NCBI GenBank assembly: GCA_964616075.1
Contig: CAZTRA010000002.1
Location: forward strand, 40,473 to 96,352
From: an uncultured Candidatus Saccharibacteria bacterium
GTDB lineage: Bacteria; Patescibacteriota; Minisyncoccia; Phycocordibacterales; DSPV01
DNA: 55,880 nt
Direction: 5' to 3'
Shown here: one piece after another, positions 1 through 55,880 of the stretch
How positions within the stretch are numbered: position 1 is the stretch's first letter
How the letters are laid out: each line of letters begins with the position of its first letter
Translations under genes and position numbers: made by a program
Notes under the pieces: generated by a model
Database searches by the model: none
What the model saw: the letters and a program-made list of their open reading frames with translations, nothing else
What the model was told of the DNA's origin: nothing

Positions 1-301
1 ACTCTTCTGGAACAGTCGCAAGTGCGAATGTGACAAATGTGTCTGTTTCGTGTTCCACAAATACATACACGATCGGCGGCACAGTTAGTGGATTAACTGG
101 GACAGTAGTGTTGCAAAATAATTCTGGAGACAACGAAAGTATCTCCAGTAGCGGTGCGTTCACCTTTGATACGTCGTTGAGTAATGGTGCTTCGTATGCC
201 GTCACTGTGTTGACACAACCAACCGGTCAGACGTGTACTGTGTCGAACTCTTCTGGAACAGTCGCAAGTGCGAATGTGACAAATGTGTCTGTTTCGTGTT
301 C
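1..301 (+). repeat. Direct repeat. Bases 1..55 are identical to 247..301, a 246-nt period equal to one protein repeat unit.
   Basis: Base-by-base comparison: actcttctggaacagtcgcaagtgcgaatgtgacaaatgtgtctgtttcgtgttc is present at both positions, and the copies diverge at the next base. Confidence 0.9.
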
Positions 302-1010
302 AAATCGTGGGGGCGGTAATTTGCCTATCATGTGGACATCACCAGTTATGCTGAAAAATCGATTTGGATTGCGTATAAATGGCGGAGCACCAATAACTTC
401 GAGTAGAAATGTTGTTTTGGAGTTTAACGCCGCAACAGATATTAAGGAAATAGCGATATCAATGACTGGAGATTTCACTGACGCGAGCCAAGAAAATTAT
501 GTTGCCTCTAGACCATGGGATTTGTGTTCAAAAATTGGCGGCTTAGTTAGGTACCCAACCTGTCCGGATGGAATATATACTGTTCACGCGAAATTTTATA
601 CTGCTTACGGTCTTTCTTCTGCTGTTGCGGTAGCTTCGAGTACTATTATTCTAAAATCGGGAGCTGTGTTGACGAATTTGCAACAAGCAGTCAATGTACC
701 GTTTACAAATCCACTCACTAAAAAATTGCGATACAAGCAAACACACGCGGATGTTAAACGTTTGCAAATCTTCTTAAATTCCGATCCGGATACAAAGTTG
801 GCCAATTCGGGTGTTGGTTCTCCGGGTAGAGAAACAAACTATTTTGGTTTCTTAACTCTCAAATCGGTTATTAAATTCCAAGAAAAACACGCTAAAGATG
901 TTTTGTTGCCTGAAGACCTAACGAAAGGTACCGGATATGTTGGAGAAGCTACTTTGGCAAAAATTAATGAGTTAATTCACTCGACAAAATTATCGGCAAA
1001 TATAGATTAA
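1..1010 (+). CDS. Cell-surface protein, 3' part only (gene starts upstream of the window). It has ~82-aa beta-sandwich-type repeats followed by a C-terminal peptidoglycan-binding (PG_binding_1-like) domain.
   Basis: The track ORF 30..1010 starts at an internal GTG, but the same frame is open back to base 3. The unit SNSSGTVASANVTNVSVSCS...LTQPTGQTCTV occurs twice. The C-terminus (LRYKQTHADVKRLQIFLN...GSPGRETNYFGFLTLKSVIKFQEKH...GTGYVGEATLAKINEL) follows the PG-binding pattern and parallels the N-terminal module of the 47633..51172 protein. Confidence 0.75.
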   Translation, partial: SSGTVASANVTNVSVSCSTNTYTIGGTVSGLTGTVVLQNNSGDNESISSSGAFTFDTSLSNGASYAVTVLTQPTGQTCTVSNSSGTVASANVTNVSVSCSNRGGGNLPIMWTSPVMLKNRFGLRINGGAPITSSRNVVLEFNAATDIKEIAISMTGDFTDASQENYVASRPWDLCSKIGGLVRYPTCPDGIYTVHAKFYTAYGLSSAVAVASSTIILKSGAVLTNLQQAVNVPFTNPLTKKLRYKQTHADVKRLQIFLNSDPDTKLANSGVGSPGRETNYFGFLTLKSVIKFQEKHAKDVLLPEDLTKGTGYVGEATLAKINELIHSTKLSANID

Positions 1011-1122
1011 AGTTGTGTAGATGGGGGTGGTTGTCAAATAACTGTTTCTTATTTGCAGAAGAGATACGCTTTCTATTTTTTGGCGTTAGAATAATAGTAT
1101 GTACTATTAATTTGTTATATGT

Positions 1123-1551
1123 ATGCCTGCAAAGAAACAAACAAAGACATCAGTTCGTGTGAAGAAGATTTCTGGCAAAAAGAAAAAAAGTGTCTTAAAA
1201 AACAAATCAATAATAAAGAGGGCCGTCAAAAAAACAATAAAGAAAGGGGTTAAAAAAATAGTCAGGAAACAAATTAAATCAGTTACATCGACTATCATAC
1301 CAATTCCGGGGAAGAAGATTGGTGAAGTGACTCATTGGTACGGCAACATTAATGTTGCGATTATCAAACTACGCGCACCACTTTCTGTGGGTGATCGGGT
1401 TATGATTGTTCGTGGAGAGGAGCGACACGAAGAAGCAATTACTTCGATACAGATTGATCATGTGCCGGTTAAGAAGGCGCTCAAGGGTGCTGAAGTGGGA
1501 GTGTTGGTCACAGAGGTAGCTCATGAGGGAGCAGAGGTATATCGTTTCTAA
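1123..1551 (+). CDS. Lys-rich basic N-terminal tail fused to a small EF-Tu-domain-2-like beta-barrel (the type usually annotated 'translation elongation factor-like protein').
   Basis: By my count, 25 of the first 66 residues are K or R. The C-terminal ~75 aa (IGEVTHWYGNINVAIIKLRAPLSVGDRVMIVRGEE...GAEVGVLV) resembles the stand-alone EF-Tu D2-like barrel family. The antisense ORF 1107..1298 is a low-complexity artefact. Confidence 0.6.
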   Translation: MPAKKQTKTSVRVKKISGKKKKSVLKNKSIIKRAVKKTIKKGVKKIVRKQIKSVTSTIIPIPGKKIGEVTHWYGNINVAIIKLRAPLSVGDRVMIVRGEERHEEAITSIQIDHVPVKKALKGAEVGVLVTEVAHEGAEVYRF

Positions 1552-1555
1552 TGTT

Positions 1556-2110
1556 ATGGCACTCTATACACGAAAGGGGGATACAGGGACTACAAAAACA
1601 TTCGGTTGTGATCAGCGAATCAGTAAATCGAGTCTGGTCGCAGAGGCACTTGGCTCGCTCGACGAAACAAATTCTTTTTTAGGATTGTGTCGTTCGGGTG
1701 CTCAGGCAAAAAAATTGTCTTTTCATAAGCGATCAGTCGCCGATATGGTATGTGATGTACAGCAGGCGCTTTTTATTGTGCAGGCTGAGTTGGCCGGTGC
1801 GCAGAAAACGATGCCCGAACGGCGGGTGAAAGACATTGAAGAGATTGTTGATGGTATAGAAAAATTATTACCACCAATAAAATCTTTTTTCATTCCCGGA
1901 GCTGCAGAGTTGTCAGCACGGTTTGATGCTGCGCGTACCATTGCCCGACGGGCGGAGCGTCGTGTGGTAGCGGTGGTGGAAGAGGGGAGGGTGAAGGTAG
2001 GGGCTCACTCGCTTGCGTACCTAAACCGACTCTCGTCGTTGTTATATGCGTTGGCTCGTTTTGCTAATTATAAAGAGAAAGTGAAAGAGACCCCGCCGAG
2101 TTATACGTAG
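1556..2110 (+). CDS. PduO-type ATP:cob(I)alamin adenosyltransferase.
   Basis: The N-terminal YTRKGDTGTT signature and helical-bundle length fit the family. I placed the start at the in-frame ATG 1556 (MALYTRKGD), not track position 1523, which would overlap the previous gene. Confidence 0.8.
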   Translation: MALYTRKGDTGTTKTFGCDQRISKSSLVAEALGSLDETNSFLGLCRSGAQAKKLSFHKRSVADMVCDVQQALFIVQAELAGAQKTMPERRVKDIEEIVDGIEKLLPPIKSFFIPGAAELSARFDAARTIARRAERRVVAVVEEGRVKVGAHSLAYLNRLSSLLYALARFANYKEKVKETPPSYT

Positions 2111-2135
2111 GATATTATTTTTTAAGTGCATTACT

Positions 2136-2756
2136 ATGATGAAAGAGGGCATATCTTTGTTGAATAACATTCCAGAAGAAGAACAGGTGGATATGGAAAC
2201 TTCCCCGGTTACCGCCGAAGAAATGCAAGCTGAGGCAGAAGCAATGAGAGTTGCGGTTGAAAGTGTACATGTACCTGATGGTGCCCCGGTTGATTTAATA
2301 AAGGAAAGTAGCCCTGTTCCTGAAATTGGAATAGAAGTTATTCCTGAAGAAATTATCCCGATTCCGCAAGAAGGCAAGAAAGAAGACATTGTTCAGGAAG
2401 CACATAATTCTGATGAGAATCGTTTACACACAGTACGAGCTGAGTTGAACAAAGGTCAGCAAGGTGAGGATGTGGAAAAGGAATGGGGCACCCCTCCTGT
2501 TCTTCCTCCTGGAGAAATTCCTGATGATGGTGGCGAGGGTGATTTTGGAGGCGAGCGTAGACCGCGACTCTCTGCTACTTCAGAATCAGAATTGACTTAT
2601 AAAAAGTGTGAAAAATGTAAAGGAGCCGGCCGTCTCTTTGGAGCAGCTTCATTTATACCGTTTATTGGGAAAATTTTAGACCAGTGTTCCGAGTGCGATG
2701 GAACAGGAAAGATTGTGTCTGGTAAACGTGCAAGAGAGACAATCTACCATTACTAA
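2136..2756 (+). CDS. Acidic Glu/Pro-rich protein with two C-terminal DnaJ-type CxxCxGxG zinc-finger motifs.
   Basis: CEKCKGAG and CSECDGTG lie near the C-terminus. The N-terminal ~150 aa is rich in E, P and D. No J-domain was seen. Confidence 0.6.
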   Translation: MMKEGISLLNNIPEEEQVDMETSPVTAEEMQAEAEAMRVAVESVHVPDGAPVDLIKESSPVPEIGIEVIPEEIIPIPQEGKKEDIVQEAHNSDENRLHTVRAELNKGQQGEDVEKEWGTPPVLPPGEIPDDGGEGDFGGERRPRLSATSESELTYKKCEKCKGAGRLFGAASFIPFIGKILDQCSECDGTGKIVSGKRARETIYHY

Positions 2757-2812
2757 CTCGACGCAAACTGATTTCATTGATATAAATGGAGGGCTGCACT
2801 GTAGCAGCATAT

Positions 2813-2885
2813 GGTGTCTATAGTGTAATGGTTAGCACAAGGGTCTGTGGATCCCTTAGTTCGGGTTCAAATCCCGATAGACACC
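2813..2885 (+). tRNA. tRNA-His (anticodon GTG) with genomically encoded G-1 and discriminator C73. No CCA is encoded.
   Basis: Manual cloverleaf. The acceptor GTGTCTA/TAGACAC has 7 perfect pairs, and G2813 sits opposite C2885. The D stem is GTGT/GCAC, the anticodon loop is CTGTGGA, and the T arm is TCGGG-TTCAAAT-CCCGA. Confidence 0.9.
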
Positions 2886-2998
2886 CAAAAATAAGAAACA
2901 GAGCGACTATATTTTTGGTGTGCCTTGAAGAGTCTGCGACGTAGGGCACCCAGCGATAATTATTTGGGAAACATCTCGTAGGCTCACCCCATTAATTT

Positions 2999-3027
2999 TT
3001 GACATTATATAAAGTTGATGTTACACA
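2999..3027 (+). promoter_or_regulatory. Putative sigma70-type promoter for the 3129 gene: TTGACA, a 17-nt spacer ending in the extended -10 TG, then TACACA.
   Basis: TTGACA is at 2999..3004 and TGTTACACA at 3019..3027. A ~95-nt leader follows, containing the GGGG-ACGGAT-CCCC hairpin. Confidence 0.45.
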
Positions 3028-3128
3028 TAGAGGTAGCGTATTTTGCATGTTCTTTCGCAACTAGAGCCGTTGGAGTAAACGGCGTAAAACAACTCTCGTA
3101 TGGGGACGGATCCCCTTGTGTATGACAA

Positions 3129-3743
3129 ATGAAAATAAGGAAAATCGCGGTAATTCACGAAATACCTGTGCAAGTCACTGAGCAATGGTACGACATAGCG
3201 CATGGATATCAACAGAGGCGCAAAGAGTTAGATGACGTTATCTGGTATGACTGGACGAAGTTGCCGTGGTGGGCGTATACGTACTTGAACCCTACCAACT
3301 TCACCGCCCGTTTCGTGTACTACGAAGTTTTGAAATCCGATCCGCGGCAACGTGGTCTCGATCGCCGTCAGGCGTTGAGGGCGCTTCAGAGAATGAAATT
3401 GCTTCCTCCGAGATTGGAACATGTGGCGGCGCTCGCAAGCCAGACCATAACAAGCCAAGAAGTTTGCAAATTCTGTGTCCGCGAGCCGCTTGATCCATTA
3501 GTGGTTGTTTGCCCCACTTCTTTTAATCCCGAGTACCCTGATTTTTATTGGTTTGGTGCTCATCAAAAAGTATTTGGTAGCCGAGATTATGTGGGGTGTT
3601 TCCGAAGAACGTGTTACAGGCGTGTCCGGAACGAAGGCGGCCTTTACTTCGGGGAGTACGCATATCATACTCTTGACTCACCGCCAGTCATGCGCAATGT
3701 AGAACATCATTACCCGGTTATCATGGGAATCGTGCCCTCATAG
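3129..3743 (+). CDS. Hypothetical protein (orphan, Trp/Tyr/Arg-rich) ending in ...PVIMGIVPS.
   Basis: A 204-aa ORF with its own promoter-like element and a strong terminator. It is locally G+C-rich, which explains the three extra overlapping ORFs of 65 aa or more in other frames. Confidence 0.6.
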   Translation: MKIRKIAVIHEIPVQVTEQWYDIAHGYQQRRKELDDVIWYDWTKLPWWAYTYLNPTNFTARFVYYEVLKSDPRQRGLDRRQALRALQRMKLLPPRLEHVAALASQTITSQEVCKFCVREPLDPLVVVCPTSFNPEYPDFYWFGAHQKVFGSRDYVGCFRRTCYRRVRNEGGLYFGEYAYHTLDSPPVMRNVEHHYPVIMGIVPS

Positions 3744-3774
3744 CGTTCGTTCTGTATTGTTGAAAAATCCCAAG

Positions 3775-3801
3775 CCCACGGTTGAAACCCGTGGGTTTTT
3801 T
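3775..3801 (+). terminator. Rho-independent terminator.
   Basis: CCCACGG-loop-CCGTGGG followed by TTTTTT. Confidence 0.8.
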
Positions 3802-3943
3802 ATATCAACTAAATTCGAAACCGCGCCAGTACGTTACTCCTTAAAGGACCGTTAGACAGTTCTAAGACCAGTTCAATACCTAAAAGTTGTATCTTGTCGT
3901 AATACTTTTGGTTTTTTTGTGTGATAGACATCCTCGGGGATTA

Positions 3944-3971
3944 TTGACAAATAGACTGAAAGTGATATAAT
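3944..3971 (+). promoter_or_regulatory. Near-consensus sigma70 promoter for the 4049 gene.
   Basis: TTGACA (3944..3949), a 16-nt spacer, then TGaTATAAT (3963..3971). The ~70-nt leader carries a CCTCT...AGAGG hairpin (3991..4022) and an AAGGA motif 7 nt before the ATG. Confidence 0.65.
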
Positions 3972-4048
3972 TAAAGTAGAATACAGTACACCTCTCGCTG
4001 TCTTCGGTATAAGGGGTAGAGGCTCTTTCAAAACAAAAAGGATAAAAA

Positions 4049-4687
4049 ATGAGACAAAAAAGTCTCGAGCAGCACACGGCGCAAGATTTCGCTGGACTGC
4101 AAATTGACCTGTTGAACAAACTGCGCCACGGTAACATCACCGTTGCACAGCTGAAATGGTTTAACAACCTTTCATTCGAGCAACGTGAAGCCTTAATGGG
4201 CAAGCAACCTGAAAAGGTGCTGTACCTCAAACTGCTTTCTGGAGCCGAAACACTGATGCTTGATGCCCTCGACGGCAAAGAGACATTGGCAACTGCCAAG
4301 GAAGTGTTTCTGTCCGGCATAGACGGTGACTTCAAAAACTTTGGCACCAACAAACCGGGCATCGCCACTAAAGAACAAGGGGTAGATGTTTACGAAATAG
4401 TAAAGGATGGCACCTTTGCACAAGTGTTTAGTTCACTCGAAACGGATCTTGACAAGCTGTGTCTGACACAAGCCCAGATAAAGAACTTTTGTAAAAAGCA
4501 TCCTCAGTGGCTGCGTCAAAAAAGCTACGCTACATTCTTCTTGTTTAAGGTTGAGGGCCAGTTCTTCGTTGCTTACGTGTTCGTGCGCCTTGGCGGCTTG
4601 CGCGTGAGCGTCTACCGGTTCGAGTGCGGCCTCGTGTGGTATGCCGAGCACTCCTTTCGTATGGTGGTTCCGCAACTGACCGCTTAG
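4049..4687 (+). CDS. Hypothetical protein, member of the dispersed orphan family (paralog of 38688..39188).
   Basis: Alignable by eye with the 38688 product: ETLATAKEVF/ETLANASDVF, DFKNFGTNKPGIAT/NFKNYGTNVPSPAT, VYEIVKDG/VYEIVKNG, LCLTQAQI/LCLPQDKI, ATFFLFKV..FFVA/ATLFLFQV..FFVA, MVVPQ/VVVPH. Confidence 0.75.
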   Translation: MRQKSLEQHTAQDFAGLQIDLLNKLRHGNITVAQLKWFNNLSFEQREALMGKQPEKVLYLKLLSGAETLMLDALDGKETLATAKEVFLSGIDGDFKNFGTNKPGIATKEQGVDVYEIVKDGTFAQVFSSLETDLDKLCLTQAQIKNFCKKHPQWLRQKSYATFFLFKVEGQFFVAYVFVRLGGLRVSVYRFECGLVWYAEHSFRMVVPQLTA

Positions 4688-4717
4688 AACCTTTTGTTCT
4701 GACCCTTATGTACTTAG

Positions 4718-4753
4718 TCCCTTTGATTCTTCGGAATTGAAGGGATTTTTTTT
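4718..4753 (+). terminator. Rho-independent terminator.
   Basis: A long stem (TCCCTTTGATTC-TTCG-GAATTGAAGGGA) followed by T8. Confidence 0.85.
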
Positions 4754-4951
4754 ATTTTTGTATAATGCTCATGCGGTGGTGCTGTATGTCATAGCTATGG
4801 TGTCATTATGTTTGTTCAAAATCATCATCGAGAATTTTTTCAGCTACGGTTTTTAAAAGATTGGGGAGCGTGTTACAAAAATTTTTAATTTGCATAACGT
4901 GCGTGTGGACTTCTGGGTCTCGCATAAAATTCAGCTAGGTATAATGACTAT

Positions 4952-5395
4952 ATGAGCATTCAATCAATCGATATAAAACTTATTACTTTTTTTCGAAAGT
5001 TATCTTTACTTGTTGCACGTTGTGCTTTGTTCATTGTTTTTTTCTGGTTCGGTCTTTTGAAAGTTATCGGATTAAGTCCGGCAAGTGCACTTGTACAGCA
5101 TTTATTTGAACAGACCGTTCCGTTTATGACATTCCCAACATTTATTGTTCTCTTCGGTTTATTTGAATGTCTTATTGGTATCTTATTTTTGATTAAAGGG
5201 GCAGAGCGGGTGGTGTTGCCATTACTTGCGTTCCATATGGTGACTACATTCATGCCACTTATATTTCTGCCGACTGAGACGTGGAGTAGTTTTCTCGCAC
5301 CCACTCTTGAAGGTCAGTACATTATTAAAAATGTAGTGATTATTGCGGCGGCTATGGGTATTGCCGCTCATTTGCACCCTTTGCAAAAAACATAG
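4952..5395 (+). CDS. Small polytopic membrane protein (DoxX/DUF417-like).
   Basis: Four hydrophobic segments. The overall pattern (FFWFGLLKV..SPA, ECLIG, GQYIIKN) resembles the DUF417/DoxX families. The family call is tentative. Confidence 0.55.
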   Translation: MSIQSIDIKLITFFRKLSLLVARCALFIVFFWFGLLKVIGLSPASALVQHLFEQTVPFMTFPTFIVLFGLFECLIGILFLIKGAERVVLPLLAFHMVTTFMPLIFLPTETWSSFLAPTLEGQYIIKNVVIIAAAMGIAAHLHPLQKT

Positions 5396-5426
5396 TAAAT
5401 TCTGGTTTTTTTGCTATACTTTTTTC

Positions 5427-5648
5427 ATGAAAGAGGGAATCGTGGTTGAGGCCCCGCAGAGTGACGTTGAAGTCGCATATGCTCAAATTATGCAAATTGT
5501 TGCAGAGCTTGCTGCGTGGGGTCATAACGATAGTGAGATTCCATGTCTGCACGCTATTGCTCGTGGGGTTAGAGAGGGTACATTGTCGCCAGAAGACGGC
5601 CTTCAGCAGGCTCGTCAGATTGAGTCTACTAAACAGGATTATCACTGA
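5427..5648 (+). CDS. Hypothetical small soluble protein (73 aa).
   Basis: The start is the in-frame ATG 5427 (MKEGIVVEAP...). The track start 5343 would overlap the upstream membrane-protein gene. A strong terminator follows. Confidence 0.5.
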   Translation: MKEGIVVEAPQSDVEVAYAQIMQIVAELAAWGHNDSEIPCLHAIARGVREGTLSPEDGLQQARQIESTKQDYH

Positions 5649-5656
5649 CTCTTCTT

Positions 5657-5683
5657 GCCCCGACATTACTGTCGGGGCTTTTT
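5657..5683 (+). terminator. Rho-independent terminator.
   Basis: GCCCCGAC-ATTACT-GTCGGGGC followed by TTTTT. Confidence 0.85.
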
Positions 5684-5762
5684 ATACGCAGCTTATTTCT
5701 GTGTTATCTCAACAGGTTTCTTGTGTAATGAGGGTATAATATAAACAGCTTCTTTATTTTTT

Positions 5763-6794
5763 ATGCAACAACCTGAAGCAGAGAAAACCGATTTAATCCC
5801 GATCATTTTTAGAGGGGTGGTGGCTCTTTTGGCGACCGTGTACTTTTTCTCTGTTGCGATGAGTGAGACGGGAGCGTATATGATGAGCAGTCTTGATGTG
5901 GTATTTCATGAAGCAGGTCATACGCTCGCGTTCTTTTTGCCAAAAATAATGCACGTCATGGCAGGTTCGTTGCTGCAGGTTGTGATTCCGTTTGGTCTTT
6001 TTGTTTATTTTTTTGTAAAGGATGTTCGTTTTGGTGCTGCGCTTATGTTGTTTTGGTTTGGTCAGAGCGTGGTGGGAGTGTCTATATATGCGCGAGATGC
6101 CATTGCTATGCAGCTTCCACTCCTTGGTGGTGAAGCGGTTATTCATGATTGGAATTACTTGTTTACTGTATTGGGCGTATTGGAACACACTAAAACAATC
6201 GCGGACATGATCTATGGGGTTGGTTTGGTTAGTCTGACTGTGGGGTCTATTTTGTCTTTATTTTATTCTTTTCCTCAAAAGCGGACAGATTTATTGATCG
6301 CGTACGGGATAGTGGTGTTGTACAAACATAATGTGCTTTTGGTACAGCAGGCATCTGGTAAATGGGCAATTCCTTTTGGGTTGAGGCAAGATAGGGAAGA
6401 TGACACGGTTGCAGCCAAACGCATTGTGTTGCAACAAACAGGTTTTTCTGTAGGTCTCTCGGGAGTACCAACTATCGTTGAAACCACGGGCAAGGAGTTG
6501 CAGTTGCCGGACATGTACACACTTTGTCCGGTACGATTGTATGTGTTTCGGGGTACAGTTCTTGGCGAGACCATGAAAGATGTTGCCATTCGCGACGGGA
6601 CGGCACTTGTGCCGGTGGCAACACTTGATGGATCGTCGTTCATTGCACCCTGGGTGGCGCCACTTATTACACTGGAAGCGAATGGTTCCACAGTTGTGTT
6701 TAAAGATGTGTCTCGCTATGCTGAGGTGAAGAAGGGAAAAACAATGCCGACACATCGGCAGTCACTATTACATAATCCTGAGGCGTTGTTATAA
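5763..6794 (+). CDS. Fusion protein: a polytopic membrane domain with an HExxH motif (M50/site-2-protease-like) plus a C-terminal Nudix-fold domain with a degenerate Nudix box.
   Basis: HEAGH (nt 5907..5921) lies inside the hydrophobic N-terminal ~170 aa. The C-terminal box GLRQDREDDTVAAKRIVLQQTGF (nt 6378..6446) fits Gx5Ex7REUxEExGU, except that RE is RI and EE is QQ. Confidence 0.65.
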   Translation: MQQPEAEKTDLIPIIFRGVVALLATVYFFSVAMSETGAYMMSSLDVVFHEAGHTLAFFLPKIMHVMAGSLLQVVIPFGLFVYFFVKDVRFGAALMLFWFGQSVVGVSIYARDAIAMQLPLLGGEAVIHDWNYLFTVLGVLEHTKTIADMIYGVGLVSLTVGSILSLFYSFPQKRTDLLIAYGIVVLYKHNVLLVQQASGKWAIPFGLRQDREDDTVAAKRIVLQQTGFSVGLSGVPTIVETTGKELQLPDMYTLCPVRLYVFRGTVLGETMKDVAIRDGTALVPVATLDGSSFIAPWVAPLITLEANGSTVVFKDVSRYAEVKKGKTMPTHRQSLLHNPEALL

Positions 6795-6806
6795 GACTAT
6801 TGTCCT

Positions 6807-7361
6807 ATGAGGAATATATTGACCTGGGTATTGGTTACAATAAGTGTGATACTTGCGTTTTGGTTTGCAAGAAGTGGCGGGGTGTTATTCGTCATTAGTT
6901 TTTTTGAGTCGGTGCCATGGCTCGCAGCGTTTTTGGCAGGCGTTGGCTTTTCTTCGATTTTCACCACCGCTCCTGCAATGATTGCACTTGGATCTTTGGG
7001 TGCGGCGTATGGTCCTTGGTATGTGGCGGTATATGGTGGAGTAGGGGCACTGCTTGGGGATTTGGTGATTTTGAAGGTAATGAAAGTTACTGCGTCCGCT
7101 GCGGCGCAGCCTGTTGCCCGTATTGTTCCTTCGCCGCGCTTTTTACAATTGAAGAGGCTTCGCCACACCCTTTCCCATGGACCGTTAAAGGTAGTATTAT
7201 GGCTCATTGGCGGTACTATTATTGCTTCCCCGCTTCCTGATGAGCTTGGTTTGGCAGTGCTTGGATTAAGTAAAGTATCATTGCGATTTTTAATACCTAT
7301 TTCATACACATTTAATACAATCGGCATTGCCCTCATAGGTTTTATCGCTTCGTCGCTGTAA
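6807..7361 (+). CDS. Integral membrane protein, family unassigned.
   Basis: Five to six hydrophobic segments. Preferred over the 214-aa antisense ORF 6797..7441, whose product looks like the mirror of a membrane protein. Confidence 0.6.
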   Translation: MRNILTWVLVTISVILAFWFARSGGVLFVISFFESVPWLAAFLAGVGFSSIFTTAPAMIALGSLGAAYGPWYVAVYGGVGALLGDLVILKVMKVTASAAAQPVARIVPSPRFLQLKRLRHTLSHGPLKVVLWLIGGTIIASPLPDELGLAVLGLSKVSLRFLIPISYTFNTIGIALIGFIASSL

Positions 7362-7377
7362 TACATTCGCGCACCGT

Positions 7378-8460
7378 TTGTTTTTTTGGTATGAATACGT
7401 GGTGAAAAAGGAATATGTTTTTTCCGAGTATGATTACACACTACCTGATGAGCTCATTGCGCGGGTCCCTGTAGAGCCGCGAGATGCTGCGCGTTTGTTT
7501 GTGTATGATACTCGTACGGACACTGTCGTCTTCTCTACGTTTTCACAGATTGGAACTTATCTACCAATTCATTCGCTGCTCGTGTTGAACGATACGACGG
7601 TGTTGCCCGCACGGGTCACGCTTACCAAGCGTACGGGCGGCTCTGTTAAGGTACTTTTTTTGGTGAATGAGTGGAATCGTGATGAAGGGATTATACGCGG
7701 CATGGTGAATAAAGGAGTGCGGGTTGGTGAGAGTCTCGCGTTTCCTTCAGGAGAAATGGTGACGGTGCGTGCTCACGATGCGCAGTATTTTACCTTCTCT
7801 GTTGATGTTTCCTTTGAGATTTTTCTTTCTTTGTTACACACATACGGCACAACACCCTTGCCGCACTATCTAGGTGCGCCATATACAGAGGAGCACATGG
7901 TACGGCAACGTTATCAGGCTGTGTTTGCTGCGGGTGGTGCATCGGCAGCGGCACCAACCGCGTCGCTTCACTTCACCAATGATTTGTTACAACAATTGCA
8001 GCGCGTGGGAGTGCGCACGGCACGCGTTCGCCTTGATGTAGGATTAGGAACGTTTGCGCCGGTGACGAAAGAGCAGGTGGCAAAGGGGGTGTTACATACG
8101 GAGCGTTTCGATGTTCCCTTGGCAGCGGCACAAAGGATTGCAGAAGCGAAACATGCGCATATGCCGGTTGTGTGTGTGGGAACAACCGCGATTCGAACGG
8201 TTGAATCAAATGCCACAGCACTGCTGAATGGGAAAGCGTGTGCTGGACGCACAAACCTCTTTATACGACCAGGGTTTCGTTTTGAGGTGGCTGACATGTT
8301 GGTCACCAATTTTCACTTACCTAATACCTCTCTCATGGCCCTCGTTGATGCGTTTTTGGTGTACAAAGGTGCCCCGCGACGTATTCTTGATTTGTATCAG
8401 GTCGCTATAGAAAATAAGTTTCGTTTTTACTCATTTGGTGATGCGATGCTGGTTTTGTAA
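7378..8460 (+). CDS. queA: S-adenosylmethionine:tRNA ribosyltransferase-isomerase.
   Basis: YDYTLPDELIARVPVEPRDAARLFV at the N-terminus and LVTNFHLPNTSLMALVDAF near the C-terminus are typical QueA motifs. The start is uncertain: TTG 7378 in the track, with GTG 7399 or 7402 equally plausible. Confidence 0.85.
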   Translation: MFFWYEYVVKKEYVFSEYDYTLPDELIARVPVEPRDAARLFVYDTRTDTVVFSTFSQIGTYLPIHSLLVLNDTTVLPARVTLTKRTGGSVKVLFLVNEWNRDEGIIRGMVNKGVRVGESLAFPSGEMVTVRAHDAQYFTFSVDVSFEIFLSLLHTYGTTPLPHYLGAPYTEEHMVRQRYQAVFAAGGASAAAPTASLHFTNDLLQQLQRVGVRTARVRLDVGLGTFAPVTKEQVAKGVLHTERFDVPLAAAQRIAEAKHAHMPVVCVGTTAIRTVESNATALLNGKACAGRTNLFIRPGFRFEVADMLVTNFHLPNTSLMALVDAFLVYKGAPRRILDLYQVAIENKFRFYSFGDAMLVL

Positions 8461-8573
8461 AACATGTATTTCCTGTGCTTGTTATAGGTAAAAGGTATAA
8501 CTGTTCCCGCATGGCTTTATTTGAGTACTTTAAGGAGCAACTGGTTTCTTGTGGGACAGTGCTCCAAATATGC

Positions 8574-8603
8574 TTGACAGATTAGTATTATTTATGTTAT
8601 TAT
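8574..8603 (+). promoter_or_regulatory. Putative sigma70 promoter for the 8746 gene.
   Basis: TTGACA (8574..8579), an 18-nt spacer, then TATTAT (8598..8603). Confidence 0.5.
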
Positions 8604-8635
8604 TTATACGAATAGTACATTAAAACATAAGTGAA

Positions 8636-8686
8636 TTCGTCACAGCTTCGAGCGCCGTTTCAAACGACTCTCAAAGCTGTGACGAA
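8636..8686 (+). promoter_or_regulatory. 5'UTR stem-loop with a 13-bp perfect stem.
   Basis: TTCGTCACAGCTT (8636..8648) pairs with AAGCTGTGACGAA (8674..8686). A GAAGGA motif lies 7 nt before the ATG at 8746. Confidence 0.7.
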
Positions 8687-8745
8687 GAGTCCAGTAAAAA
8701 ACTAACACGTTTGAAAGAACACGTTATACCAAAGAAGGAATATCT

Positions 8746-9345
8746 ATGGCAGAGACTAATTTTGTGATGTCTGTTCGTCAGGCATCCGAACTGGATCACG
8801 CTTTCGCGCGTAATGGATGGACGGCTGATATGGTGAAGACCTTATCACAGGGGGATATGCTCGGCCGAGTTTTGTCAGTCATCTTGGGTGATGCTGCGAT
8901 AAGGCCGATTCAGAGGATCATTGATTGTGATTCTCCAGCATTTGTGCCAGAAGGGTGGCAGATACTACCCGATACAGAGCAGTTACCTCAGAGATTATTG
9001 GGAAAAATTCATTTTGATCCCCAGAATTTGGATTTGTATCTCCCTCTTGTCCAGCAGATGAATGGTCTCGTGGGAGAACACCTCTTGAAACTCTTGAAGG
9101 ACAGTGAAGTAAGGGTCTATACGGCCCATGTGCTTGATTATCTGCTTGCAAATCAGCACCTTATTCCTCAAGGTAAGGGGTGGAAAAAGAAGCAACTCTT
9201 TTTTTGGGGAACATTGTATCTTCATGAGAATGGCTTTGTGTGCGTAAGGTACTTGTATTGGAACAGTATGGAGTGGGTATGGTCTTATTACGCCCTCAAC
9301 GTTATGTTGGAGGAAAATGACCCGGCGGCGGTTGTGCCTGTATAA
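8746..9345 (+). CDS. Hypothetical protein, divergent member of the orphan family.
   Basis: The C-terminal part (LFFWGTLYLHENGFVCVRYLYWNSMEWVWSYYAL...DPAAVVPV) mirrors the FFLF..FFVA...W...VVP layout of the 4049 and 38688 products. Confidence 0.7.
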   Translation: MAETNFVMSVRQASELDHAFARNGWTADMVKTLSQGDMLGRVLSVILGDAAIRPIQRIIDCDSPAFVPEGWQILPDTEQLPQRLLGKIHFDPQNLDLYLPLVQQMNGLVGEHLLKLLKDSEVRVYTAHVLDYLLANQHLIPQGKGWKKKQLFFWGTLYLHENGFVCVRYLYWNSMEWVWSYYALNVMLEENDPAAVVPV

Positions 9346-9354
9346 GTACTTTTT

Positions 9355-9384
9355 AGCCCTGCGTATTTCTGCGCAGGGCTTTTT
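9355..9384 (+). terminator. Rho-independent terminator.
   Basis: AGCCCTGCG-loop-CGCAGGGCT followed by TTTT. Confidence 0.85.
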
Positions 9385-9572
9385 ATATACAGTGTAAAAT
9401 TGTGGGATGGTGGTAAGTGAATATACGAGCGGTTATGGCTTCTTGTTACTATCGTTACGGCGACTGCCAAGAGAAGAATGTTTAAGAAATTAAGCAAAGA
9501 GATTAAGTTGTAAAGGGCAAATTCATATTTTTGGTTACTTTTGTTCAGGAATATATGTAACTTGTTAAAAGA

Positions 9573-9600
9573 TGTAACAAATCTCACTTTCCATGCGTTC
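9573..9600 (+). promoter_or_regulatory. Candidate ECF-type (autoregulated) promoter: TGTAAC-N17-CGTTC.
   Basis: TGTAAC (9573..9578), 17 nt, then CGTTC (9596..9600). This resembles the Bacillus sigmaX/sigmaW-type consensus (TGTAAC/TGAAAC ... CGAC/CGTA). A second TGTAAC lies at 9556..9561. Confidence 0.4.
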
Positions 9601-9647
9601 TATATATGTAGAAGGTCGACATTAATAGCACGGGTAACGCGAACGGC

Positions 9648-9689
9648 CCGCCGCCGTATCATCAAAATTTTGTAAGGATACGGCGGCGG
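9648..9689 (+). promoter_or_regulatory. GC-rich 13-bp stem-loop in the leader of the ECF sigma gene.
   Basis: CCGCCGCCGTATC (9648..9660) pairs with GATACGGCGGCGG (9677..9689). Confidence 0.7.
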
Positions 9690-9731
9690 AACGATGCTCC
9701 CAAGGAAGGGCAGTATGGAAGTATTGTAACG

Positions 9732-10325
9732 ATGAATAATGTATCACACACACAAGATGTTATAACTGATGAGGATGCGTATATGCTTTCTGGTGAAAAA
9801 CCAGAAATCTTCACGGTTATTTTTGATCGCTACGTGGATGGTTTTGTTCGTCGCGCAACGTACATTTTAGGTGACAAACACGAAGCGCAGGATGCGGCGC
9901 AGGAAGCGTTCATTCGTTTATATGGTGCCGCCAATCGGTATGTACCGCGGCGTGATGTTCCGTTTAAATCATTTGCGTACCGTGTCCTTTTGAACACATG
10001 TATTTCAATGATTCGCAGGAAGAGTGCGCGTCCCTCGGTACAACTCTCAGAGGAATTTGAAGCACTTATTAAAGATGATGCATCGACTGACCAGTTTGAA
10101 AACTATGTTGCGCACGATTGGTTGGCGTCGCTCGTCGCCCGATTGCCTGGGTCGCTCGCCAAGACTGTGAAGGCGGTCATCTTTTTTGGTAAGACAATTA
10201 CAGACGTGGCAGCTGAAGAGGGGATATCTGAGGGTGCTGTACGGGTGCGTCTGACTCGAGCAACCAAAGAGTTAAGAAAATTTGCACTTTCGCTACAACA
10301 GGTTGATTATGGAAATAATGAATAA
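9732..10325 (+). CDS. ECF-family RNA polymerase sigma factor (sigma-70 regions 2 and 4).
   Basis: Region 2-like: FDRYVDGFVRRATYILGDKHEAQDAAQEAFIRLY. Region 4 HTH-like: ITDVAAEEGISEGAVRVRLTRATKELRK. Confidence 0.85.
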   Translation: MNNVSHTQDVITDEDAYMLSGEKPEIFTVIFDRYVDGFVRRATYILGDKHEAQDAAQEAFIRLYGAANRYVPRRDVPFKSFAYRVLLNTCISMIRRKSARPSVQLSEEFEALIKDDASTDQFENYVAHDWLASLVARLPGSLAKTVKAVIFFGKTITDVAAEEGISEGAVRVRLTRATKELRKFALSLQQVDYGNNE

Positions 10326-10686
10326 CACTTACAATCAAGATCTTTATCAGTCGATGCGATCACGTGTGTGCCGTCGAACGTCATTTTTGTATGCGACAAA
10401 ACTCGTCGCGCATGCTATGCGTCGGGCAGGTTTTATTTTTATTGTATTACTCGCGCTGTCCCCATTGTGTGAGCTTATGGGACTTATGTCTGTTGAACAT
10501 GTATTTCAGAATGCAACGCGTACACGTGGCGTGGGAGAGTTTTTTGATTTTTTCTCATCAGCATTTATTAATACAGAGTTTGAGTTGCAGCTGTTGGTTG
10601 GAGCCGCAACCATTTTGTTCAGCGGAGTATTGGTATTATTTGTACGTGATTTTTTCAAGAGAAAAATGGTTTTTTCAACATTGTAG
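10309..10686 (+). CDS. Two-TM membrane protein, candidate anti-sigma factor (by position only).
   Basis: It overlaps the sigma gene's stop (ATG 10309 or 10318, both in frame with the track ORF 10282). It has two hydrophobic helices and no zinc-binding anti-sigma HxxxCxxC motif. Confidence 0.45.
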   Translation: MEIMNNTYNQDLYQSMRSRVCRRTSFLYATKLVAHAMRRAGFIFIVLLALSPLCELMGLMSVEHVFQNATRTRGVGEFFDFFSSAFINTEFELQLLVGAATILFSGVLVLFVRDFFKRKMVFSTL

Positions 10687-10764
10687 AGGATATTCTGCAT
10701 ATTCTTGCAGTCTTTGTTATAATGAACTTATTAACCGCGTTGTACGCGGGATTTCTTTAACTAC

Positions 10765-11961
10765 ATGCACACACATTATCTAATTCGTTTGTTAGGTTTA
10801 CTCAGTATTATTGTTTTTCTTATTCCCCACACGGGCAATGCTGCTATCGTTGGTCGTGGTGGCGGAGATACCGTGACTTATGTGTTGCCAGCTGACACAA
10901 TTATTTATGATGACTTTTATGTTACTAACGAAAAGGTATCACTTTTTGGTTCTGTTGAAGGTGATGCATCTGTCTTTGCAAAAGATATTGCCTCCGCGGG
11001 GTCTGTAGAGCAGGATGCGCTTTTTGTTGGTGTTACCGTATTGTCCGGCGGTGAAGTGGGTGACGATCTTCGTATTGTTGCCGCTCAAGCAGATGTCGAA
11101 ACACCTGTCACAAGTGATTTGGTATTTGTTGGAGGCGAGCTTACCGTTGCGCAAGCTGCCTCTGTTACAGGTGGTGTGCTTGCCGTTGGAGATCGTATTA
11201 CGATACGGGGCGATGTGTCTGGTGATATTAAGGTTATTGGTAATACGGTCCACATAGACTCATTTGTTGGCGGTTCAATAAAAGTATTTGCTCAAGAAAA
11301 GGTTACCTTTGGCCCCCACGCGCAAGTGGTAGGTGATGTGGTGTGGATGGGGGATGCTGCGCCAATGATAGATGAGAATGCTTTTGTTCTTGGTTCAATC
11401 CATCAATCAGCTATCGCAGAATTGCTTCCTAGTGGGAAGTCGAGATCATTACGATTTGTTTCTTTGTTTGCTGCAACGCAAGCGCTCGCCGTACTCTTCT
11501 TTCTTTTTGTGTTTGGATTTTTCTCACCGTATGGCATGTCTCGTTTCGTGTCACTGGCAAGTACTATACGTACTCTTGCACGGTCAGTACTTATTGGTGT
11601 GGTAGGGAGCTTGTTCCTCTTTATAATTGGCTTGATACTCTTGTTTTCTGTTGCGGGTACTTTGGTGGGCATCGTGTTGCTACTTATTCTTGCGCTTCTC
11701 TGTGTGTGGGCAATTGCGGGGGCGAACGTGTTGCTTGGTAAAACACTGTTTGTGCTTGTGGTTCATACACAAGAGAGAGAGGAACCTCTATGGAAACTGG
11801 TGTTTGCTGGCGTGGTAGGTATGCTGTTACTTTCGGCGGTGCCGATTATTGGACCGTTAATCTTTGTCTTTTTCTTCCTGGCATCGCTGGGTGGGGCGTT
11901 GCAGGGTATTAATGTACTGCGAAAAGATCCACAGCAATTAGTTATAACGTCGGTACAATAA
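10765..11961 (+). CDS. Membrane protein with an N-terminal signal-like segment, a bactofilin-like repetitive beta-helix region, and a C-terminal polytopic anchor.
   Basis: The signal-like segment is LLGLLSIIVFLIPHTGNAA. Roughly 190 aa follow with reiterated V/I-x-G-D/G-V motifs (GSVEGDASVF, GGEVGDDLRIV, GDVSGDIKVIG, VVGDVVWMG). Four to five hydrophobic helices follow from about residue 235. Confidence 0.6.
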   Translation: MHTHYLIRLLGLLSIIVFLIPHTGNAAIVGRGGGDTVTYVLPADTIIYDDFYVTNEKVSLFGSVEGDASVFAKDIASAGSVEQDALFVGVTVLSGGEVGDDLRIVAAQADVETPVTSDLVFVGGELTVAQAASVTGGVLAVGDRITIRGDVSGDIKVIGNTVHIDSFVGGSIKVFAQEKVTFGPHAQVVGDVVWMGDAAPMIDENAFVLGSIHQSAIAELLPSGKSRSLRFVSLFAATQALAVLFFLFVFGFFSPYGMSRFVSLASTIRTLARSVLIGVVGSLFLFIIGLILLFSVAGTLVGIVLLLILALLCVWAIAGANVLLGKTLFVLVVHTQEREEPLWKLVFAGVVGMLLLSAVPIIGPLIFVFFFLASLGGALQGINVLRKDPQQLVITSVQ

Positions 11962-11970
11962 ATTACGCTC

Positions 11971-13527
11971 ATGTCACATTTCTCGCCTCTGCTTCGTTTG
12001 AAAATTATACTCCCCGTTATTTGTGTTGTGGTGATTGTGTTTGTGTTGCTTAATCGTGGGGGTAGTGGTGTTGATCTTGAAAATACAGTCGTGGTTACCC
12101 GAGGAGACCTTGTGCAGACAGTGTCTGTTACGGGGCGGGTTATTCCGGCAAAAGATGCGTCATTGGCCTTTGAGCGATCAGGAAAGGTTGCTTCTGTGGC
12201 TGTACGTGTTGGTGATGTGGTGACAGCGGGCAAGACACTCGTTCGACTTGAAAATGCTGATGCGGTTGCGGCAGTACTACAGGCTGAGGCTCTGGCAAAA
12301 GTCGCCAGCGCTCAATTTGCAGAAGTGCAGCGTGGTAGTCGGCCGGAGGAAATTACGCTTGCAGAAGTGAAAGTAAAAAATGCCACACAAACACGACTCG
12401 ATGCTTTGCAAGGATTGGCTGATAGTGTGCAACAGGCGTATACGTATGCTGATGATGCGGTTCGTAACAAAGCAGATCAATTTTTTAATAACCCGAGTAG
12501 TGATACGCCACAACTTACCGTACCAGTTTCTGATTTTCAGTTAAAAACAGATATTCAAACGGCCCGGTATGTGCTGATCTCATTGTTGACAACGTGGAAG
12601 GCTGCGGTACAACAAGGAGTAGAAGAGGCTGAACTTATTACCCTTTCCAATAGGAGCGTTACGTACCTTTCCAGTGTGCAAGTGTTTCTTGATAAGGTCT
12701 CGATCGCTATTAATGCATTGACCGCTAATTCAACACTTACTCAAACAACCATTGATGGTTACAAAGCGAGTATTGCCACTGCGCGTACGAATGTGAATGC
12801 GGCAACTGATACACTCAACACGGCTATTTCGGCCCTTAATACCACAGATTCAAATATAGCAGTAGCTCAACAAGAACTTGTGCTTAAAAAAGCGGGGTCA
12901 ACAAAAGATGCTATTGCTGCGGCGCAAGCCAAAGTTGCTGAGGCCGATGCGGCGGTATTGAATGCGCAGGCGCAATTAGCAAAAACTTACCTCACAGCTC
13001 CGTTTAGTGGAATAGTAACGAAGGTTGATGCTAAAGTAGGTGAAATAGCTTCGGCAAATACCCCGCAAATTTTTCTCATAAGTGGCGGCGAATTTGAGAT
13101 TGAGGCAAATATTCCTGAAGCTGATATTGCAAAACTTGCAGTCGGTGATCAGGCGCAAACAACACTCGACGCGTACGGGTCTGATGTGGTGTTTGTTTCG
13201 CACGTCTCACGTATTGATCCAGCAGAAACAATTGTTGATAATGTTGCGACGTATAAAGTCACCTTGCGTTTTGCGGCCGCTGATGCGCGTATCAAATCTG
13301 GTATGACCGCCAATATTGATGTGCTCACCGAGGAAAGGAAGGGTGCTCTTGCGGTGCCGGTTCGAGCCGTGCAGAGTAGGACGAATGGAGAAAAATATGT
13401 TCGTGTCGTCGATGTTGTTGGTGATGTTGTTGAACGTACTGTTGCTACTGGTATTCGAGCAGAGGGAGGACTTATAGAGATTCTCTCAGGTCTTACCGAA
13501 GGTGAGCGAGTCTCTTTGTCTAGATAG
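11971..13527 (+). CDS. HlyD/MacA-family periplasmic adaptor (membrane fusion protein) with a long coiled-coil hairpin.
   Basis: It has an N-terminal TM segment and a lipoyl-like motif. An Ala/Gln-rich coiled-coil region follows, then LTAPFSGIVTKVDAKVGE and a beta-barrel C-terminus typical of the family. Confidence 0.8.
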   Translation: MSHFSPLLRLKIILPVICVVVIVFVLLNRGGSGVDLENTVVVTRGDLVQTVSVTGRVIPAKDASLAFERSGKVASVAVRVGDVVTAGKTLVRLENADAVAAVLQAEALAKVASAQFAEVQRGSRPEEITLAEVKVKNATQTRLDALQGLADSVQQAYTYADDAVRNKADQFFNNPSSDTPQLTVPVSDFQLKTDIQTARYVLISLLTTWKAAVQQGVEEAELITLSNRSVTYLSSVQVFLDKVSIAINALTANSTLTQTTIDGYKASIATARTNVNAATDTLNTAISALNTTDSNIAVAQQELVLKKAGSTKDAIAAAQAKVAEADAAVLNAQAQLAKTYLTAPFSGIVTKVDAKVGEIASANTPQIFLISGGEFEIEANIPEADIAKLAVGDQAQTTLDAYGSDVVFVSHVSRIDPAETIVDNVATYKVTLRFAAADARIKSGMTANIDVLTEERKGALAVPVRAVQSRTNGEKYVRVVDVVGDVVERTVATGIRAEGGLIEILSGLTEGERVSLSR

Positions 13528-13534
13528 ATATTTC

Positions 13535-14791
13535 ATGGCAATTACAAAGGATATACGGGTCGGTTGGTTTTTGGCGGTACGCGGATTGCGTCGTTCAAGT
13601 CTTTGGACGAGCAGCCTTATCGTGATTGTTATGACGCTCACCTTTCTTAATCTTGTGGTAGTTGCTGGTATCTTAGTCGGTTTAATTGATGGTATTGGCG
13701 TGACTTATCGTGATGCATACAATGGCGATGTGTTTGTGAGTCGCCAAATTGAAAAGACGTATATTGAAGGAACGACTGATATTGAGCGTATGATTGCACG
13801 CGCGCCTGGTGTGGTTGGGTGGAGTACTCGCTTTTTGGGAAGTGCTACTCTTCAGGCTGATTACAAGACGAGAACAAGACTTTCTGATGTCCCTGATCAA
13901 GTAAGTGCAGCGATATCTGGTATAGATGCTGATGCAGAGGATTTGGTTACTAATTTGTCCGCATATGTGATTGAGGGTGAATATCTTGATCCATCAGACG
14001 AAGATAAGGTTTTGGTTGGTTCAAATCTTTTTCACAAGTATATGTCATTTGAGAGTCCAGATTTTCGTACTTTAAAAGGTGCAGATTTGGGTTCAAAGGT
14101 GCGACTCACTATCGGAACATCTTCTCGTGAGGTTATTATCAAAGGTATTCTTAAGTCAAAATTAGACGAAATTGATCGGCGTATTTTTATGTCTGACCGA
14201 GTGGTACGGAAGCTTATTGGGCGAAATGATTTAAATGCGAGTGAAATCGCCATTCGAATTGATCGAGATATGTTTGATCCTGCTGAAACTAAAGCGTTTT
14301 TGTTGGCAGCGGGAGCAGATCGTACCGCGCGTGTGCAATTGGCTGAAGAAGGAGAACCTGATTTCGTAAAAGATATCAAAGCAGCATTTTCTTTGCTAGG
14401 TAATGTGATCGGTTCAGTTGGCATTGTTGTGGCGTCGATCACTATTTTTATTGTTATTTTTGTTAATGCCATTACGCGCCGTAAATATATTGGCATCATG
14501 AAAGGTATTGGTGTTTCTCGTTTGGCAATTGAGACTTCGTACATATTCCAGTCTCTTTTTTATGCGGTTGTTGGTACTGGTATCGGATTATTTATTCTCT
14601 ATACCTTATTGGTTCCTTATTTTGCAGCACATCCGATTGATTTTCCGTTTTCAGACGGCATTCTCGTTGCTCCCATCGATGAGACAAGTATACGGGTGCT
14701 TATATTATTATGTGCCACTCTCATTGCGGGGTATGTGCCGGCTCGTATTGTGGTGAAACAAAATACACTCGACGCTATTTTAGGACGCTAA
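13535..14791 (+). CDS. ABC transporter permease, FtsX/MacB type.
   Basis: The layout is TM1, a large extracytoplasmic domain, then three C-terminal TMs carrying an FtsX-domain motif (RRKYIGIMKGIGVSRLAI). The start is ATG 13535 (MAITKDIR). Confidence 0.8.
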   Translation: MAITKDIRVGWFLAVRGLRRSSLWTSSLIVIVMTLTFLNLVVVAGILVGLIDGIGVTYRDAYNGDVFVSRQIEKTYIEGTTDIERMIARAPGVVGWSTRFLGSATLQADYKTRTRLSDVPDQVSAAISGIDADAEDLVTNLSAYVIEGEYLDPSDEDKVLVGSNLFHKYMSFESPDFRTLKGADLGSKVRLTIGTSSREVIIKGILKSKLDEIDRRIFMSDRVVRKLIGRNDLNASEIAIRIDRDMFDPAETKAFLLAAGADRTARVQLAEEGEPDFVKDIKAAFSLLGNVIGSVGIVVASITIFIVIFVNAITRRKYIGIMKGIGVSRLAIETSYIFQSLFYAVVGTGIGLFILYTLLVPYFAAHPIDFPFSDGILVAPIDETSIRVLILLCATLIAGYVPARIVVKQNTLDAILGR

Positions 14792-14792
14792 T

Positions 14793-15455
14793 ATGATTTC
14801 TATTCGTAACTTAACCAAGACATATAAAAAAGGGGTAGTGGAAACCCATGTGCTTAAAGGAGTGAACCTTGATATTCAAAAAGGAGAATTTGTCGCTATT
14901 ATGGGAAAGTCAGGTGCCGGCAAATCAACCCTGTTGTACCAAATGAGTTTACTTGATCATCCTAGTAGTGGAGAGATCATTGTTGATGGGGTTAATACAG
15001 AGCGATTGAGCCATGAACAGCGAACTACTTTTCGTTTAGAGCGACTCGGGTATGTGTTTCAGGACTATGCATTATTACCTGAATTGACCGCTCGTGAAAA
15101 TGTCATGTTGCCGATGTATATGCAAGGTCTTGATAAGCGAGTTGCTGTAGAAAAAGCAGAGCGCGCATTGGTATCTGTTGGTTTAGGACATCGGTTTGGT
15201 AATTTACCTAGTCAGTTGTCCGGCGGAGAACAGCAACGTGTGGGTGTGGCGCGCGCGATTGCTCACGCGCCAAAAATTTTGTTTGCGGATGAGCCAACCG
15301 CAAACCTTGATAATGAGGCGAGCAAGGTGGTCATGGGTATTTTTGATACGTTACATCGCACAGGACAGACCATTATTATGGTGACGCACGAAGAAGAATA
15401 TGGCGACGTTGCCGATCGTATTGTTCGGTTGGACGATGGGAAAATAGTGTCGTAG
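14793..15455 (+). CDS. ABC transporter ATP-binding protein (MacB/LolD-like).
   Basis: Walker A GKSGAGKST, signature LSGGEQQRV and Walker B ILFADEPT. Confidence 0.9.
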   Translation: MISIRNLTKTYKKGVVETHVLKGVNLDIQKGEFVAIMGKSGAGKSTLLYQMSLLDHPSSGEIIVDGVNTERLSHEQRTTFRLERLGYVFQDYALLPELTARENVMLPMYMQGLDKRVAVEKAERALVSVGLGHRFGNLPSQLSGGEQQRVGVARAIAHAPKILFADEPTANLDNEASKVVMGIFDTLHRTGQTIIMVTHEEEYGDVADRIVRLDDGKIVS

Positions 15456-15475
15456 TGTCGTGGTAGTATTGGCGT

Positions 15476-16195
15476 ATGCAAGATCCGGTTATTGAGGTTG
15501 AGCAACTGACAAAAACATTCGGCGAGGGTGAGAGCGTCACGCGCGCACTTGAGCATGTTTCTTTTAAAATATTTCCTGGAGAATTTGTAGCAGTGATGGG
15601 TCCTTCTGGATCTGGTAAATCAACCTTGCTGCATATCATCGGATTTCTTGATAGTCAGACTTCGGGTAAGTACCGTTTCGAAGGTATGGATGTGGCCGAT
15701 TTTTCAGCAGAGGAAATCGCTCGTATACGTAATACTAAAGTTGGATTTATTTTTCAGGCGTTTAATTTGTTGCCGCGTCTCTCGGTGCTTGAAAATATTG
15801 AGTTGCCCCTCCATTACTCTACAATAGCGCCGTCTGAGTGGCGTGGTCGAGCGTTGAAAGCGGCTGAATCAGTTGGTTTATCCCATCGTTTGAACGCGTT
15901 TCCAACAACACTTTCCGGAGGAGAAAAACAGCGAGTAGCGATTGCGCGTGCGCTTGTGAATAACCCCTCGGTTATTTTTGCCGATGAACCGACAGGAAAC
16001 TTAGATAGCAAGTCGGGGAAGACAGTTATGCAAATCATTCGAAAACTAAATGATGAAGGGCACACGGTGATATTAATTACCCACGAAACGTATACGGCAG
16101 AAAACGCGAAACGAATCATTCGTCTTAAGGATGGCGTTATTGAGTCGGATACGGTAGTTAATCAGCGGGTATCTTTAGACCAGTACACCAAATAA
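15476..16195 (+). CDS. ABC transporter ATP-binding protein (MacB/LolD-like), second copy.
   Basis: Walker A GPSGSGKST, signature LSGGEKQRV and Walker B VIFADEPT. Confidence 0.9.
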   Translation: MQDPVIEVEQLTKTFGEGESVTRALEHVSFKIFPGEFVAVMGPSGSGKSTLLHIIGFLDSQTSGKYRFEGMDVADFSAEEIARIRNTKVGFIFQAFNLLPRLSVLENIELPLHYSTIAPSEWRGRALKAAESVGLSHRLNAFPTTLSGGEKQRVAIARALVNNPSVIFADEPTGNLDSKSGKTVMQIIRKLNDEGHTVILITHETYTAENAKRIIRLKDGVIESDTVVNQRVSLDQYTK

Positions 16196-16199
16196 TCAT

Positions 16200-17453
16200 A
16201 TGAATTATAGACAAACAATTAAAACTGCTGTACGAGGTGTCACTGCTAATAAATCACGGTCGGTGCTTACTATTTTGGGTATCGTAATCGGTATTACGGC
16301 AATTATGCTTGTGGTGGCACTTGGTGCTGGTGCGCAGAATCTTATTTTGGGACAAATACAAGGTATGGGGGCTCGCACGATTGTGGTGATTCCAGGACGT
16401 GAGCCGAGCGGCCCTTCAGATGCCGCAAGTGTTTTTCTTGATTCGCTCAAGGAGCGTGATCTTAAAGCGATTGAGAGTAAAACCAATGTACCGTATGCGG
16501 AACACGTGATGCCGATTGCATTTGGTACTCAGAAAATGTCGTATGGTAATGAAACGTATCAGGCTACTGTGTTGGGAGCAGGAAGCGAGAATGTGGATGA
16601 TGTGGTGTCTCGTATTTTTGATATTACTCCGTCGAAGGGGGTATTTTTTACCGCAGCTGACGTGCGGGCTAGGGCGGCCGTGGCGGTTATTGGTGATAAA
16701 GTGCGAGAAGAATTATTTGGCAATGAAAATCCGGTTGGTCAAAAATTTAAGATTGGGGGGTATACTGTGAAAGTGGTAGGAGTGCTTGGAAAAAAGGGAC
16801 AAGTATCTTTTTTCAATTTTGACGATATGGTAATCATTCCATACACCACAGCGCAAACATATGTGGTTGGGCGCAAATATTTTGATCGATTTATCGTATC
16901 GGCAATTGAAGAGCAGTATATAGATCGAACAGCCGAGGATTTACGGTATACCATTCGGGAGAATCACAACATTGATGATCCTGAAAAAGATGATTTTTTT
17001 ATTCAAACTCAAGCCGATTTAGCTGATCGATTAAAGACGGTCACATCAGCACTCACTGGTTTTTTGGTGGCGGTTGCTTCAATTGCGTTATTTGTCGGTG
17101 GTGTTGGTATTATGAATATTATGCTCGTATCGGTAACTGAGCGCACACGTGAAATCGGGTTACGCAAAGCGCTCGGTGCAACCAGTCGTGATATTTTGGC
17201 TCAATTTTTATCAGAGGCGGTGATGCTTACTGCGGCTGGAGGTTTTATTGGGGTTTTGTTTGGTACTGGACTTGCGTTCGTGATATCTTTGGGCCTTTCC
17301 TACGGCTTAAATCTTGATTGGCAGTTTGTGTTCCCATGGCAAGGTATGCTGTTAGGCCTCGGGGTGTCAGCTTTGGTCGGGCTGGTGTTTGGTGGTTATC
17401 CGGCACGTGAGGCCGCGAAAAAATCACCGATCGAGGCGTTGCGGTATGAGTGA
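16200..17453 (+). CDS. ABC transporter permease, MacB type (periplasmic core domain plus FtsX domain).
   Basis: The N-terminus (RSVLTILGIVIGITAIM) and the motif GGVGIMNIMLVSVTERTREIGLRKALGA are classic MacB-permease signatures. Confidence 0.85.
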   Translation: MNYRQTIKTAVRGVTANKSRSVLTILGIVIGITAIMLVVALGAGAQNLILGQIQGMGARTIVVIPGREPSGPSDAASVFLDSLKERDLKAIESKTNVPYAEHVMPIAFGTQKMSYGNETYQATVLGAGSENVDDVVSRIFDITPSKGVFFTAADVRARAAVAVIGDKVREELFGNENPVGQKFKIGGYTVKVVGVLGKKGQVSFFNFDDMVIIPYTTAQTYVVGRKYFDRFIVSAIEEQYIDRTAEDLRYTIRENHNIDDPEKDDFFIQTQADLADRLKTVTSALTGFLVAVASIALFVGGVGIMNIMLVSVTERTREIGLRKALGATSRDILAQFLSEAVMLTAAGGFIGVLFGTGLAFVISLGLSYGLNLDWQFVFPWQGMLLGLGVSALVGLVFGGYPAREAAKKSPIEALRYE

Positions 17454-17480
17454 TGGGTGACATGGTATAGTGTTTTTCAC

Positions 17481-18332
17481 ATGACCACTCTTTTTTTGGG
17501 CAAACCAGTTGCCGATCAGATTGCAGCAACTCTTACTGAGCGTATTGCAAGGTTTGCACGTACCCCGACTCTCGCGATCGTATCGGTCGGGAATCGTGCC
17601 GATACGGCAGCATTTATTACCGCGAAGGAACGTTTTGCTGCTCGTATTGGTGTACATATTGATCGTCGATCGTTTCCTGAATCTGTGTCTACAAATGAGC
17701 TTGTTCGTACGCTTGAAACTCTATCACAAGACAATATGATTGATGGCATTATTGTGCAGTTGCCGTTGCCGTCACATTTGGAGGTTGAATCATTGTTTGC
17801 TCAAGTAGTGCCATCTAAAGACATTGATGGATTGACCGCTCATAACATAAAAGCATTGGTTAGTGGCACACCTCAGATTCTTCCAGCGACTGCGCGTGGT
17901 ATTATGAATTTACTCAATGCACACGGTGTTGCAGTAAGAGGAGCTCGGGTGGTTGTGGTGGGCCGTTCGGTATTAGTAGGGAAGTCTGTTGCATTGACTC
18001 TTCTTGCACACGATGCGACGGTTACGTTGTGTCATAGAAAAACAAAAAATCTTTCGACTATTACTCAAGAGGCGGATATATTAATCGTTGCAAGTGGGTC
18101 TCCTGGGTTGATCGGTGCGGCGCATGTTCGTCCAGGGCAGGTTGTCATTGATGTGGGGATTACAAATGTCGAAGGAGATGTATTTGGCAAGAAAAAACTT
18201 GTGGGTGATGTTGTGTGTGAAGAGGTTGCGCCCGTTGTTGCCGCTCTTTCTCCGGTCCCTGGTGGAGTTGGCCCGATGACAGTGTCCGCGCTATTTCAAA
18301 ACTTGGTTGATGTGGCAGCGCAACCAAAATGA
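17481..18332 (+). CDS. folD: Bifunctional methylenetetrahydrofolate dehydrogenase/cyclohydrolase.
   Basis: DGIIVQLPLP, VVVVGRSVLVGKSVA and PVPGGVGPMT motifs. The start is the in-frame ATG 17481 (track start 17457). Confidence 0.9.
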   Translation: MTTLFLGKPVADQIAATLTERIARFARTPTLAIVSVGNRADTAAFITAKERFAARIGVHIDRRSFPESVSTNELVRTLETLSQDNMIDGIIVQLPLPSHLEVESLFAQVVPSKDIDGLTAHNIKALVSGTPQILPATARGIMNLLNAHGVAVRGARVVVVGRSVLVGKSVALTLLAHDATVTLCHRKTKNLSTITQEADILIVASGSPGLIGAAHVRPGQVVIDVGITNVEGDVFGKKKLVGDVVCEEVAPVVAALSPVPGGVGPMTVSALFQNLVDVAAQPK

Positions 18333-18385
18333 ATCTATGTCATTATTAAGAGTACCGTGAGTATATAATCATTAATATAAGTAAT

Positions 18386-19201
18386 ATGATGCAATCATTT
18401 GAACAACAAGGGCAACAGAGTCAGATAGGACGAATTATTCAAAGTTTTCGTCCGTGGATTTTGCTTGTCCTATCATTAGTATCAATTTTTCTTGTCGCTA
18501 AAACAATAAGCGAATTTCAATATCCTGCCGGTAATAAATCACCACAACCGACAATTATGGTTCAAGGTAAAGGTGAGATATATGTGAAGCCGGATATTGC
18601 AACAGTGTCTTTTGGGGTTACCTCGGAGTCTTTAGATGTTGCGAAAGCTCAAACAGAGTCAGCTGAAAAAATAAATGCCATTATTGCGGCGCTTAAAAAA
18701 GAAGGAATTGCCGATAAGGATATTAAAACAACAAACTATAATATTTATCCGCGGCACGAATATTCTTCAAAAATAACAACGTATGGATATGTGCAGGATG
18801 GTAAACGTACACTTGCGGGGTACGTGGTAACTCAGAATTTGGTAATTAAGATTCGTGAATTATCGAAGGCGGGCAGCATTATTACAGTACTCGGTTCTTT
18901 GGGGGCGACTGATGTGTCAGGATTGTCTTTTGAGGTTGACAATGATGATGTGGTGAAGGCACAGGCTCGTGCTGAGGCTATTGCAGAAGCAAAAGCGAAG
19001 GCTGAAACTATGGCTGACGCACTTGGCGTGAAGCTTGTCCGCATCGTTGGTTTTAGTGAGGATTATTATTATCCGGTTATGTATCGTGCCGCAACACTTG
19101 ATATGAAGGGTGGTATAGGTGGTGCTGGGGCTGTTCCAGAAATTGCGACTGGTGAAAATGTAGTGACCGCAAACGTGAACGTCACTTACGAAATCCGTTA
19201 A
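18386..19201 (+). CDS. SIMPL-domain (DUF541) secreted or membrane-anchored protein.
   Basis: An N-terminal TM segment followed by GEIYVKPDIATVSFGV...AKAQTESAEKINAIIAALKKEGI..DIKTTNYNIYP, the typical SIMPL pattern. Confidence 0.8.
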   Translation: MMQSFEQQGQQSQIGRIIQSFRPWILLVLSLVSIFLVAKTISEFQYPAGNKSPQPTIMVQGKGEIYVKPDIATVSFGVTSESLDVAKAQTESAEKINAIIAALKKEGIADKDIKTTNYNIYPRHEYSSKITTYGYVQDGKRTLAGYVVTQNLVIKIRELSKAGSIITVLGSLGATDVSGLSFEVDNDDVVKAQARAEAIAEAKAKAETMADALGVKLVRIVGFSEDYYYPVMYRAATLDMKGGIGGAGAVPEIATGENVVTANVNVTYEIR

Positions 19202-19207
19202 TAAAAT

Positions 19208-19268
19208 GGTATGCTACAGACCCTCAGTATGGAGGTCTGTAGCATACCTTGACGGGATCCGTTTTTTT
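19208..19268 (+). terminator. Terminator region: a 15-bp hairpin followed by a small hairpin with a T7 run.
   Basis: GGTATGCTACAGACC (19208..19222) pairs with GGTCTGTAGCATACC (19234..19248). ACGG-GAT-CCGT followed by TTTTTTT ends at 19268. Confidence 0.7.
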
Positions 19269-19307
19269 GATAAGATAGTTATGTAGCCCCCGCGGGCTGT
19301 TTTTTTT
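19249..19307 (+). promoter_or_regulatory. Putative promoter of secE-nusG-rplK, followed immediately by a terminator-like hairpin (possible attenuator).
   Basis: TTGACG (19249..19254), a 16-nt spacer, then TAAGAT (19271..19276). AGCCC-CCGC-GGGCT followed by G and T8 (19285..19307) ends 12 nt before the secE ATG. Confidence 0.4.
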
Positions 19308-19319
19308 AATTAGACATGT

Positions 19320-19502
19320 ATGTCAAAAATCACTGAATATTTCAAAGAAACAAAAGCTGAATTTAAACATGTGAATTGGCCAACTCGCCAACAAACACTC
19401 ATGTACACAATTACTGTTGTATTTGTGTCTATATGTACCGCAGCATTTTTGGGTGCGTTTGATACACTTTTTGCATACCTCCTTCGTTTGATTGTCTCTT
19501 AA
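19320..19502 (+). CDS. secE: Preprotein translocase subunit SecE.
   Basis: A 60-aa single-TM protein with FKETKAEFKHVNWPTRQQT followed by the TM helix. It sits in the conserved position upstream of nusG. Confidence 0.9.
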   Translation: MSKITEYFKETKAEFKHVNWPTRQQTLMYTITVVFVSICTAAFLGAFDTLFAYLLRLIVS

Positions 19503-19516
19503 AAATTATTTAATTT

Positions 19517-20062
19517 ATGGCAAAGCAACAGACTGATGGTTCTCGTAATTGGTACGCTATTCATACTTACGCCGGGTATGAGAATGCAGTTCAACGAAAC
19601 CTTAAACAGCGTATTGAGTCACTTGGTATGGAAGACCGTATTTTTAACGTAGTTGTTCCAACCGAAAAGAAAGTAAAGGTTAAAGGGAATAAGCGTGTCG
19701 TTGAAGAAGAAAAAATTTATCCGGGATATATTTTGGTTGACATGGTGGTAACTGATGATTCGTGGTACGTAGTCCGCAATACGCCCCGTGTGACCGGATT
19801 TGTAGGTTCAGGTGTGTTTCCAGTGCCACTTTCCAAAGCAGAAGTCGATGAATTGTTCCGTCGTATGAATACTGATACTGCACAGCACACTATAGACCTT
19901 GATGTTGATGATGTGGTCGCTATTGTTGATGGTCCGTTTAAAGATCTTGAAGGGAAGGTCAATGAAATTGATCAAAACCGAGGGAAAATTAAGGTGTTGG
20001 TCTCAATGTTTGGCCGTGAGACTCCAGTTGAGCTCGATTTTTTACAAGTACGTCGTATTTAA
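19517..20062 (+). CDS. nusG: Transcription termination/antitermination factor NusG.
   Basis: WYAIHTYAGYENAV (NGN domain) and a C-terminal KOW motif (VAIVDGPFKDLEGKV). Confidence 0.95.
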   Translation: MAKQQTDGSRNWYAIHTYAGYENAVQRNLKQRIESLGMEDRIFNVVVPTEKKVKVKGNKRVVEEEKIYPGYILVDMVVTDDSWYVVRNTPRVTGFVGSGVFPVPLSKAEVDELFRRMNTDTAQHTIDLDVDDVVAIVDGPFKDLEGKVNEIDQNRGKIKVLVSMFGRETPVELDFLQVRRI

Positions 20063-20114
20063 TAAGGGTGCTTTACCTTGTGACATACTTCTGATATCCT
20101 AACTACCCACTACT

Positions 20115-20543
20115 ATGGCAGCTAAAAAACCAATTCGAAAATTACAATTGCTACCGATTGAAGCTGGTAAAGCTACTCCGGCACCGCCGCTTGGCCCAGC
20201 GCTTGGTCAGGCGAAGGTTAATATTGGTGAGTTTGTTACTCGTTTCAATGCGGCAACGCAGACAATGAAAGGCGAAAAACTCCCTGTCACGGTGCTTATT
20301 TACGAGGATAAGACATTCGAGCTAGTGCTCAAAAAGCCCCTTGCTTCAACACTTATAAAGAAAGCTGCGGGTATTGAAAAAGGTTCTGGTAAAAATGCTG
20401 TTTCAAAAGTTGGTTCTATTACGAAAGCTCAGTTACGTGAGTTGGCAGAGAAGAAGCTTCCTGATCTCAATGCTGGTTCACTTGAAGCCGCGATGCGCAT
20501 CTTAGAAGGTTCAGCCCGTTCCATAGGTGTTGATGTTAAATAG
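20115..20543 (+). CDS. rplK: 50S ribosomal protein L11.
   Basis: The [16 protein letters not shown] motif and full-length similarity to L11. Confidence 0.95.
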
Positions 20544-20553
20544 GTATGCAAGA

Positions 20554-20587
20554 TAAAAAAATCCCACTATAACGGTGGGATTTTTTT
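20554..20587. terminator. Bidirectional terminator between rplK (+) and the convergent dcd-like gene (-).
   Basis: An A7 run, ATCCCAC-loop-GTGGGAT, then a T7 run. Confidence 0.85.
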
Positions 20588-20609
20588 ATCTTTGGTAGTA
20601 TATGTACAT

Positions 20610-21242
20610 CTATACGACTGGGTAATTGTTTTTCAAAATTTTAATATTACCCCCCATGATCATATCGTTTTCCTCAGTTGATTCTTTGGTTGTGCCCTCG
20701 ATAATATCCTTCTTTGTGTATTTGTCTTTGCGGGGGACGACAGGACTGGTAAGTTCTTCAAAAACAATTTGGGCAATACGTTCTCCGGGGTAGAGACGGG
20801 CTATTTGTTCGTTGTTGTTGTTGCGCATGGGGAGTGTGAGTAGTCCTTCAAAACCCGCATCAATAAGGCCTGTGAGGTCAAGTGAAAGTCCACGACGATT
20901 TGTTGATGATCGTGGATAGAGAACCCCCATCAGGTTATTAGAAAGTTTAATCTTCTCCAACGTTGACACGATAACGTATTCTCCCGGGAGGAGTTCAAAA
21001 TACTGACCTTGTGAAAGTTCGATGACATCAAAAAACTGAGCATTAATTCGGTCAAAGTTAGTGATATCGAGCGCTTCGCGACCTTTAACTGTGAGGTGCC
21101 ACGTTTTTGGTACCATAAAGGTGTACCCAAGACGAAGATCAACTGAATGTTCTTGTAGTTGGAAACTATCCAGTCCCGGGTCAAAAGAAAGTGTCCCTGC
21201 TTTAATATGATCGAGAATGTGTTTTTTTGTGATAACGCTCAT
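20610..21242 (-). CDS. dcd: dCTP deaminase family protein (Dcd or bifunctional Dcd-dUTPase).
   Basis: HSVDLRLG and PRSSTNRRGLSLD...IDAGFEGLLTLPMRN are typical of the Dcd/dUTPase-fold family. Confidence 0.8.
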   Translation of the reverse strand: MSVITKKHILDHIKAGTLSFDPGLDSFQLQEHSVDLRLGYTFMVPKTWHLTVKGREALDITNFDRINAQFFDVIELSQGQYFELLPGEYVIVSTLEKIKLSNNLMGVLYPRSSTNRRGLSLDLTGLIDAGFEGLLTLPMRNNNNEQIARLYPGERIAQIVFEELTSPVVPRKDKYTKKDIIEGTTKESTEENDMIMGGNIKILKNNYPVV

Positions 21243-21267
21243 CGGAGTGTAGTTAATGTTCGTACTA

Positions 21268-21768
21268 TTATATCACCACATGTTTCCGTATGAGGGTGAG
21301 ATATGTAAATGGCGGGGACAGGTCAGTATGCAATTCTTCTGCACTCACAGTGAATGTATTATAGTTCGGGAAAAAAACATCAGCCTCCGGTTCGTCTTCG
21401 ACAATGGTCAAATATAAACGGTCTGCATACGTGATTGTCTGTTCATACAACATGGCACCACCAATAATGAAGGTTTCCCCCGTTTTTTCTTTTGTGGCAC
21501 GCTGCAAGGCTTCTTCCACGGTGTGACACACCACGGCGCCCGTAATTGTGTGCAACGTCTTTGAGACGACGATATTTGTCCTTCCGGGGAGTGGTTTCCC
21601 TATTGATTCGAAGGTTTTTCGTCCCATAATGATTGGGTGACCCATGGTTATTTTTTTGAATCGAGGTAAATCTCCTGGTAGGTGCCAGAGAAGTTGGTTT
21701 TTATTTCCTAGTGCTCGGCGATCTTTTGATATCGCAGCAATGAGTGAAATATGTTCTTTGTGTGGCAT
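21268..21768 (-). CDS. folA: Dihydrofolate reductase.
   Basis: ISLIAAISKDRRALGNKNQLLWHLPGDLPRFKKITMGHPIIMGRKTFESIG and TFIIGGAMLYEQ motifs. Confidence 0.9.
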   Translation of the reverse strand: MPHKEHISLIAAISKDRRALGNKNQLLWHLPGDLPRFKKITMGHPIIMGRKTFESIGKPLPGRTNIVVSKTLHTITGAVVCHTVEEALQRATKEKTGETFIIGGAMLYEQTITYADRLYLTIVEDEPEADVFFPNYNTFTVSAEELHTDLSPPFTYLTLIRKHVVI

Positions 21769-21849
21769 TTTTTATATCCGGCAAGAGGGTTTTTCAAATT
21801 TAAGTAAATGCAGAGAATAGTAGTTTTTTAATTTAAAAACAGATCGTTT

Positions 21850-22527
21850 TTATTTTTCAATTTCTCGATCTTTATAGAGCCGAGGAAGCATCATTTCTGG
21901 TTTCCATTTCTTTTTCAAAATAGTAACATCTTCGGTTGAATTATATTTACCTTTAACATTGTAATCATGGTTGAGAATCTCTCCTGTTTCAAAAAAAACT
22001 AATTGAGCTATTCGTCTCCCTACGACCAGGGGGATTGCGTAGTGTTTAGAATTATTTGTAATCTCCATTGTCCAACGATTGATGTAACCAACATCTCCCC
22101 ATCCAGCACACTTACAAACTTCAATAAAACTTCTCCCTAACGAAGATCGTGCCTTCATCATGGTTGTGATGGTATGTAGCCCGCCGATAAATTCATTCGT
22201 GTGGGCCAAAATTGTTTCTCCAGGTTCGAGCAAGATAACTTTGTCGTTGGGTTTAATGGAGCTGGTGTCAAGTTTTATGTTTTTGAAAACTTCTTTTGCT
22301 GATTTTGCCTTGTGGTATCCTTGGCCGTTCCATATGCGGCGCATATGGTCTTCGTTCCAAATATCGTAAATTTTATTGTTATAACGATCAGGTTTTGCTT
22401 CACGGTAATAGTATTCACCGAGGGTTACATCGTAACTCGAAGTAGAAAGACTTTTTGGGTCAAATGGTTCAATGATAACGTTTCCACGCCTCATTTCTTC
22501 CAGAATTCTTTTATCAGAGAGTGCCAT
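21850..22527 (-). CDS. Second, divergent dCTP deaminase/dUTPase-fold protein.
   Basis: SYDVTLGEYYY and KARSSLGRSFIEVCKCAGWGDVGYINRWTMEITNNS follow the same fold signature as Dcd, with long insertions relative to the 20610 copy. Confidence 0.7.
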   Translation of the reverse strand: MALSDKRILEEMRRGNVIIEPFDPKSLSTSSYDVTLGEYYYREAKPDRYNNKIYDIWNEDHMRRIWNGQGYHKAKSAKEVFKNIKLDTSSIKPNDKVILLEPGETILAHTNEFIGGLHTITTMMKARSSLGRSFIEVCKCAGWGDVGYINRWTMEITNNSKHYAIPLVVGRRIAQLVFFETGEILNHDYNVKGKYNSTEDVTILKKKWKPEMMLPRLYKDREIEK

Positions 22528-22532
22528 GGTGT

Positions 22533-23381
22533 TTATACAGCCATTTTGGCTTTAATTGCTTCTTCGGGGTTATAATTTTCCAGTTTTACAAAGCGATAAA
22601 TATCATCCGGTCCGTTAATCTTTTTAATATCAATGTCGCTCAGGTTCTTTATTTTTGGATTGAGCCACAGGGTAGGTAGTTTTTTTGGTTTGCGTTTGAG
22701 TTGAATTTTTACTGCAGAGAAGTGATCTTCGTAAATGTGTGCATCTCCGAGTGTGAGGATTAGTTCGCGAGGTTTGTGGTTCGTCATTTGAGCAATAAGG
22801 TGGAGGAGAAGAGCATACGAAGCAATATTGAAAGGAACGCCAAGAAACATATCACAGCTACGTTGAAACATGTGGAGCGATAATTCACTATTTGCAGAAT
22901 GGAATTGGTAGATCATGTGACAAGGAGGGAGCGCCATTTGATCGAGCTCTCCTGGGTTCCAGGCTGTAACCACAAGGCGACGATCGTGGGGGTCTTTCCT
23001 AAGACGATCAATGATTCCTTGGAGCTGATCAATAATTTTTCCGTCAGGTGTTTTCCATGTTCTCCATTGCACACCATATACTCTACCTAAGTCGCCTTTA
23101 AATTTTGCTTTTGGTTTCCAGTAATCAGCTTCTGCGTTTGCGTCCCAAATGTGGCAGCCGAGACGGTTGAGTTCATTGTTGTCAGAATTTGCTGAAAGAA
23201 ACCAGAATAATTCCGCGGCCATAGTGCGAAAGGCAAGCTTCTTTGTGGTTGTTGCGGGGAAGCCTTTACGAAGGTCAAAACGCATGGGTACGGTAAAGAG
23301 TCCTCGGGTATTGCCGTTGCGTCCTTTTCGATCGACTCCCTTTTTCATTATTTCTTTTAATACGTCAAGATATATTTTCAT
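22533..23381 (-). CDS. thyA: Thymidylate synthase (ThyA type).
   Basis: LPPCH (catalytic Cys), FQRSCDMFLGVPFNIASYALL and GDAHIY. The start is the in-frame ATG 23381 (MKIYLDVLKEI). The track start 23456 would add 25 atypical residues and overlap tmk. Confidence 0.9.
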   Translation of the reverse strand: MKIYLDVLKEIMKKGVDRKGRNGNTRGLFTVPMRFDLRKGFPATTTKKLAFRTMAAELFWFLSANSDNNELNRLGCHIWDANAEADYWKPKAKFKGDLGRVYGVQWRTWKTPDGKIIDQLQGIIDRLRKDPHDRRLVVTAWNPGELDQMALPPCHMIYQFHSANSELSLHMFQRSCDMFLGVPFNIASYALLLHLIAQMTNHKPRELILTLGDAHIYEDHFSAVKIQLKRKPKKLPTLWLNPKIKNLSDIDIKKINGPDDIYRFVKLENYNPEEAIKAKMAV

Positions 23382-23419
23382 AATAAGGGCAGTTATGATT
23401 GTAGGAAGTCTATCATAAA

Positions 23420-24175
23420 ATGCATTCTGTTCACGATAATAAAAAGCAATGGACAAAGAAATTTACAAAGCGTAAAAAAGGTGTATTGATTGTTATTGAC
23501 GGTAATGATGGTTCAGGGAAAGCAACCCAGGCAGCTTTACTTGTTGGGAAGTTACAAAAAGAGGGTTTTTTGGTTAAAAAAATTGATTTTCCTAGGTATG
23601 AGGAGAATTTTTTTGGAAAATTTATTGGTGAATGTGTGAGAGGGGAGCGTGGTGATTTTTCTGTTATAGATCCAAAGATTGCTTCTGTGTTGTATGCTGC
23701 AGATCGTTTTGAAACGCGTGAGCTTATTACATCGTGGTTGAAAAAAGGTTATGTTGTTGTTGCTGATCGATACGTGAGTGCTAATCAGATCCATCAAGGG
23801 GGGAAAATTATAGATAAAAAGGAACGGATATCTTTTCTGGAATGGTTGCATCATATGGAGCATGCTGTTTTTAAAATTCCAAAACCTGATTTAGTTGTGT
23901 ACTTATCTGTGCCAGTATCTGTAAGCTTAGAGCGGTTAAAAAAGTCAGAATTAATTAATAAGAAAAAATATCTAAAAGGGGGTAAGGATATTCTGGAGCA
24001 AAATATTCAATACTTGAAAAATTCAAAATCTGGTGCCGAATGGATTTCAAAAGTTGATGCTTCGTGGAGAAGAGTGGACTGTTGTCCCAAAGGTAAAAAC
24101 CTCTTTCCAGAAGAGGTTCATCTCAAAGTTTACAAGATTGTTGGTGAATTCCTTGCAAAAGGGAGTCGTGATTAA
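23420..24175 (+). CDS. tmk: Thymidylate kinase.
   Basis: P-loop IDGNDGSGKATQ, YAADRFE, and a LID-like region. The start is uncertain. An in-frame TTG just before IVIDG (about 23492, counted from the protein) would widen the divergent thyA-tmk intergenic region. Confidence 0.85.
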   Translation: MHSVHDNKKQWTKKFTKRKKGVLIVIDGNDGSGKATQAALLVGKLQKEGFLVKKIDFPRYEENFFGKFIGECVRGERGDFSVIDPKIASVLYAADRFETRELITSWLKKGYVVVADRYVSANQIHQGGKIIDKKERISFLEWLHHMEHAVFKIPKPDLVVYLSVPVSVSLERLKKSELINKKKYLKGGKDILEQNIQYLKNSKSGAEWISKVDASWRRVDCCPKGKNLFPEEVHLKVYKIVGEFLAKGSRD

Positions 24176-24209
24176 AAACCATTGTCAATTTGGATTGACA
24201 ATGGTTTTT
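24174..24209. terminator. Perfect 15-bp hairpin flanked by an A-run and a T-run (bidirectional terminator shape).
   Basis: AAAAACCATTGTCAA (24174..24188) pairs with TTGACAATGGTTTTT (24195..24209). It overlaps the tmk stop codon. Confidence 0.75.
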
Positions 24210-24641
24210 AATCACCAGTATGGTGTGTGCGGATGTTTTCACGAACAATCAAGAGGAGGGAGGGTGTGTGGCTACTACAATGAGGCGTATGTTCCCAAGG
24301 AAAGAAGTTTTATTCTGTCTGGGAGCTGTGTGTCTTGCTTAGCACGGTCCCAAGTTTCTAAGGAAAAGCTGTTGTTGCCGATACAGCTTGTGGGTAACAT
24401 GTCGCTCATTCGTGCGCCGGCATTTCATCTTGAGTTAAAAGATGATGCTGATATGCATGTAATGCTCACTTGGTGTGTTTGGAGAGGCTATCGATCAGTG
24501 TTTCAATACCGTGTGTCGTTTTGCCATTTTTCGGAAAGAGCAAGGTACGTTACGTATACAGGTGTATGCGCACCGAGATGCGGCTCTTCTCAAAGAGATT
24601 CACGTGTGGCCGGTTGCTCCCGTATATATGGCCATGGCTAG
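24201..24641 (+). CDS. Questionable ORF: a 146-aa Cys-rich hypothetical protein.
   Basis: This is the only long open frame in an otherwise unassigned 0.5-kb gap (part of track ORF 24033..24641). It has 10 Cys residues, ends 9 nt before a terminator, and its ATG is buried in the 3' arm of the upstream hairpin. I recognised no family. Confidence 0.3.
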   Translation: MVFNHQYGVCGCFHEQSRGGRVCGYYNEAYVPKERSFILSGSCVSCLARSQVSKEKLLLPIQLVGNMSLIRAPAFHLELKDDADMHVMLTWCVWRGYRSVFQYRVSFCHFSERARYVTYTGVCAPRCGSSQRDSRVAGCSRIYGHG

Positions 24642-24649
24642 CTCTTTGT

Positions 24650-24680
24650 ATCGCCCGGTGAAAAACCCGGGCGATTTTTT
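24650..24680 (+). terminator. Rho-independent terminator.
   Basis: ATCGCCCGG-loop-CCGGGCGAT followed by TTTTTT. Confidence 0.85.
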
Positions 24681-24710
24681 ATAGGATTTACTTTTCATAT
24701 TCTGTCCCAG

Positions 24711-24719
24711 TGTTACAAT
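24711..24719 (+). promoter_or_regulatory. Extended -10 promoter element TGTTACAAT upstream of glyA.
   Basis: It lies within a 20-mer (24709..24728) identical to 28392..28411 upstream of ileS, followed by GC-rich GCCGGCACG. Confidence 0.55.
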
Positions 24720-24743
24720 GCCGGCACGAGTAATAGCATTCTT

Positions 24744-25934
24744 ATGAAAGATAAAGAAATTGCACGTCTCATAAAAGCTGAGTCGGCACGTCAAAAAAAG
24801 GCGGTTAACCTGATTGCGTCGGAGAATTTTGTAAGTACCGATGTGTTAAAAGCTCTCGGAAGTGATTTTGTAAATAAATACGCAGAAGGATACCCGGGTA
24901 AGCGATACTATGGAGGAAACGTGTATACCGATAAAGTAGAAACACTTGCGCAGCAACGCGCGCTCAAACTGTTTGCATTGAAAACAGACGAATGGCATGT
25001 GAACGTACAGGCGCTTTCTGGTTCACCTGCAAATCTTGCGGTGTACACGGCGCTCGTGCCCCTGGGGGGCAAGATTATGGGTATGCTTCTTGATCAGGGT
25101 GGTCATTTAACCCATGGTCACAAGGTCTCGGCGACTGGTAAATTTTGGGTACAGGTGTCTTATGGCGTGTCTCGGGGAACTGAAGTACTCGATTATGATG
25201 AACTTATGCGTATTGCAATTGCCGAGAAGCCAGCGGTTATTGTGGCCGGTTTTACCGCGTATCCGCGCGTGATTGAGTGGGCGGCGTTTCGAAAAATTGC
25301 TGATGCGGTGGGTGCGCTTTTGATGGTGGACATGTCACATCTTGCTGGGCTGGTGGCGGGAGGCGCATACCCATCGCCATTTTCCTACGCTGACATTGTC
25401 ACCACCACGACACATAAAACGTTGCGTGGTCCGCGCAGTGCGCTCATTTTTGTAAAAAAAGATGCGCGTGAGCTGGATAAGAAAATTGATCGCGCGGTAT
25501 TTCCTGGACTACAAGGAGGGCCTCATCAAAACCAGATTGCCGCTGTTGCGGTTGCTTTGAAAGAAGCAACAACGCCACTGTTTAAAAAATATGCCAATCA
25601 GGTGGTACGGAATGCGTCTGTGCTTGCTAAAGAGTTGGCCGCGTACGGGTGGCATGTGGTCTCTGGTGGTACGGATAGTCACTTGGTGCTCGTTGACACG
25701 TGGATGGGTGGGAAGGGGATTTCTGGAAAAGAAGCAGCTGATCGTCTTGAGAAGGTTGGTATTATTGTGAACAAAAACGCAATTCCGTTTGATGGTCGCC
25801 CGCCAGCCGATCCTTCAGGTATCCGTTTGGGTACGGCCGCACAGACTACGCGCGGGTGGAAAGAAAAACAATTTATTGCAGTAGCGAAAAAAATTAATCA
25901 GATCTTACGGAAGGCTCGTACCAGGACTTCATAA
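24744..25934 (+). CDS. glyA: Serine hydroxymethyltransferase.
   Basis: NLIASENF, GYPGKRYYGG and TTTTHKTLRGPR (PLP lysine) motifs. Confidence 0.95.
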   Translation: MKDKEIARLIKAESARQKKAVNLIASENFVSTDVLKALGSDFVNKYAEGYPGKRYYGGNVYTDKVETLAQQRALKLFALKTDEWHVNVQALSGSPANLAVYTALVPLGGKIMGMLLDQGGHLTHGHKVSATGKFWVQVSYGVSRGTEVLDYDELMRIAIAEKPAVIVAGFTAYPRVIEWAAFRKIADAVGALLMVDMSHLAGLVAGGAYPSPFSYADIVTTTTHKTLRGPRSALIFVKKDARELDKKIDRAVFPGLQGGPHQNQIAAVAVALKEATTPLFKKYANQVVRNASVLAKELAAYGWHVVSGGTDSHLVLVDTWMGGKGISGKEAADRLEKVGIIVNKNAIPFDGRPPADPSGIRLGTAAQTTRGWKEKQFIAVAKKINQILRKARTRTS

Positions 25935-25947
25935 CGGGCGTGTTTCT

Positions 25948-26565
25948 ATGAAAAAGAATAAAAAAAGTCAGACACGCGATATAGATTTTTTGTTTGAGGT
26001 TGGGTCGTTGCGTGCGGCACAACGTGCGTGGGCGCAGCTGTTTGGCGGGCTCAAGACGGCAACGATACTTGAGCATATGTTTCGGGTAGCGCTGCTTGCT
26101 TTGATTATTGCTCGCCGTGAGGGTGTTGTGGTTGATGAGGGTAAAATGCTCCAGATGGCACTACTCCATGATTTACCTGAGTCTCGTACGGTTGACCATG
26201 CCCATGTACATAAGGCGTATGTGAAAGAAGATGAAGATCGGGCAATTCATGATTTATTTTTGGGTACAGCTATTGCAACGCGTGCCAAGGATGTGCTCAA
26301 AGAATACAAAGAACGTACCTCTCTTGAAGCAAAGATAGTGAAAGACGCTGATAATATTGATATTGATCTGGAATTTAAAGAGCTCGAGGAGCGTGGTTCT
26401 AAGGTGCCGGCCAAGCAGCAGCACTTTCGTCGTGTGGTACGAGAGGAGAAATTGTATACCAAAGCAGCTCGTGAGCTGTGGGACGAAATTCAAACAGCGG
26501 ATCCCGATGCGTGGCAAACGAGCACGAATACGTGGCTCGCTTCCGGTAAAGGTCACGGCCGATAG
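25948..26565 (+). CDS. HD-domain phosphohydrolase (YfbR-like 5'-deoxynucleotidase type).
   Basis: LEHMFRVALLA ... LLHDLPESRTVD ... DADNID, the HD-superfamily metal-ligand pattern. Confidence 0.75.
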   Translation: MKKNKKSQTRDIDFLFEVGSLRAAQRAWAQLFGGLKTATILEHMFRVALLALIIARREGVVVDEGKMLQMALLHDLPESRTVDHAHVHKAYVKEDEDRAIHDLFLGTAIATRAKDVLKEYKERTSLEAKIVKDADNIDIDLEFKELEERGSKVPAKQQHFRRVVREEKLYTKAARELWDEIQTADPDAWQTSTNTWLASGKGHGR

Positions 26566-26603
26566 TCCTGTTATAAGAGCGGACGATTTGATACGATAAG
26601 ACG

Positions 26604-28289
26604 ATGCAAGATATCGTACGTCAGGTGATAGAAAGAGCACTTTCGGTGCTTTCGATAGGCGATGTTTCGTTTGTGGTTGAACGACCGGGCGATCTTTCTC
26701 ATGGGGATTATGCGACAAATGTGGCTCTGGTTGTTTCAAAACAGTTGAAGCAGTCGCCGCGCACGGTTGCTGAGCGCGTAGCGGCGCTTATACAGGAGCA
26801 GGCGGTGCCCGTTATTGCTACCGTGACGGTGGCTGGTCCGGGATTTATCAACATCACGCTCCAGCCAGATTATTTTGAGCAGACTGTTGCTGCGGTATGT
26901 TCTCAAAAAAAAGCGTACGGAAAAGGAACTTTGTATAACGGTAAAAACGTTATTGTTGAGTATACAGACCCCAACCCATTTAAAGAGTTGCACATTGGTC
27001 ACGTGATGAGCAATGCGATCGGTGAGTCGATCGCGCGAGTGATTGCTTGTGCGGGGGCGCACGTGATACGAGCAAGCTATCACGGTGATGTGGGGCTTCA
27101 TGTGGCAAAGGCGCTGTGGGCTTACCAGAAACAAGGGAACAATGATTTGTCGTACTTGGTGTCTGGTAAGGCGTATGCCGATGGAAACCGGGCATTTGAA
27201 GAAGATGTTTCAGCGAGAAAGGAGATTGAACACACAAATAAACTCGTGTATGAGCGTACCGATGAGCAGGTGAATGCCGCGTATGACGCGGGGCGTACCG
27301 CTTCGTTTGATTCGTTCTACCGCTATCTAGCTAAGATCGGTACGACGTTTGATATGAAATTTTATGAGAGCGAATCCGGGCCGATTGGTAAGGCGCTCGT
27401 TGAGTCCAATATTGGTAACGTCTTTGAACAAAGCGAAGGGGCAGTCGTTTTCCCTGAAGAAAAGTCCGGTTTGCATACGCGTGTATTTCTTAATTCTCAC
27501 GGACTTCCCACGTATGAGGCAAAAGAGCTTGGTTTGGCAAAACTGAAGGCGGAGCGGTGCCCGTTTGATACCTCGATTGTGGTAACCGGAAACGAGATTA
27601 ATGACTATTTTAAGGTCTTGCTTCGGGCCATGGCGCTCTTGATGCCTGATGTTGCGGCAAAGACGCTCCATGTGTCTCATGGTATGTTGCGGTTGCCTAC
27701 GGGGAAGATGTCGTCACGTACCGGAACGGTTGTTACCGCAACGCAACTGTTTGATGAGGTACAAAAAGCGATTATAGGTCGCATGCAAGAGCGGGGCTTG
27801 TCCCCTGCTGAGCTTGAAGCGGTGTCTTGGCAGATTGCGGTTGCTGCGGTGAAGTATTCTATTTTGCGTCAGTCACCGGGGTCTGACATTATCTATGACT
27901 TTGAAAAATCTATCTCGGTTGAGGGTGATTCTGGTCCTTATGTTCAATATACCGCGGTTCGTGCGCGCTCTGTTGTTCGCAAAGCTGCTGAGCAGGGAAT
28001 ACCGATCGTCATAACTCGACCCACTGATGAGTACTTGTCTGTGGTTGAACGTTTGATACCTCGGTTTCCGGAAATCGCGTCTCGCGCGGCGTCTGAGCTC
28101 GCGCCGCATCACGTTGCAAATTATTTAATTGAACTTTCTTCAGCGTTTAATAATTTTTACACCACTACAGTGATTATCGGTGAAAAAACTGAGACAACGT
28201 CGTACCGTGTGATGCTCACAGATGCAGTTGCGACTGTGTTGGAGAATGGCCTTGCGTTATTGGGTATCGAAGTACCTATCAAGATGTAG
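26604..28289 (+). CDS. argS: Arginine--tRNA ligase.
   Basis: An N-terminal Arg_tRNA_synt_N-like region, a class I HIGH-type motif (ELHIGHVMS), and a DALR anticodon-binding C-terminus ending in M. Confidence 0.9.
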   Translation: MQDIVRQVIERALSVLSIGDVSFVVERPGDLSHGDYATNVALVVSKQLKQSPRTVAERVAALIQEQAVPVIATVTVAGPGFINITLQPDYFEQTVAAVCSQKKAYGKGTLYNGKNVIVEYTDPNPFKELHIGHVMSNAIGESIARVIACAGAHVIRASYHGDVGLHVAKALWAYQKQGNNDLSYLVSGKAYADGNRAFEEDVSARKEIEHTNKLVYERTDEQVNAAYDAGRTASFDSFYRYLAKIGTTFDMKFYESESGPIGKALVESNIGNVFEQSEGAVVFPEEKSGLHTRVFLNSHGLPTYEAKELGLAKLKAERCPFDTSIVVTGNEINDYFKVLLRAMALLMPDVAAKTLHVSHGMLRLPTGKMSSRTGTVVTATQLFDEVQKAIIGRMQERGLSPAELEAVSWQIAVAAVKYSILRQSPGSDIIYDFEKSISVEGDSGPYVQYTAVRARSVVRKAAEQGIPIVITRPTDEYLSVVERLIPRFPEIASRAASELAPHHVANYLIELSSAFNNFYTTTVIIGEKTETTSYRVMLTDAVATVLENGLALLGIEVPIKM

Positions 28290-28393
28290 CTTTCTTTTTA
28301 GATTAGAATATATTGATCCGTATTGTCATTTATATGTTACATGGTTGGAATTAGATGTCTTTTACAAGACGCTTTTTCTGTCTGTGTCTAAAG

Positions 28394-28402
28394 TGTTACA
28401 AT
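28394..28402 (+). promoter_or_regulatory. Extended -10 promoter element TGTTACAAT upstream of ileS.
   Basis: Same 20-mer as at glyA. The first ATG of the track ORF (28401) lies inside the hexamer. Confidence 0.55.
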
Positions 28403-31400
28403 GCCGGCACGTATTGCTATGGCAGAAAAATCATACAAACAAACAGAACAGAAGGCGACACCACTGAATCCTTTTCCTGCTATTGAAAAGGATATGCTCG
28501 CGTTGTGGCAAAAAGAGCAGGTTTTTACTGCAACACTAAAAAAAGAATCTCCCAAAGGGGAGTATGTCTTTTATGATGGTCCGCCGTTTGCTAGCGGTGA
28601 ACCACATTATGGGCATATCCTTGCGGGTACGATCAAAGATGTGATTCCACGATTTCGTACGATGCAGGGGTACCATGTGCCGCGTCGATGGGGGTGGGAT
28701 TGTCATGGATTGCCGGTTGAAAATTTGGTAGAGAAGGAGTTGGGATTAAAGACAAAGAAAGATATTGAAGATTACGGTATTGAGAAATTTAATGCTGTTG
28801 CAAAGGAGAGTGTGATGCGTTTTGCCGATGATTGGCGGAAGGTTATTCCGCGCATGGGTCGTTTTGTTGATATGGAAAATGATTACAAAACGATGGATCC
28901 GTCTTACACCCAGAGCGTGTGGTGGGCGTTTAAGGAGCTCCACAAGAAAGGATTACTCTATCAGGGTTTTAAACCGATGCATATTTGTCCGCGGTGCGAA
29001 ACAACACTTTCGAATTTTGAAGTGACACAGGGGTATCAGGATATTAAAGATGTGTCTGCGTATGTGAAGTTTAAGGTAAAGAATCCAGAGAAACTTCCGT
29101 TGTCTAAAGATGCTGATACGAATGTTTATTTTCTTGCATGGACTACGACACCTTGGACTCTCCCAGGTAATGTGGCACTTGCGGTAGGTGCAGATATTGA
29201 TTATGTGGCTTGTATTTTTGGTAAAGATATCTATGTTGTTTCTCAACAAGCATATACGCGAGGAATTTTTGATGGAAGTAGTGAGTCAGTTATGTTGCAA
29301 ACATGGCAAACTCCCAGAGATCTTGTGATAAAGGGTGCTGATCTTGGAAAATGTAAACTTGAATATGAGCCTCTTTTTTCCTACTACGTTCATGATACAA
29401 AACTCAAGCATTGTGAGAACGGATGGAAGGTGTATGCCGCTGATTTTGTAACGACCGATGATGGTACGGGCGTGGTACACATCGCACCGGCATTTGGTGA
29501 GGATGATATGAATCTTGGCCAGAAGGAACAGCTGCCGTTTGTGCAGCATGTCGGCATGGACGGACGCTTTGTCGATCGCGTTATTGATTTTAAAGGTGAG
29601 AGCGTTAAGCCAAAAGGTCATCATATGGAAACTGATCGCAAGGTGGTGGCGCATCTTGAGTCTGTGGGGTTGTTGTTTAAAACAGAAGAAATTACTCACT
29701 CATATCCGCATTGTTGGCGTTGTGATACACCACTTCTTAACTATGCAACTTCTTCATGGTTTGTGCGTGTTACCGATATTAAAGATGTCTTGGTACATCA
29801 AAACGAAACAGTGACATGGGTTCCTCCTGAGGTTGGTTCCGGACGGTTTGGTAAATGGCTTGAAGGTGCTCGTGATTGGGCCATCTCACGTTCTCGTTTT
29901 TGGGGCGCACCAATTCCTGTATGGGAGTGTGCGACATGTAAGAAGCAAGAGGTGATTGGAACTTTTGCTGAATTGAAGGCAAAACTACCAACGAGAAATC
30001 GTTACTTCATTGTTCGCCACGGTGAGGCGGAAAATAACACTAAAGGTCTGGTGAGTTCACACGTTGATGCCCCGCACCATCTCACGGAAAAAGGGAAAGC
30101 ACAGGTGCAAAAGGCGGCACGGCGTCTTGCAGGGGAGCGTGTTGATGTCATTATTACTTCGCCACTCATTCGTACGCGAGAAACCGCTGATATTATTAGG
30201 GCGGAGCTTGGGTTACCTGCCGAGGTGGTCCACCTTGAAAAGCGGTTTGCGGAAGTTGCCGGAGGTGATTTTGAGGGGAAGTCAGTCGATGCTTACCGTG
30301 CCTATTTTACGACTCACGGGAGCCGTTTTGTGACACGTCCACCGGGAGGTGAGTGCCAGGCTGACGTCCGAGCTCGTGTGGTTGCCGCGCTCCATGATAT
30401 TGATGCGCGTTATGAGGGTAAGACGATCGTACTCGTGTCCCATGAGACACCGTTGTGGCTTATGGAGATGACCGCTGAAGGATACGATCGGCGACAAGCC
30501 GAGCGTTTATGGAATGAACGGCCGATTGATTTTATTGGTAATGCGGAAGTTCGCGAAATAGTGTTGGCACCATTGCCGAACGGCAGAGATGGAGAGATTG
30601 ATGTCCATCGTCCGTACATTGATGGCGTGCTGTATGCCTGTACGTGTGGTGGTACGATGCGGCGTGTACCGGAGGTGTTTGATTGCTGGTTTGAATCAGG
30701 TTCGATGCCGTATGCAGAATCTTGTTTTGTTGGTACAGGCACACCAACATTTTCTCCGACACAGCAGTACGGGTATCCTGCCGATTTTATTGCTGAAGGC
30801 CTGGATCAGACGCGCGGCTGGTTCTATTCGCTTATTGTTCTTGGTACAGCGTTGTTTGGGGCGTCTCCTTATAAGCAAGTTATTGTGAATGGTTTAATTC
30901 TTGCCGAGAATGGTCAAAAAATGTCTAAGCGACTCAAGAATTATCCGGATCCATTACTGGTGGTTGATACGTATGGTGCTGATGCGCTTAGGCTATACCT
31001 TATGTCGTCTCCTGTTGTGCACGGTGAAGATTTGCGCTTTTCACAGCGAGCGGTCGAAGAGATTATGCGAAAGACGCTTGGACGGTTACATAATTGTCTG
31101 CAGTTTTTAAAATTACAGGCGTCCGATGAGCGAGCTCCGCTCGTACGTCCTGAAAGCGAACACATACTCGATCATTGGGTGTGTGTCCGTTTGTCTCAGG
31201 TTGCCGAAGAAGTGACCAGTGCTCTTTTGAAGGGAGAACTTGATCGGGCAGTGCGGCCACTGCATGCGTGGGTTGATGATCTGTCTGTCTGGTATGTTCG
31301 TCGTTCACGCGATCGTTTCAAAAGCGACGCACTCTCTGATCGGGCGACTGCTGCAGCTACGCTTTCGTATGTGCTTGCTCAAACAGCGATACTGTTCGCG

Positions 31401-32000
31401 CCGTTCGCACCTTTTTATGCTGATTATTTGTTTAGAATGGTGCAGGGGTCAGAAACAAGTGTGCACCTTTCTGCGTGGCCCACATACAAGACATTAACAC
31501 CCGGAGATCATGCATTGCTCACTAATATGGTGTCGGTTCGTGAAGTCGTTTCTCTTGCACTGGAGGCCCGCGCACGTGCGAATATTAAGGTGCGCCAGCC
31601 ACTGGCGGCGCTAACCATTAAAGGTCCCGATCATCTCTTTTCTCAAGCTCTCCTCTCTCTTATTGCTGAAGAGGTGAATGTGAAGGAGGTGCTGTGTCAG
31701 AGCGCGCAATCAGAACCCGTAGTGCTTGATACGGTTATTACTCCAGAATTGAAGGCAGAAGGCGATCTCCGCGAGTTTATTCGAGCAGTGCAAGATCTTC
31801 GTAAAAAGGCCGGTTTAAAGCAGGGTGAGCCCGCTACGCTCGTGGTTTTCGGGGAGGGTGCAGAAACCGCTATTGCTGCACTAAAAGATAGGATAAGAGA
31901 TGTTGCTACAATTACTGACTGTGTGTTTGAACAGGTGTCTGGCGAAGAGGTCACATTAGGCGATGTGCAGTTGCATCTTGCAGTACGAAAGGCTATTTAA
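28401..32000 (+). CDS. ileS: Isoleucine--tRNA ligase (type 2-like) carrying an in-frame histidine-phosphatase (PGM-family) domain insertion.
   Basis: HIGH motif PHYGHILAG, a CP1 editing region, KMSKRLKNYP, and DCWFESGSMPY. The ~198-aa insertion at nt 30000..30593 carries RHGEAENN, SPLIRTRETA and LVSHETPL. If TACAAT at 28397..28402 is the -10, the real start is probably ATG 28419 (MAEKSYKQ). Confidence 0.9.
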   Translation: MPARIAMAEKSYKQTEQKATPLNPFPAIEKDMLALWQKEQVFTATLKKESPKGEYVFYDGPPFASGEPHYGHILAGTIKDVIPRFRTMQGYHVPRRWGWDCHGLPVENLVEKELGLKTKKDIEDYGIEKFNAVAKESVMRFADDWRKVIPRMGRFVDMENDYKTMDPSYTQSVWWAFKELHKKGLLYQGFKPMHICPRCETTLSNFEVTQGYQDIKDVSAYVKFKVKNPEKLPLSKDADTNVYFLAWTTTPWTLPGNVALAVGADIDYVACIFGKDIYVVSQQAYTRGIFDGSSESVMLQTWQTPRDLVIKGADLGKCKLEYEPLFSYYVHDTKLKHCENGWKVYAADFVTTDDGTGVVHIAPAFGEDDMNLGQKEQLPFVQHVGMDGRFVDRVIDFKGESVKPKGHHMETDRKVVAHLESVGLLFKTEEITHSYPHCWRCDTPLLNYATSSWFVRVTDIKDVLVHQNETVTWVPPEVGSGRFGKWLEGARDWAISRSRFWGAPIPVWECATCKKQEVIGTFAELKAKLPTRNRYFIVRHGEAENNTKGLVSSHVDAPHHLTEKGKAQVQKAARRLAGERVDVIITSPLIRTRETADIIRAELGLPAEVVHLEKRFAEVAGGDFEGKSVDAYRAYFTTHGSRFVTRPPGGECQADVRARVVAALHDIDARYEGKTIVLVSHETPLWLMEMTAEGYDRRQAERLWNERPIDFIGNAEVREIVLAPLPNGRDGEIDVHRPYIDGVLYACTCGGTMRRVPEVFDCWFESGSMPYAESCFVGTGTPTFSPTQQYGYPADFIAEGLDQTRGWFYSLIVLGTALFGASPYKQVIVNGLILAENGQKMSKRLKNYPDPLLVVDTYGADALRLYLMSSPVVHGEDLRFSQRAVEEIMRKTLGRLHNCLQFLKLQASDERAPLVRPESEHILDHWVCVRLSQVAEEVTSALLKGELDRAVRPLHAWVDDLSVWYVRRSRDRFKSDALSDRATAAATLSYVLAQTAILFAPFAPFYADYLFRMVQGSETSVHLSAWPTYKTLTPGDHALLTNMVSVREVVSLALEARARANIKVRQPLAALTIKGPDHLFSQALLSLIAEEVNVKEVLCQSAQSEPVVLDTVITPELKAEGDLREFIRAVQDLRKKAGLKQGEPATLVVFGEGAETAIAALKDRIRDVATITDCVFEQVSGEEVTLGDVQLHLAVRKAI

Positions 32001-32005
32001 TTTTT

Positions 32006-32590
32006 GTGTACCACTTTCACCACACAGAAGCGATTGTTATTGCTACGCGACCGCTGAAAGAATCAGATAGGCGATTGCGCTTATTTACTCGTGAACTGGG
32101 TGTCGTAACGGCGACTGCAACGGGAGTTCGATTATTGCAATCTAAATTACGTTACGCATTACAGCCATATACGCTGGTAACACTTGTTATGGTTCATGGT
32201 AAACAGGGATGGCGTGTTACTAATGCGGTACCTAGAGCATCTCTTTTTATTAAAGAGGGACGGGAGAAATCTCGTCGAACTATTATTTCTTTGCTTGGTT
32301 TTATTGCAAGGTTTCTTCCAGAAGGTGTTGCAGAAAAGAACTTGTTTGATTTTGTGTGTGCATCGTTCCAGCATATTTTGGAGGGTATGATTGTGGGGGA
32401 GGACGAGATGATGGTTCGATTGATATGTGAATATAAAACATTGTATACGTGTGGATATATTGCAGCCCCCACTTCATTTCAGTCTCTTTTGAAAATCGAA
32501 GTGCCGTCTGATGCCTTATCATTTGCAGCCCCCATTAAAAAACATCTGCATGATGCTGTTGTGCAAGGGGTCACCGCGAGTCACTTGTAG
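32006..32590 (+). CDS. recO: DNA repair protein RecO (short form).
   Basis: GTG start. The N-terminal OB-fold pattern is HTEAIVIATRPLKESDRRLRLFTRELGVVTATATGVR...YTLV. No zinc-finger segment. Confidence 0.7.
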   Translation: MYHFHHTEAIVIATRPLKESDRRLRLFTRELGVVTATATGVRLLQSKLRYALQPYTLVTLVMVHGKQGWRVTNAVPRASLFIKEGREKSRRTIISLLGFIARFLPEGVAEKNLFDFVCASFQHILEGMIVGEDEMMVRLICEYKTLYTCGYIAAPTSFQSLLKIEVPSDALSFAAPIKKHLHDAVVQGVTASHL

Positions 32591-32615
32591 GTGCATGTTA
32601 GAATAGGTGACACCT

Positions 32616-34613
32616 ATGGATGGTAAGAATGATTCACAATCAAACGAGTCGGCCCCCGATGTTTCTTTGTCAGATGAACCAAAAAAGACATTTCCAAGTG
32701 GTCGTATTGCTGAAGTTGAACGCTCACTTCAGTCACGTGAAGGTCCACAGTTTACAGAAGAGCACACCCCCCTTCCGCGGCGCGTTGTGACGATCGCAGA
32801 AGGGTGGCAACATGAACAGGAGGATACGTCCATTCCCTTTATTAAACAGTCGGTTTCTAAGCATCTGCTTATGAAGACGTTTCTTATTGCGTCACTTATT
32901 TTTTTCTTTGTTGCAACAGGGTTCTCCGCAGCGGTTTTTTATCGGCAGGCAAATGTTGTGTCGACTGAGAATTTACATATGATCATTGGTGCTCCGCTTG
33001 CAGTAGCTGGAGGTGAAGAGGTTTCGCTTGAGGTGACTATTGAAAATGGCAATACGGACGATATTGAGTCTGCAAACCTGCTTATGACGTTTCCTGATGG
33101 GACACGCACGATTGAAGATTTGTCTGCTGATATACCACGGTTACGAGAAACGATCGGAGATATTCCTGCAGGGGAACGTGTTTCAAAAACAGTAAAACTT
33201 GCATTTTTTGGCACCGAGAAAGAGGTAAAAAAAATTACGGTTGAGTTGAATTATCGCCTGAAGGGCAGCAATGCGGTTTTTTCGAAGAAAAAAGAGGTTT
33301 CACTTGAGCTTGCAACATCACCTATTTCTTTTTCGGTGAATGTGCTCAAACAATTGAGTGCAAATCAGTTGTTTGAGTTGATCGCAACAGTGGCCTCGAA
33401 CGCTAAATCGACTGTGAACGGAGTGTTGCTTGAGGTGCAATATCCCTTTGGATTTACATTTGTTTCTGCTGATCCTCCGACTGCAAACAGTACCAATGAT
33501 TTGTGGCAGTTAGGTGATATTGCTCCGGGTGAACGTCGAACGGTCCGTATTAAAGGACGTCTCACCGGTCAAAATGACGATGCGAGAGCTTTCCGTTTTG
33601 TTGCGGGAGACAGTGACCGTTTTGATCAAAAGAAGATGGAAACCATTTTTGTGACTCATACAGAAGAGCTTGCAATTCAAAAACCTTTTATCGGCCTCGA
33701 TCTACAATTCGATGGCTCGACCGCCGGTCAGGAGTATGCCTTTCCTGGAGGACGGGCTATTAAAGGTTTTGTAAAATGGAAACATAATCTTGCTACACGA
33801 ATTGCGGATGTGGTTATTGAGGTAAAGGTAAAAGGAGGGATGCTTGATCGACCAACAATACAGGCGTCAAACGGTTTCTATCGTTCAATCGATGATACGA
33901 TCGTCTTTGATAGAGCGACGGATGATGCCTTCGCGCTTTTAAATCCTGGTGACGAAGGAACCTCCGCATTTTCGTTTTCATTTGTGCCACCCACAAAGGC
34001 TGCTGATTTGTTTTTACAAAATCAAGAACTTACCTTTGAGGTAAGTGTCCGTGGTCGCCGTATGTCTGGAGAAACAGCGATTGAATCGCTTCAAAATAGT
34101 CTTACTAAGCGTGTTAAAGTTTCTTCAGATATTAATCTTTCATCACGAGCTTCTTATAGTGGCGGGTTTATTACTAACTGGGGGCCGATCCCGCCTCGTG
34201 CTGAGCAACCGACGCGATATACTGCAACATGGTCTATTACGAACACATTCAACGTAGTCGATGATGTGCAGGTTATTTCTCCAACTTTACCAACATATGT
34301 ACGTTGGACGGGGGTAACTTATCCACCATCTGAAGATATTAAACTCTTGGACAATGGTTCTATTGTATGGAACGTTGGCGAAGTGAGGCCATATACTGGG
34401 TACGTAACCCCTGCGCGGGAAGTACATTTTCAGGTTGAAATTTTGCCAAGCATTACACAAGTGGGTGCGGTCCCTATGCTTGTGCAACCTGCGGAGTTGA
34501 ATGGAACAGATTTATTTACTAATGTACGTTTGTATGCGACAGGAAACGGTATGTCGACGTTGATTTCAACAGATCCTATTTATAACAAGGGGGACGAATT
34601 TGTGACACAATAA
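32616..34613 (+). CDS. Large single-pass membrane protein with repeated beta-sandwich (CARDB/DUF11-like) modules.
   Basis: One TM helix (LIASLIFFFVATGFSAAVFY). Motifs recur in the pattern GDIPAGERVSKTVKL, GDIAPGERRTVRIKG, LNPGDEGTSAFSF. I prefer ATG 32616 over GTG 32607, because TGTTAGAAT at 32596..32604 would put the transcript start after 32607. Confidence 0.7.
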   Translation: MDGKNDSQSNESAPDVSLSDEPKKTFPSGRIAEVERSLQSREGPQFTEEHTPLPRRVVTIAEGWQHEQEDTSIPFIKQSVSKHLLMKTFLIASLIFFFVATGFSAAVFYRQANVVSTENLHMIIGAPLAVAGGEEVSLEVTIENGNTDDIESANLLMTFPDGTRTIEDLSADIPRLRETIGDIPAGERVSKTVKLAFFGTEKEVKKITVELNYRLKGSNAVFSKKKEVSLELATSPISFSVNVLKQLSANQLFELIATVASNAKSTVNGVLLEVQYPFGFTFVSADPPTANSTNDLWQLGDIAPGERRTVRIKGRLTGQNDDARAFRFVAGDSDRFDQKKMETIFVTHTEELAIQKPFIGLDLQFDGSTAGQEYAFPGGRAIKGFVKWKHNLATRIADVVIEVKVKGGMLDRPTIQASNGFYRSIDDTIVFDRATDDAFALLNPGDEGTSAFSFSFVPPTKAADLFLQNQELTFEVSVRGRRMSGETAIESLQNSLTKRVKVSSDINLSSRASYSGGFITNWGPIPPRAEQPTRYTATWSITNTFNVVDDVQVISPTLPTYVRWTGVTYPPSEDIKLLDNGSIVWNVGEVRPYTGYVTPAREVHFQVEILPSITQVGAVPMLVQPAELNGTDLFTNVRLYATGNGMSTLISTDPIYNKGDEFVTQ

Positions 34614-35887
34614 TGTTTATGATGCAACAAAAGATACTTTCTAATGGTATACGTGTTCTTTTTGTACCCATGCCGGAAAGCATGGCAGCAACAGTGCTCG
34701 TCTTGGTAGCAACGGGTTCAAAATATGAGACTGCGGAATTGTCTGGCATTTCTCATTTTCTCGAGCACTTATGTTTTAAAGGGACAACGCGCCGTCCACG
34801 AGCCATTGATATTTCTCGAGAACTTGATGCGCTTGGCGCGCAATATAACGCGTTTACGTCTCATGAATATACTGGTTATTATGCCAAGGTTGATTGGCGG
34901 CATTTTCACACAGCACTTGATGTTGTGTCTGATATTTACACCGCGTCGACCTTTCCTGATGGCGAGATACAAAAAGAGAAAGGGGTGATCGTCGAGGAGA
35001 TTCGTATGTACCGTGATTTGCCACAATATCGAGTGCACGATGTCTATCGGAAATTATTATATGGTAACCAACCTGCGGGGTGGGATATTGCAGGTACTGA
35101 ACAGACAGTTATGTCTTTTACGCGAGATGATTTTGTGCGATATCATCAGGGGCATTATGTTACTGAATCAACAGTGTTGGTGGTTGCTGGGCGATTTGAT
35201 GAGCGGGCCGTGTGGGATGACGCAGAACGGTTATTCGGTTCATTGCCACAGACAGGGGCGTTACCTAAACAAGCAGTGGTGATTAATAGTGGTGGTGCCC
35301 GGGTTGCTGTTGAAGAAAAGGGGAGTGATCAGGCGCATCTGGTACTTGGTGTGCGGACGTTTGATACGTATGATACGAGAAATCCCACACTTCGTGTGAT
35401 TGCGTCGCTCCTTGGTGGCGGAATGAGTTCTCGTTTGTTTGAAAAACTTCGTAATGAACTTGGTATTTGTTATTACGTATCAGTTGATGCCGATAGTTAC
35501 ACAGATCATGGTTCTTTAGATGTTGCTGCTGGTGTTGATACAACTCGGATTGGAATAGCAGTTGGAGCAATTATTGATCAGTTATTTTTACTCACAACGG
35601 AAACAGTCTCACCTGACGAGTTGCAAAAATCGAAAGATTATTTGGTCGGGTCTCTTGCGTTGTCACTTGAAACATCGAGTGATTTGGCGAGTTATGTTGG
35701 TGGACAAGCAGTATTAAAAAAACCAATCCAAACAGCGCTTGATGTTGCTGAGCGTATTGGTGCGGTAAGCGCTGACGATGTGCAGCGTCTTGCGCGTGAA
35801 ATTTTTGTGAAGGGTCAGATATATGCAGCGCTCGTTGGCCCGGGTATGACAGCGGAACAGCTGGCTTCTTTGTTGGATTCAAAATAG
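34613..35887 (+). CDS. M16-family (pitrilysin/insulinase-like) zinc peptidase.
   Basis: HxxEH motif in GISHFLEHLCFKGT, with a downstream E in the M16 arrangement. The start overlaps the upstream stop (TAATG). Confidence 0.85.
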   Translation: MFMMQQKILSNGIRVLFVPMPESMAATVLVLVATGSKYETAELSGISHFLEHLCFKGTTRRPRAIDISRELDALGAQYNAFTSHEYTGYYAKVDWRHFHTALDVVSDIYTASTFPDGEIQKEKGVIVEEIRMYRDLPQYRVHDVYRKLLYGNQPAGWDIAGTEQTVMSFTRDDFVRYHQGHYVTESTVLVVAGRFDERAVWDDAERLFGSLPQTGALPKQAVVINSGGARVAVEEKGSDQAHLVLGVRTFDTYDTRNPTLRVIASLLGGGMSSRLFEKLRNELGICYYVSVDADSYTDHGSLDVAAGVDTTRIGIAVGAIIDQLFLLTTETVSPDELQKSKDYLVGSLALSLETSSDLASYVGGQAVLKKPIQTALDVAERIGAVSADDVQRLAREIFVKGQIYAALVGPGMTAEQLASLLDSK

Positions 35888-35952
35888 AAGCTGTGATTGT
35901 TTTAATAAGGGATACCTTTTGAAGCCGTACAGCAGGATGGTATGATGGAATC

Positions 35953-37053
35953 ATGCAAAAAGGAGTGCTACATATTTCCATTTCTGCTGGCTCAATTTCC
36001 CGCATTATTTTTCTTTGTACACTGTTTTACTTGTTATATGTATTGCGAGATTTAGTATTAGTGGTGATTACCGCAGTGGTTCTTGCTTCGGCTGTAGAAC
36101 CTGGTGTGTTGTTTGGGAAGCGATATAAGGTGAATCGATTAATGTCGGTGATTGTTATGTATGCTATGGCGGCTGTGTTACTAGTTTCGGTATTTTATTT
36201 TTTTGTACCGGTACTGTTAAACGATGTCAACACACTTTTATCATCGCTACCACAATATGTCGATAGTATCTCGGTGTGGAATCCCTTTTCTGATTCTGCA
36301 ACAGTTGGACTTGGAAAGGCTAAAGAATTCGCTGAAGGTATTGGCTTACAAACTCCGATGGCCGCTACGTCTGGGGAGACAGGGATGTTAGTGACAATGG
36401 CGAAGATTTCTCGGGCAATCTCAGAAGGAGGCACTATCCAGGCAATAAGTTATTTTTTTGGTGGGTTTCTTTCACTTGCACTTATTATTGTGTTGTCTTT
36501 TTATTTGGCAGTGCAGGAAAATGGTATTGAGAAGTTTTTGAGGATCGTTATTCCTCGTCGATATGAAGCCTATGTTATTGGTTTGTGGCAACACTCACAA
36601 GAAAAAATCGCACTGTGGGCACAGGGACAGTTTGTGTTGGCGCTTGTAGTAGGCGTTTTGGTGTATATGGGACTATCGCTTTTGGGTGTGCGTAATGCAC
36701 TATTGTTTTCGCTCATTGCCGCACTTTTTGAGCTTATACCACTTTTTGGTCCACTCCTCGCGGCTATTCCGGCGGTTGTTGTTGCGGTCATTGATAATGG
36801 GCTATCTGGAGGTGTTGCGGTTATGGTCTGGTATATCATTATTCAGCAGTTTGAAAATCATTTGATTTATCCGCTTGTGGTACAGAAAATTGTTGGGGTA
36901 TCTCCCATTATTGTGATTATTGCTTTGGTTGCCGGATTGCAGTTGGCTGGATTTCTCGGAGTATTACTCTCTGTACCTATTGCTACGGTATTGGTTGAAG
37001 TGCTTAATGACGTTGAACGCCGAAAAGCCAGCAAAACCGATGATGAGTCATGA
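35953..37053 (+). CDS. AI-2E family transporter (PerM/UPF0118).
   Basis: Seven to eight TM helices and the characteristic ELIPLFGPLLAAIP...QQFENHLIYPLVV motif. Confidence 0.85.
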   Translation: MQKGVLHISISAGSISRIIFLCTLFYLLYVLRDLVLVVITAVVLASAVEPGVLFGKRYKVNRLMSVIVMYAMAAVLLVSVFYFFVPVLLNDVNTLLSSLPQYVDSISVWNPFSDSATVGLGKAKEFAEGIGLQTPMAATSGETGMLVTMAKISRAISEGGTIQAISYFFGGFLSLALIIVLSFYLAVQENGIEKFLRIVIPRRYEAYVIGLWQHSQEKIALWAQGQFVLALVVGVLVYMGLSLLGVRNALLFSLIAALFELIPLFGPLLAAIPAVVVAVIDNGLSGGVAVMVWYIIIQQFENHLIYPLVVQKIVGVSPIIVIIALVAGLQLAGFLGVLLSVPIATVLVEVLNDVERRKASKTDDES

Positions 37054-38495
37054 GTAATCAAAAACCGTTTTATATCACGACGACACTCCCGTATGTGAAC
37101 GCTGATCCCCATATCGGTTTTGCTATGGAAATCATTCGGGCTGACAGCGTGGCCCGTTACCATAAGGGGAGGGGAGAAGAAGTGTTCTTTAATACGGGAA
37201 CTGACGAGCATGGACTTAAGGTGTATCGCAAGGCGCAAGAGGCGGGTCTGTCTCCCGAAGTTTATGTACAGCCGTACGCTGAAAAATTTAAATCGTTGCG
37301 GGAACCTTTGGGGCTCTTACCGGAATTACACTTTATTCGGACGACTGACGCACACCATGTCTACGCAGCACAGGAGTTTTGGAAAATTTGTTATCGCAAC
37401 GGCTATATCTACAAAAAGACGTACCGGGTAAAGTACTGTGTCGGGTGCGAACTTGAAAAAACTGATTCAGAACTGGTTAATGGGCGCTGTTCAATTCATT
37501 CGACGACTGAGCTTGAGCTCATTGATGAAGAAAATTATTTTTTCAAATTTTCTGCTTTCGGTGACAAGTTACTTGATTTGTACGCAGAGCGTCCTGATTT
37601 GGTGATTCCGTCGATGCGCCAGAATGAGATTCGCGCATTCGTATCGCGCGGTCTGGAAGATTTCAGTATCTCGCGCTTGAAGGAAAAAATGCCGTGGGGT
37701 GTTCCAGTGCCGGGAGATGAAGCACATGTAATGTACGTATGGTTTGATGCGCTCGTAAACTATATTTCAGCGATCGGGTGGCCTTCGAACCTCGACACTT
37801 TTCATCGGTTTTGGGTAGAGGCGGGTGGGGTGGTGCAGTATTGTGGTAAAGACAATCTCCGTCAGCAGGCGGCGATGTGGCAGGCGATGCTCATGTCGGT
37901 GTCGCTCCCACCAAGCAAACACATTATTATCAATGGGTTTGTCCTTTCCGGTGGCCAAAAAATGTCAAAATCAATTGGCAATGTGATCGACCCGTTTGCG
38001 GTCGTGCGTGAGTATGGTACGGATGCGTTGCGTTATCTGGTGCTGCGAGAACTCTCCTCATTTGAAGATGGAGATGTAACCATGGAGAAAGTAAAAGAGG
38101 TGTATAACGGTGGTTTAGCAAACGGCATTGGAAATTTAGTGTCACGTGTCCTCAAGATGGCAACAACAAACGGTGTGGTGTTAGGTGTAGAGGAGGTTGT
38201 GTCGACAGACGATGCCCCCTACCATGAAGCATTTGCTGCGTATGATATAAAGCGCGCAGCTGATTATGTGTGGCAATATGTACAAAATGTCGATGTTTTC
38301 ATACAAGAGACGCAGCCGTTTAAAGTAGTGAAGGGAGATCCGGTGCATGGTAAAAAGTTGATACACGATTTGCTCGTACGCGTTGCGCACCTAGCAGTGT
38401 TACTGGTTCCTTTGTTGCCGCAGACCGCCGAGACGATACAGCAGCATGTTCGCGGTGGCACGATGCCCCCGGCGCTCTTTCCGAGAAAAGAATAA
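37050..38495 (+). CDS. metG: Methionine--tRNA ligase (short form, no C-terminal tRNA-binding domain).
   Basis: LPYVNADPHIGFAME (HIGH-type), a CxxC...C knuckle and KMSKSIGN. There is an ATGA overlap with the upstream gene. Confidence 0.9.
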   Translation: MSNQKPFYITTTLPYVNADPHIGFAMEIIRADSVARYHKGRGEEVFFNTGTDEHGLKVYRKAQEAGLSPEVYVQPYAEKFKSLREPLGLLPELHFIRTTDAHHVYAAQEFWKICYRNGYIYKKTYRVKYCVGCELEKTDSELVNGRCSIHSTTELELIDEENYFFKFSAFGDKLLDLYAERPDLVIPSMRQNEIRAFVSRGLEDFSISRLKEKMPWGVPVPGDEAHVMYVWFDALVNYISAIGWPSNLDTFHRFWVEAGGVVQYCGKDNLRQQAAMWQAMLMSVSLPPSKHIIINGFVLSGGQKMSKSIGNVIDPFAVVREYGTDALRYLVLRELSSFEDGDVTMEKVKEVYNGGLANGIGNLVSRVLKMATTNGVVLGVEEVVSTDDAPYHEAFAAYDIKRAADYVWQYVQNVDVFIQETQPFKVVKGDPVHGKKLIHDLLVRVAHLAVLLVPLLPQTAETIQQHVRGGTMPPALFPRKE

Positions 38496-38535
38496 ACATC
38501 TTCTGCCCGAGGCCTCTTTTTTGGAACGACATTAC

Positions 38536-38564
38536 TTGACTAAATACCATAATATGTGGTAATT
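38536..38564 (+). promoter_or_regulatory. Putative promoter for the 38688 gene.
   Basis: TTGACT (38536..38541), then a 17-nt spacer containing TG at 38555..38556, then GTAATT (38559..38564). The -10 is weaker than in the 4049 copy. Confidence 0.4.
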
Positions 38565-38601
38565 TATTATTAGACAGTGCGTTGAAAGATAAGAACATTT
38601 G

Positions 38602-38641
38602 CCACAACAGAAAGTGGTCATACGGTTGTTTTCTGTTGTGG
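38602..38641 (+). promoter_or_regulatory. 5'UTR stem-loop with a 12-bp perfect stem.
   Basis: CCACAACAGAAA (38602..38613) pairs with TTTCTGTTGTGG (38630..38641). It is followed by an A-rich tract and AAAGGA/TAAGGA motifs. Confidence 0.7.
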
Positions 38642-38687
38642 TGAATGGTAGTAACCACATATCAACAAAAAAGAATATCAAGAAAGG

Positions 38688-39188
38688 ATGATAAGGATGA
38701 AACCATCAATTACACCAATAATCACCAAGAGAATCTCTACGTCAGAGATTCTCTCCCTTGACCCCTCGGACGGCACAGAGACTCTCGCCAATGCCTCAGA
38801 CGTCTTCACGATCTGGCTCGACCCCAATTTTAAGAATTATGGGACCAACGTTCCCTCTCCTGCAACTGAGCAGATTGAAGTTGCGGTCTACGAGATTGTT
38901 AAGAATGGTAACCTCGAGACAATTTTCGGCAGTTTCGGTGATGATCTAGCCAGGCTCTGCTTGCCGCAAGACAAAATCATCCAGTTCGTGAAGAAATACA
39001 GGGAGTGGCTTCAAAAAGATGGCTCTGCCACCTTATTCCTTTTCCAGGTTGGTCACAACAAATTCTTCGTTGCGAGCATCGGTATGAACACCAAGACTGC
39101 GTTGGGAGCTAGTGTGGCCCACTTTTCGTACGACAACGTTTGGGATGCCCAGTTCTCCCCTCGTGTGGTGGTTCCGCACGCAAATTAG
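38688..39188 (+). CDS. Hypothetical protein, orphan-family member (paralog of 4049..4687).
   Basis: See the 4049 entry for the alignment blocks. Either ATG 38688 or ATG 38697 could be the start. The latter has AAAGGA 8 nt upstream. Confidence 0.75.
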   Translation: MIRMKPSITPIITKRISTSEILSLDPSDGTETLANASDVFTIWLDPNFKNYGTNVPSPATEQIEVAVYEIVKNGNLETIFGSFGDDLARLCLPQDKIIQFVKKYREWLQKDGSATLFLFQVGHNKFFVASIGMNTKTALGASVAHFSYDNVWDAQFSPRVVVPHAN

Positions 39189-39210
39189 TATTGAGCCTTT
39201 GGCTCCTCAT

Positions 39211-39257
39211 CCCTCTGACCCTTGTCAAAATAGTTTGGCAGGTCGGGGGGATTTTTT
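39211..39257 (+). terminator. Rho-independent terminator.
   Basis: CCCTCTGACC pairs with GGTCGGGGGG (two G-U pairs), followed by ATTTTTT. Confidence 0.7.
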
Positions 39258-39455
39258 ATATGCTAATAAGGCAAGTTTTGAAACGTTTTGGCTACGGCTT
39301 CGGTGTCTTGTTTGTGAGAAAATACGCTTGAGAATTTTAGCGGATACGTCTTCTAAAAGAGTTTGTGTATACTTCTCTAAAAAATATTTTTAGTTGGTGT
39401 GGTGAACTTGCGTACTTTGATGTCCCACAAAAGATTCATGATATTATTGGCGCCA

Positions 39456-40286
39456 ATGAGTCCAAAATATTTTGATGTGCATACGCATGTGCAATTTCCT
39501 GCCTATGATGTTGACCGGGCGGATGTGTTGCGGCGCGCTATGGATGCGGGTGTCTGGATGGCGAATGTTGGTACGACTATAGAGACTTCAAAAAAAGCGA
39601 TTGAGTTGGCAGAGATAAACGAAGGATTGGTTGCAATTGTTGGTATTCATCCGACACACGCTGAAGAATCACACTATGACGCACAAGAATATGGCGAATC
39701 CGAGCATGAACATGCGCCGAGCGAAGCGTTTGATAAAAAGGAGTTGATTATTTTAGCAAAGCACAAAAAAACAGTGGCGATTGGGGAGTGTGGTTTGGAT
39801 TATTTCCGGATGACAGCCGACACCAAAGATAAGCAAGAGACATTGTTTCGTTCTCATATTGAATTGGCGACGGAGGTAGGGAAGCCTTTAATGCTTCATG
39901 TGCGAAGCGGAAAAGATATAAGTGCCTACGATGATGCCTTGGCGATTTTAAAAGAATACGGCCACCCAAAAGCCAATTTCCACTTTTTTGCTGGTTCACT
40001 TGATGAAGCGAAACGTATATTAGATGCCGGCTACATGATTTCTTTTTCCGGAGTCATCACCTTTGCACGATCGTATGATGCAGTTATAAAAAATGTACCT
40101 CTTGATCGAATAATGATCGAAACAGATGCGCCGTATGTATCACCGGTGCCGTATCGAGGAAAGAGAAACGAACCCCTTTTTATAAAAGAAGTGTATCAAA
40201 AAGTAGCAGCGATTCTTGGTGAGGAGGCTGATATGGTTCGGCAGACACTTGTAGCTACCAGTAAAGCCTTTTTTGGTCTCAACTAG
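39456..40286 (+). CDS. TatD-family metal-dependent hydrolase (DNase).
   Basis: FDVHTHV, IGECGLDY, LMLHVR and ETDAPY motifs. The start is ATG 39456 (MSPKYFDVH). Confidence 0.85.
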   Translation: MSPKYFDVHTHVQFPAYDVDRADVLRRAMDAGVWMANVGTTIETSKKAIELAEINEGLVAIVGIHPTHAEESHYDAQEYGESEHEHAPSEAFDKKELIILAKHKKTVAIGECGLDYFRMTADTKDKQETLFRSHIELATEVGKPLMLHVRSGKDISAYDDALAILKEYGHPKANFHFFAGSLDEAKRILDAGYMISFSGVITFARSYDAVIKNVPLDRIMIETDAPYVSPVPYRGKRNEPLFIKEVYQKVAAILGEEADMVRQTLVATSKAFFGLN

Positions 40287-40375
40287 CGCTTATATTGCCC
40301 CTCACGGTTTCCTGTGGTATCTTCATGGGACGTTCGTTTTACGCGAACGTTTATCTGTTAATCGTTTCAAATACA

Positions 40376-40864
40376 ATGGAACACGAAGGCAGGGAGTCAC
40401 AGGTATACGAAATCGCATACCAACTTACTCCCTCGGTTTTAGGAGAGGAGGTTACAAAAACCGTCCAGGCCTTGCACGACATCATTAGTAAGAACGGAGG
40501 CGCAGTTATTGCCGAAGAGGCACCAAAGACAATGCGCCTTGCGTATACTATGGTGAAGCATGTCGCTGGAAAGAATTATAAGTACGATATGGCGCAGTTC
40601 GGGTGGATCAAGTTTGAGGGTCCTGCCAGTGCGGCGATAGAAGCAAAGGGCTTACTTGAGAAGCATCAGGAGCTGTTGCGCGTACTGTTGGTTAAGACCG
40701 TCCGTGAGAATACTCTGTATGGCCACCATATTGCCGCCATAAAGGCGGCCACCCATGCTCGGGAGGCTGATACGCAGCGTCGTGAGGCCGCAAAGAAGGA
40801 GGTGACCGGACCTGTATCCGAGGCAGAGGTCGACAAGGCAATTGAAGATTTGGTTGCTGAATAG
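40376..40864 (+). CDS. rpsF: 30S ribosomal protein S6 with an extended charged C-terminus.
   Basis: VYEIAYQLTP...MRLAYTMVKH pattern, in the conserved position before ssb-rpsR. It is 162 aa from ATG 40376. Confidence 0.8.
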   Translation: MEHEGRESQVYEIAYQLTPSVLGEEVTKTVQALHDIISKNGGAVIAEEAPKTMRLAYTMVKHVAGKNYKYDMAQFGWIKFEGPASAAIEAKGLLEKHQELLRVLLVKTVRENTLYGHHIAAIKAATHAREADTQRREAAKKEVTGPVSEAEVDKAIEDLVAE

Positions 40865-40907
40865 GTGTACAATAGGCGTATCATTCATAACGTTTACTGC
40901 CATGTAC

Positions 40908-41354
40908 ATGAACAAAGCACTTTTGATCGGTAATTTGACCCGGGATCCTGAGGTCAAGGCATTGCCATCGGGTATAAAGGTTGCAAGTTTTTCTGTTGCA
41001 ACGAATCGGGTATATAAAGATGCACAAGGTCAGCGTAAGGAGTCGACTGACTATCACAATGTAGTTGTTTTTGGTCGACAGGCTGAGACCGCTGGTCAGT
41101 ATCTTAAAAAAGGGCAGAGCGTTCTTGTTGAGGGACGTATACAAACACGTTCCTGGGATGGACCTGATGGTCAGAAAAAATATAGAACTGAAATTGTTGC
41201 TGATCGTGTACAGTTTGGTCAAAAAGCAGCGGTGTCTAGCGGTAAAACCACAACTGATGCTCTTGAAGAAGATAGTGGGGGTGCTAAGGGAGGTAAAGAT
41301 ACTCCGGTTGATTACCCTACTGAAGAAATTAATCCTGAGGATATTCCATTCTAA
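40908..41354 (+). CDS. ssb: Single-stranded DNA-binding protein.
   Basis: [15 protein letters not shown]...[12 protein letters not shown]...[11 protein letters not shown], with the acidic tail ending in DIPF. Confidence 0.95.
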
Positions 41355-41566
41355 TGACAATTATGACAAAACAGTGTTTTTTTTCACAGAACGGTATTAA
41401 GTATATTGACTATAAGGATATTGAGATTTTGAAACGTTTTTTGAATCCACATGGTCGTATTATACCGAGCCGCCGTTCGGGTGTTTCTGCAAAATATCAG
41501 CGCCAGCTCGCGCTTGCTGTAAAGCGTGCGCGTTTTATGGGACTGCTTCCGTATATTGTGAAGTAA
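41354..41566 (+). CDS. rpsR: 30S ribosomal protein S18.
   Basis: [50 protein letters not shown]. Confidence 0.95.
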
Positions 41567-41575
41567 CACATAAAA

Positions 41576-41606
41576 ACAAAAAATCGCCCTACAATGGCGA
41601 TTTTTT
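41576..41606. terminator. Bidirectional terminator between rpsR (+) and efp (-).
   Basis: An A-run, ATCGCC-loop-GGCGAT, then a T6 run. Confidence 0.85.
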
Positions 41607-41616
41607 GTTTGTTTGG

Positions 41617-42189
41617 CTAACTGTTGACTCGCTCAACGTATTCTCCTGTTTCAGTATTGATGCGAATAATTTCACCCTCTTTGATGAACATGGGTACCTG
41701 TACGGTTGCTCCTGTCTCAAGGGTCACTTCCTTGCTTCCGCCGCGAGCGGTGTCACCTTTTATGGCAGGAAATGCCTCCTTGACTTTCAGGTCAACTTTA
41801 ATAGGAATGTCGACGCCGATAATTGATTCATTGAAGATAAGAGTACGTATAATTGAATTTGGTTTCAAGAATTTGACCTTGGTACCAACCAAATGTTCTT
41901 CTAATTTAAAGCGTTTTGATGGGTCATTTACTTCACAAAACCAATGTTCACCACGGTTACTGTACAGATATTTCGCTTCTTTGGTTTCAATGTCTGCTTC
42001 ATCTACTTTGTCTGATTGGTGGAATGAGTGTTCAACTACTTTGCCAGTGATCAGATTTTGAAGTTTTGTTTGGTTTACTGGTTTTCGTTGTTGCATACGA
42101 AAAATGTGCGCGTCGAGCACTTCATATGGTTGACCATCAAGCTCGATGTACTTTCGGACTAAAACCTCATTATATGCAAGAATTCCCAT
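41617..42189 (-). CDS. efp: Elongation factor P.
   Basis: YIELDGQPYEVLDAHIFRMQQRKPVNQTKLQNLITG and a three-domain length. The start is the in-frame ATG 42189. Confidence 0.9.
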   Translation of the reverse strand: MGILAYNEVLVRKYIELDGQPYEVLDAHIFRMQQRKPVNQTKLQNLITGKVVEHSFHQSDKVDEADIETKEAKYLYSNRGEHWFCEVNDPSKRFKLEEHLVGTKVKFLKPNSIIRTLIFNESIIGVDIPIKVDLKVKEAFPAIKGDTARGGSKEVTLETGATVQVPMFIKEGEIIRINTETGEYVERVNS

Positions 42190-42352
42190 GAAAGTGTAGT
42201 TTATTTCATTAAAACAAAAAGCGCTTTTGTGCGCAGTGCTGCCATTGTATACCACGACAAGGCGTATTGGCAACGGATGATTAGAATCCGTAGTATTGCT
42301 CTATTACCGTTTTGGTAAGTAAGGGAGAGACGAAGATTATCATGTATATTTC

Positions 42353-43399
42353 CTAAATCTCTTTCAGTTTTGCGTGGACTCGCGTAAGAAGTTCATGTTC
42401 CAGTTTTGGATTTTCTTTTAAGAATTGACGTGTGGCATCATAGCCTCTGCCGAGCTTCACTTCTTCACCTTCGGTAGGTAGGTAGGTATAGCTTCCGCCG
42501 GTAGATTTTTTAATAAACTCCATTTTTTCTCCCAATGCGATAAGTTCACCTTGCCGAGAGATGCCCTCGTTGTACATTAAATCAAATTCAGTTTGTTTGA
42601 AGGGTGGGGCAACTTTGTTTTTAACTACTTTGACACGGACGCGCCCTCCTACTACCTCTTCTCCTTTCTTAATTTGGGCGATACGTCGAATATCCATACG
42701 TACTGAAGTGTAAAATTTTAACGCTTTGCCACCTGGAGTGGTTTCTGGATTGCCAAACATGACACCAATTTGCATGCGTATCTGGTTGATAAAGATGACC
42801 ACTGTTTTAGATCGAGCCACAATAGCAGTTAGTTTTCTAAGCGCTTGTGACATGAGTCGTGCCTGTTTTCCTACGTGTTGTGCTCCCATGTCGCCCTCAA
42901 TTTCATCTTTTGGTGTGAGAGCGGCTACTGAGTCAATAACAATGACATCAATTTTGCCTGAGCGAACAAGTGACTCAACAATTTCAAGTGCCTGTTCACC
43001 GGTGTCTGGTTGAGAAACAAGTAATTCGTTAATTTTAACCCCGATACGTTTCGCGTATTCAGGATCAAGTGCGTGTTCTGCATCAATAAAAGCCGTAATC
43101 CCCCCTTGTTTTTGTGCTTCAGCGACAATATGTAAGGTAAGAGTCGTTTTTCCGGATGATTCTGGTCCGAAAATTTCAATAATACGCCCTCGAGGAACAC
43201 CACCGATACCGAGTGCAGCATCGAGGCCAATCGAGCCTGTTGGTATCGCATTGACATCAACTTTTGGAGCTTCACCGAGCATTAAAATCGAATCAGTACC
43301 AAATTTTGTTTTTATTGCATTAATGGTATCGGCAAGCTCGGTTGGTGTCCGATCCTTTTTCTCCTCAGTATCAACATTCTTTTTCTTTCCTTTGATCAT
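42353..43399 (-). CDS. recA: Recombinase RecA.
   Basis: Walker [10 protein letters not shown], plus L1/L2 and full-length RecA similarity. Confidence 0.97.
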
Positions 43400-43740
43400 G
43401 GTGATAGAACAGTAACTGTCCGTACTATTTTTTTATTAAAACGGCCGATTGCTTCAAGGGTGAGTACATTATACCCCTGTGGCACGAGTACCGTCTCTTC
43501 AAAAATACCCAATTCATTGGTGTAAATTTGTCTCCCGTTTAGATACAAAAATGATATGTTAGTTGCCTTTCCGGTGATAGTGGTTACGGAAGAGGAGAGG
43601 GTTTGGCCAGGTGACGGGGTATTGATAATAAGTGTTGGTCCAATGAGCGAATTACGAAGCTCAAAACCAGAATATCCGCCAACAGTCAAAATGAGCCCGA
43701 TAAAAAAGATTTTTTTTAGTAGAGAGCGTGCGCCGATCAT
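43396..43740 (-). CDS. Small secreted or membrane-anchored hypothetical protein (Ig-like beta-rich).
   Basis: An N-terminal hydrophobic segment. It is sandwiched between ftsK and recA with 4-nt ATGA overlaps on both sides. Confidence 0.6.
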
Positions 43741-46004
43741 GTGGGTTGGGTCTCTTCCGGGGGCTGGAGGTTATCGAGTGCTATTCGGTCTCTCGGTGTT
43801 TCTGCGCCAGTAGTTTCACCTGAGTGGGTGAGTAGTTCGCGCGCCTTACTTCCGGAGGTTGCTGGTCCCACGATACCCCGAGATTCAAGTTGGTCGATAA
43901 TTTTTGCGGCTCGTCCATATCCAATACTCAATTTCCTCTGCAAGAGAGATGTGGAGGCCTTATTCTCACGCATAATGATTTCCAAGGCGTCTTCATATAA
44001 TTCATCTTCTGTGTCGCTATCTACTAGCGTTGCTTTGCCCCCGTCCGAAAGCACATCTTTTCCTTGGAGTTCGGCTGCAAAATCTATTGGAGTTATGAGA
44101 CGGTCAGCTCCTGCTTTTTTCAAATAGGACACAGTCCCTTTTACCTCTGGTTCTGATATGAACGCTGATTGGAGACGGATTGGTTTTGACATGTCAGCTG
44201 ATAAGTACAACATGTCACCTGCGCCGAGCAAGTTTTCCGCACCGCTCATATCAAGGATAGTTCGTGAATCTATTTGAGATGCAACTTGCAGTGCGATGCG
44301 GGCTGGAACGTTCGCCTTGATGAGACCGGTGATGACATTTACAGAAGGTCGTTGTGTGGACAAGATAAGGTGTATACCAACAGCGCGGCTCATCTGTGCG
44401 AGACGAACAATAGATGCTTCTAATTCGCGTGGGAAGGTTGCCATAATGTCGGCAAGTTCATCAATAATGATGACAATGTAAGGCATGGCGGGAGGAAGTT
44501 CTGTGCCGGCTACCTCTTCTTTTTCTTTGGAAGTTTTTTTGTATTCGTCAATTGCGGGGTTGTATACGTTTGTTTGGTACGAATGAATATCTCGAACGCT
44601 GTGTTGTTCAAGGATGTCATATCGTCGATCCATTTCTTTTGCAGCCCAACGTAGGGCGCCAATAGTTTTTTTTGCGTCAGTCACTACTGGTGAAATTAAA
44701 TGAGGAATGCCGTTATATAAGGTAAGCTCCACACGTTTTGGGTCAATCATGATGAAGCGTAGTGCTTCAGGTGCGTTTTTATAAAGTAAAGAGTTAATAA
44801 TAGCGTGTATGGTAACTGATTTACCTGAACCCGTGGCGCCCGCAATTAGGAGATGGGGCATTTTTGCAAGGTTGGCAAAGCGTGCGGTACCCGTGATATC
44901 TTTGCCGATTGCAGCAAGGAGAGGATGAGGTGATTTTTGATACTCATCTTGAGATAAGAGTGAGCCTAACCCGACTGTAGCTTTACTGGTGTTTGGTATT
45001 TCAATACCTACAAGTGACTTTCCTGGGATGGGAGCTTCGATACGTATAGGGTGGGCGGCGAGCATATATGCCAAATTGTCTTGCAGGCCAACAATACGAG
45101 AGAGCTTCACACCTTCCGCGGGTTTCAGGGCGTAGCGGGTAACCGAAGGGCCGATAGTTACATCATCCATTTCTACATCAATACCAAAGTTTTGGAGGGT
45201 ACGTTTAATGATATTCATTTTTGCTTTTACGTCTCCGCTTCCTGCTTTTCCGCTATCCCGCTCAAGGAGTGATAGGGGAGGGTTCTCCCATGGCTCCAGT
45301 GTGACGACTTGTGATCGAGGTATCTCGAGGGTATTTATAGCGTTCCCCGACGACGGTTCCCTCTCGACTTCTTCAGAGGTTTCGGACGTATCACTTTCTG
45401 ATATATTTTCTTCAATATCTTCAGGCGATTCATCTAGTTTTTTTTGTGTCGTTAGAGCTTCTTCCGGTGTACTTGTGGTATCTATGATAGCAGGCTCACG
45501 CTTCTTGTTTTTGAAGGCAATAAATGCACGTTCAAGTCGTACTGTAATATCAATTAGTGACACATCAAAGATAATAAAGAGCGAGACGAGAATACCCGTA
45601 GCGAGGAGTGTTGCCGATCCTCCAATATCAAGGAGGTGGACGAGTGGTTTAGCAAGGAGGTTTCCAATGGCCCCTCCTTTGTTATCAGAAAAAATTGCCA
45701 CAAAACCGAGCGTTGAAATAAAGAAGAGAAGGGCGCCAGAAGAACGGAGTATCGTAAATGATCGTTTTAGTGAGAATGCAAGGGAAATCGAAATTAAGAA
45801 CAAAAGGAGTGGAATAACAAAGAGGGCGACACCAAACGTCTTAGTAAGACTTTCTTTTATAAGTAAACCAGCAACACCGGCCTTGTTGATAAGGGCAAGA
45901 CTACTAACAGTTGCAAATAAGAAAAGGATAATCGAGGCAATGCCACGCTTTGTTTCTGGTCTGAGAGCTGGTGTTGTTTCATTTTTTTTCCTTGATGCGG
46001 CCAT
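43737..46004 (-). CDS. ftsK: DNA translocase FtsK/SpoIIIE.
   Basis: Four N-terminal TM helices, an acidic linker, a motor domain with Walker A AGATGSGKS, and a C-terminal gamma wHTH domain. Confidence 0.95.
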   Translation of the reverse strand: MAASRKKNETTPALRPETKRGIASIILFLFATVSSLALINKAGVAGLLIKESLTKTFGVALFVIPLLLFLISISLAFSLKRSFTILRSSGALLFFISTLGFVAIFSDNKGGAIGNLLAKPLVHLLDIGGSATLLATGILVSLFIIFDVSLIDITVRLERAFIAFKNKKREPAIIDTTSTPEEALTTQKKLDESPEDIEENISESDTSETSEEVEREPSSGNAINTLEIPRSQVVTLEPWENPPLSLLERDSGKAGSGDVKAKMNIIKRTLQNFGIDVEMDDVTIGPSVTRYALKPAEGVKLSRIVGLQDNLAYMLAAHPIRIEAPIPGKSLVGIEIPNTSKATVGLGSLLSQDEYQKSPHPLLAAIGKDITGTARFANLAKMPHLLIAGATGSGKSVTIHAIINSLLYKNAPEALRFIMIDPKRVELTLYNGIPHLISPVVTDAKKTIGALRWAAKEMDRRYDILEQHSVRDIHSYQTNVYNPAIDEYKKTSKEKEEVAGTELPPAMPYIVIIIDELADIMATFPRELEASIVRLAQMSRAVGIHLILSTQRPSVNVITGLIKANVPARIALQVASQIDSRTILDMSGAENLLGAGDMLYLSADMSKPIRLQSAFISEPEVKGTVSYLKKAGADRLITPIDFAAELQGKDVLSDGGKATLVDSDTEDELYEDALEIIMRENKASTSLLQRKLSIGYGRAAKIIDQLESRGIVGPATSGSKARELLTHSGETTGAETPRDRIALDNLQPPEETQPT

Positions 46005-46159
46005 GTGAGTTTTTTATATTGATACTCAATAATAACACGGTGCTGTGAGCTGTTTGTGTGTGGGCACACTGAGACACGAGCTGAGAGTTTATGGTAGTTG
46101 TGTACACAGGCGTGCGTACTATAATGTCTTTAATACGATGTTTGTATAAACAAAAAGAC

Positions 46160-46951
46160 ATGAATATTAGTAACCAAAAAGGACATTACTCTGTAAAAGA
46201 CAAGGGTCTAATATCAGAGAATCTGGAAGGAATAGGGGGCATAAGAGACTCGTATTCAAAGGAGTATGTCTTTAAAAAAACAGATAGGATCGTATCTGCA
46301 CTGTACGCGGTCACGCGCCATTTAAAGGACAGCGAACCAGCTAAGGGGTCAGTACGCGAAGGAGCCGTTGAGCTAGTACGATTAATCACCCTTCTTGATT
46401 TAGCTGAAGATGGGGAGAGTGGTACATTGCTTGCGCGTATTGGCGCCATAGTGCTCCGTATGGTTACTTTGCTTGAGGCGCTTACGGAATCATTTCTTAT
46501 TTCAAGGGAAAATTGTGCGATTCTTCGAAAAGAATTGCTATTATTTGTTCGTTTTGTTGTTACGTTAGGTACCGGCTCTTCTTTACGTCTCGATACACAA
46601 ACATTTGCGGTACCTTTTTTAAAACGGGGTAAACGGGGAGATGTTCGATCGGGGGCACGAAGTGAGGGTTCGGACAGTAGTGTTATTAAAGACATTAATC
46701 AAGAAAAGCCTGTCGGTAATTCAGGTGTAGAAGATAATGTTATAAAGGACAAAATTCAAAATTCAAGTAGAACAGAAGCGATATCTTCCTTATTAAAGAC
46801 AAAAAGTGATTTAATGGTCAAAGACTTTCTTACGGTCTTACCCGGTATTAGTGAAAAAACCATTCAACGTGAATTGTCTGTTATGGTCGCACGAGGAATT
46901 ATTAAAAAATCTGGGTTGCGCCGGTGGACTCGATACTCAATTGTTAGTTAG
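46160..46951 (+). CDS. Hypothetical protein with a C-terminal winged-helix DNA-binding-like domain.
   Basis: The C-terminus (FLTVLPGISEKTIQRELSVMVARGIIKKSGLRRWTRYSIV) is DeoR/wHTH-like. The start is ATG 46160. Confidence 0.55.
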   Translation: MNISNQKGHYSVKDKGLISENLEGIGGIRDSYSKEYVFKKTDRIVSALYAVTRHLKDSEPAKGSVREGAVELVRLITLLDLAEDGESGTLLARIGAIVLRMVTLLEALTESFLISRENCAILRKELLLFVRFVVTLGTGSSLRLDTQTFAVPFLKRGKRGDVRSGARSEGSDSSVIKDINQEKPVGNSGVEDNVIKDKIQNSSRTEAISSLLKTKSDLMVKDFLTVLPGISEKTIQRELSVMVARGIIKKSGLRRWTRYSIVS

Positions 46952-47130
46952 GTGTGCACATACCTTTATGTACTATATATTTGGGTAGATAAAATGTGTG
47001 TTTTTTGTTGGCGATGAATGGTATTAAAATATAAGGTACCAATTTCGAAATTTTATCTTCTTTTGTGGTGTACGTGTGTTGTATGTATTGACGAGTCTCA
47101 AACTTTTATTGGATATCCACATTTATATCT

Positions 47131-47159
47131 TTGCCGCTTCTTGTGTATGGCTCTATAAT
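47131..47159 (+). promoter_or_regulatory. Distal promoter (P1) of the large surface-protein gene.
   Basis: TTGCCG, a 17-nt spacer, then TATAAT (47154..47159). Confidence 0.5.
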
Positions 47160-47357
47160 TGGGCACAGGTGGTGCTCTGGCACGTTCTATGCTAGACTGC
47201 CTATCGCAGAAATACTGTTATTCTTAGGCTTCTGGTCTGTACCGGAAGCATTGCCGTATATCTGTTTTGTTTGTTCGTTGACAAATCTATAGCGAGTATA
47301 TGGCGCTTCGCAAATCACTTTTTGTGGTTGTGCGAACGTTGTAGTTTGTTGCGTGCA

Positions 47358-47386
47358 TTGAAGCAATGTTCAGATATTGTTAGTAT
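47358..47386 (+). promoter_or_regulatory. Proximal promoter (P2) of the large surface-protein gene.
   Basis: TTGAAG, then a 17-nt spacer ending in the extended -10 TG, then TAGTAT. TGTTAGTAT spans 47378..47386. Confidence 0.5.
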
Positions 47387-47460
47387 GTCCCATCACGCAT
47401 TTTCCAAAAGACGCTAGATTGTTCTTACTGTCTTCTTTCCCTGCCTTAAAAGTGGGAAGA

Positions 47461-47469
47461 GAGGAGGTG
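47461..47469 (+). promoter_or_regulatory. Perfect Shine-Dalgarno-like GAGGAGGTG deep inside the leader, ~165 nt before the signal-peptide ATG.
   Basis: This is the only strong SD-like sequence I found in the window. It precedes an in-frame GTG (47480) that would add 51 residues ahead of a canonical signal peptide, so it is probably not the start. Confidence 0.4.
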
Positions 47470-47632
47470 CAACAATATAGTGAGTCAGCTTGTTCTGTCC
47501 CAAAGTGGGAACACTTTGCGGTACGGTACGAGAGTTGATGAACGTACATTTCTCTCCACGTCGAAGAGAAGGTACGTAACTTCTACAGTCCGTTCATTAC
47601 TATTAGAAGTTAATTACAAGTTTTGTTTAGTC

Positions 47633-50600
47633 ATGTCTATCACATATAAATCAAAGACGAAGCAATTCGTTGGAGGATTGCTCGGCCTCTCAATGGCCGT
47701 GTCGTTTGTTTTCGGCGGTGCAGTTGCACCGGCGCAAGCCGCGACAGCTGAGGAGCTCCAGGCGCAAATCGCCAGTCTTCTCGCAACGATCTCTTCTCTA
47801 CAGGCTCAGCTTTCAACGGTGAGTGGCCCATCAACAGGCCCTTCAACCGGTTATGTTTTCAGTCGAAACCTTAAGCAGGGTGACAGCGGCGATGATGTTA
47901 AGAATCTTCAAAAGGTTCTCAACATGAGCGCAGACACCCGTGTCGCTTCAACAGGTGCAGGTTCTCCAGGTATGGAGACCACCACTTTTGGTCCTGCGAC
48001 CAAAGCGGCAGTCATCAAGTTTCAGAACAAGTACGCAGCTGAAGTACTCAGCCCGGTAGGTCTTTCAACTGGTACAGGTTTTGTTGGTGCAGCAACGCGC
48101 GCCAAGTTGAGCGCAATGGGCGGTTCAACTACTGGTTCAACCAGTGGTTCAACTACCGGTTCAACTGGCGGTGTCACAACACCAGTTCCGACAGGTACTG
48201 GTCTTATGGTCAGCAAGCCTGAGCAGCCAGCAGTTTCTTTGGCACCGGCAAACGCAGCACGCGTTCCGTTTACCAAGGTAACCTTCACGGCAGGCTTTGA
48301 CGGCGATGTTCGTATCAACGGCATCGTTGTTGAGCGCGGTGGTCCTTCAACCAACTCTGACTTCTCTGGTATTGTCCTCTTGGACAGTAATGGCGTACAG
48401 GTTGGTATTGCAAAGACTCTGAACTCAAACTATCAGACAACGTTGACTGAACCTCTCACGATTCCTGCCGGTCAGTCACGCACGTACACCATTGCCGGTA
48501 ACATGGGTTCATCGGTTGGTGCAGGAAATATTGCAACCCTTTCAGTTGTGGGTATAAACACGCCGGCAACTGTGACGGGCTCACTCCCAATCACGGGTAC
48601 TGCACAGACAATTAACGGGGTACTCTCAATTGGCTCAGTAACAATGCAGCGTGGCTCCACCGATCCAGGTGCAGCACAGACAAAAGAAGTTGGTACTACC
48701 GGTTACACCTTCTCAGGTGTACGTGTGACTGCAGGTTCAACCGAAAAGGTTGTCTTGAAGTCAATTCGTTGGAACCAGATCGGTTCAGCTTCATCAGCTG
48801 ACCTTTCAAACGTGAAGACGTACGTTGATGGCACCGCCTACGACGTAGTGGTGTCATCAGATGGTAAGTACTACACTTCAACCTTCGGTTCAGGTATCCT
48901 CATTGATAAGGGTTTCTCAAAGGAGATTTCAATCAAGGGTGATATCACTGGCGGTTCACAGCGCACGATTGCATTTGATATTGCAAAACGTGCAGATATC
49001 GGTGTTGTAGGTGAAACTTACAACTTCGGCATCATTCCGCCTCAGACAAACTCATGTGGTGGTTCAAGTGGCGTGAGCTGCTTCACCAACACGGAGGACC
49101 CATGGTATGACGGCGCAACAGTGACAGTCAGCACAGGTACTATCACGGTATCATCTGACTCTGCGGTCGCCGCTCAGAATCTTGCAGTCAATGTGCAAAA
49201 TCAAGTCCTTGGTGGTTTCCAGGTTGAAGTACGTGGGGAGCCGGTTTCAGTCGGCCGCATCGTCTTCAATGTATTTGCTAACGGTAATACAGTAGAGGAC
49301 CTTGAACAGGTTACGATCGTTGATCAGAACGGTGCGGTTATTGCCGGTCCGGTCGATGGTTCTGGAACAGGTCAGGGTGGTACTCTCACCTTCACTGATA
49401 CAGTTACTTTCCCAGTTGGTATCACAAAGATCCAGCTTAAGGGTAAGTTGAACACTGATTTCGTGTCATCAGATACGGTTCAGGCTTCAACAACCGCTTC
49501 ATCACAGTGGACAACGGTGACAGGTCAGAACACGAACAACACTATTACGCCTTCACCAGCAAGCGCGGTGACTGCGTCATTGATGACAGTCAAGGCTTCA
49601 GCACTCTCGGTCAGTGTTTCATCACAACCGACAGCTCGCAGCGTAATCGCTGGTTCACAAGGCTTTGAGTTTGCTCAATATATCTTCGATGCATCTCAGT
49701 CAGGTGAAGATATTCGTGTGACTTCTATCCCGCTCGCACTCTATACGGTAACTGTTACTTCGAATCAGTTGACCAATTGTCAACTCTTTGACGGCGCAGC
49801 TGCAGTCACCTCAGGTAGTAACTTGGTGAATCCGAGCTCGAATAGCTCAAGCACCACGTTCACCTTTGATGGCACAGGTCTCGTTGTTTCAAAGGGTTCC
49901 TCAAAGACCATTTCTTTGAAGTGTAACGTCTCAACGGCGGCAACTTCAGGTACGGTTCAATGGGGTCTTGACTCAGGTCAGCAGTCAAGTTACGCCGCAG
50001 CAACTGGTTTGACCTCAGGTCAGACTGTGTCTGAGACACTCAATGATTCATTGGGTACGATCATGACTGCTGCAACCGGTGGTAGCTATACAGTGACGTC
50101 AGACTCAGCAGTTACGTACACAACTGCACAAGCTGGTGCTACGGGTGTTACACTCGCATCACTTAAGTTTGCTGCAGGTACGAACGAAGATGTTTGGCTC
50201 CGCCAGATTGCACTCCAGCTCTCAAATACCGCTTCAAACTCACCAGCAGACCTTGTTGGTCAGTCGGTGACGCTTTGGAATGGTGCAACGCAGGTTGGTA
50301 CGGCCCAGTTTGGTTTGAGTTCTGGTGATAATGCCACCTCAACGCTCTCTGGTAATGGTGTTCTGTTGTCGAGCAATGGTAACCCAGTCACGATTACCGT
50401 GAAGGGTAACCTCTCAGCACACAGCGCTGTTGAGGGTACGCCGGGCGCATTCGTGGTAGTGAATTATGATGGTGACAACAACGGTATTAACGGTAACTAC
50501 GGCGTCGGTGCGTCATCAGGTACAAACGTTTCTGGTTCTTCAGCTGATACGTCAGTCCCTGGTCTTCGTGTCTTCCGAACTGTTCCAGTACTCGCAGTCA

Positions 50601-51172
50601 CATCAACTGGCGGCACACTCTCGGCAGGTGCCGACTTGTACAAGTTCACTGTTACTAACCCGAATGCTCGCGATGTCTTGGTAACGAAGGTTACCTTCTC
50701 AGTCGCAACGACGGGTACTGCTGCTGCGATGAAACAGTTTACACTCTATGGTGACGGCATCGCTGCAAACAGCTCAGCTGCAGATGCAGTCGGTTCAACT
50801 GGTTCACAGACCTTGACGATTACCTTCGATAACACGACAAATGCTCGTGTTGTACCGGCAAACAGCACCAAGACCTACATCTTGAAGGCTGCAAGTTTGA
50901 CAGCAGGTTCAGGTAACTCTGACTCGCTCTCACTCGCGCTCCTCTCGGATACAGGTTATCCGCAGCTTGCTGGTCTCGTAGGCTCAGTTGCAGATATCAA
51001 TGCGTCAACCGCAGCGACTTCACGATTCATCTGGACGCCGTTCTCAACAACGACTCCGACGAACACTGCAGCAGTCAACGACAATGCAGACTGGACAAAC
51101 AGCTACGGTCTCCCGGGCTTCCCGGCAGTTGGCCAGAGCTTCTCAGTCCAGACATGGACAGTCAATCGCTAA
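47633..51172 (+). CDS. Major surface (S-layer-like) protein. It has a signal peptide, a short coiled coil, a PG_binding_1-like domain, a Gly/Ser/Thr linker, then ~950 aa of Thr/Ser/Gly/Val-rich beta-sandwich repeats.
   Basis: The signal is MSITYKSKTKQFVGGLLGLSMAVSFVFGGAVAPAQA-AT. The coiled coil is EELQAQIASLLATISSLQAQL. The PG-binding motif is DDVKNLQKVL...GSPGMETTTFGPATKAAVIKFQNKY...GTGFVGAATRAKL. The start is ATG 47633 within track ORF 47480..51172. Confidence 0.85.
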   Translation: MSITYKSKTKQFVGGLLGLSMAVSFVFGGAVAPAQAATAEELQAQIASLLATISSLQAQLSTVSGPSTGPSTGYVFSRNLKQGDSGDDVKNLQKVLNMSADTRVASTGAGSPGMETTTFGPATKAAVIKFQNKYAAEVLSPVGLSTGTGFVGAATRAKLSAMGGSTTGSTSGSTTGSTGGVTTPVPTGTGLMVSKPEQPAVSLAPANAARVPFTKVTFTAGFDGDVRINGIVVERGGPSTNSDFSGIVLLDSNGVQVGIAKTLNSNYQTTLTEPLTIPAGQSRTYTIAGNMGSSVGAGNIATLSVVGINTPATVTGSLPITGTAQTINGVLSIGSVTMQRGSTDPGAAQTKEVGTTGYTFSGVRVTAGSTEKVVLKSIRWNQIGSASSADLSNVKTYVDGTAYDVVVSSDGKYYTSTFGSGILIDKGFSKEISIKGDITGGSQRTIAFDIAKRADIGVVGETYNFGIIPPQTNSCGGSSGVSCFTNTEDPWYDGATVTVSTGTITVSSDSAVAAQNLAVNVQNQVLGGFQVEVRGEPVSVGRIVFNVFANGNTVEDLEQVTIVDQNGAVIAGPVDGSGTGQGGTLTFTDTVTFPVGITKIQLKGKLNTDFVSSDTVQASTTASSQWTTVTGQNTNNTITPSPASAVTASLMTVKASALSVSVSSQPTARSVIAGSQGFEFAQYIFDASQSGEDIRVTSIPLALYTVTVTSNQLTNCQLFDGAAAVTSGSNLVNPSSNSSSTTFTFDGTGLVVSKGSSKTISLKCNVSTAATSGTVQWGLDSGQQSSYAAATGLTSGQTVSETLNDSLGTIMTAATGGSYTVTSDSAVTYTTAQAGATGVTLASLKFAAGTNEDVWLRQIALQLSNTASNSPADLVGQSVTLWNGATQVGTAQFGLSSGDNATSTLSGNGVLLSSNGNPVTITVKGNLSAHSAVEGTPGAFVVVNYDGDNNGINGNYGVGASSGTNVSGSSADTSVPGLRVFRTVPVLAVTSTGGTLSAGADLYKFTVTNPNARDVLVTKVTFSVATTGTAAAMKQFTLYGDGIAANSSAADAVGSTGSQTLTITFDNTTNARVVPANSTKTYILKAASLTAGSGNSDSLSLALLSDTGYPQLAGLVGSVADINASTAATSRFIWTPFSTTTPTNTAAVNDNADWTNSYGLPGFPAVGQSFSVQTWTVNR
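48122..48169 (+). repeat. Four tandem 12-nt units, ggttcaac(t/c)nnn, encoding the GSTTGSTSGSTTGSTG linker.
   Basis: Read directly: ggttcaactact, ggttcaaccagt, ggttcaactacc, ggttcaactggc. Confidence 0.85.
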
Positions 51173-51223
51173 ATTTGATCACTTGTGGTCCTCTGTTCGT
51201 CTCATGATGAACTTTGGATGATC

Positions 51224-51255
51224 CAGAAAACCGCCCCCAAAGGGGCGGTTTTCTG
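51224..51255. terminator. Strong terminator after the surface-protein gene (14-bp stem).
   Basis: CAGAAAACCGCCCC-CAAA-GGGGCGGTTTTCTG. Confidence 0.85.
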
Positions 51256-51285
51256 TTTGTAGTGTTTTATGTATAATTCATCATT

Positions 51286-52014
51286 ATGGAAATGAATATA
51301 ATAGACGGTGCTATTCCGAGCGATAATCACAATTCTCGCGGAAATCGAATATATGTATTTGTTGTGATTGCACTACTATTTGCTGCAGTGGCGGGGTATA
51401 TTGTGTGGCAATCATCAAAAAAAGTAGAAACATTGCCTGCTGACGTTGTTGCGATACAAGAAGAACTTGCAAAGAACGGATTACAGGTTGAAGTGACTAA
51501 AGATATTTCAGAGCAGGTGGTGCCTACGATGGCAATACCAGACTTAAACCGACAGCCAGTATTCGGATCTTTTGCAGTATCTCCTTTGAAAGAGCAGGCA
51601 GCATTGAAGATACGGGAATTGCAACAGAATCTTAAAAAAGATTCATCAGTGTTTATGGATTGGATTGAACTCGGACTCACGTTTTCATCGGTTGATGATC
51701 ATGAGGCAGCAATACCGGCGTATGAGTATGCTGCAGCGCTGCGCCCAAAGAGTGCACTTCCTCTCGCCAATATGGGGTTTGTGTATGGGTGGCATCTAAA
51801 AGAGCCGCTTAAGGCCGAAGCGGCGTATAAAAAAGCACTTGAGATTAGCCCAGGTGAGTGGTATATCAATCAGCAACTGTTTGAGTTGTATCGGGATGTG
51901 ATGGGTGATTACAAAAAGGCCCGCTTCTTTGCTGAGACACAAATGAAAACGGTACCTGATTTTGCACTCAATTTCAAACAATTGATTGCTGACCTTGATC
52001 GTCGCAGCCAATAA
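51286..52014 (+). CDS. Membrane-anchored TPR-repeat protein.
   Basis: An N-terminal TM helix (IYVFVVIALLFAAVAGYIVW). The C-terminal half has TPR-like A/Y/L spacing (AIPAYEYAAALRP, AEAAYKKALEISP). Confidence 0.7.
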   Translation: MEMNIIDGAIPSDNHNSRGNRIYVFVVIALLFAAVAGYIVWQSSKKVETLPADVVAIQEELAKNGLQVEVTKDISEQVVPTMAIPDLNRQPVFGSFAVSPLKEQAALKIRELQQNLKKDSSVFMDWIELGLTFSSVDDHEAAIPAYEYAAALRPKSALPLANMGFVYGWHLKEPLKAEAAYKKALEISPGEWYINQQLFELYRDVMGDYKKARFFAETQMKTVPDFALNFKQLIADLDRRSQ

Positions 52015-52017
52015 TAT

Positions 52018-52155
52018 ATGCAGGATCGTATGTTTTTAAAAATGGTAATTACGTTCCTGTGCGTACTCGGGGTAAGCCTTAGTGCACTTCTTTTTCTTCA
52101 TGGCATAAAAAAAGATGATACCCAATCAGCAGCGGTGATTTTGTTGGAGGAATAA
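52018..52155 (+). CDS. Possible 45-aa single-TM micro-protein.
   Basis: The ATG is 4 nt after the TPR gene's stop. The product is MQDRMFLKMVITFLCVLGVSLSALLFLHGIKKDD... The ORF is below the track's length cut-off and has no other support. Confidence 0.3.
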   Translation: MQDRMFLKMVITFLCVLGVSLSALLFLHGIKKDDTQSAAVILLEE

Positions 52156-52182
52156 TGCGACGATTAATTGGCTTTTGATTAG

Positions 52183-52210
52183 TTGACAGAATCATTTTTT
52201 ACCGTAGTAT
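52183..52210 (+). promoter_or_regulatory. Promoter of rplJ-rplL.
   Basis: TTGACA (52183..52188), a 16-nt spacer, then TAGTAT (52205..52210). Confidence 0.6.
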
Positions 52211-52216
52211 GTCTTT

Positions 52217-52362
52217 TGTACGGCCAAAGACCGTAGGTTTCACTCGCAAAAGGTGAATTAAGTGCCATAAGCAACCTACCGAGGCGGACAATATTGATCA
52301 GATGTTGTTCATTTCTCCTCCGGCCGGACAGGTCGATTTTTATTTTATTCTTTTACAATCAC
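52217..52362 (+). promoter_or_regulatory. Structured ~145-nt leader upstream of rplJ (candidate L10 autoregulatory leader).
   Basis: GTAGGTT (52233..52239) pairs with AACCTAC (52273..52279) around a ~33-nt insert. The palindrome TCCGGCCGGA and a T-rich tract lie just before the ATG. The assignment rests on position and structure only. Confidence 0.4.
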
Positions 52363-52854
52363 ATGGCTATTACGCGAAAACAAAAGGAAGTCATTCGCGA
52401 GGGGATTGAGCAGGCTATCGTGGGAAGTAAGGCGGTTGTATTCGCCGGATTTTCCGGTGTTACGGTTGCTGATGCGACTCTTATGCGCAAAACCCTCAAG
52501 GCACAAGGTGTGTCGTATAAGGTGACAAAAAAGAAGCTGCTTGAGAAAGCGCTTGCATCAATAAAGGTGACTGGTGAGGCTCCCAAGCTCGCTGGTCAGA
52601 CCGCAATTGCATATGCGGAAGATCTTGTTGCTCCGGCACGCGAAGTGTTTGCCGCAGGAAAAAAGCTCGATGGCAAAGTAAAAATCCTGGGAGGTATTTT
52701 TGATGGGGTGTATAAAGATGCTGCAGCAATGATGGCAATCGCCACCATTCCACCGACACCGGTACTTCGTGGTATGTTCGTCAACATCATCAATTCACCT
52801 ATTCAGCGATTTGTTATTGCGCTCGATCAGATTGCTAAAACAAAATCAGTATAA
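52363..52854 (+). CDS. rplJ: 50S ribosomal protein L10.
   Basis: MAITRKQKEVI...AVVFAGFSGVTVADATLMRKTLKAQGVSYKVTKKKL. The start is ATG 52363 within track ORF 52294. Confidence 0.9.
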   Translation: MAITRKQKEVIREGIEQAIVGSKAVVFAGFSGVTVADATLMRKTLKAQGVSYKVTKKKLLEKALASIKVTGEAPKLAGQTAIAYAEDLVAPAREVFAAGKKLDGKVKILGGIFDGVYKDAAAMMAIATIPPTPVLRGMFVNIINSPIQRFVIALDQIAKTKSV

Positions 52855-52896
52855 GGTAAGTGTGTTCCATTTATTCTATTACATAACGATATTACA

Positions 52897-53310
52897 ATGA
52901 CTGAAGAAGTAAAACAGGAGGGTGCCACTGTTGTGGTGCCGGCGAAATTTGAAAAGATTGTCGCAGAAATTGAGAAAATGTCAGTGCTCGATTTGAACGA
53001 GTTGGTAAAAGTGTTTGAGGCGAAGTTTGGTGTGTCAGCAGCTGCGGTTGCGGCTGCCCCGGCCGCGGGTGCCGCTGCAGGAGGTGCGGCTGATGGTCCA
53101 TCAACTGTAAGTGTTGAGATTACCGATGCGGGTGCTCAGAAGATTGCTGTTATCAAGGTGGTGAAGGAGGTACTTTCTCTCGGTTTGAAAGAGGCAAAAG
53201 ATCTCGTTGATGCTGTTCCGAAAGTTATCAAGGAAGGTATGAAGAAGGAAGATGCAGATAAGCTCAAGAAGGACCTTGAAGCTGCAGGTGCAAAAGTGTC
53301 GTACAAATAA
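52897..53310 (+). CDS. rplL: 50S ribosomal protein L7/L12.
   Basis: An Ala-rich hinge ([18 protein letters not shown]) and the C-terminal domain [23 protein letters not shown]...[11 protein letters not shown]. Confidence 0.95.
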
Positions 53311-53333
53311 ATTTTTTGGTTCGAATGCAAAAG

Positions 53334-53361
53334 AAAAAGTCGCCTTGATTGGCGACTTTTT
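53334..53361. terminator. Rho-independent terminator after rplL.
   Basis: AAAAAGTCGCC-TTGATT-GGCGACTTTTT. Confidence 0.85.
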
Positions 53362-53462
53362 CTTTATTGATTTTTATAGCGGGCAAATGAAGTAGAAATG
53401 CGTCAATATAAGAAATATGAAATAACCTGTTAGAATAGCGCCATCAAAAATATACTGAACAC

Positions 53463-54077
53463 ATGGAAACACTTGGAAAATTATTTGGTGGTACGGCAAA
53501 GGTGAAGATTATGAGATTGTTTCTTTTCCATGCCAGTATGGCTTTTGATATCAATGATGTGGCCCGTCGTTCGGCAGTGTCGATTGACGAGGTACGACGA
53601 GATATTAAATTATTTGAACAGGCGGGATTTGTTCAGAAAAAGGCGTTTGTAAAAGAAGATGTTGTTGGCGGGGTTGTTCGTCGTACACGGTGTCAGGGAT
53701 GGGAACTCAATCCAGTATTTCCATACCTGACTGATTTGCGAGCGCTTTTGGTACACAGTGTTTTTTTTACCGATAATCAGATTATTAAAAAGCTTGCGCG
53801 GGCTGGGACGCTTAAGTTTGTTGCTGTTGCTGGAGTATTTATTCAAAATTCTGAGTCACGAGTCGATCTATTTCTTGTTGGTGACAAATTAAAGGAACGA
53901 GTGATAGAAAATGTCGTCACATCCCTTGAGGCCGAGATAGGCAAAGAACTTCGATATGCAATTTTAGAAACAGATGATTTTAAATATCGTCTTGGTGTGT
54001 TTGATAAATTAGTACGTGATGTACTTGATTATCCTCATCGGAAAATTTTGGACCGTATTGGTATAAAAGAATATTAG
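53463..54077 (+). CDS. Hypothetical protein with an N-terminal winged-helix (ArsR-like) domain.
   Basis: KIMRLFLFHASMAFDINDVARRSAVSIDEVRRDIKLFEQAGFVQKK fits an HTH plus wing. TGTTAGAAT at 53428..53436 and TATACT at 53451..53456 are upstream. Confidence 0.6.
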   Translation: METLGKLFGGTAKVKIMRLFLFHASMAFDINDVARRSAVSIDEVRRDIKLFEQAGFVQKKAFVKEDVVGGVVRRTRCQGWELNPVFPYLTDLRALLVHSVFFTDNQIIKKLARAGTLKFVAVAGVFIQNSESRVDLFLVGDKLKERVIENVVTSLEAEIGKELRYAILETDDFKYRLGVFDKLVRDVLDYPHRKILDRIGIKEY

Positions 54078-54135
54078 TGTAAGTGTTATACTATATTAGT
54101 ATCGTTTTAGTCGCATAGTAAATTTTATATTTTAT

Positions 54136-54831
54136 ATGGAAGGTATAACTGTAACGTTGTTGGGAGGCGCGGTACAAGGGGCCTACCAATCGATTATAAC
54201 CGGATTGGTCACGGTGTTGCCGAAGCTCATTGTTGCCGGCGTGTTGCTTGTTTTTGGGTGGGTGTTTGCATCTCTTGTTGAGCGTTTGATAGCACAAGTT
54301 GTGCGTGCTGTTAAAATTGATCGGGCGCTTGCGGCAGTGAAAGCCGATGAACTCCTTGCTCGTGGTGGTTTTCGCCTTGACGCGGGAGCATTTCTTGGTG
54401 CATTGGTGAAGTGGCTTATTATTGTTATTTTTCTTGTGTCGTCTCTCTCGTTGGTAGGTCTCAACGAGGTAACTGGATTTCTCGCGCAGGTTGCCAATGA
54501 ATTTTTGCCCAACGCGATTAGTGCGGTGTTGATTATTTTGGTCGCAGCACTTATTTCTGAAGCAGTGCAGCGGGCAATTGTAGGGACGGCGAAAGCCGCA
54601 GGAGTGAAGGCGGCTAATTTGCTCGGTACCGTTGCGAAGTGGGCTATTTGGATCTTCGCCTTTATTGCGGCATTGTATGAGTTGGGTATTGCCGCAGAAA
54701 TTGTACAAGCTTTGTTCCAAGGGATTATTATTGCGCTCGCACTAGGGGTAGGACTTTCATTTGGTCTTGGAGGACAAGAGGCGGCAGCTCGGTATATAGA
54801 AAAGATTCGGGGTGAAATTAAAAAGGATTAG
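54136..54831 (+). CDS. Membrane protein with repeated 'conserved TM helix' units (the type found N-terminal to MscS-like channels).
   Basis: Four to five TM helices alternate with amphipathic linkers (LVERLIAQVVRAVKID, ISEAVQRAIVGTAKAAG). Preferred over the antisense ORF 54091..54720. Confidence 0.6.
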   Translation: MEGITVTLLGGAVQGAYQSIITGLVTVLPKLIVAGVLLVFGWVFASLVERLIAQVVRAVKIDRALAAVKADELLARGGFRLDAGAFLGALVKWLIIVIFLVSSLSLVGLNEVTGFLAQVANEFLPNAISAVLIILVAALISEAVQRAIVGTAKAAGVKAANLLGTVAKWAIWIFAFIAALYELGIAAEIVQALFQGIIIALALGVGLSFGLGGQEAAARYIEKIRGEIKKD

Positions 54832-54846
54832 TTTAAATTGTTTCTG

Positions 54847-54885
54847 AAAAAAAACGATCCTTACTTTAGGTAAGGATCGTTTTTT
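54847..54885. terminator. Bidirectional-shape terminator.
   Basis: An A-run, ACGATCCTTAC-loop-GTAAGGATCGT, then a T5 run. Confidence 0.85.
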
Positions 54886-54937
54886 ATGTGATTTGGTATA
54901 CTTTATGTTGCTTGTATATGTTTTGTAATACAAGGAT

Positions 54938-54965
54938 TTGACAGGAAAAAGCCTATGCGTATACT
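54938..54965 (+). promoter_or_regulatory. rRNA promoter.
   Basis: TTGACA (54938..54943), a 16-nt spacer, then TATACT (54960..54965), ~380 nt upstream of the 23S 5' end. Confidence 0.6.
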
Positions 54966-55040
54966 GGAGAACACCCTATATGTTGCATTACCCTAATCTC
55001 ACGGAGCTAATACGATAAGCGCATCCGCGTGATTCGTGCT

Positions 55041-55108
55041 CGCTCCGGTAACGGAGCGGTTTTTTGTGAGAAGGGGGGTACGGTTGAATACTGACACTTT
55101 GAAAAAAG
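55041..55108 (+). promoter_or_regulatory. rRNA leader elements: a boxB-like hairpin with a GNRA loop and T-run, then a boxA-like CACTTTGAAAAAAG.
   Basis: CGCTCCG-GTAA-CGGAGCG followed by G and T6 (55041..55065). CACTTTGAAAAAAG (55095..55108) resembles the antitermination boxA consensus (TTCTTTGAAAA type). Confidence 0.5.
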
Positions 55109-55344
55109 ACTCAGGTAGCATAAGCCGAAAGCTTGTCTCCCAAACACTTCCGAGAGGATCGTGGAGTCCATGCCAACGCGTAATATTCCATTGTCAGTAT
55201 ACGAATGGGGTCTTGTTGCGTAGTTGGAACAATGAAGAATGCAGGAATTCGGCACACGCAAAGCAATGTGTGTGACGAATCAAAACAAATTGAGAACGTT
55301 CCCACCTTTGTAGAGTGGGACGTGGTTACCATGTTTCCTAATAG

Positions 55345-55616
55345 GAAACATGAAGGGCGTATGGTGGATGCCTTGGTTCAAAAAGGCGATGAAGGACGTG
55401 GCATGGCTGCGATAAGCTTCGGGGAGGTGCCTAGCAACCGTTAATCCGAAGATGTCCGAATGGGGAAACCCTATCTGTAGTGATATAGATAATCTCGCGC
55501 GCAAGCGTTGAGGAGCACACCCGGGGAACTAAAACATTTCAGTACCCGGAGGAAAAGAGAACAATAGTTATTCCCTTAGTAGCGGCGAGCGAAAAGGGAG
55601 GAGCCCAAACTCAGCC
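55345..55616 (+). rRNA. 23S rRNA, 5' ~270 nt only. Similarity to 23S stops near 55616.
   Basis: AAGGGCGTATGGTGGATGCCTTGG, GGCGATGAAGGACGTGG, TCCGAATGGGGAAACCC, CCGGGGAACTAAAACAT, AGTACCCGGAGGAAAAGA and TAGTAGCGGCGAGCGAAAAGGGAGGAGCCCAAAC match universally conserved domain I segments, in order. The expected continuation (GGTTGTAGGAC-type helix) is absent. Confidence 0.85.
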
Positions 55617-55711
55617 ACATAGATAGCGTCTAGCTTATAGCGACTAGCGTCTAGTTAAATGCAGCAATGTATTTTTCTAAACGCTTAACGCTAACCGCTA
55701 TACGCTAGCGT

Positions 55712-55880
55712 TTACCCGACCAATGCAATCACCATACCGATAAGCGCGCAGATGACCGATATAATCCAGAAACGCATAGTCACTTTGTAAGAAGACCAAC
55801 CGATAGCTTCAAAATGATGATGAAGTGGCGCAAGCTTAAACAATCTTTTGCCTCCTCGTAATTTTTTTGATAAAAGTTGT
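55712..55880 (-). CDS. mraY: Phospho-N-acetylmuramoyl-pentapeptide transferase, C-terminal 56 codons (gene continues beyond the window).
   Basis: The minus-strand translation is ...[47 protein letters not shown]-stop. The [11 protein letters not shown]....V..RFWII motif is the MraY C-terminal signature. The ORF is absent from the track because it is shorter than 60 aa and open-ended. Confidence 0.85.

What the first reader, a model, noticed from the sequence alone, without database searches (positions are those of the whole stretch)
30000..30593. Complete histidine-phosphatase (PGM/SixA/CobC superfamily) domain inserted in frame inside isoleucyl-tRNA synthetase
The insertion lies between the IleRS segment ...FWGAPIPVWECATCKKQEVIGTFAELKAK and ...[40 protein letters not shown]. 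In type-2 IleRS I recall these flanks being only a few tens of residues apart. Here there is a ~198-codon insertion. It carries the hallmark motifs of branch-1 histidine phosphatases, in the right order and spacing. RYFIVRHGEAENN holds the catalytic Arg-His-Gly (nt 30015..30023). SPLIRTRETA follows, then FAEV..GDFEG, then IVLVSHETPLW with the second catalytic His at nt 30441. There is no stop or frameshift. The HIGH and KMSKS motifs and the editing domain are intact, giving a 1199-aa product. The catalytic residues are preserved, so the insert looks functional rather than a relic. An aminoacyl-tRNA synthetase with an embedded phosphatase is, to my knowledge, undescribed. Candidate roles include acting on tRNA 2',3'-cyclic or 3'-phosphate ends, on adenylated or polyphosphate nucleotides made by the synthetase, or regulating it.
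Basis: partly seen in the sequence, partly recalled or inferred. Interest (0 to 1): 0.8.

Follow-up and report, generated by a model that had tools for sequence, protein, structure and literature searches.

The report
Histidine phosphatase nested inside IleRS
The isoleucyl-tRNA synthetase gene here really does carry a complete, apparently active histidine-phosphatase domain inside its catalytic core; this is a widespread, apparently undescribed trait of Patescibacteria (CPR bacteria), in which related lineages encode the same phosphatase as a separate gene abutting ileS, pointing to an unknown phosphatase function tied to tRNA charging.

Summary
Confirmed. ORF 28401-32000 (+) encodes a 1199-aa type-2 IleRS with intact HIGH, KMSKS and editing motifs. 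A complete branch-1 histidine phosphatase (PF00300, E=6e-38, aa 536-703) replaces a ~7-residue loop of the CP3 subdomain. It is not an artefact: all 120 best homologs, and at least 177 species genomes, share the architecture, and the phosphatase catalytic residues never vary. The new result is that the phosphatase is a dedicated IleRS partner. In related Paceibacteria it is a free-standing ~190-aa gene immediately upstream of an insert-less ileS in the same argS-ileS-recO synteny (64 of 80 species loci; 42 within 20 nt). Across 161 loci the nested and split forms never co-occur. Other lineages nest the domain at two further IleRS sites, in tandem, or in CP3 of ValRS (70 of 119 Gracilibacteria/Peregrinibacteria ValRS). 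The substrate is unknown. The fold is closest to the small phosphatases PhoE, CobC and PspA. Full-text searches found no paper describing it, and public records name the protein only "isoleucine--tRNA ligase". Verdict: observation confirmed, interpretation partly supported, a new variant of multi-domain aaRS, interest about 0.7.

The parts
28401..32000 (+). ileS CDS, 1199 aa: type-2 isoleucyl-tRNA synthetase with a nested histidine phosphatase
   Evidence: Single ORF. TIGR00392 scores 860 bits against a cut-off of 621. Best PDB match by sequence is T. thermophilus IleRS 1ILE, E=4e-206.
28605..28616 (+). Class I HIGH signature (HYGH, aa 69-72)
   Evidence: H69 and G71 are invariant in 121/121 homologs.
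29139..29156 (+). CP1 editing-domain motif WTTTPW (aa 247-252)
   Evidence: Invariant in 121/121.
29928..29939 (+). First half of the CP3 zinc-knuckle-like motif, C-A-T-C (aa 510-513)
   Evidence: Aligns with the CxxC of T. thermophilus IleRS. Cys is present in 100/121 close homologs and in about half of divergent ones. PMC7191050 reports a zinc-binding motif in the CP3 of T. thermophilus IleRS.
29988..30596 (+). Whole insertion relative to canonical IleRS2 (aa 530-732), nested in the CP3 loop
   Evidence: Query 529 and 733 align to 1ILE residues 480 and 488, and to yeast IleRS residues 496 and 498. Insert length across homologs is 195-210 aa.
30000..30575 (+). Histidine phosphatase (His_Phos_1, branch 1) fold, aa 534-725
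   Evidence: PF00300 E=6e-38. AF2 pLDDT 92.7. Foldseek top hits are PspA 4IJ6, CobC 6E4B, PhoE 1H2E and GpgP 4PZ9, with TM-score (target-normalised) 0.72-0.78.
30015..30023 (+). Catalytic R539-H540-G541 (His540 is the phospho-acceptor by homology)
   Evidence: Invariant in 121/121 and 80/80. Aligns with the RHG motif of PhoE.
30171..30173 (+). R591, second phosphate-binding Arg
   Evidence: Invariant.
30252..30254 (+). E618, putative proton donor
   Evidence: 121/121; 78 E and 2 D in the divergent set. Its role as proton donor is inferred from alignment to PhoE and from general knowledge of the superfamily.
30351..30353 (+). E651 of the conserved GGE motif
   Evidence: Invariant.
30441..30443 (+). 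H681, second catalytic His
   Evidence: Invariant.
30639..30647 (+). Second half of the CP3 knuckle, C-T-C (aa 747-749)
30918..30929 (+). KMSKS-type loop (KMSK, aa 840-843)
   Evidence: K840 and K843 are invariant.
26604..28289 (+). argS (arginyl-tRNA synthetase), conserved upstream neighbour
   Evidence: Pfam. Present upstream in 52/80 nested loci and 70/80 loci of the second set.
32006..32590 (+). recO-like gene, conserved downstream neighbour
   Evidence: RecO_N. Present in 63/80 loci. The same gene order is seen in split-type loci.
32607..34613 (+). DUF11-like protein, conserved downstream neighbour
   Evidence: Present in 60/80 loci.

Best explanation
This is the native, housekeeping type-2 IleRS of a Patescibacteria (Parcubacteria/Paceibacteria-type) bacterium. 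A compact PhoE/CobC/PspA-like branch-1 histidine phosphatase is nested in the tip loop of the CP3 subdomain of the Rossmann fold. That gives one polypeptide three catalytic sites: synthetic, CP1 editing and phosphatase. The phosphatase is not a random passenger. It is the fused form of a dedicated IleRS partner protein. In related lineages the partner is a separate ~190-aa gene whose stop codon abuts or overlaps the ileS start, and in others it is nested at different sites of IleRS or in CP3 of ValRS. Shown: the domain identity, its completeness, the invariance of its catalytic residues, the complementary split/nested distribution, the recurrence of fusion, and a confident, rigid-looking structural prediction. 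Inferred: the domain hydrolyses a phosphomonoester through a phospho-His540 intermediate, and its substrate is something IleRS/ValRS also handle. My committed but low-confidence guess (~0.25) is a nucleotide-type phosphomonoester. One candidate is a blocking phosphate on the terminal ribose of tRNA-Ile. Another is a nucleotide product or effector of the reaction (AMP, PPi or an alarmone-like 3'-phosphate). Removing it would keep aminoacylation going.
For: Domain calls and cut-offs. The exact insertion point in CP3. All 120 best homologs carry PF00300, and at least 177 species genomes do. The insert-only profile finds 430 representative clusters at E<=1e-30. Catalytic residues are invariant in 121 + 80 sequences, while the insert as a whole is only ~47% identical pairwise, similar to the anticodon and C-terminal domains. 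Free-standing orthologs lie directly upstream of an insert-less ileS in the same argS-ileS-recO-DUF11 synteny. In 80 species loci, 64 are split with ileS downstream, 12 are nested and 4 are unresolved. Of the 64 split pairs, 42 are <=20 nt apart, including 15 overlaps. In 161 loci, 93 are nested only, 61 have a free copy plus a plain IleRS, 7 have a free copy only, and none has both. Additional insertion sites B and C, and tandem copies, all keep intact catalytic residues. Seventy of 119 ValRS homologs carry 1-3 copies, mostly at the CP3-equivalent site. AF2 of the full protein gives pLDDT 91 and pTM 0.84, with well-predicted junctions. The structurally closest solved proteins are small phosphatases, ranked ahead of the longer mutases.
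Against: No biochemical data exist and no substrate can be read from the sequence. The insert is slightly acidic (mean net charge -1.7), so it does not look like an RNA-binding surface. Insertion at three or more different sites argues against a need for one precise geometry. CP3 also hosts an unrelated DUF559 domain in a Gracilibacteria IleRS, so the site is structurally permissive. IleRS and phosphatase evolutionary distances correlate only weakly (r=0.23). A general tRNA 3'-end repair role does not obviously explain restriction to IleRS and ValRS. Some ValRS copies appear to have lost the second His or the Glu. The distance from the phosphatase site to the synthetic site, editing site or tRNA could not be measured, because the tools return no coordinates.
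Confidence: 0.6

Rival explanations
1. Metabolic hitch-hiker. The domain is an essential small-molecule enzyme unrelated to aminoacylation. It could be the apparently 'missing' phosphoglycerate mutase of some Parcubacteria, or a phosphoserine, sugar or nucleotide phosphatase. It happened to lie next to ileS and was captured into structurally permissive loops. Once nested it cannot be lost (constructive neutral evolution).
For: Jaffe et al. 2020 report PGM as apparently absent from several shallow Parcubacteria clades. The second-best NCBIfam hit of the insert is the short archaeal dPGM model (78.9 bits). CP3 tolerates other insertions such as DUF559. Multiple insertion sites suggest that geometry is not critical. 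The domain is not basic.
Against: Every functional NCBIfam model scores far below its cut-off: dPGM_arch 79 against 225, CobC 76 against 163, PspA 71 against 350. The stretch between E618 and E651 (~33 aa) is short, as in the phosphatase PhoE, whereas mutases have a longer segment there (the comparison with mutases rests on general knowledge). Fusion of the same subfamily recurs at three or more IleRS sites and in ValRS, alongside a tightly coupled operon form with strict complementarity. That pattern is hard to explain without a functional link.
Confidence: 0.25
2. Protein phosphatase. The domain dephosphorylates IleRS or ValRS itself, for example reversing an inhibitory Ser/Thr/His phosphorylation by a toxin-type or regulatory kinase, or it dephosphorylates a bound partner protein. 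Precedents in the superfamily are SixA, Sts-1 and PGAM5.
For: One-to-one tethering or translational coupling fits an activity acting in cis. The domain has no C-terminal capping tail, because the free-standing forms end right after the last strand. It is established knowledge, not tested here, that bacterial toxin kinases inactivate aaRSs (HipA on GltX, HipT on TrpS).
Against: No kinase is conserved in the neighbourhood. The domain keeps the small PhoE-like cap region that is typical of small-molecule enzymes. SixA is only a weak partial match, 43 bits against a cut-off of 74.5. Phosphorylation of IleRS or ValRS is not documented as far as I know.
Confidence: 0.08
3. Non-catalytic module. The fold serves as a structural, tRNA-binding or ligand-sensing (phosphate-metabolite) domain that modulates IleRS without turning over a substrate.
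For: Some ValRS copies have substitutions at the second His (N in 10/83) and at the Glu position. Tandem and multi-copy forms exist.
Against: In IleRS the full catalytic set R, H, R, E, E, R, H is invariant in about 200 sequences, in almost every copy of the double-insert forms, and largely in the free-standing partners. That is the signature of selection for catalysis.
Confidence: 0.05
4. Assembly or annotation artefact: a chimeric contig or a mis-joined gene.
For: None beyond the slightly higher G+C of the insert (0.53 against 0.44-0.49 in the flanks).
Against: The same junctions occur in hundreds of independent assemblies from NCBI, JGI, ENA and Logan, at 50-93% identity. The G+C excess is mainly at codon position 1, reflecting amino-acid composition, and GC3 (0.47) lies within the range of neighbouring genes.
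Confidence: 0.01

Closest known systems
Type-2 (IleRS2) isoleucyl-tRNA synthetase, e.g. T. thermophilus IleRS (PDB 1ILE) and P. megaterium IleRS2 (8C8U)
   Same: Full set of domains and motifs: HIGH, KMSKS, CP1 editing, a CP3 with a Cys knuckle, Anticodon_1 and a DUF5915 C-terminus. It passes the TIGR00392 equivalog cut-off.
   Different: About 203 extra residues forming an enzyme domain replace the ~7-residue CP3 tip loop.
Small branch-1 histidine phosphatases: PhoE (1H2E/1EBB), phosphoserine phosphatase PspA/iPSP1 (4IJ5/4IJ6), CobC (6E4B, 6NRU), GpgP Rv2419c (4PZ9)
   Same: Same fold and catalytic residues (RHG, Arg, Glu, His), similar size (~190 aa) and a short cap region. Foldseek E~1e-14 with TM-score 0.7-0.78.
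   Different: Only 23-28% identical and below every NCBIfam functional cut-off. It forms its own tight subfamily, 430 clusters at E<=1e-30 against 26,335 at E<=1e-10. That subfamily is always encoded next to or inside ileS or valS.
NCBIfam NF040702 'isoleucine--tRNA ligase, N-acetyltransferase domain-containing' (ileS_w_GNAT)
   Same: A precedent for an IleRS carrying an additional enzyme domain, recognised by a curated model.
   Different: The extra domain is a GNAT, not a phosphatase. The window protein scores 355 bits against a cut-off of 1999, so it is not a member. No curated model passed its cut-off for the phosphatase-containing form beyond generic ileS.
Bifunctional RNase H / acid phosphatase (PRK07238; M. 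tuberculosis Rv2228c type)
   Same: A nucleic-acid enzyme fused to a CobC-like histidine phosphatase. It is the best NCBIfam hit of the insert, at 93.8 bits.
   Different: That is an end-to-end fusion, not a nested one, with a different partner enzyme. The score is well below the cut-off of 326. From memory, the functional link in that protein is also unresolved.
Nested hydrolytic domains of aaRSs (CP1 editing domain of IleRS/ValRS/LeuRS; INS domain of ProRS)
   Same: A second catalytic domain inserted into the Rossmann fold of a synthetase and acting on a ligand of the same enzyme.
   Different: Those domains hydrolyse aminoacyl esters and are ancient and near-universal. This one is a phosphomonoesterase fold restricted to Patescibacteria, and it also exists as a separate gene.

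Membership tests
Isoleucyl-tRNA synthetase (TIGR00392, class Ia) | Whole-protein score above the curated equivalog cut-off | tested here: met
   860.2 bits against a cut-off of 621.4.
Isoleucyl-tRNA synthetase (TIGR00392, class Ia) | HIGH and KMSKS signature motifs | tested here: met
   HYGH at aa 69-72 and KMSK at aa 840-843, conserved across 121 homologs.
Isoleucyl-tRNA synthetase (TIGR00392, class Ia) | CP1 editing domain with the Thr-rich motif and the GTG.VH.AP motif | tested here: met
   WTTTPW is invariant; the GTGVVH positions G355, V359 and H360 are invariant and the other three vary conservatively. The region aligns to the isolated T. thermophilus editing domain 1WK8.
Isoleucyl-tRNA synthetase (TIGR00392, class Ia) | Aminoacylation of tRNA-Ile | not testable with these tools
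   Inferred from sequence only.
Type-2 IleRS (IleRS2) | Closer to T. thermophilus / eukaryote-like IleRS than to IleRS1, with a C-terminal DUF5915-type domain in place of the IleRS1 zinc-binding C-terminus | tested here: met
   1ILE E=4e-206 and 8C8U E=4e-199, against S. aureus IleRS1 1FFY at E=7e-89. DUF5915 at aa 1071-1197.
Histidine phosphatase superfamily, branch 1 (PF00300) | Score above the Pfam gathering threshold | tested here: met
   130.9 bits against 21.7, E=6e-38.
Histidine phosphatase superfamily, branch 1 (PF00300) | RHG motif with the nucleophilic His, two Arg, a second His and an acidic proton donor | tested here: met
   R539, H540, G541, R591, E618, E651, R659 and H681 are all present and conserved.
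Histidine phosphatase superfamily, branch 1 (PF00300) | Complete alpha/beta fold including the last strand | tested here: met
   AF2 pLDDT 92.7. Foldseek TM-score (target-normalised) up to 0.78 against PspA, PhoE and CobC.
Histidine phosphatase superfamily, branch 1 (PF00300) | Phosphomonoesterase or mutase activity via a phospho-His intermediate | not testable with these tools
   Needs an enzyme assay.
Cofactor-dependent phosphoglycerate mutase (dPGM) | Equivalog-level score, plus the long substrate-binding segment and the H-G-N motif after the second His | tested here: not met
   dPGM_arch scores 78.9 against 225; pgm_1 scores 29.6 against 81.7; the GpmA models score at most 32 against more than 300. 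The residues after H681 are H-[NED]-x-P. The E618-E651 segment is ~33 aa, as in PhoE. The mutase-specific residues are recalled from general knowledge.
Alpha-ribazole phosphatase CobC (TIGR03162) | Score above the equivalog cut-off | tested here: not met
   75.6 bits against 162.9.
Phosphoserine phosphatase PspA (NF045917) | Score above the equivalog cut-off | tested here: not met
   71 bits against 350.
Phosphohistidine phosphatase SixA (TIGR00249) | Score above the cut-off and the minimal ~160-aa architecture | tested here: not met
   43.2 bits against 74.5, and only the N-terminal ~70 residues match.
IleRS with GNAT domain (NF040702) | Score above the exception-model cut-off | tested here: not met
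   355.5 bits against 1999.
Mupirocin-resistant IleRS MupA / MupB (NF000257 / NF000258) | Score above the cut-off of 1900 | tested here: not met
   624 and 678 bits.
Known anti-phage defence proteins (PADLOC) | Any model hit | tested here: not met
   No hits for the full protein or the insert.

The most novel reading that the evidence does not exclude
Patescibacteria have a previously unrecognised phosphatase-dependent step coupled to charging of tRNA-Ile and tRNA-Val. A dedicated histidine phosphatase docks on IleRS or ValRS, or is nested in it. It removes a phosphate from a shared ligand: the tRNA (terminal or internal ribose phosphate), a nucleotide product or effector, or the enzyme itself. 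These synthetases would then be three-active-site machines. This would be a new class of aaRS accessory activity, comparable in kind to the discovery of editing domains.
Probability: 0.3. Interest if true: 0.85.

Novelty: new variant of a known kind. Interest (0 to 1): 0.7.

Why it matters
Aminoacyl-tRNA synthetases are among the best-studied enzymes, and their accessory catalytic domains (the editing domains) changed how translation fidelity is understood. In this case a catalytically intact phosphatase is bound to IleRS, and in other lineages to ValRS, across a large part of the Patescibacteria. The association has arisen or been rearranged several times: as an operon pair, at three or more nesting sites, and as tandem copies. 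That recurrence is a classic Rosetta-stone signal of a shared function, yet no phosphatase step is known in aminoacylation. The question is directly testable, because the free-standing ~190-aa partner and its cognate IleRS should be easy to express. The answer could reveal a new tRNA or nucleotide repair or regulation step, or a missing metabolic enzyme of these reduced-genome symbionts. Practically, the pattern defines a clean subfamily (430 clusters at 50% identity) that current annotation names only as 'isoleucine--tRNA ligase', 'class I tRNA ligase family protein' or 'hypothetical protein'.

Tried and rejected
1. Assembly chimera or recent horizontal insertion. Rejected. The architecture recurs in hundreds of assemblies. 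The G+C excess of the insert lies mainly at codon position 1, and GC3 is normal.

2. Assigning a specific function through NCBIfam equivalogs (CobC, PspA, dPGM, SixA, GpmB, acid phosphatase). All score far below their cut-offs.

3. A link to anti-phage defence. PADLOC gave no hits.

4. A free-standing paralog in the window or in nested loci. None was found, apart from one weak, truncated generic hit in L002.

5. A conserved third partner gene between the phosphatase and ileS. The 13 larger gaps hold heterogeneous accessory genes, including NUDIX, radical-SAM-like, Fic-like and PLP-enzyme-like (by eye from the translations).

6. A basic, RNA-binding surface. The mean net charge of the insert is -1.7.

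7. A single origin of the nested state. Bootstrapped NJ trees need 6-10 state changes on the IleRS tree, against ~43 for shuffled labels. The trees are crude and the IleRS/phosphatase distance correlation is weak (r=0.23), so I do not claim a number of events within Paceibacteria.

8. Literature. Eight full-text searches and targeted reading of three IleRS structure or evolution papers and one CPR metabolism paper found no description of the fusion. One further search failed on syntax.

9. Geometry of the phosphatase pocket relative to the synthetic site, editing site and tRNA. This could not be obtained, because the structure tool returns no coordinates, and the IleRS-tRNA paper I searched does not say where CP3 sits relative to the tRNA.

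10. The profile of 28 free-standing proteins was too diverse for the genome scan, so it was repeated with 8 closer sequences.
Full report
OBSERVATION. The window holds one uninterrupted ORF at 28401..32000 (+) of 1199 aa. Pfam finds a class I synthetase catalytic domain split in two (tRNA-synt_1, E=9e-134). It also finds His_Phos_1 (PF00300) at aa 536-703 with E=6.2e-38 (130.9 bits against a gathering score of 21.7), then Anticodon_1 and DUF5915. NCBIfam's ileS equivalog TIGR00392 scores 860 bits against a cut-off of 621.

The alignment to T. thermophilus IleRS (1ILE) stops at query 529 / Tth 480 and resumes at query 733 / Tth 488. The yeast enzyme gives residues 496 and 498. So about 203 residues (nt 29988-30596) replace a loop of about 7 residues. 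That loop lies between the CxxC (aa 510-513) and CxC (aa 747-749) halves of a knuckle. The published C. albicans IleRS paper places CP3 at residues 473-534 of that enzyme and says T. thermophilus CP3 carries a zinc motif (PMC7191050). Since the yeast break point is 496/498, the phosphatase is nested in CP3. AlphaFold2 folds the insert as a complete domain (pLDDT 92.7, pTM 0.90). It folds the whole protein with pLDDT 91.0 and pTM 0.84, with junction blocks at about 93-95 (N side) and 82-95 (C side). This suggests a fixed orientation, not a floppy tether.

NOT AN ARTEFACT, NOT UNIQUE. All 120 best homologs (50-93% identity; NCBI, JGI, ENA and Logan) have PF00300 in their precomputed domain lists. 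Named sources include Paceibacterota, Magasanik-, Yonath- and Niyogibacteria. A scan of one genome per GTDB species found at least 177 genomes encoding the insert. The lineages include Taylor-, Zambryski-, Nomura-, Adler- and Colwellbacteria. Insert length is tightly constrained at 195-210 aa.

The phosphatase residues R539, H540, G541, R591, E618, E651, R659 and H681 are invariant in 121/121 close homologs. In 80 more divergent sequences they are again invariant, except E618, which is E in 78 and D in 2. Overall pairwise identity of the insert is only ~0.47, against ~0.70 for the Rossmann core and 0.42-0.55 for the anticodon and C-terminal domains. This pattern indicates purifying selection on catalysis. 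The slightly higher G+C of the insert comes mainly from codon position 1, and GC3 is within the range of neighbouring genes. Gene order argS-ileS-recO-DUF11 is conserved in 52-63 of 80 loci, so this is the native ileS locus.

WHAT KIND OF PHOSPHATASE. By sequence the closest solved proteins are PhoE (1EBB/1H2E, E~2e-14), phosphoserine phosphatase PspA (4IJ5) and CobC. By structure the top Foldseek hits are PspA, CobC, PhoE, GpgP (Rv2419c) and a riboflavin-pathway phosphatase, with TM-scores of 0.7-0.78. These rank ahead of the longer dPGM mutases. Every function-specific NCBIfam model scores far below its cut-off. The domain is therefore a compact PhoE-like phosphomonoesterase of unassigned specificity. 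PADLOC gives nothing.

THE KEY CONTEXT. An insert-only profile searched against 1.84 billion representative proteins finds 430 clusters at E<=1e-30. These are not only fused IleRSs. They include a coherent set of ~190-aa proteins that start with Met, lack IleRS motifs and score as high as the nested domains.

Looking up four of them gave the same answer four times. The gene lies directly upstream of an ileS that lacks the insert (931-985 aa where complete, with a normal 4-7-residue CP3 loop). It sits in the same argS-[phosphatase]-ileS-x-recO-DUF11 synteny, with the stop and start codons abutting (TAAtATG) or overlapping by 10 nt.

A species-genome scan with a profile of these proteins found 223 genomes. 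Of the best 80 loci (Staskawicz-, Nealson-, Wolfe-, Wildermuth- and Colwellbacteria and others), 64 have a free-standing phosphatase with ileS downstream on the same strand. Twelve have the nested form. Four show no ileS, and in two of those the phosphatase ORF runs to the contig end. Of the 64 pairs, 42 are <=20 nt apart, including 15 overlaps. Thirteen are separated by heterogeneous accessory genes.

Across 161 loci the two configurations are strictly complementary. Ninety-three are nested only, 61 have a free copy plus a plain IleRS, 7 have a free copy only, and none has both. This is a textbook Rosetta-stone pattern.

RECURRENT FUSION. The domain is also nested elsewhere in IleRS.
- Site B lies between the [12 protein letters not shown] and FPADFIAEGxDQTRGWF motifs (query ~775-796). 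It is seen in P0151, P0173 and P0135.
- Site C is the loop just before the anticodon-binding domain (query ~914-926). It is seen in P0151, P0158 and P0173, in two Peribacteria genomes (L174, L175) and in a Gracilibacteria genome (L176).
- P0153 has two tandem copies in CP3.

The double-insert protein P0151 occurs on six contigs of up to 1.06 Mb. Its precomputed Pfam string reads tRNA-synt_1 / His_Phos_1 / tRNA-synt_1 / His_Phos_1 / Anticodon_1. Nearly every copy keeps the catalytic residues.

The association also extends to ValRS. A Gracilibacteria genome (L254) encodes a protein that passes both valS equivalog cut-offs (882 against 704; 781 against 612) and has two tandem copies at the CP3-equivalent position. 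Among 119 ValRS homologs from Gracilibacteria and Peregrinibacteria, 70 carry one to three copies, and 73 of the 83 copies are at that position. Some ValRS copies appear degenerate: the second His is Asn in 10, and the Glu position is non-acidic in about 25. These figures depend on alignment to the IleRS-insert profile.

Within Paceibacteria the nested-versus-split state is strongly clustered on rough NJ trees, with ~8 changes (bootstrap range 6-10) against ~43 for shuffled labels. It is not a single transition, and both states occur with both HxGH and G/AxHH signature motifs. I treat the number of events inside this class as unresolved. The different insertion sites and the ValRS case are independent events by construction.

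MECHANISM. Shown: (i) a bona fide, complete IleRS; (ii) a complete histidine-phosphatase fold with an invariant catalytic apparatus; (iii) a tight, complementary and recurrent genetic association of this phosphatase subfamily with IleRS and ValRS.

Inferred: the domain is an active phosphomonoesterase working through phospho-His540. Because separate, adjacent and variously nested forms are interchangeable, it works together with the synthetase, most simply on a ligand they share.

The candidate ligands carrying a terminal phosphate are these: a 2'- or 3'-phosphate on tRNA (terminal A76 or an internal ribose), the 5'-phosphate of AMP, PPi, alarmone-type 3'-(pyro)phosphates, or phospho-residues of the enzyme itself. 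I commit to a nucleotide or tRNA-linked phosphomonoester as the most likely class, at only about 0.25.

Points against a simple tRNA-end-repair reading: the domain is slightly acidic; the insertion sites are spread along the sequence; CP3 also accommodates an unrelated DUF559 domain; and a general repair function would not obviously be limited to IleRS and ValRS.

The main rival, at about 0.25, is an unrelated essential metabolic enzyme captured by a neighbouring gene. A concrete version is the phosphoglycerate mutase reported as apparently missing from several shallow Parcubacteria clades (PMC7304191). The PhoE-like short cap and the sub-threshold dPGM scores argue against a mutase but do not exclude it.

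COMPARISON WITH THE KNOWN. The IleRS part is an ordinary IleRS2. The phosphatase part belongs to PF00300 but to none of the characterised subfamilies tested. Curated precedents for extra enzyme domains on related proteins are NCBIfam's 'ileS_w_GNAT' model and the RNase H/acid-phosphatase fusion PRK07238. The window protein meets neither cut-off.

Full-text searches pairing IleRS or aaRS with histidine phosphatase, with CPR or with Patescibacteria found nothing describing this architecture. Two recent evolutionary and structural surveys of IleRS contain no mention of phosphatase or Patescibacteria. The proteins have been public since at least 2015 under generic names. The library does not cover all subscription journals, so 'undescribed' means 'not found'.

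VERDICT. Novelty: a new variant of a known kind (multi-domain aaRS). Interest: 0.7.

Noticed in passing
Loci L006, L017, L023, L040-L042, L046, L047, L058, L087, L091 and others (IleRS N-termini). The window protein itself has HYGH at 28605-28616.: Many of these Patescibacteria IleRS carry the non-canonical G/AxHH signature in place of HxGH: 20 of 80 in the first set, and 58 of 136 in the combined tree set (23 nested, 35 split). Brkic et al. 2023 (PMC10485003) showed that this swap confers mupirocin hyper-resistance in IleRS2. It occurs in both nested and split forms.
   Followed up: partly
L176:2-3541 (Gracilibacteria IleRS), aa 359-462; also ValRS homologs P0326 and P0348: A DUF559 domain (PF04480, described from memory as a Vsr-like endonuclease fold) is inserted in frame at CP3 of an IleRS that also carries the phosphatase at site C. 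PF04480 also appears in two ValRS homologs. CP3 seems to be a general hot-spot for domain insertion in CPR class Ia synthetases.
   Followed up: partly
P0121 / L172:366-3851; P0290 (1477 aa); P0346 (1538 aa); P0351 (1626 aa): Some ValRS proteins carry three or more phosphatase copies. P0121 has three full copies and one partial copy, and seems to lack the KMSKS and anticodon parts on its 3.9-kb contig, so it may be a split or truncated gene.
   Followed up: partly
P0199, P0223, P0235, P0251, P0267 (363-415 aa); L171: Free-standing two-domain (tandem) versions of the same phosphatase subfamily exist. The one context examined (L171) has a TrbP-like gene downstream, not ileS.
   Followed up: partly
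L143 (Nealsonbacteria), phosphatase ORF 389-970: This is the one clear exception to the ileS adjacency. The free-standing phosphatase lies next to what looks like a ValRS gene on the opposite strand (judged by eye from the translation), with no ileS in the 5.4-kb locus.
   Followed up: no
Contigs of 630,865 bp (L175 / P0386) and 439,541 bp (P0277 / P0377): Matching contig lengths suggest that genomes whose IleRS carries the phosphatase have a ValRS without it. This hints that each genome may attach the phosphatase to only one of the two synthetases.
   Followed up: no
L096-L137: gaps between the phosphatase gene and ileS: In 13 split loci, 0.4-1.9 kb of unrelated genes have been inserted between the two partners. 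By eye from the translations these include a Fic-motif protein, a NUDIX protein, a radical-SAM-like protein and a PLP-enzyme-like protein.
   Followed up: partly
window 47480-51172 (+): A 1230-aa ORF whose only Pfam match is a weak, sub-threshold PG_binding_1 hit. It is a large uncharacterised protein, possibly associated with the cell surface.
   Followed up: no
window 37050-38495 (+) and 25948-26565 (+): A short MetRS of 481 aa lies in the same aaRS-rich region. An HD-domain protein with a weak, sub-threshold YfbR-like 5'-deoxynucleotidase match sits just upstream of argS. A tRNA-His gene lies at 2814-2886.
   Followed up: no
L049 (labelled 'Spirochaetia bacterium' MAG): A fused IleRS-phosphatase sits on an 8.5-kb contig of a MAG labelled Spirochaetia. 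The bin may be contaminated, since all other carriers are Patescibacteria. Spirochaete IleRS2 is, however, the closest insert-less relative of the Peribacteria-type enzyme.
   Followed up: no
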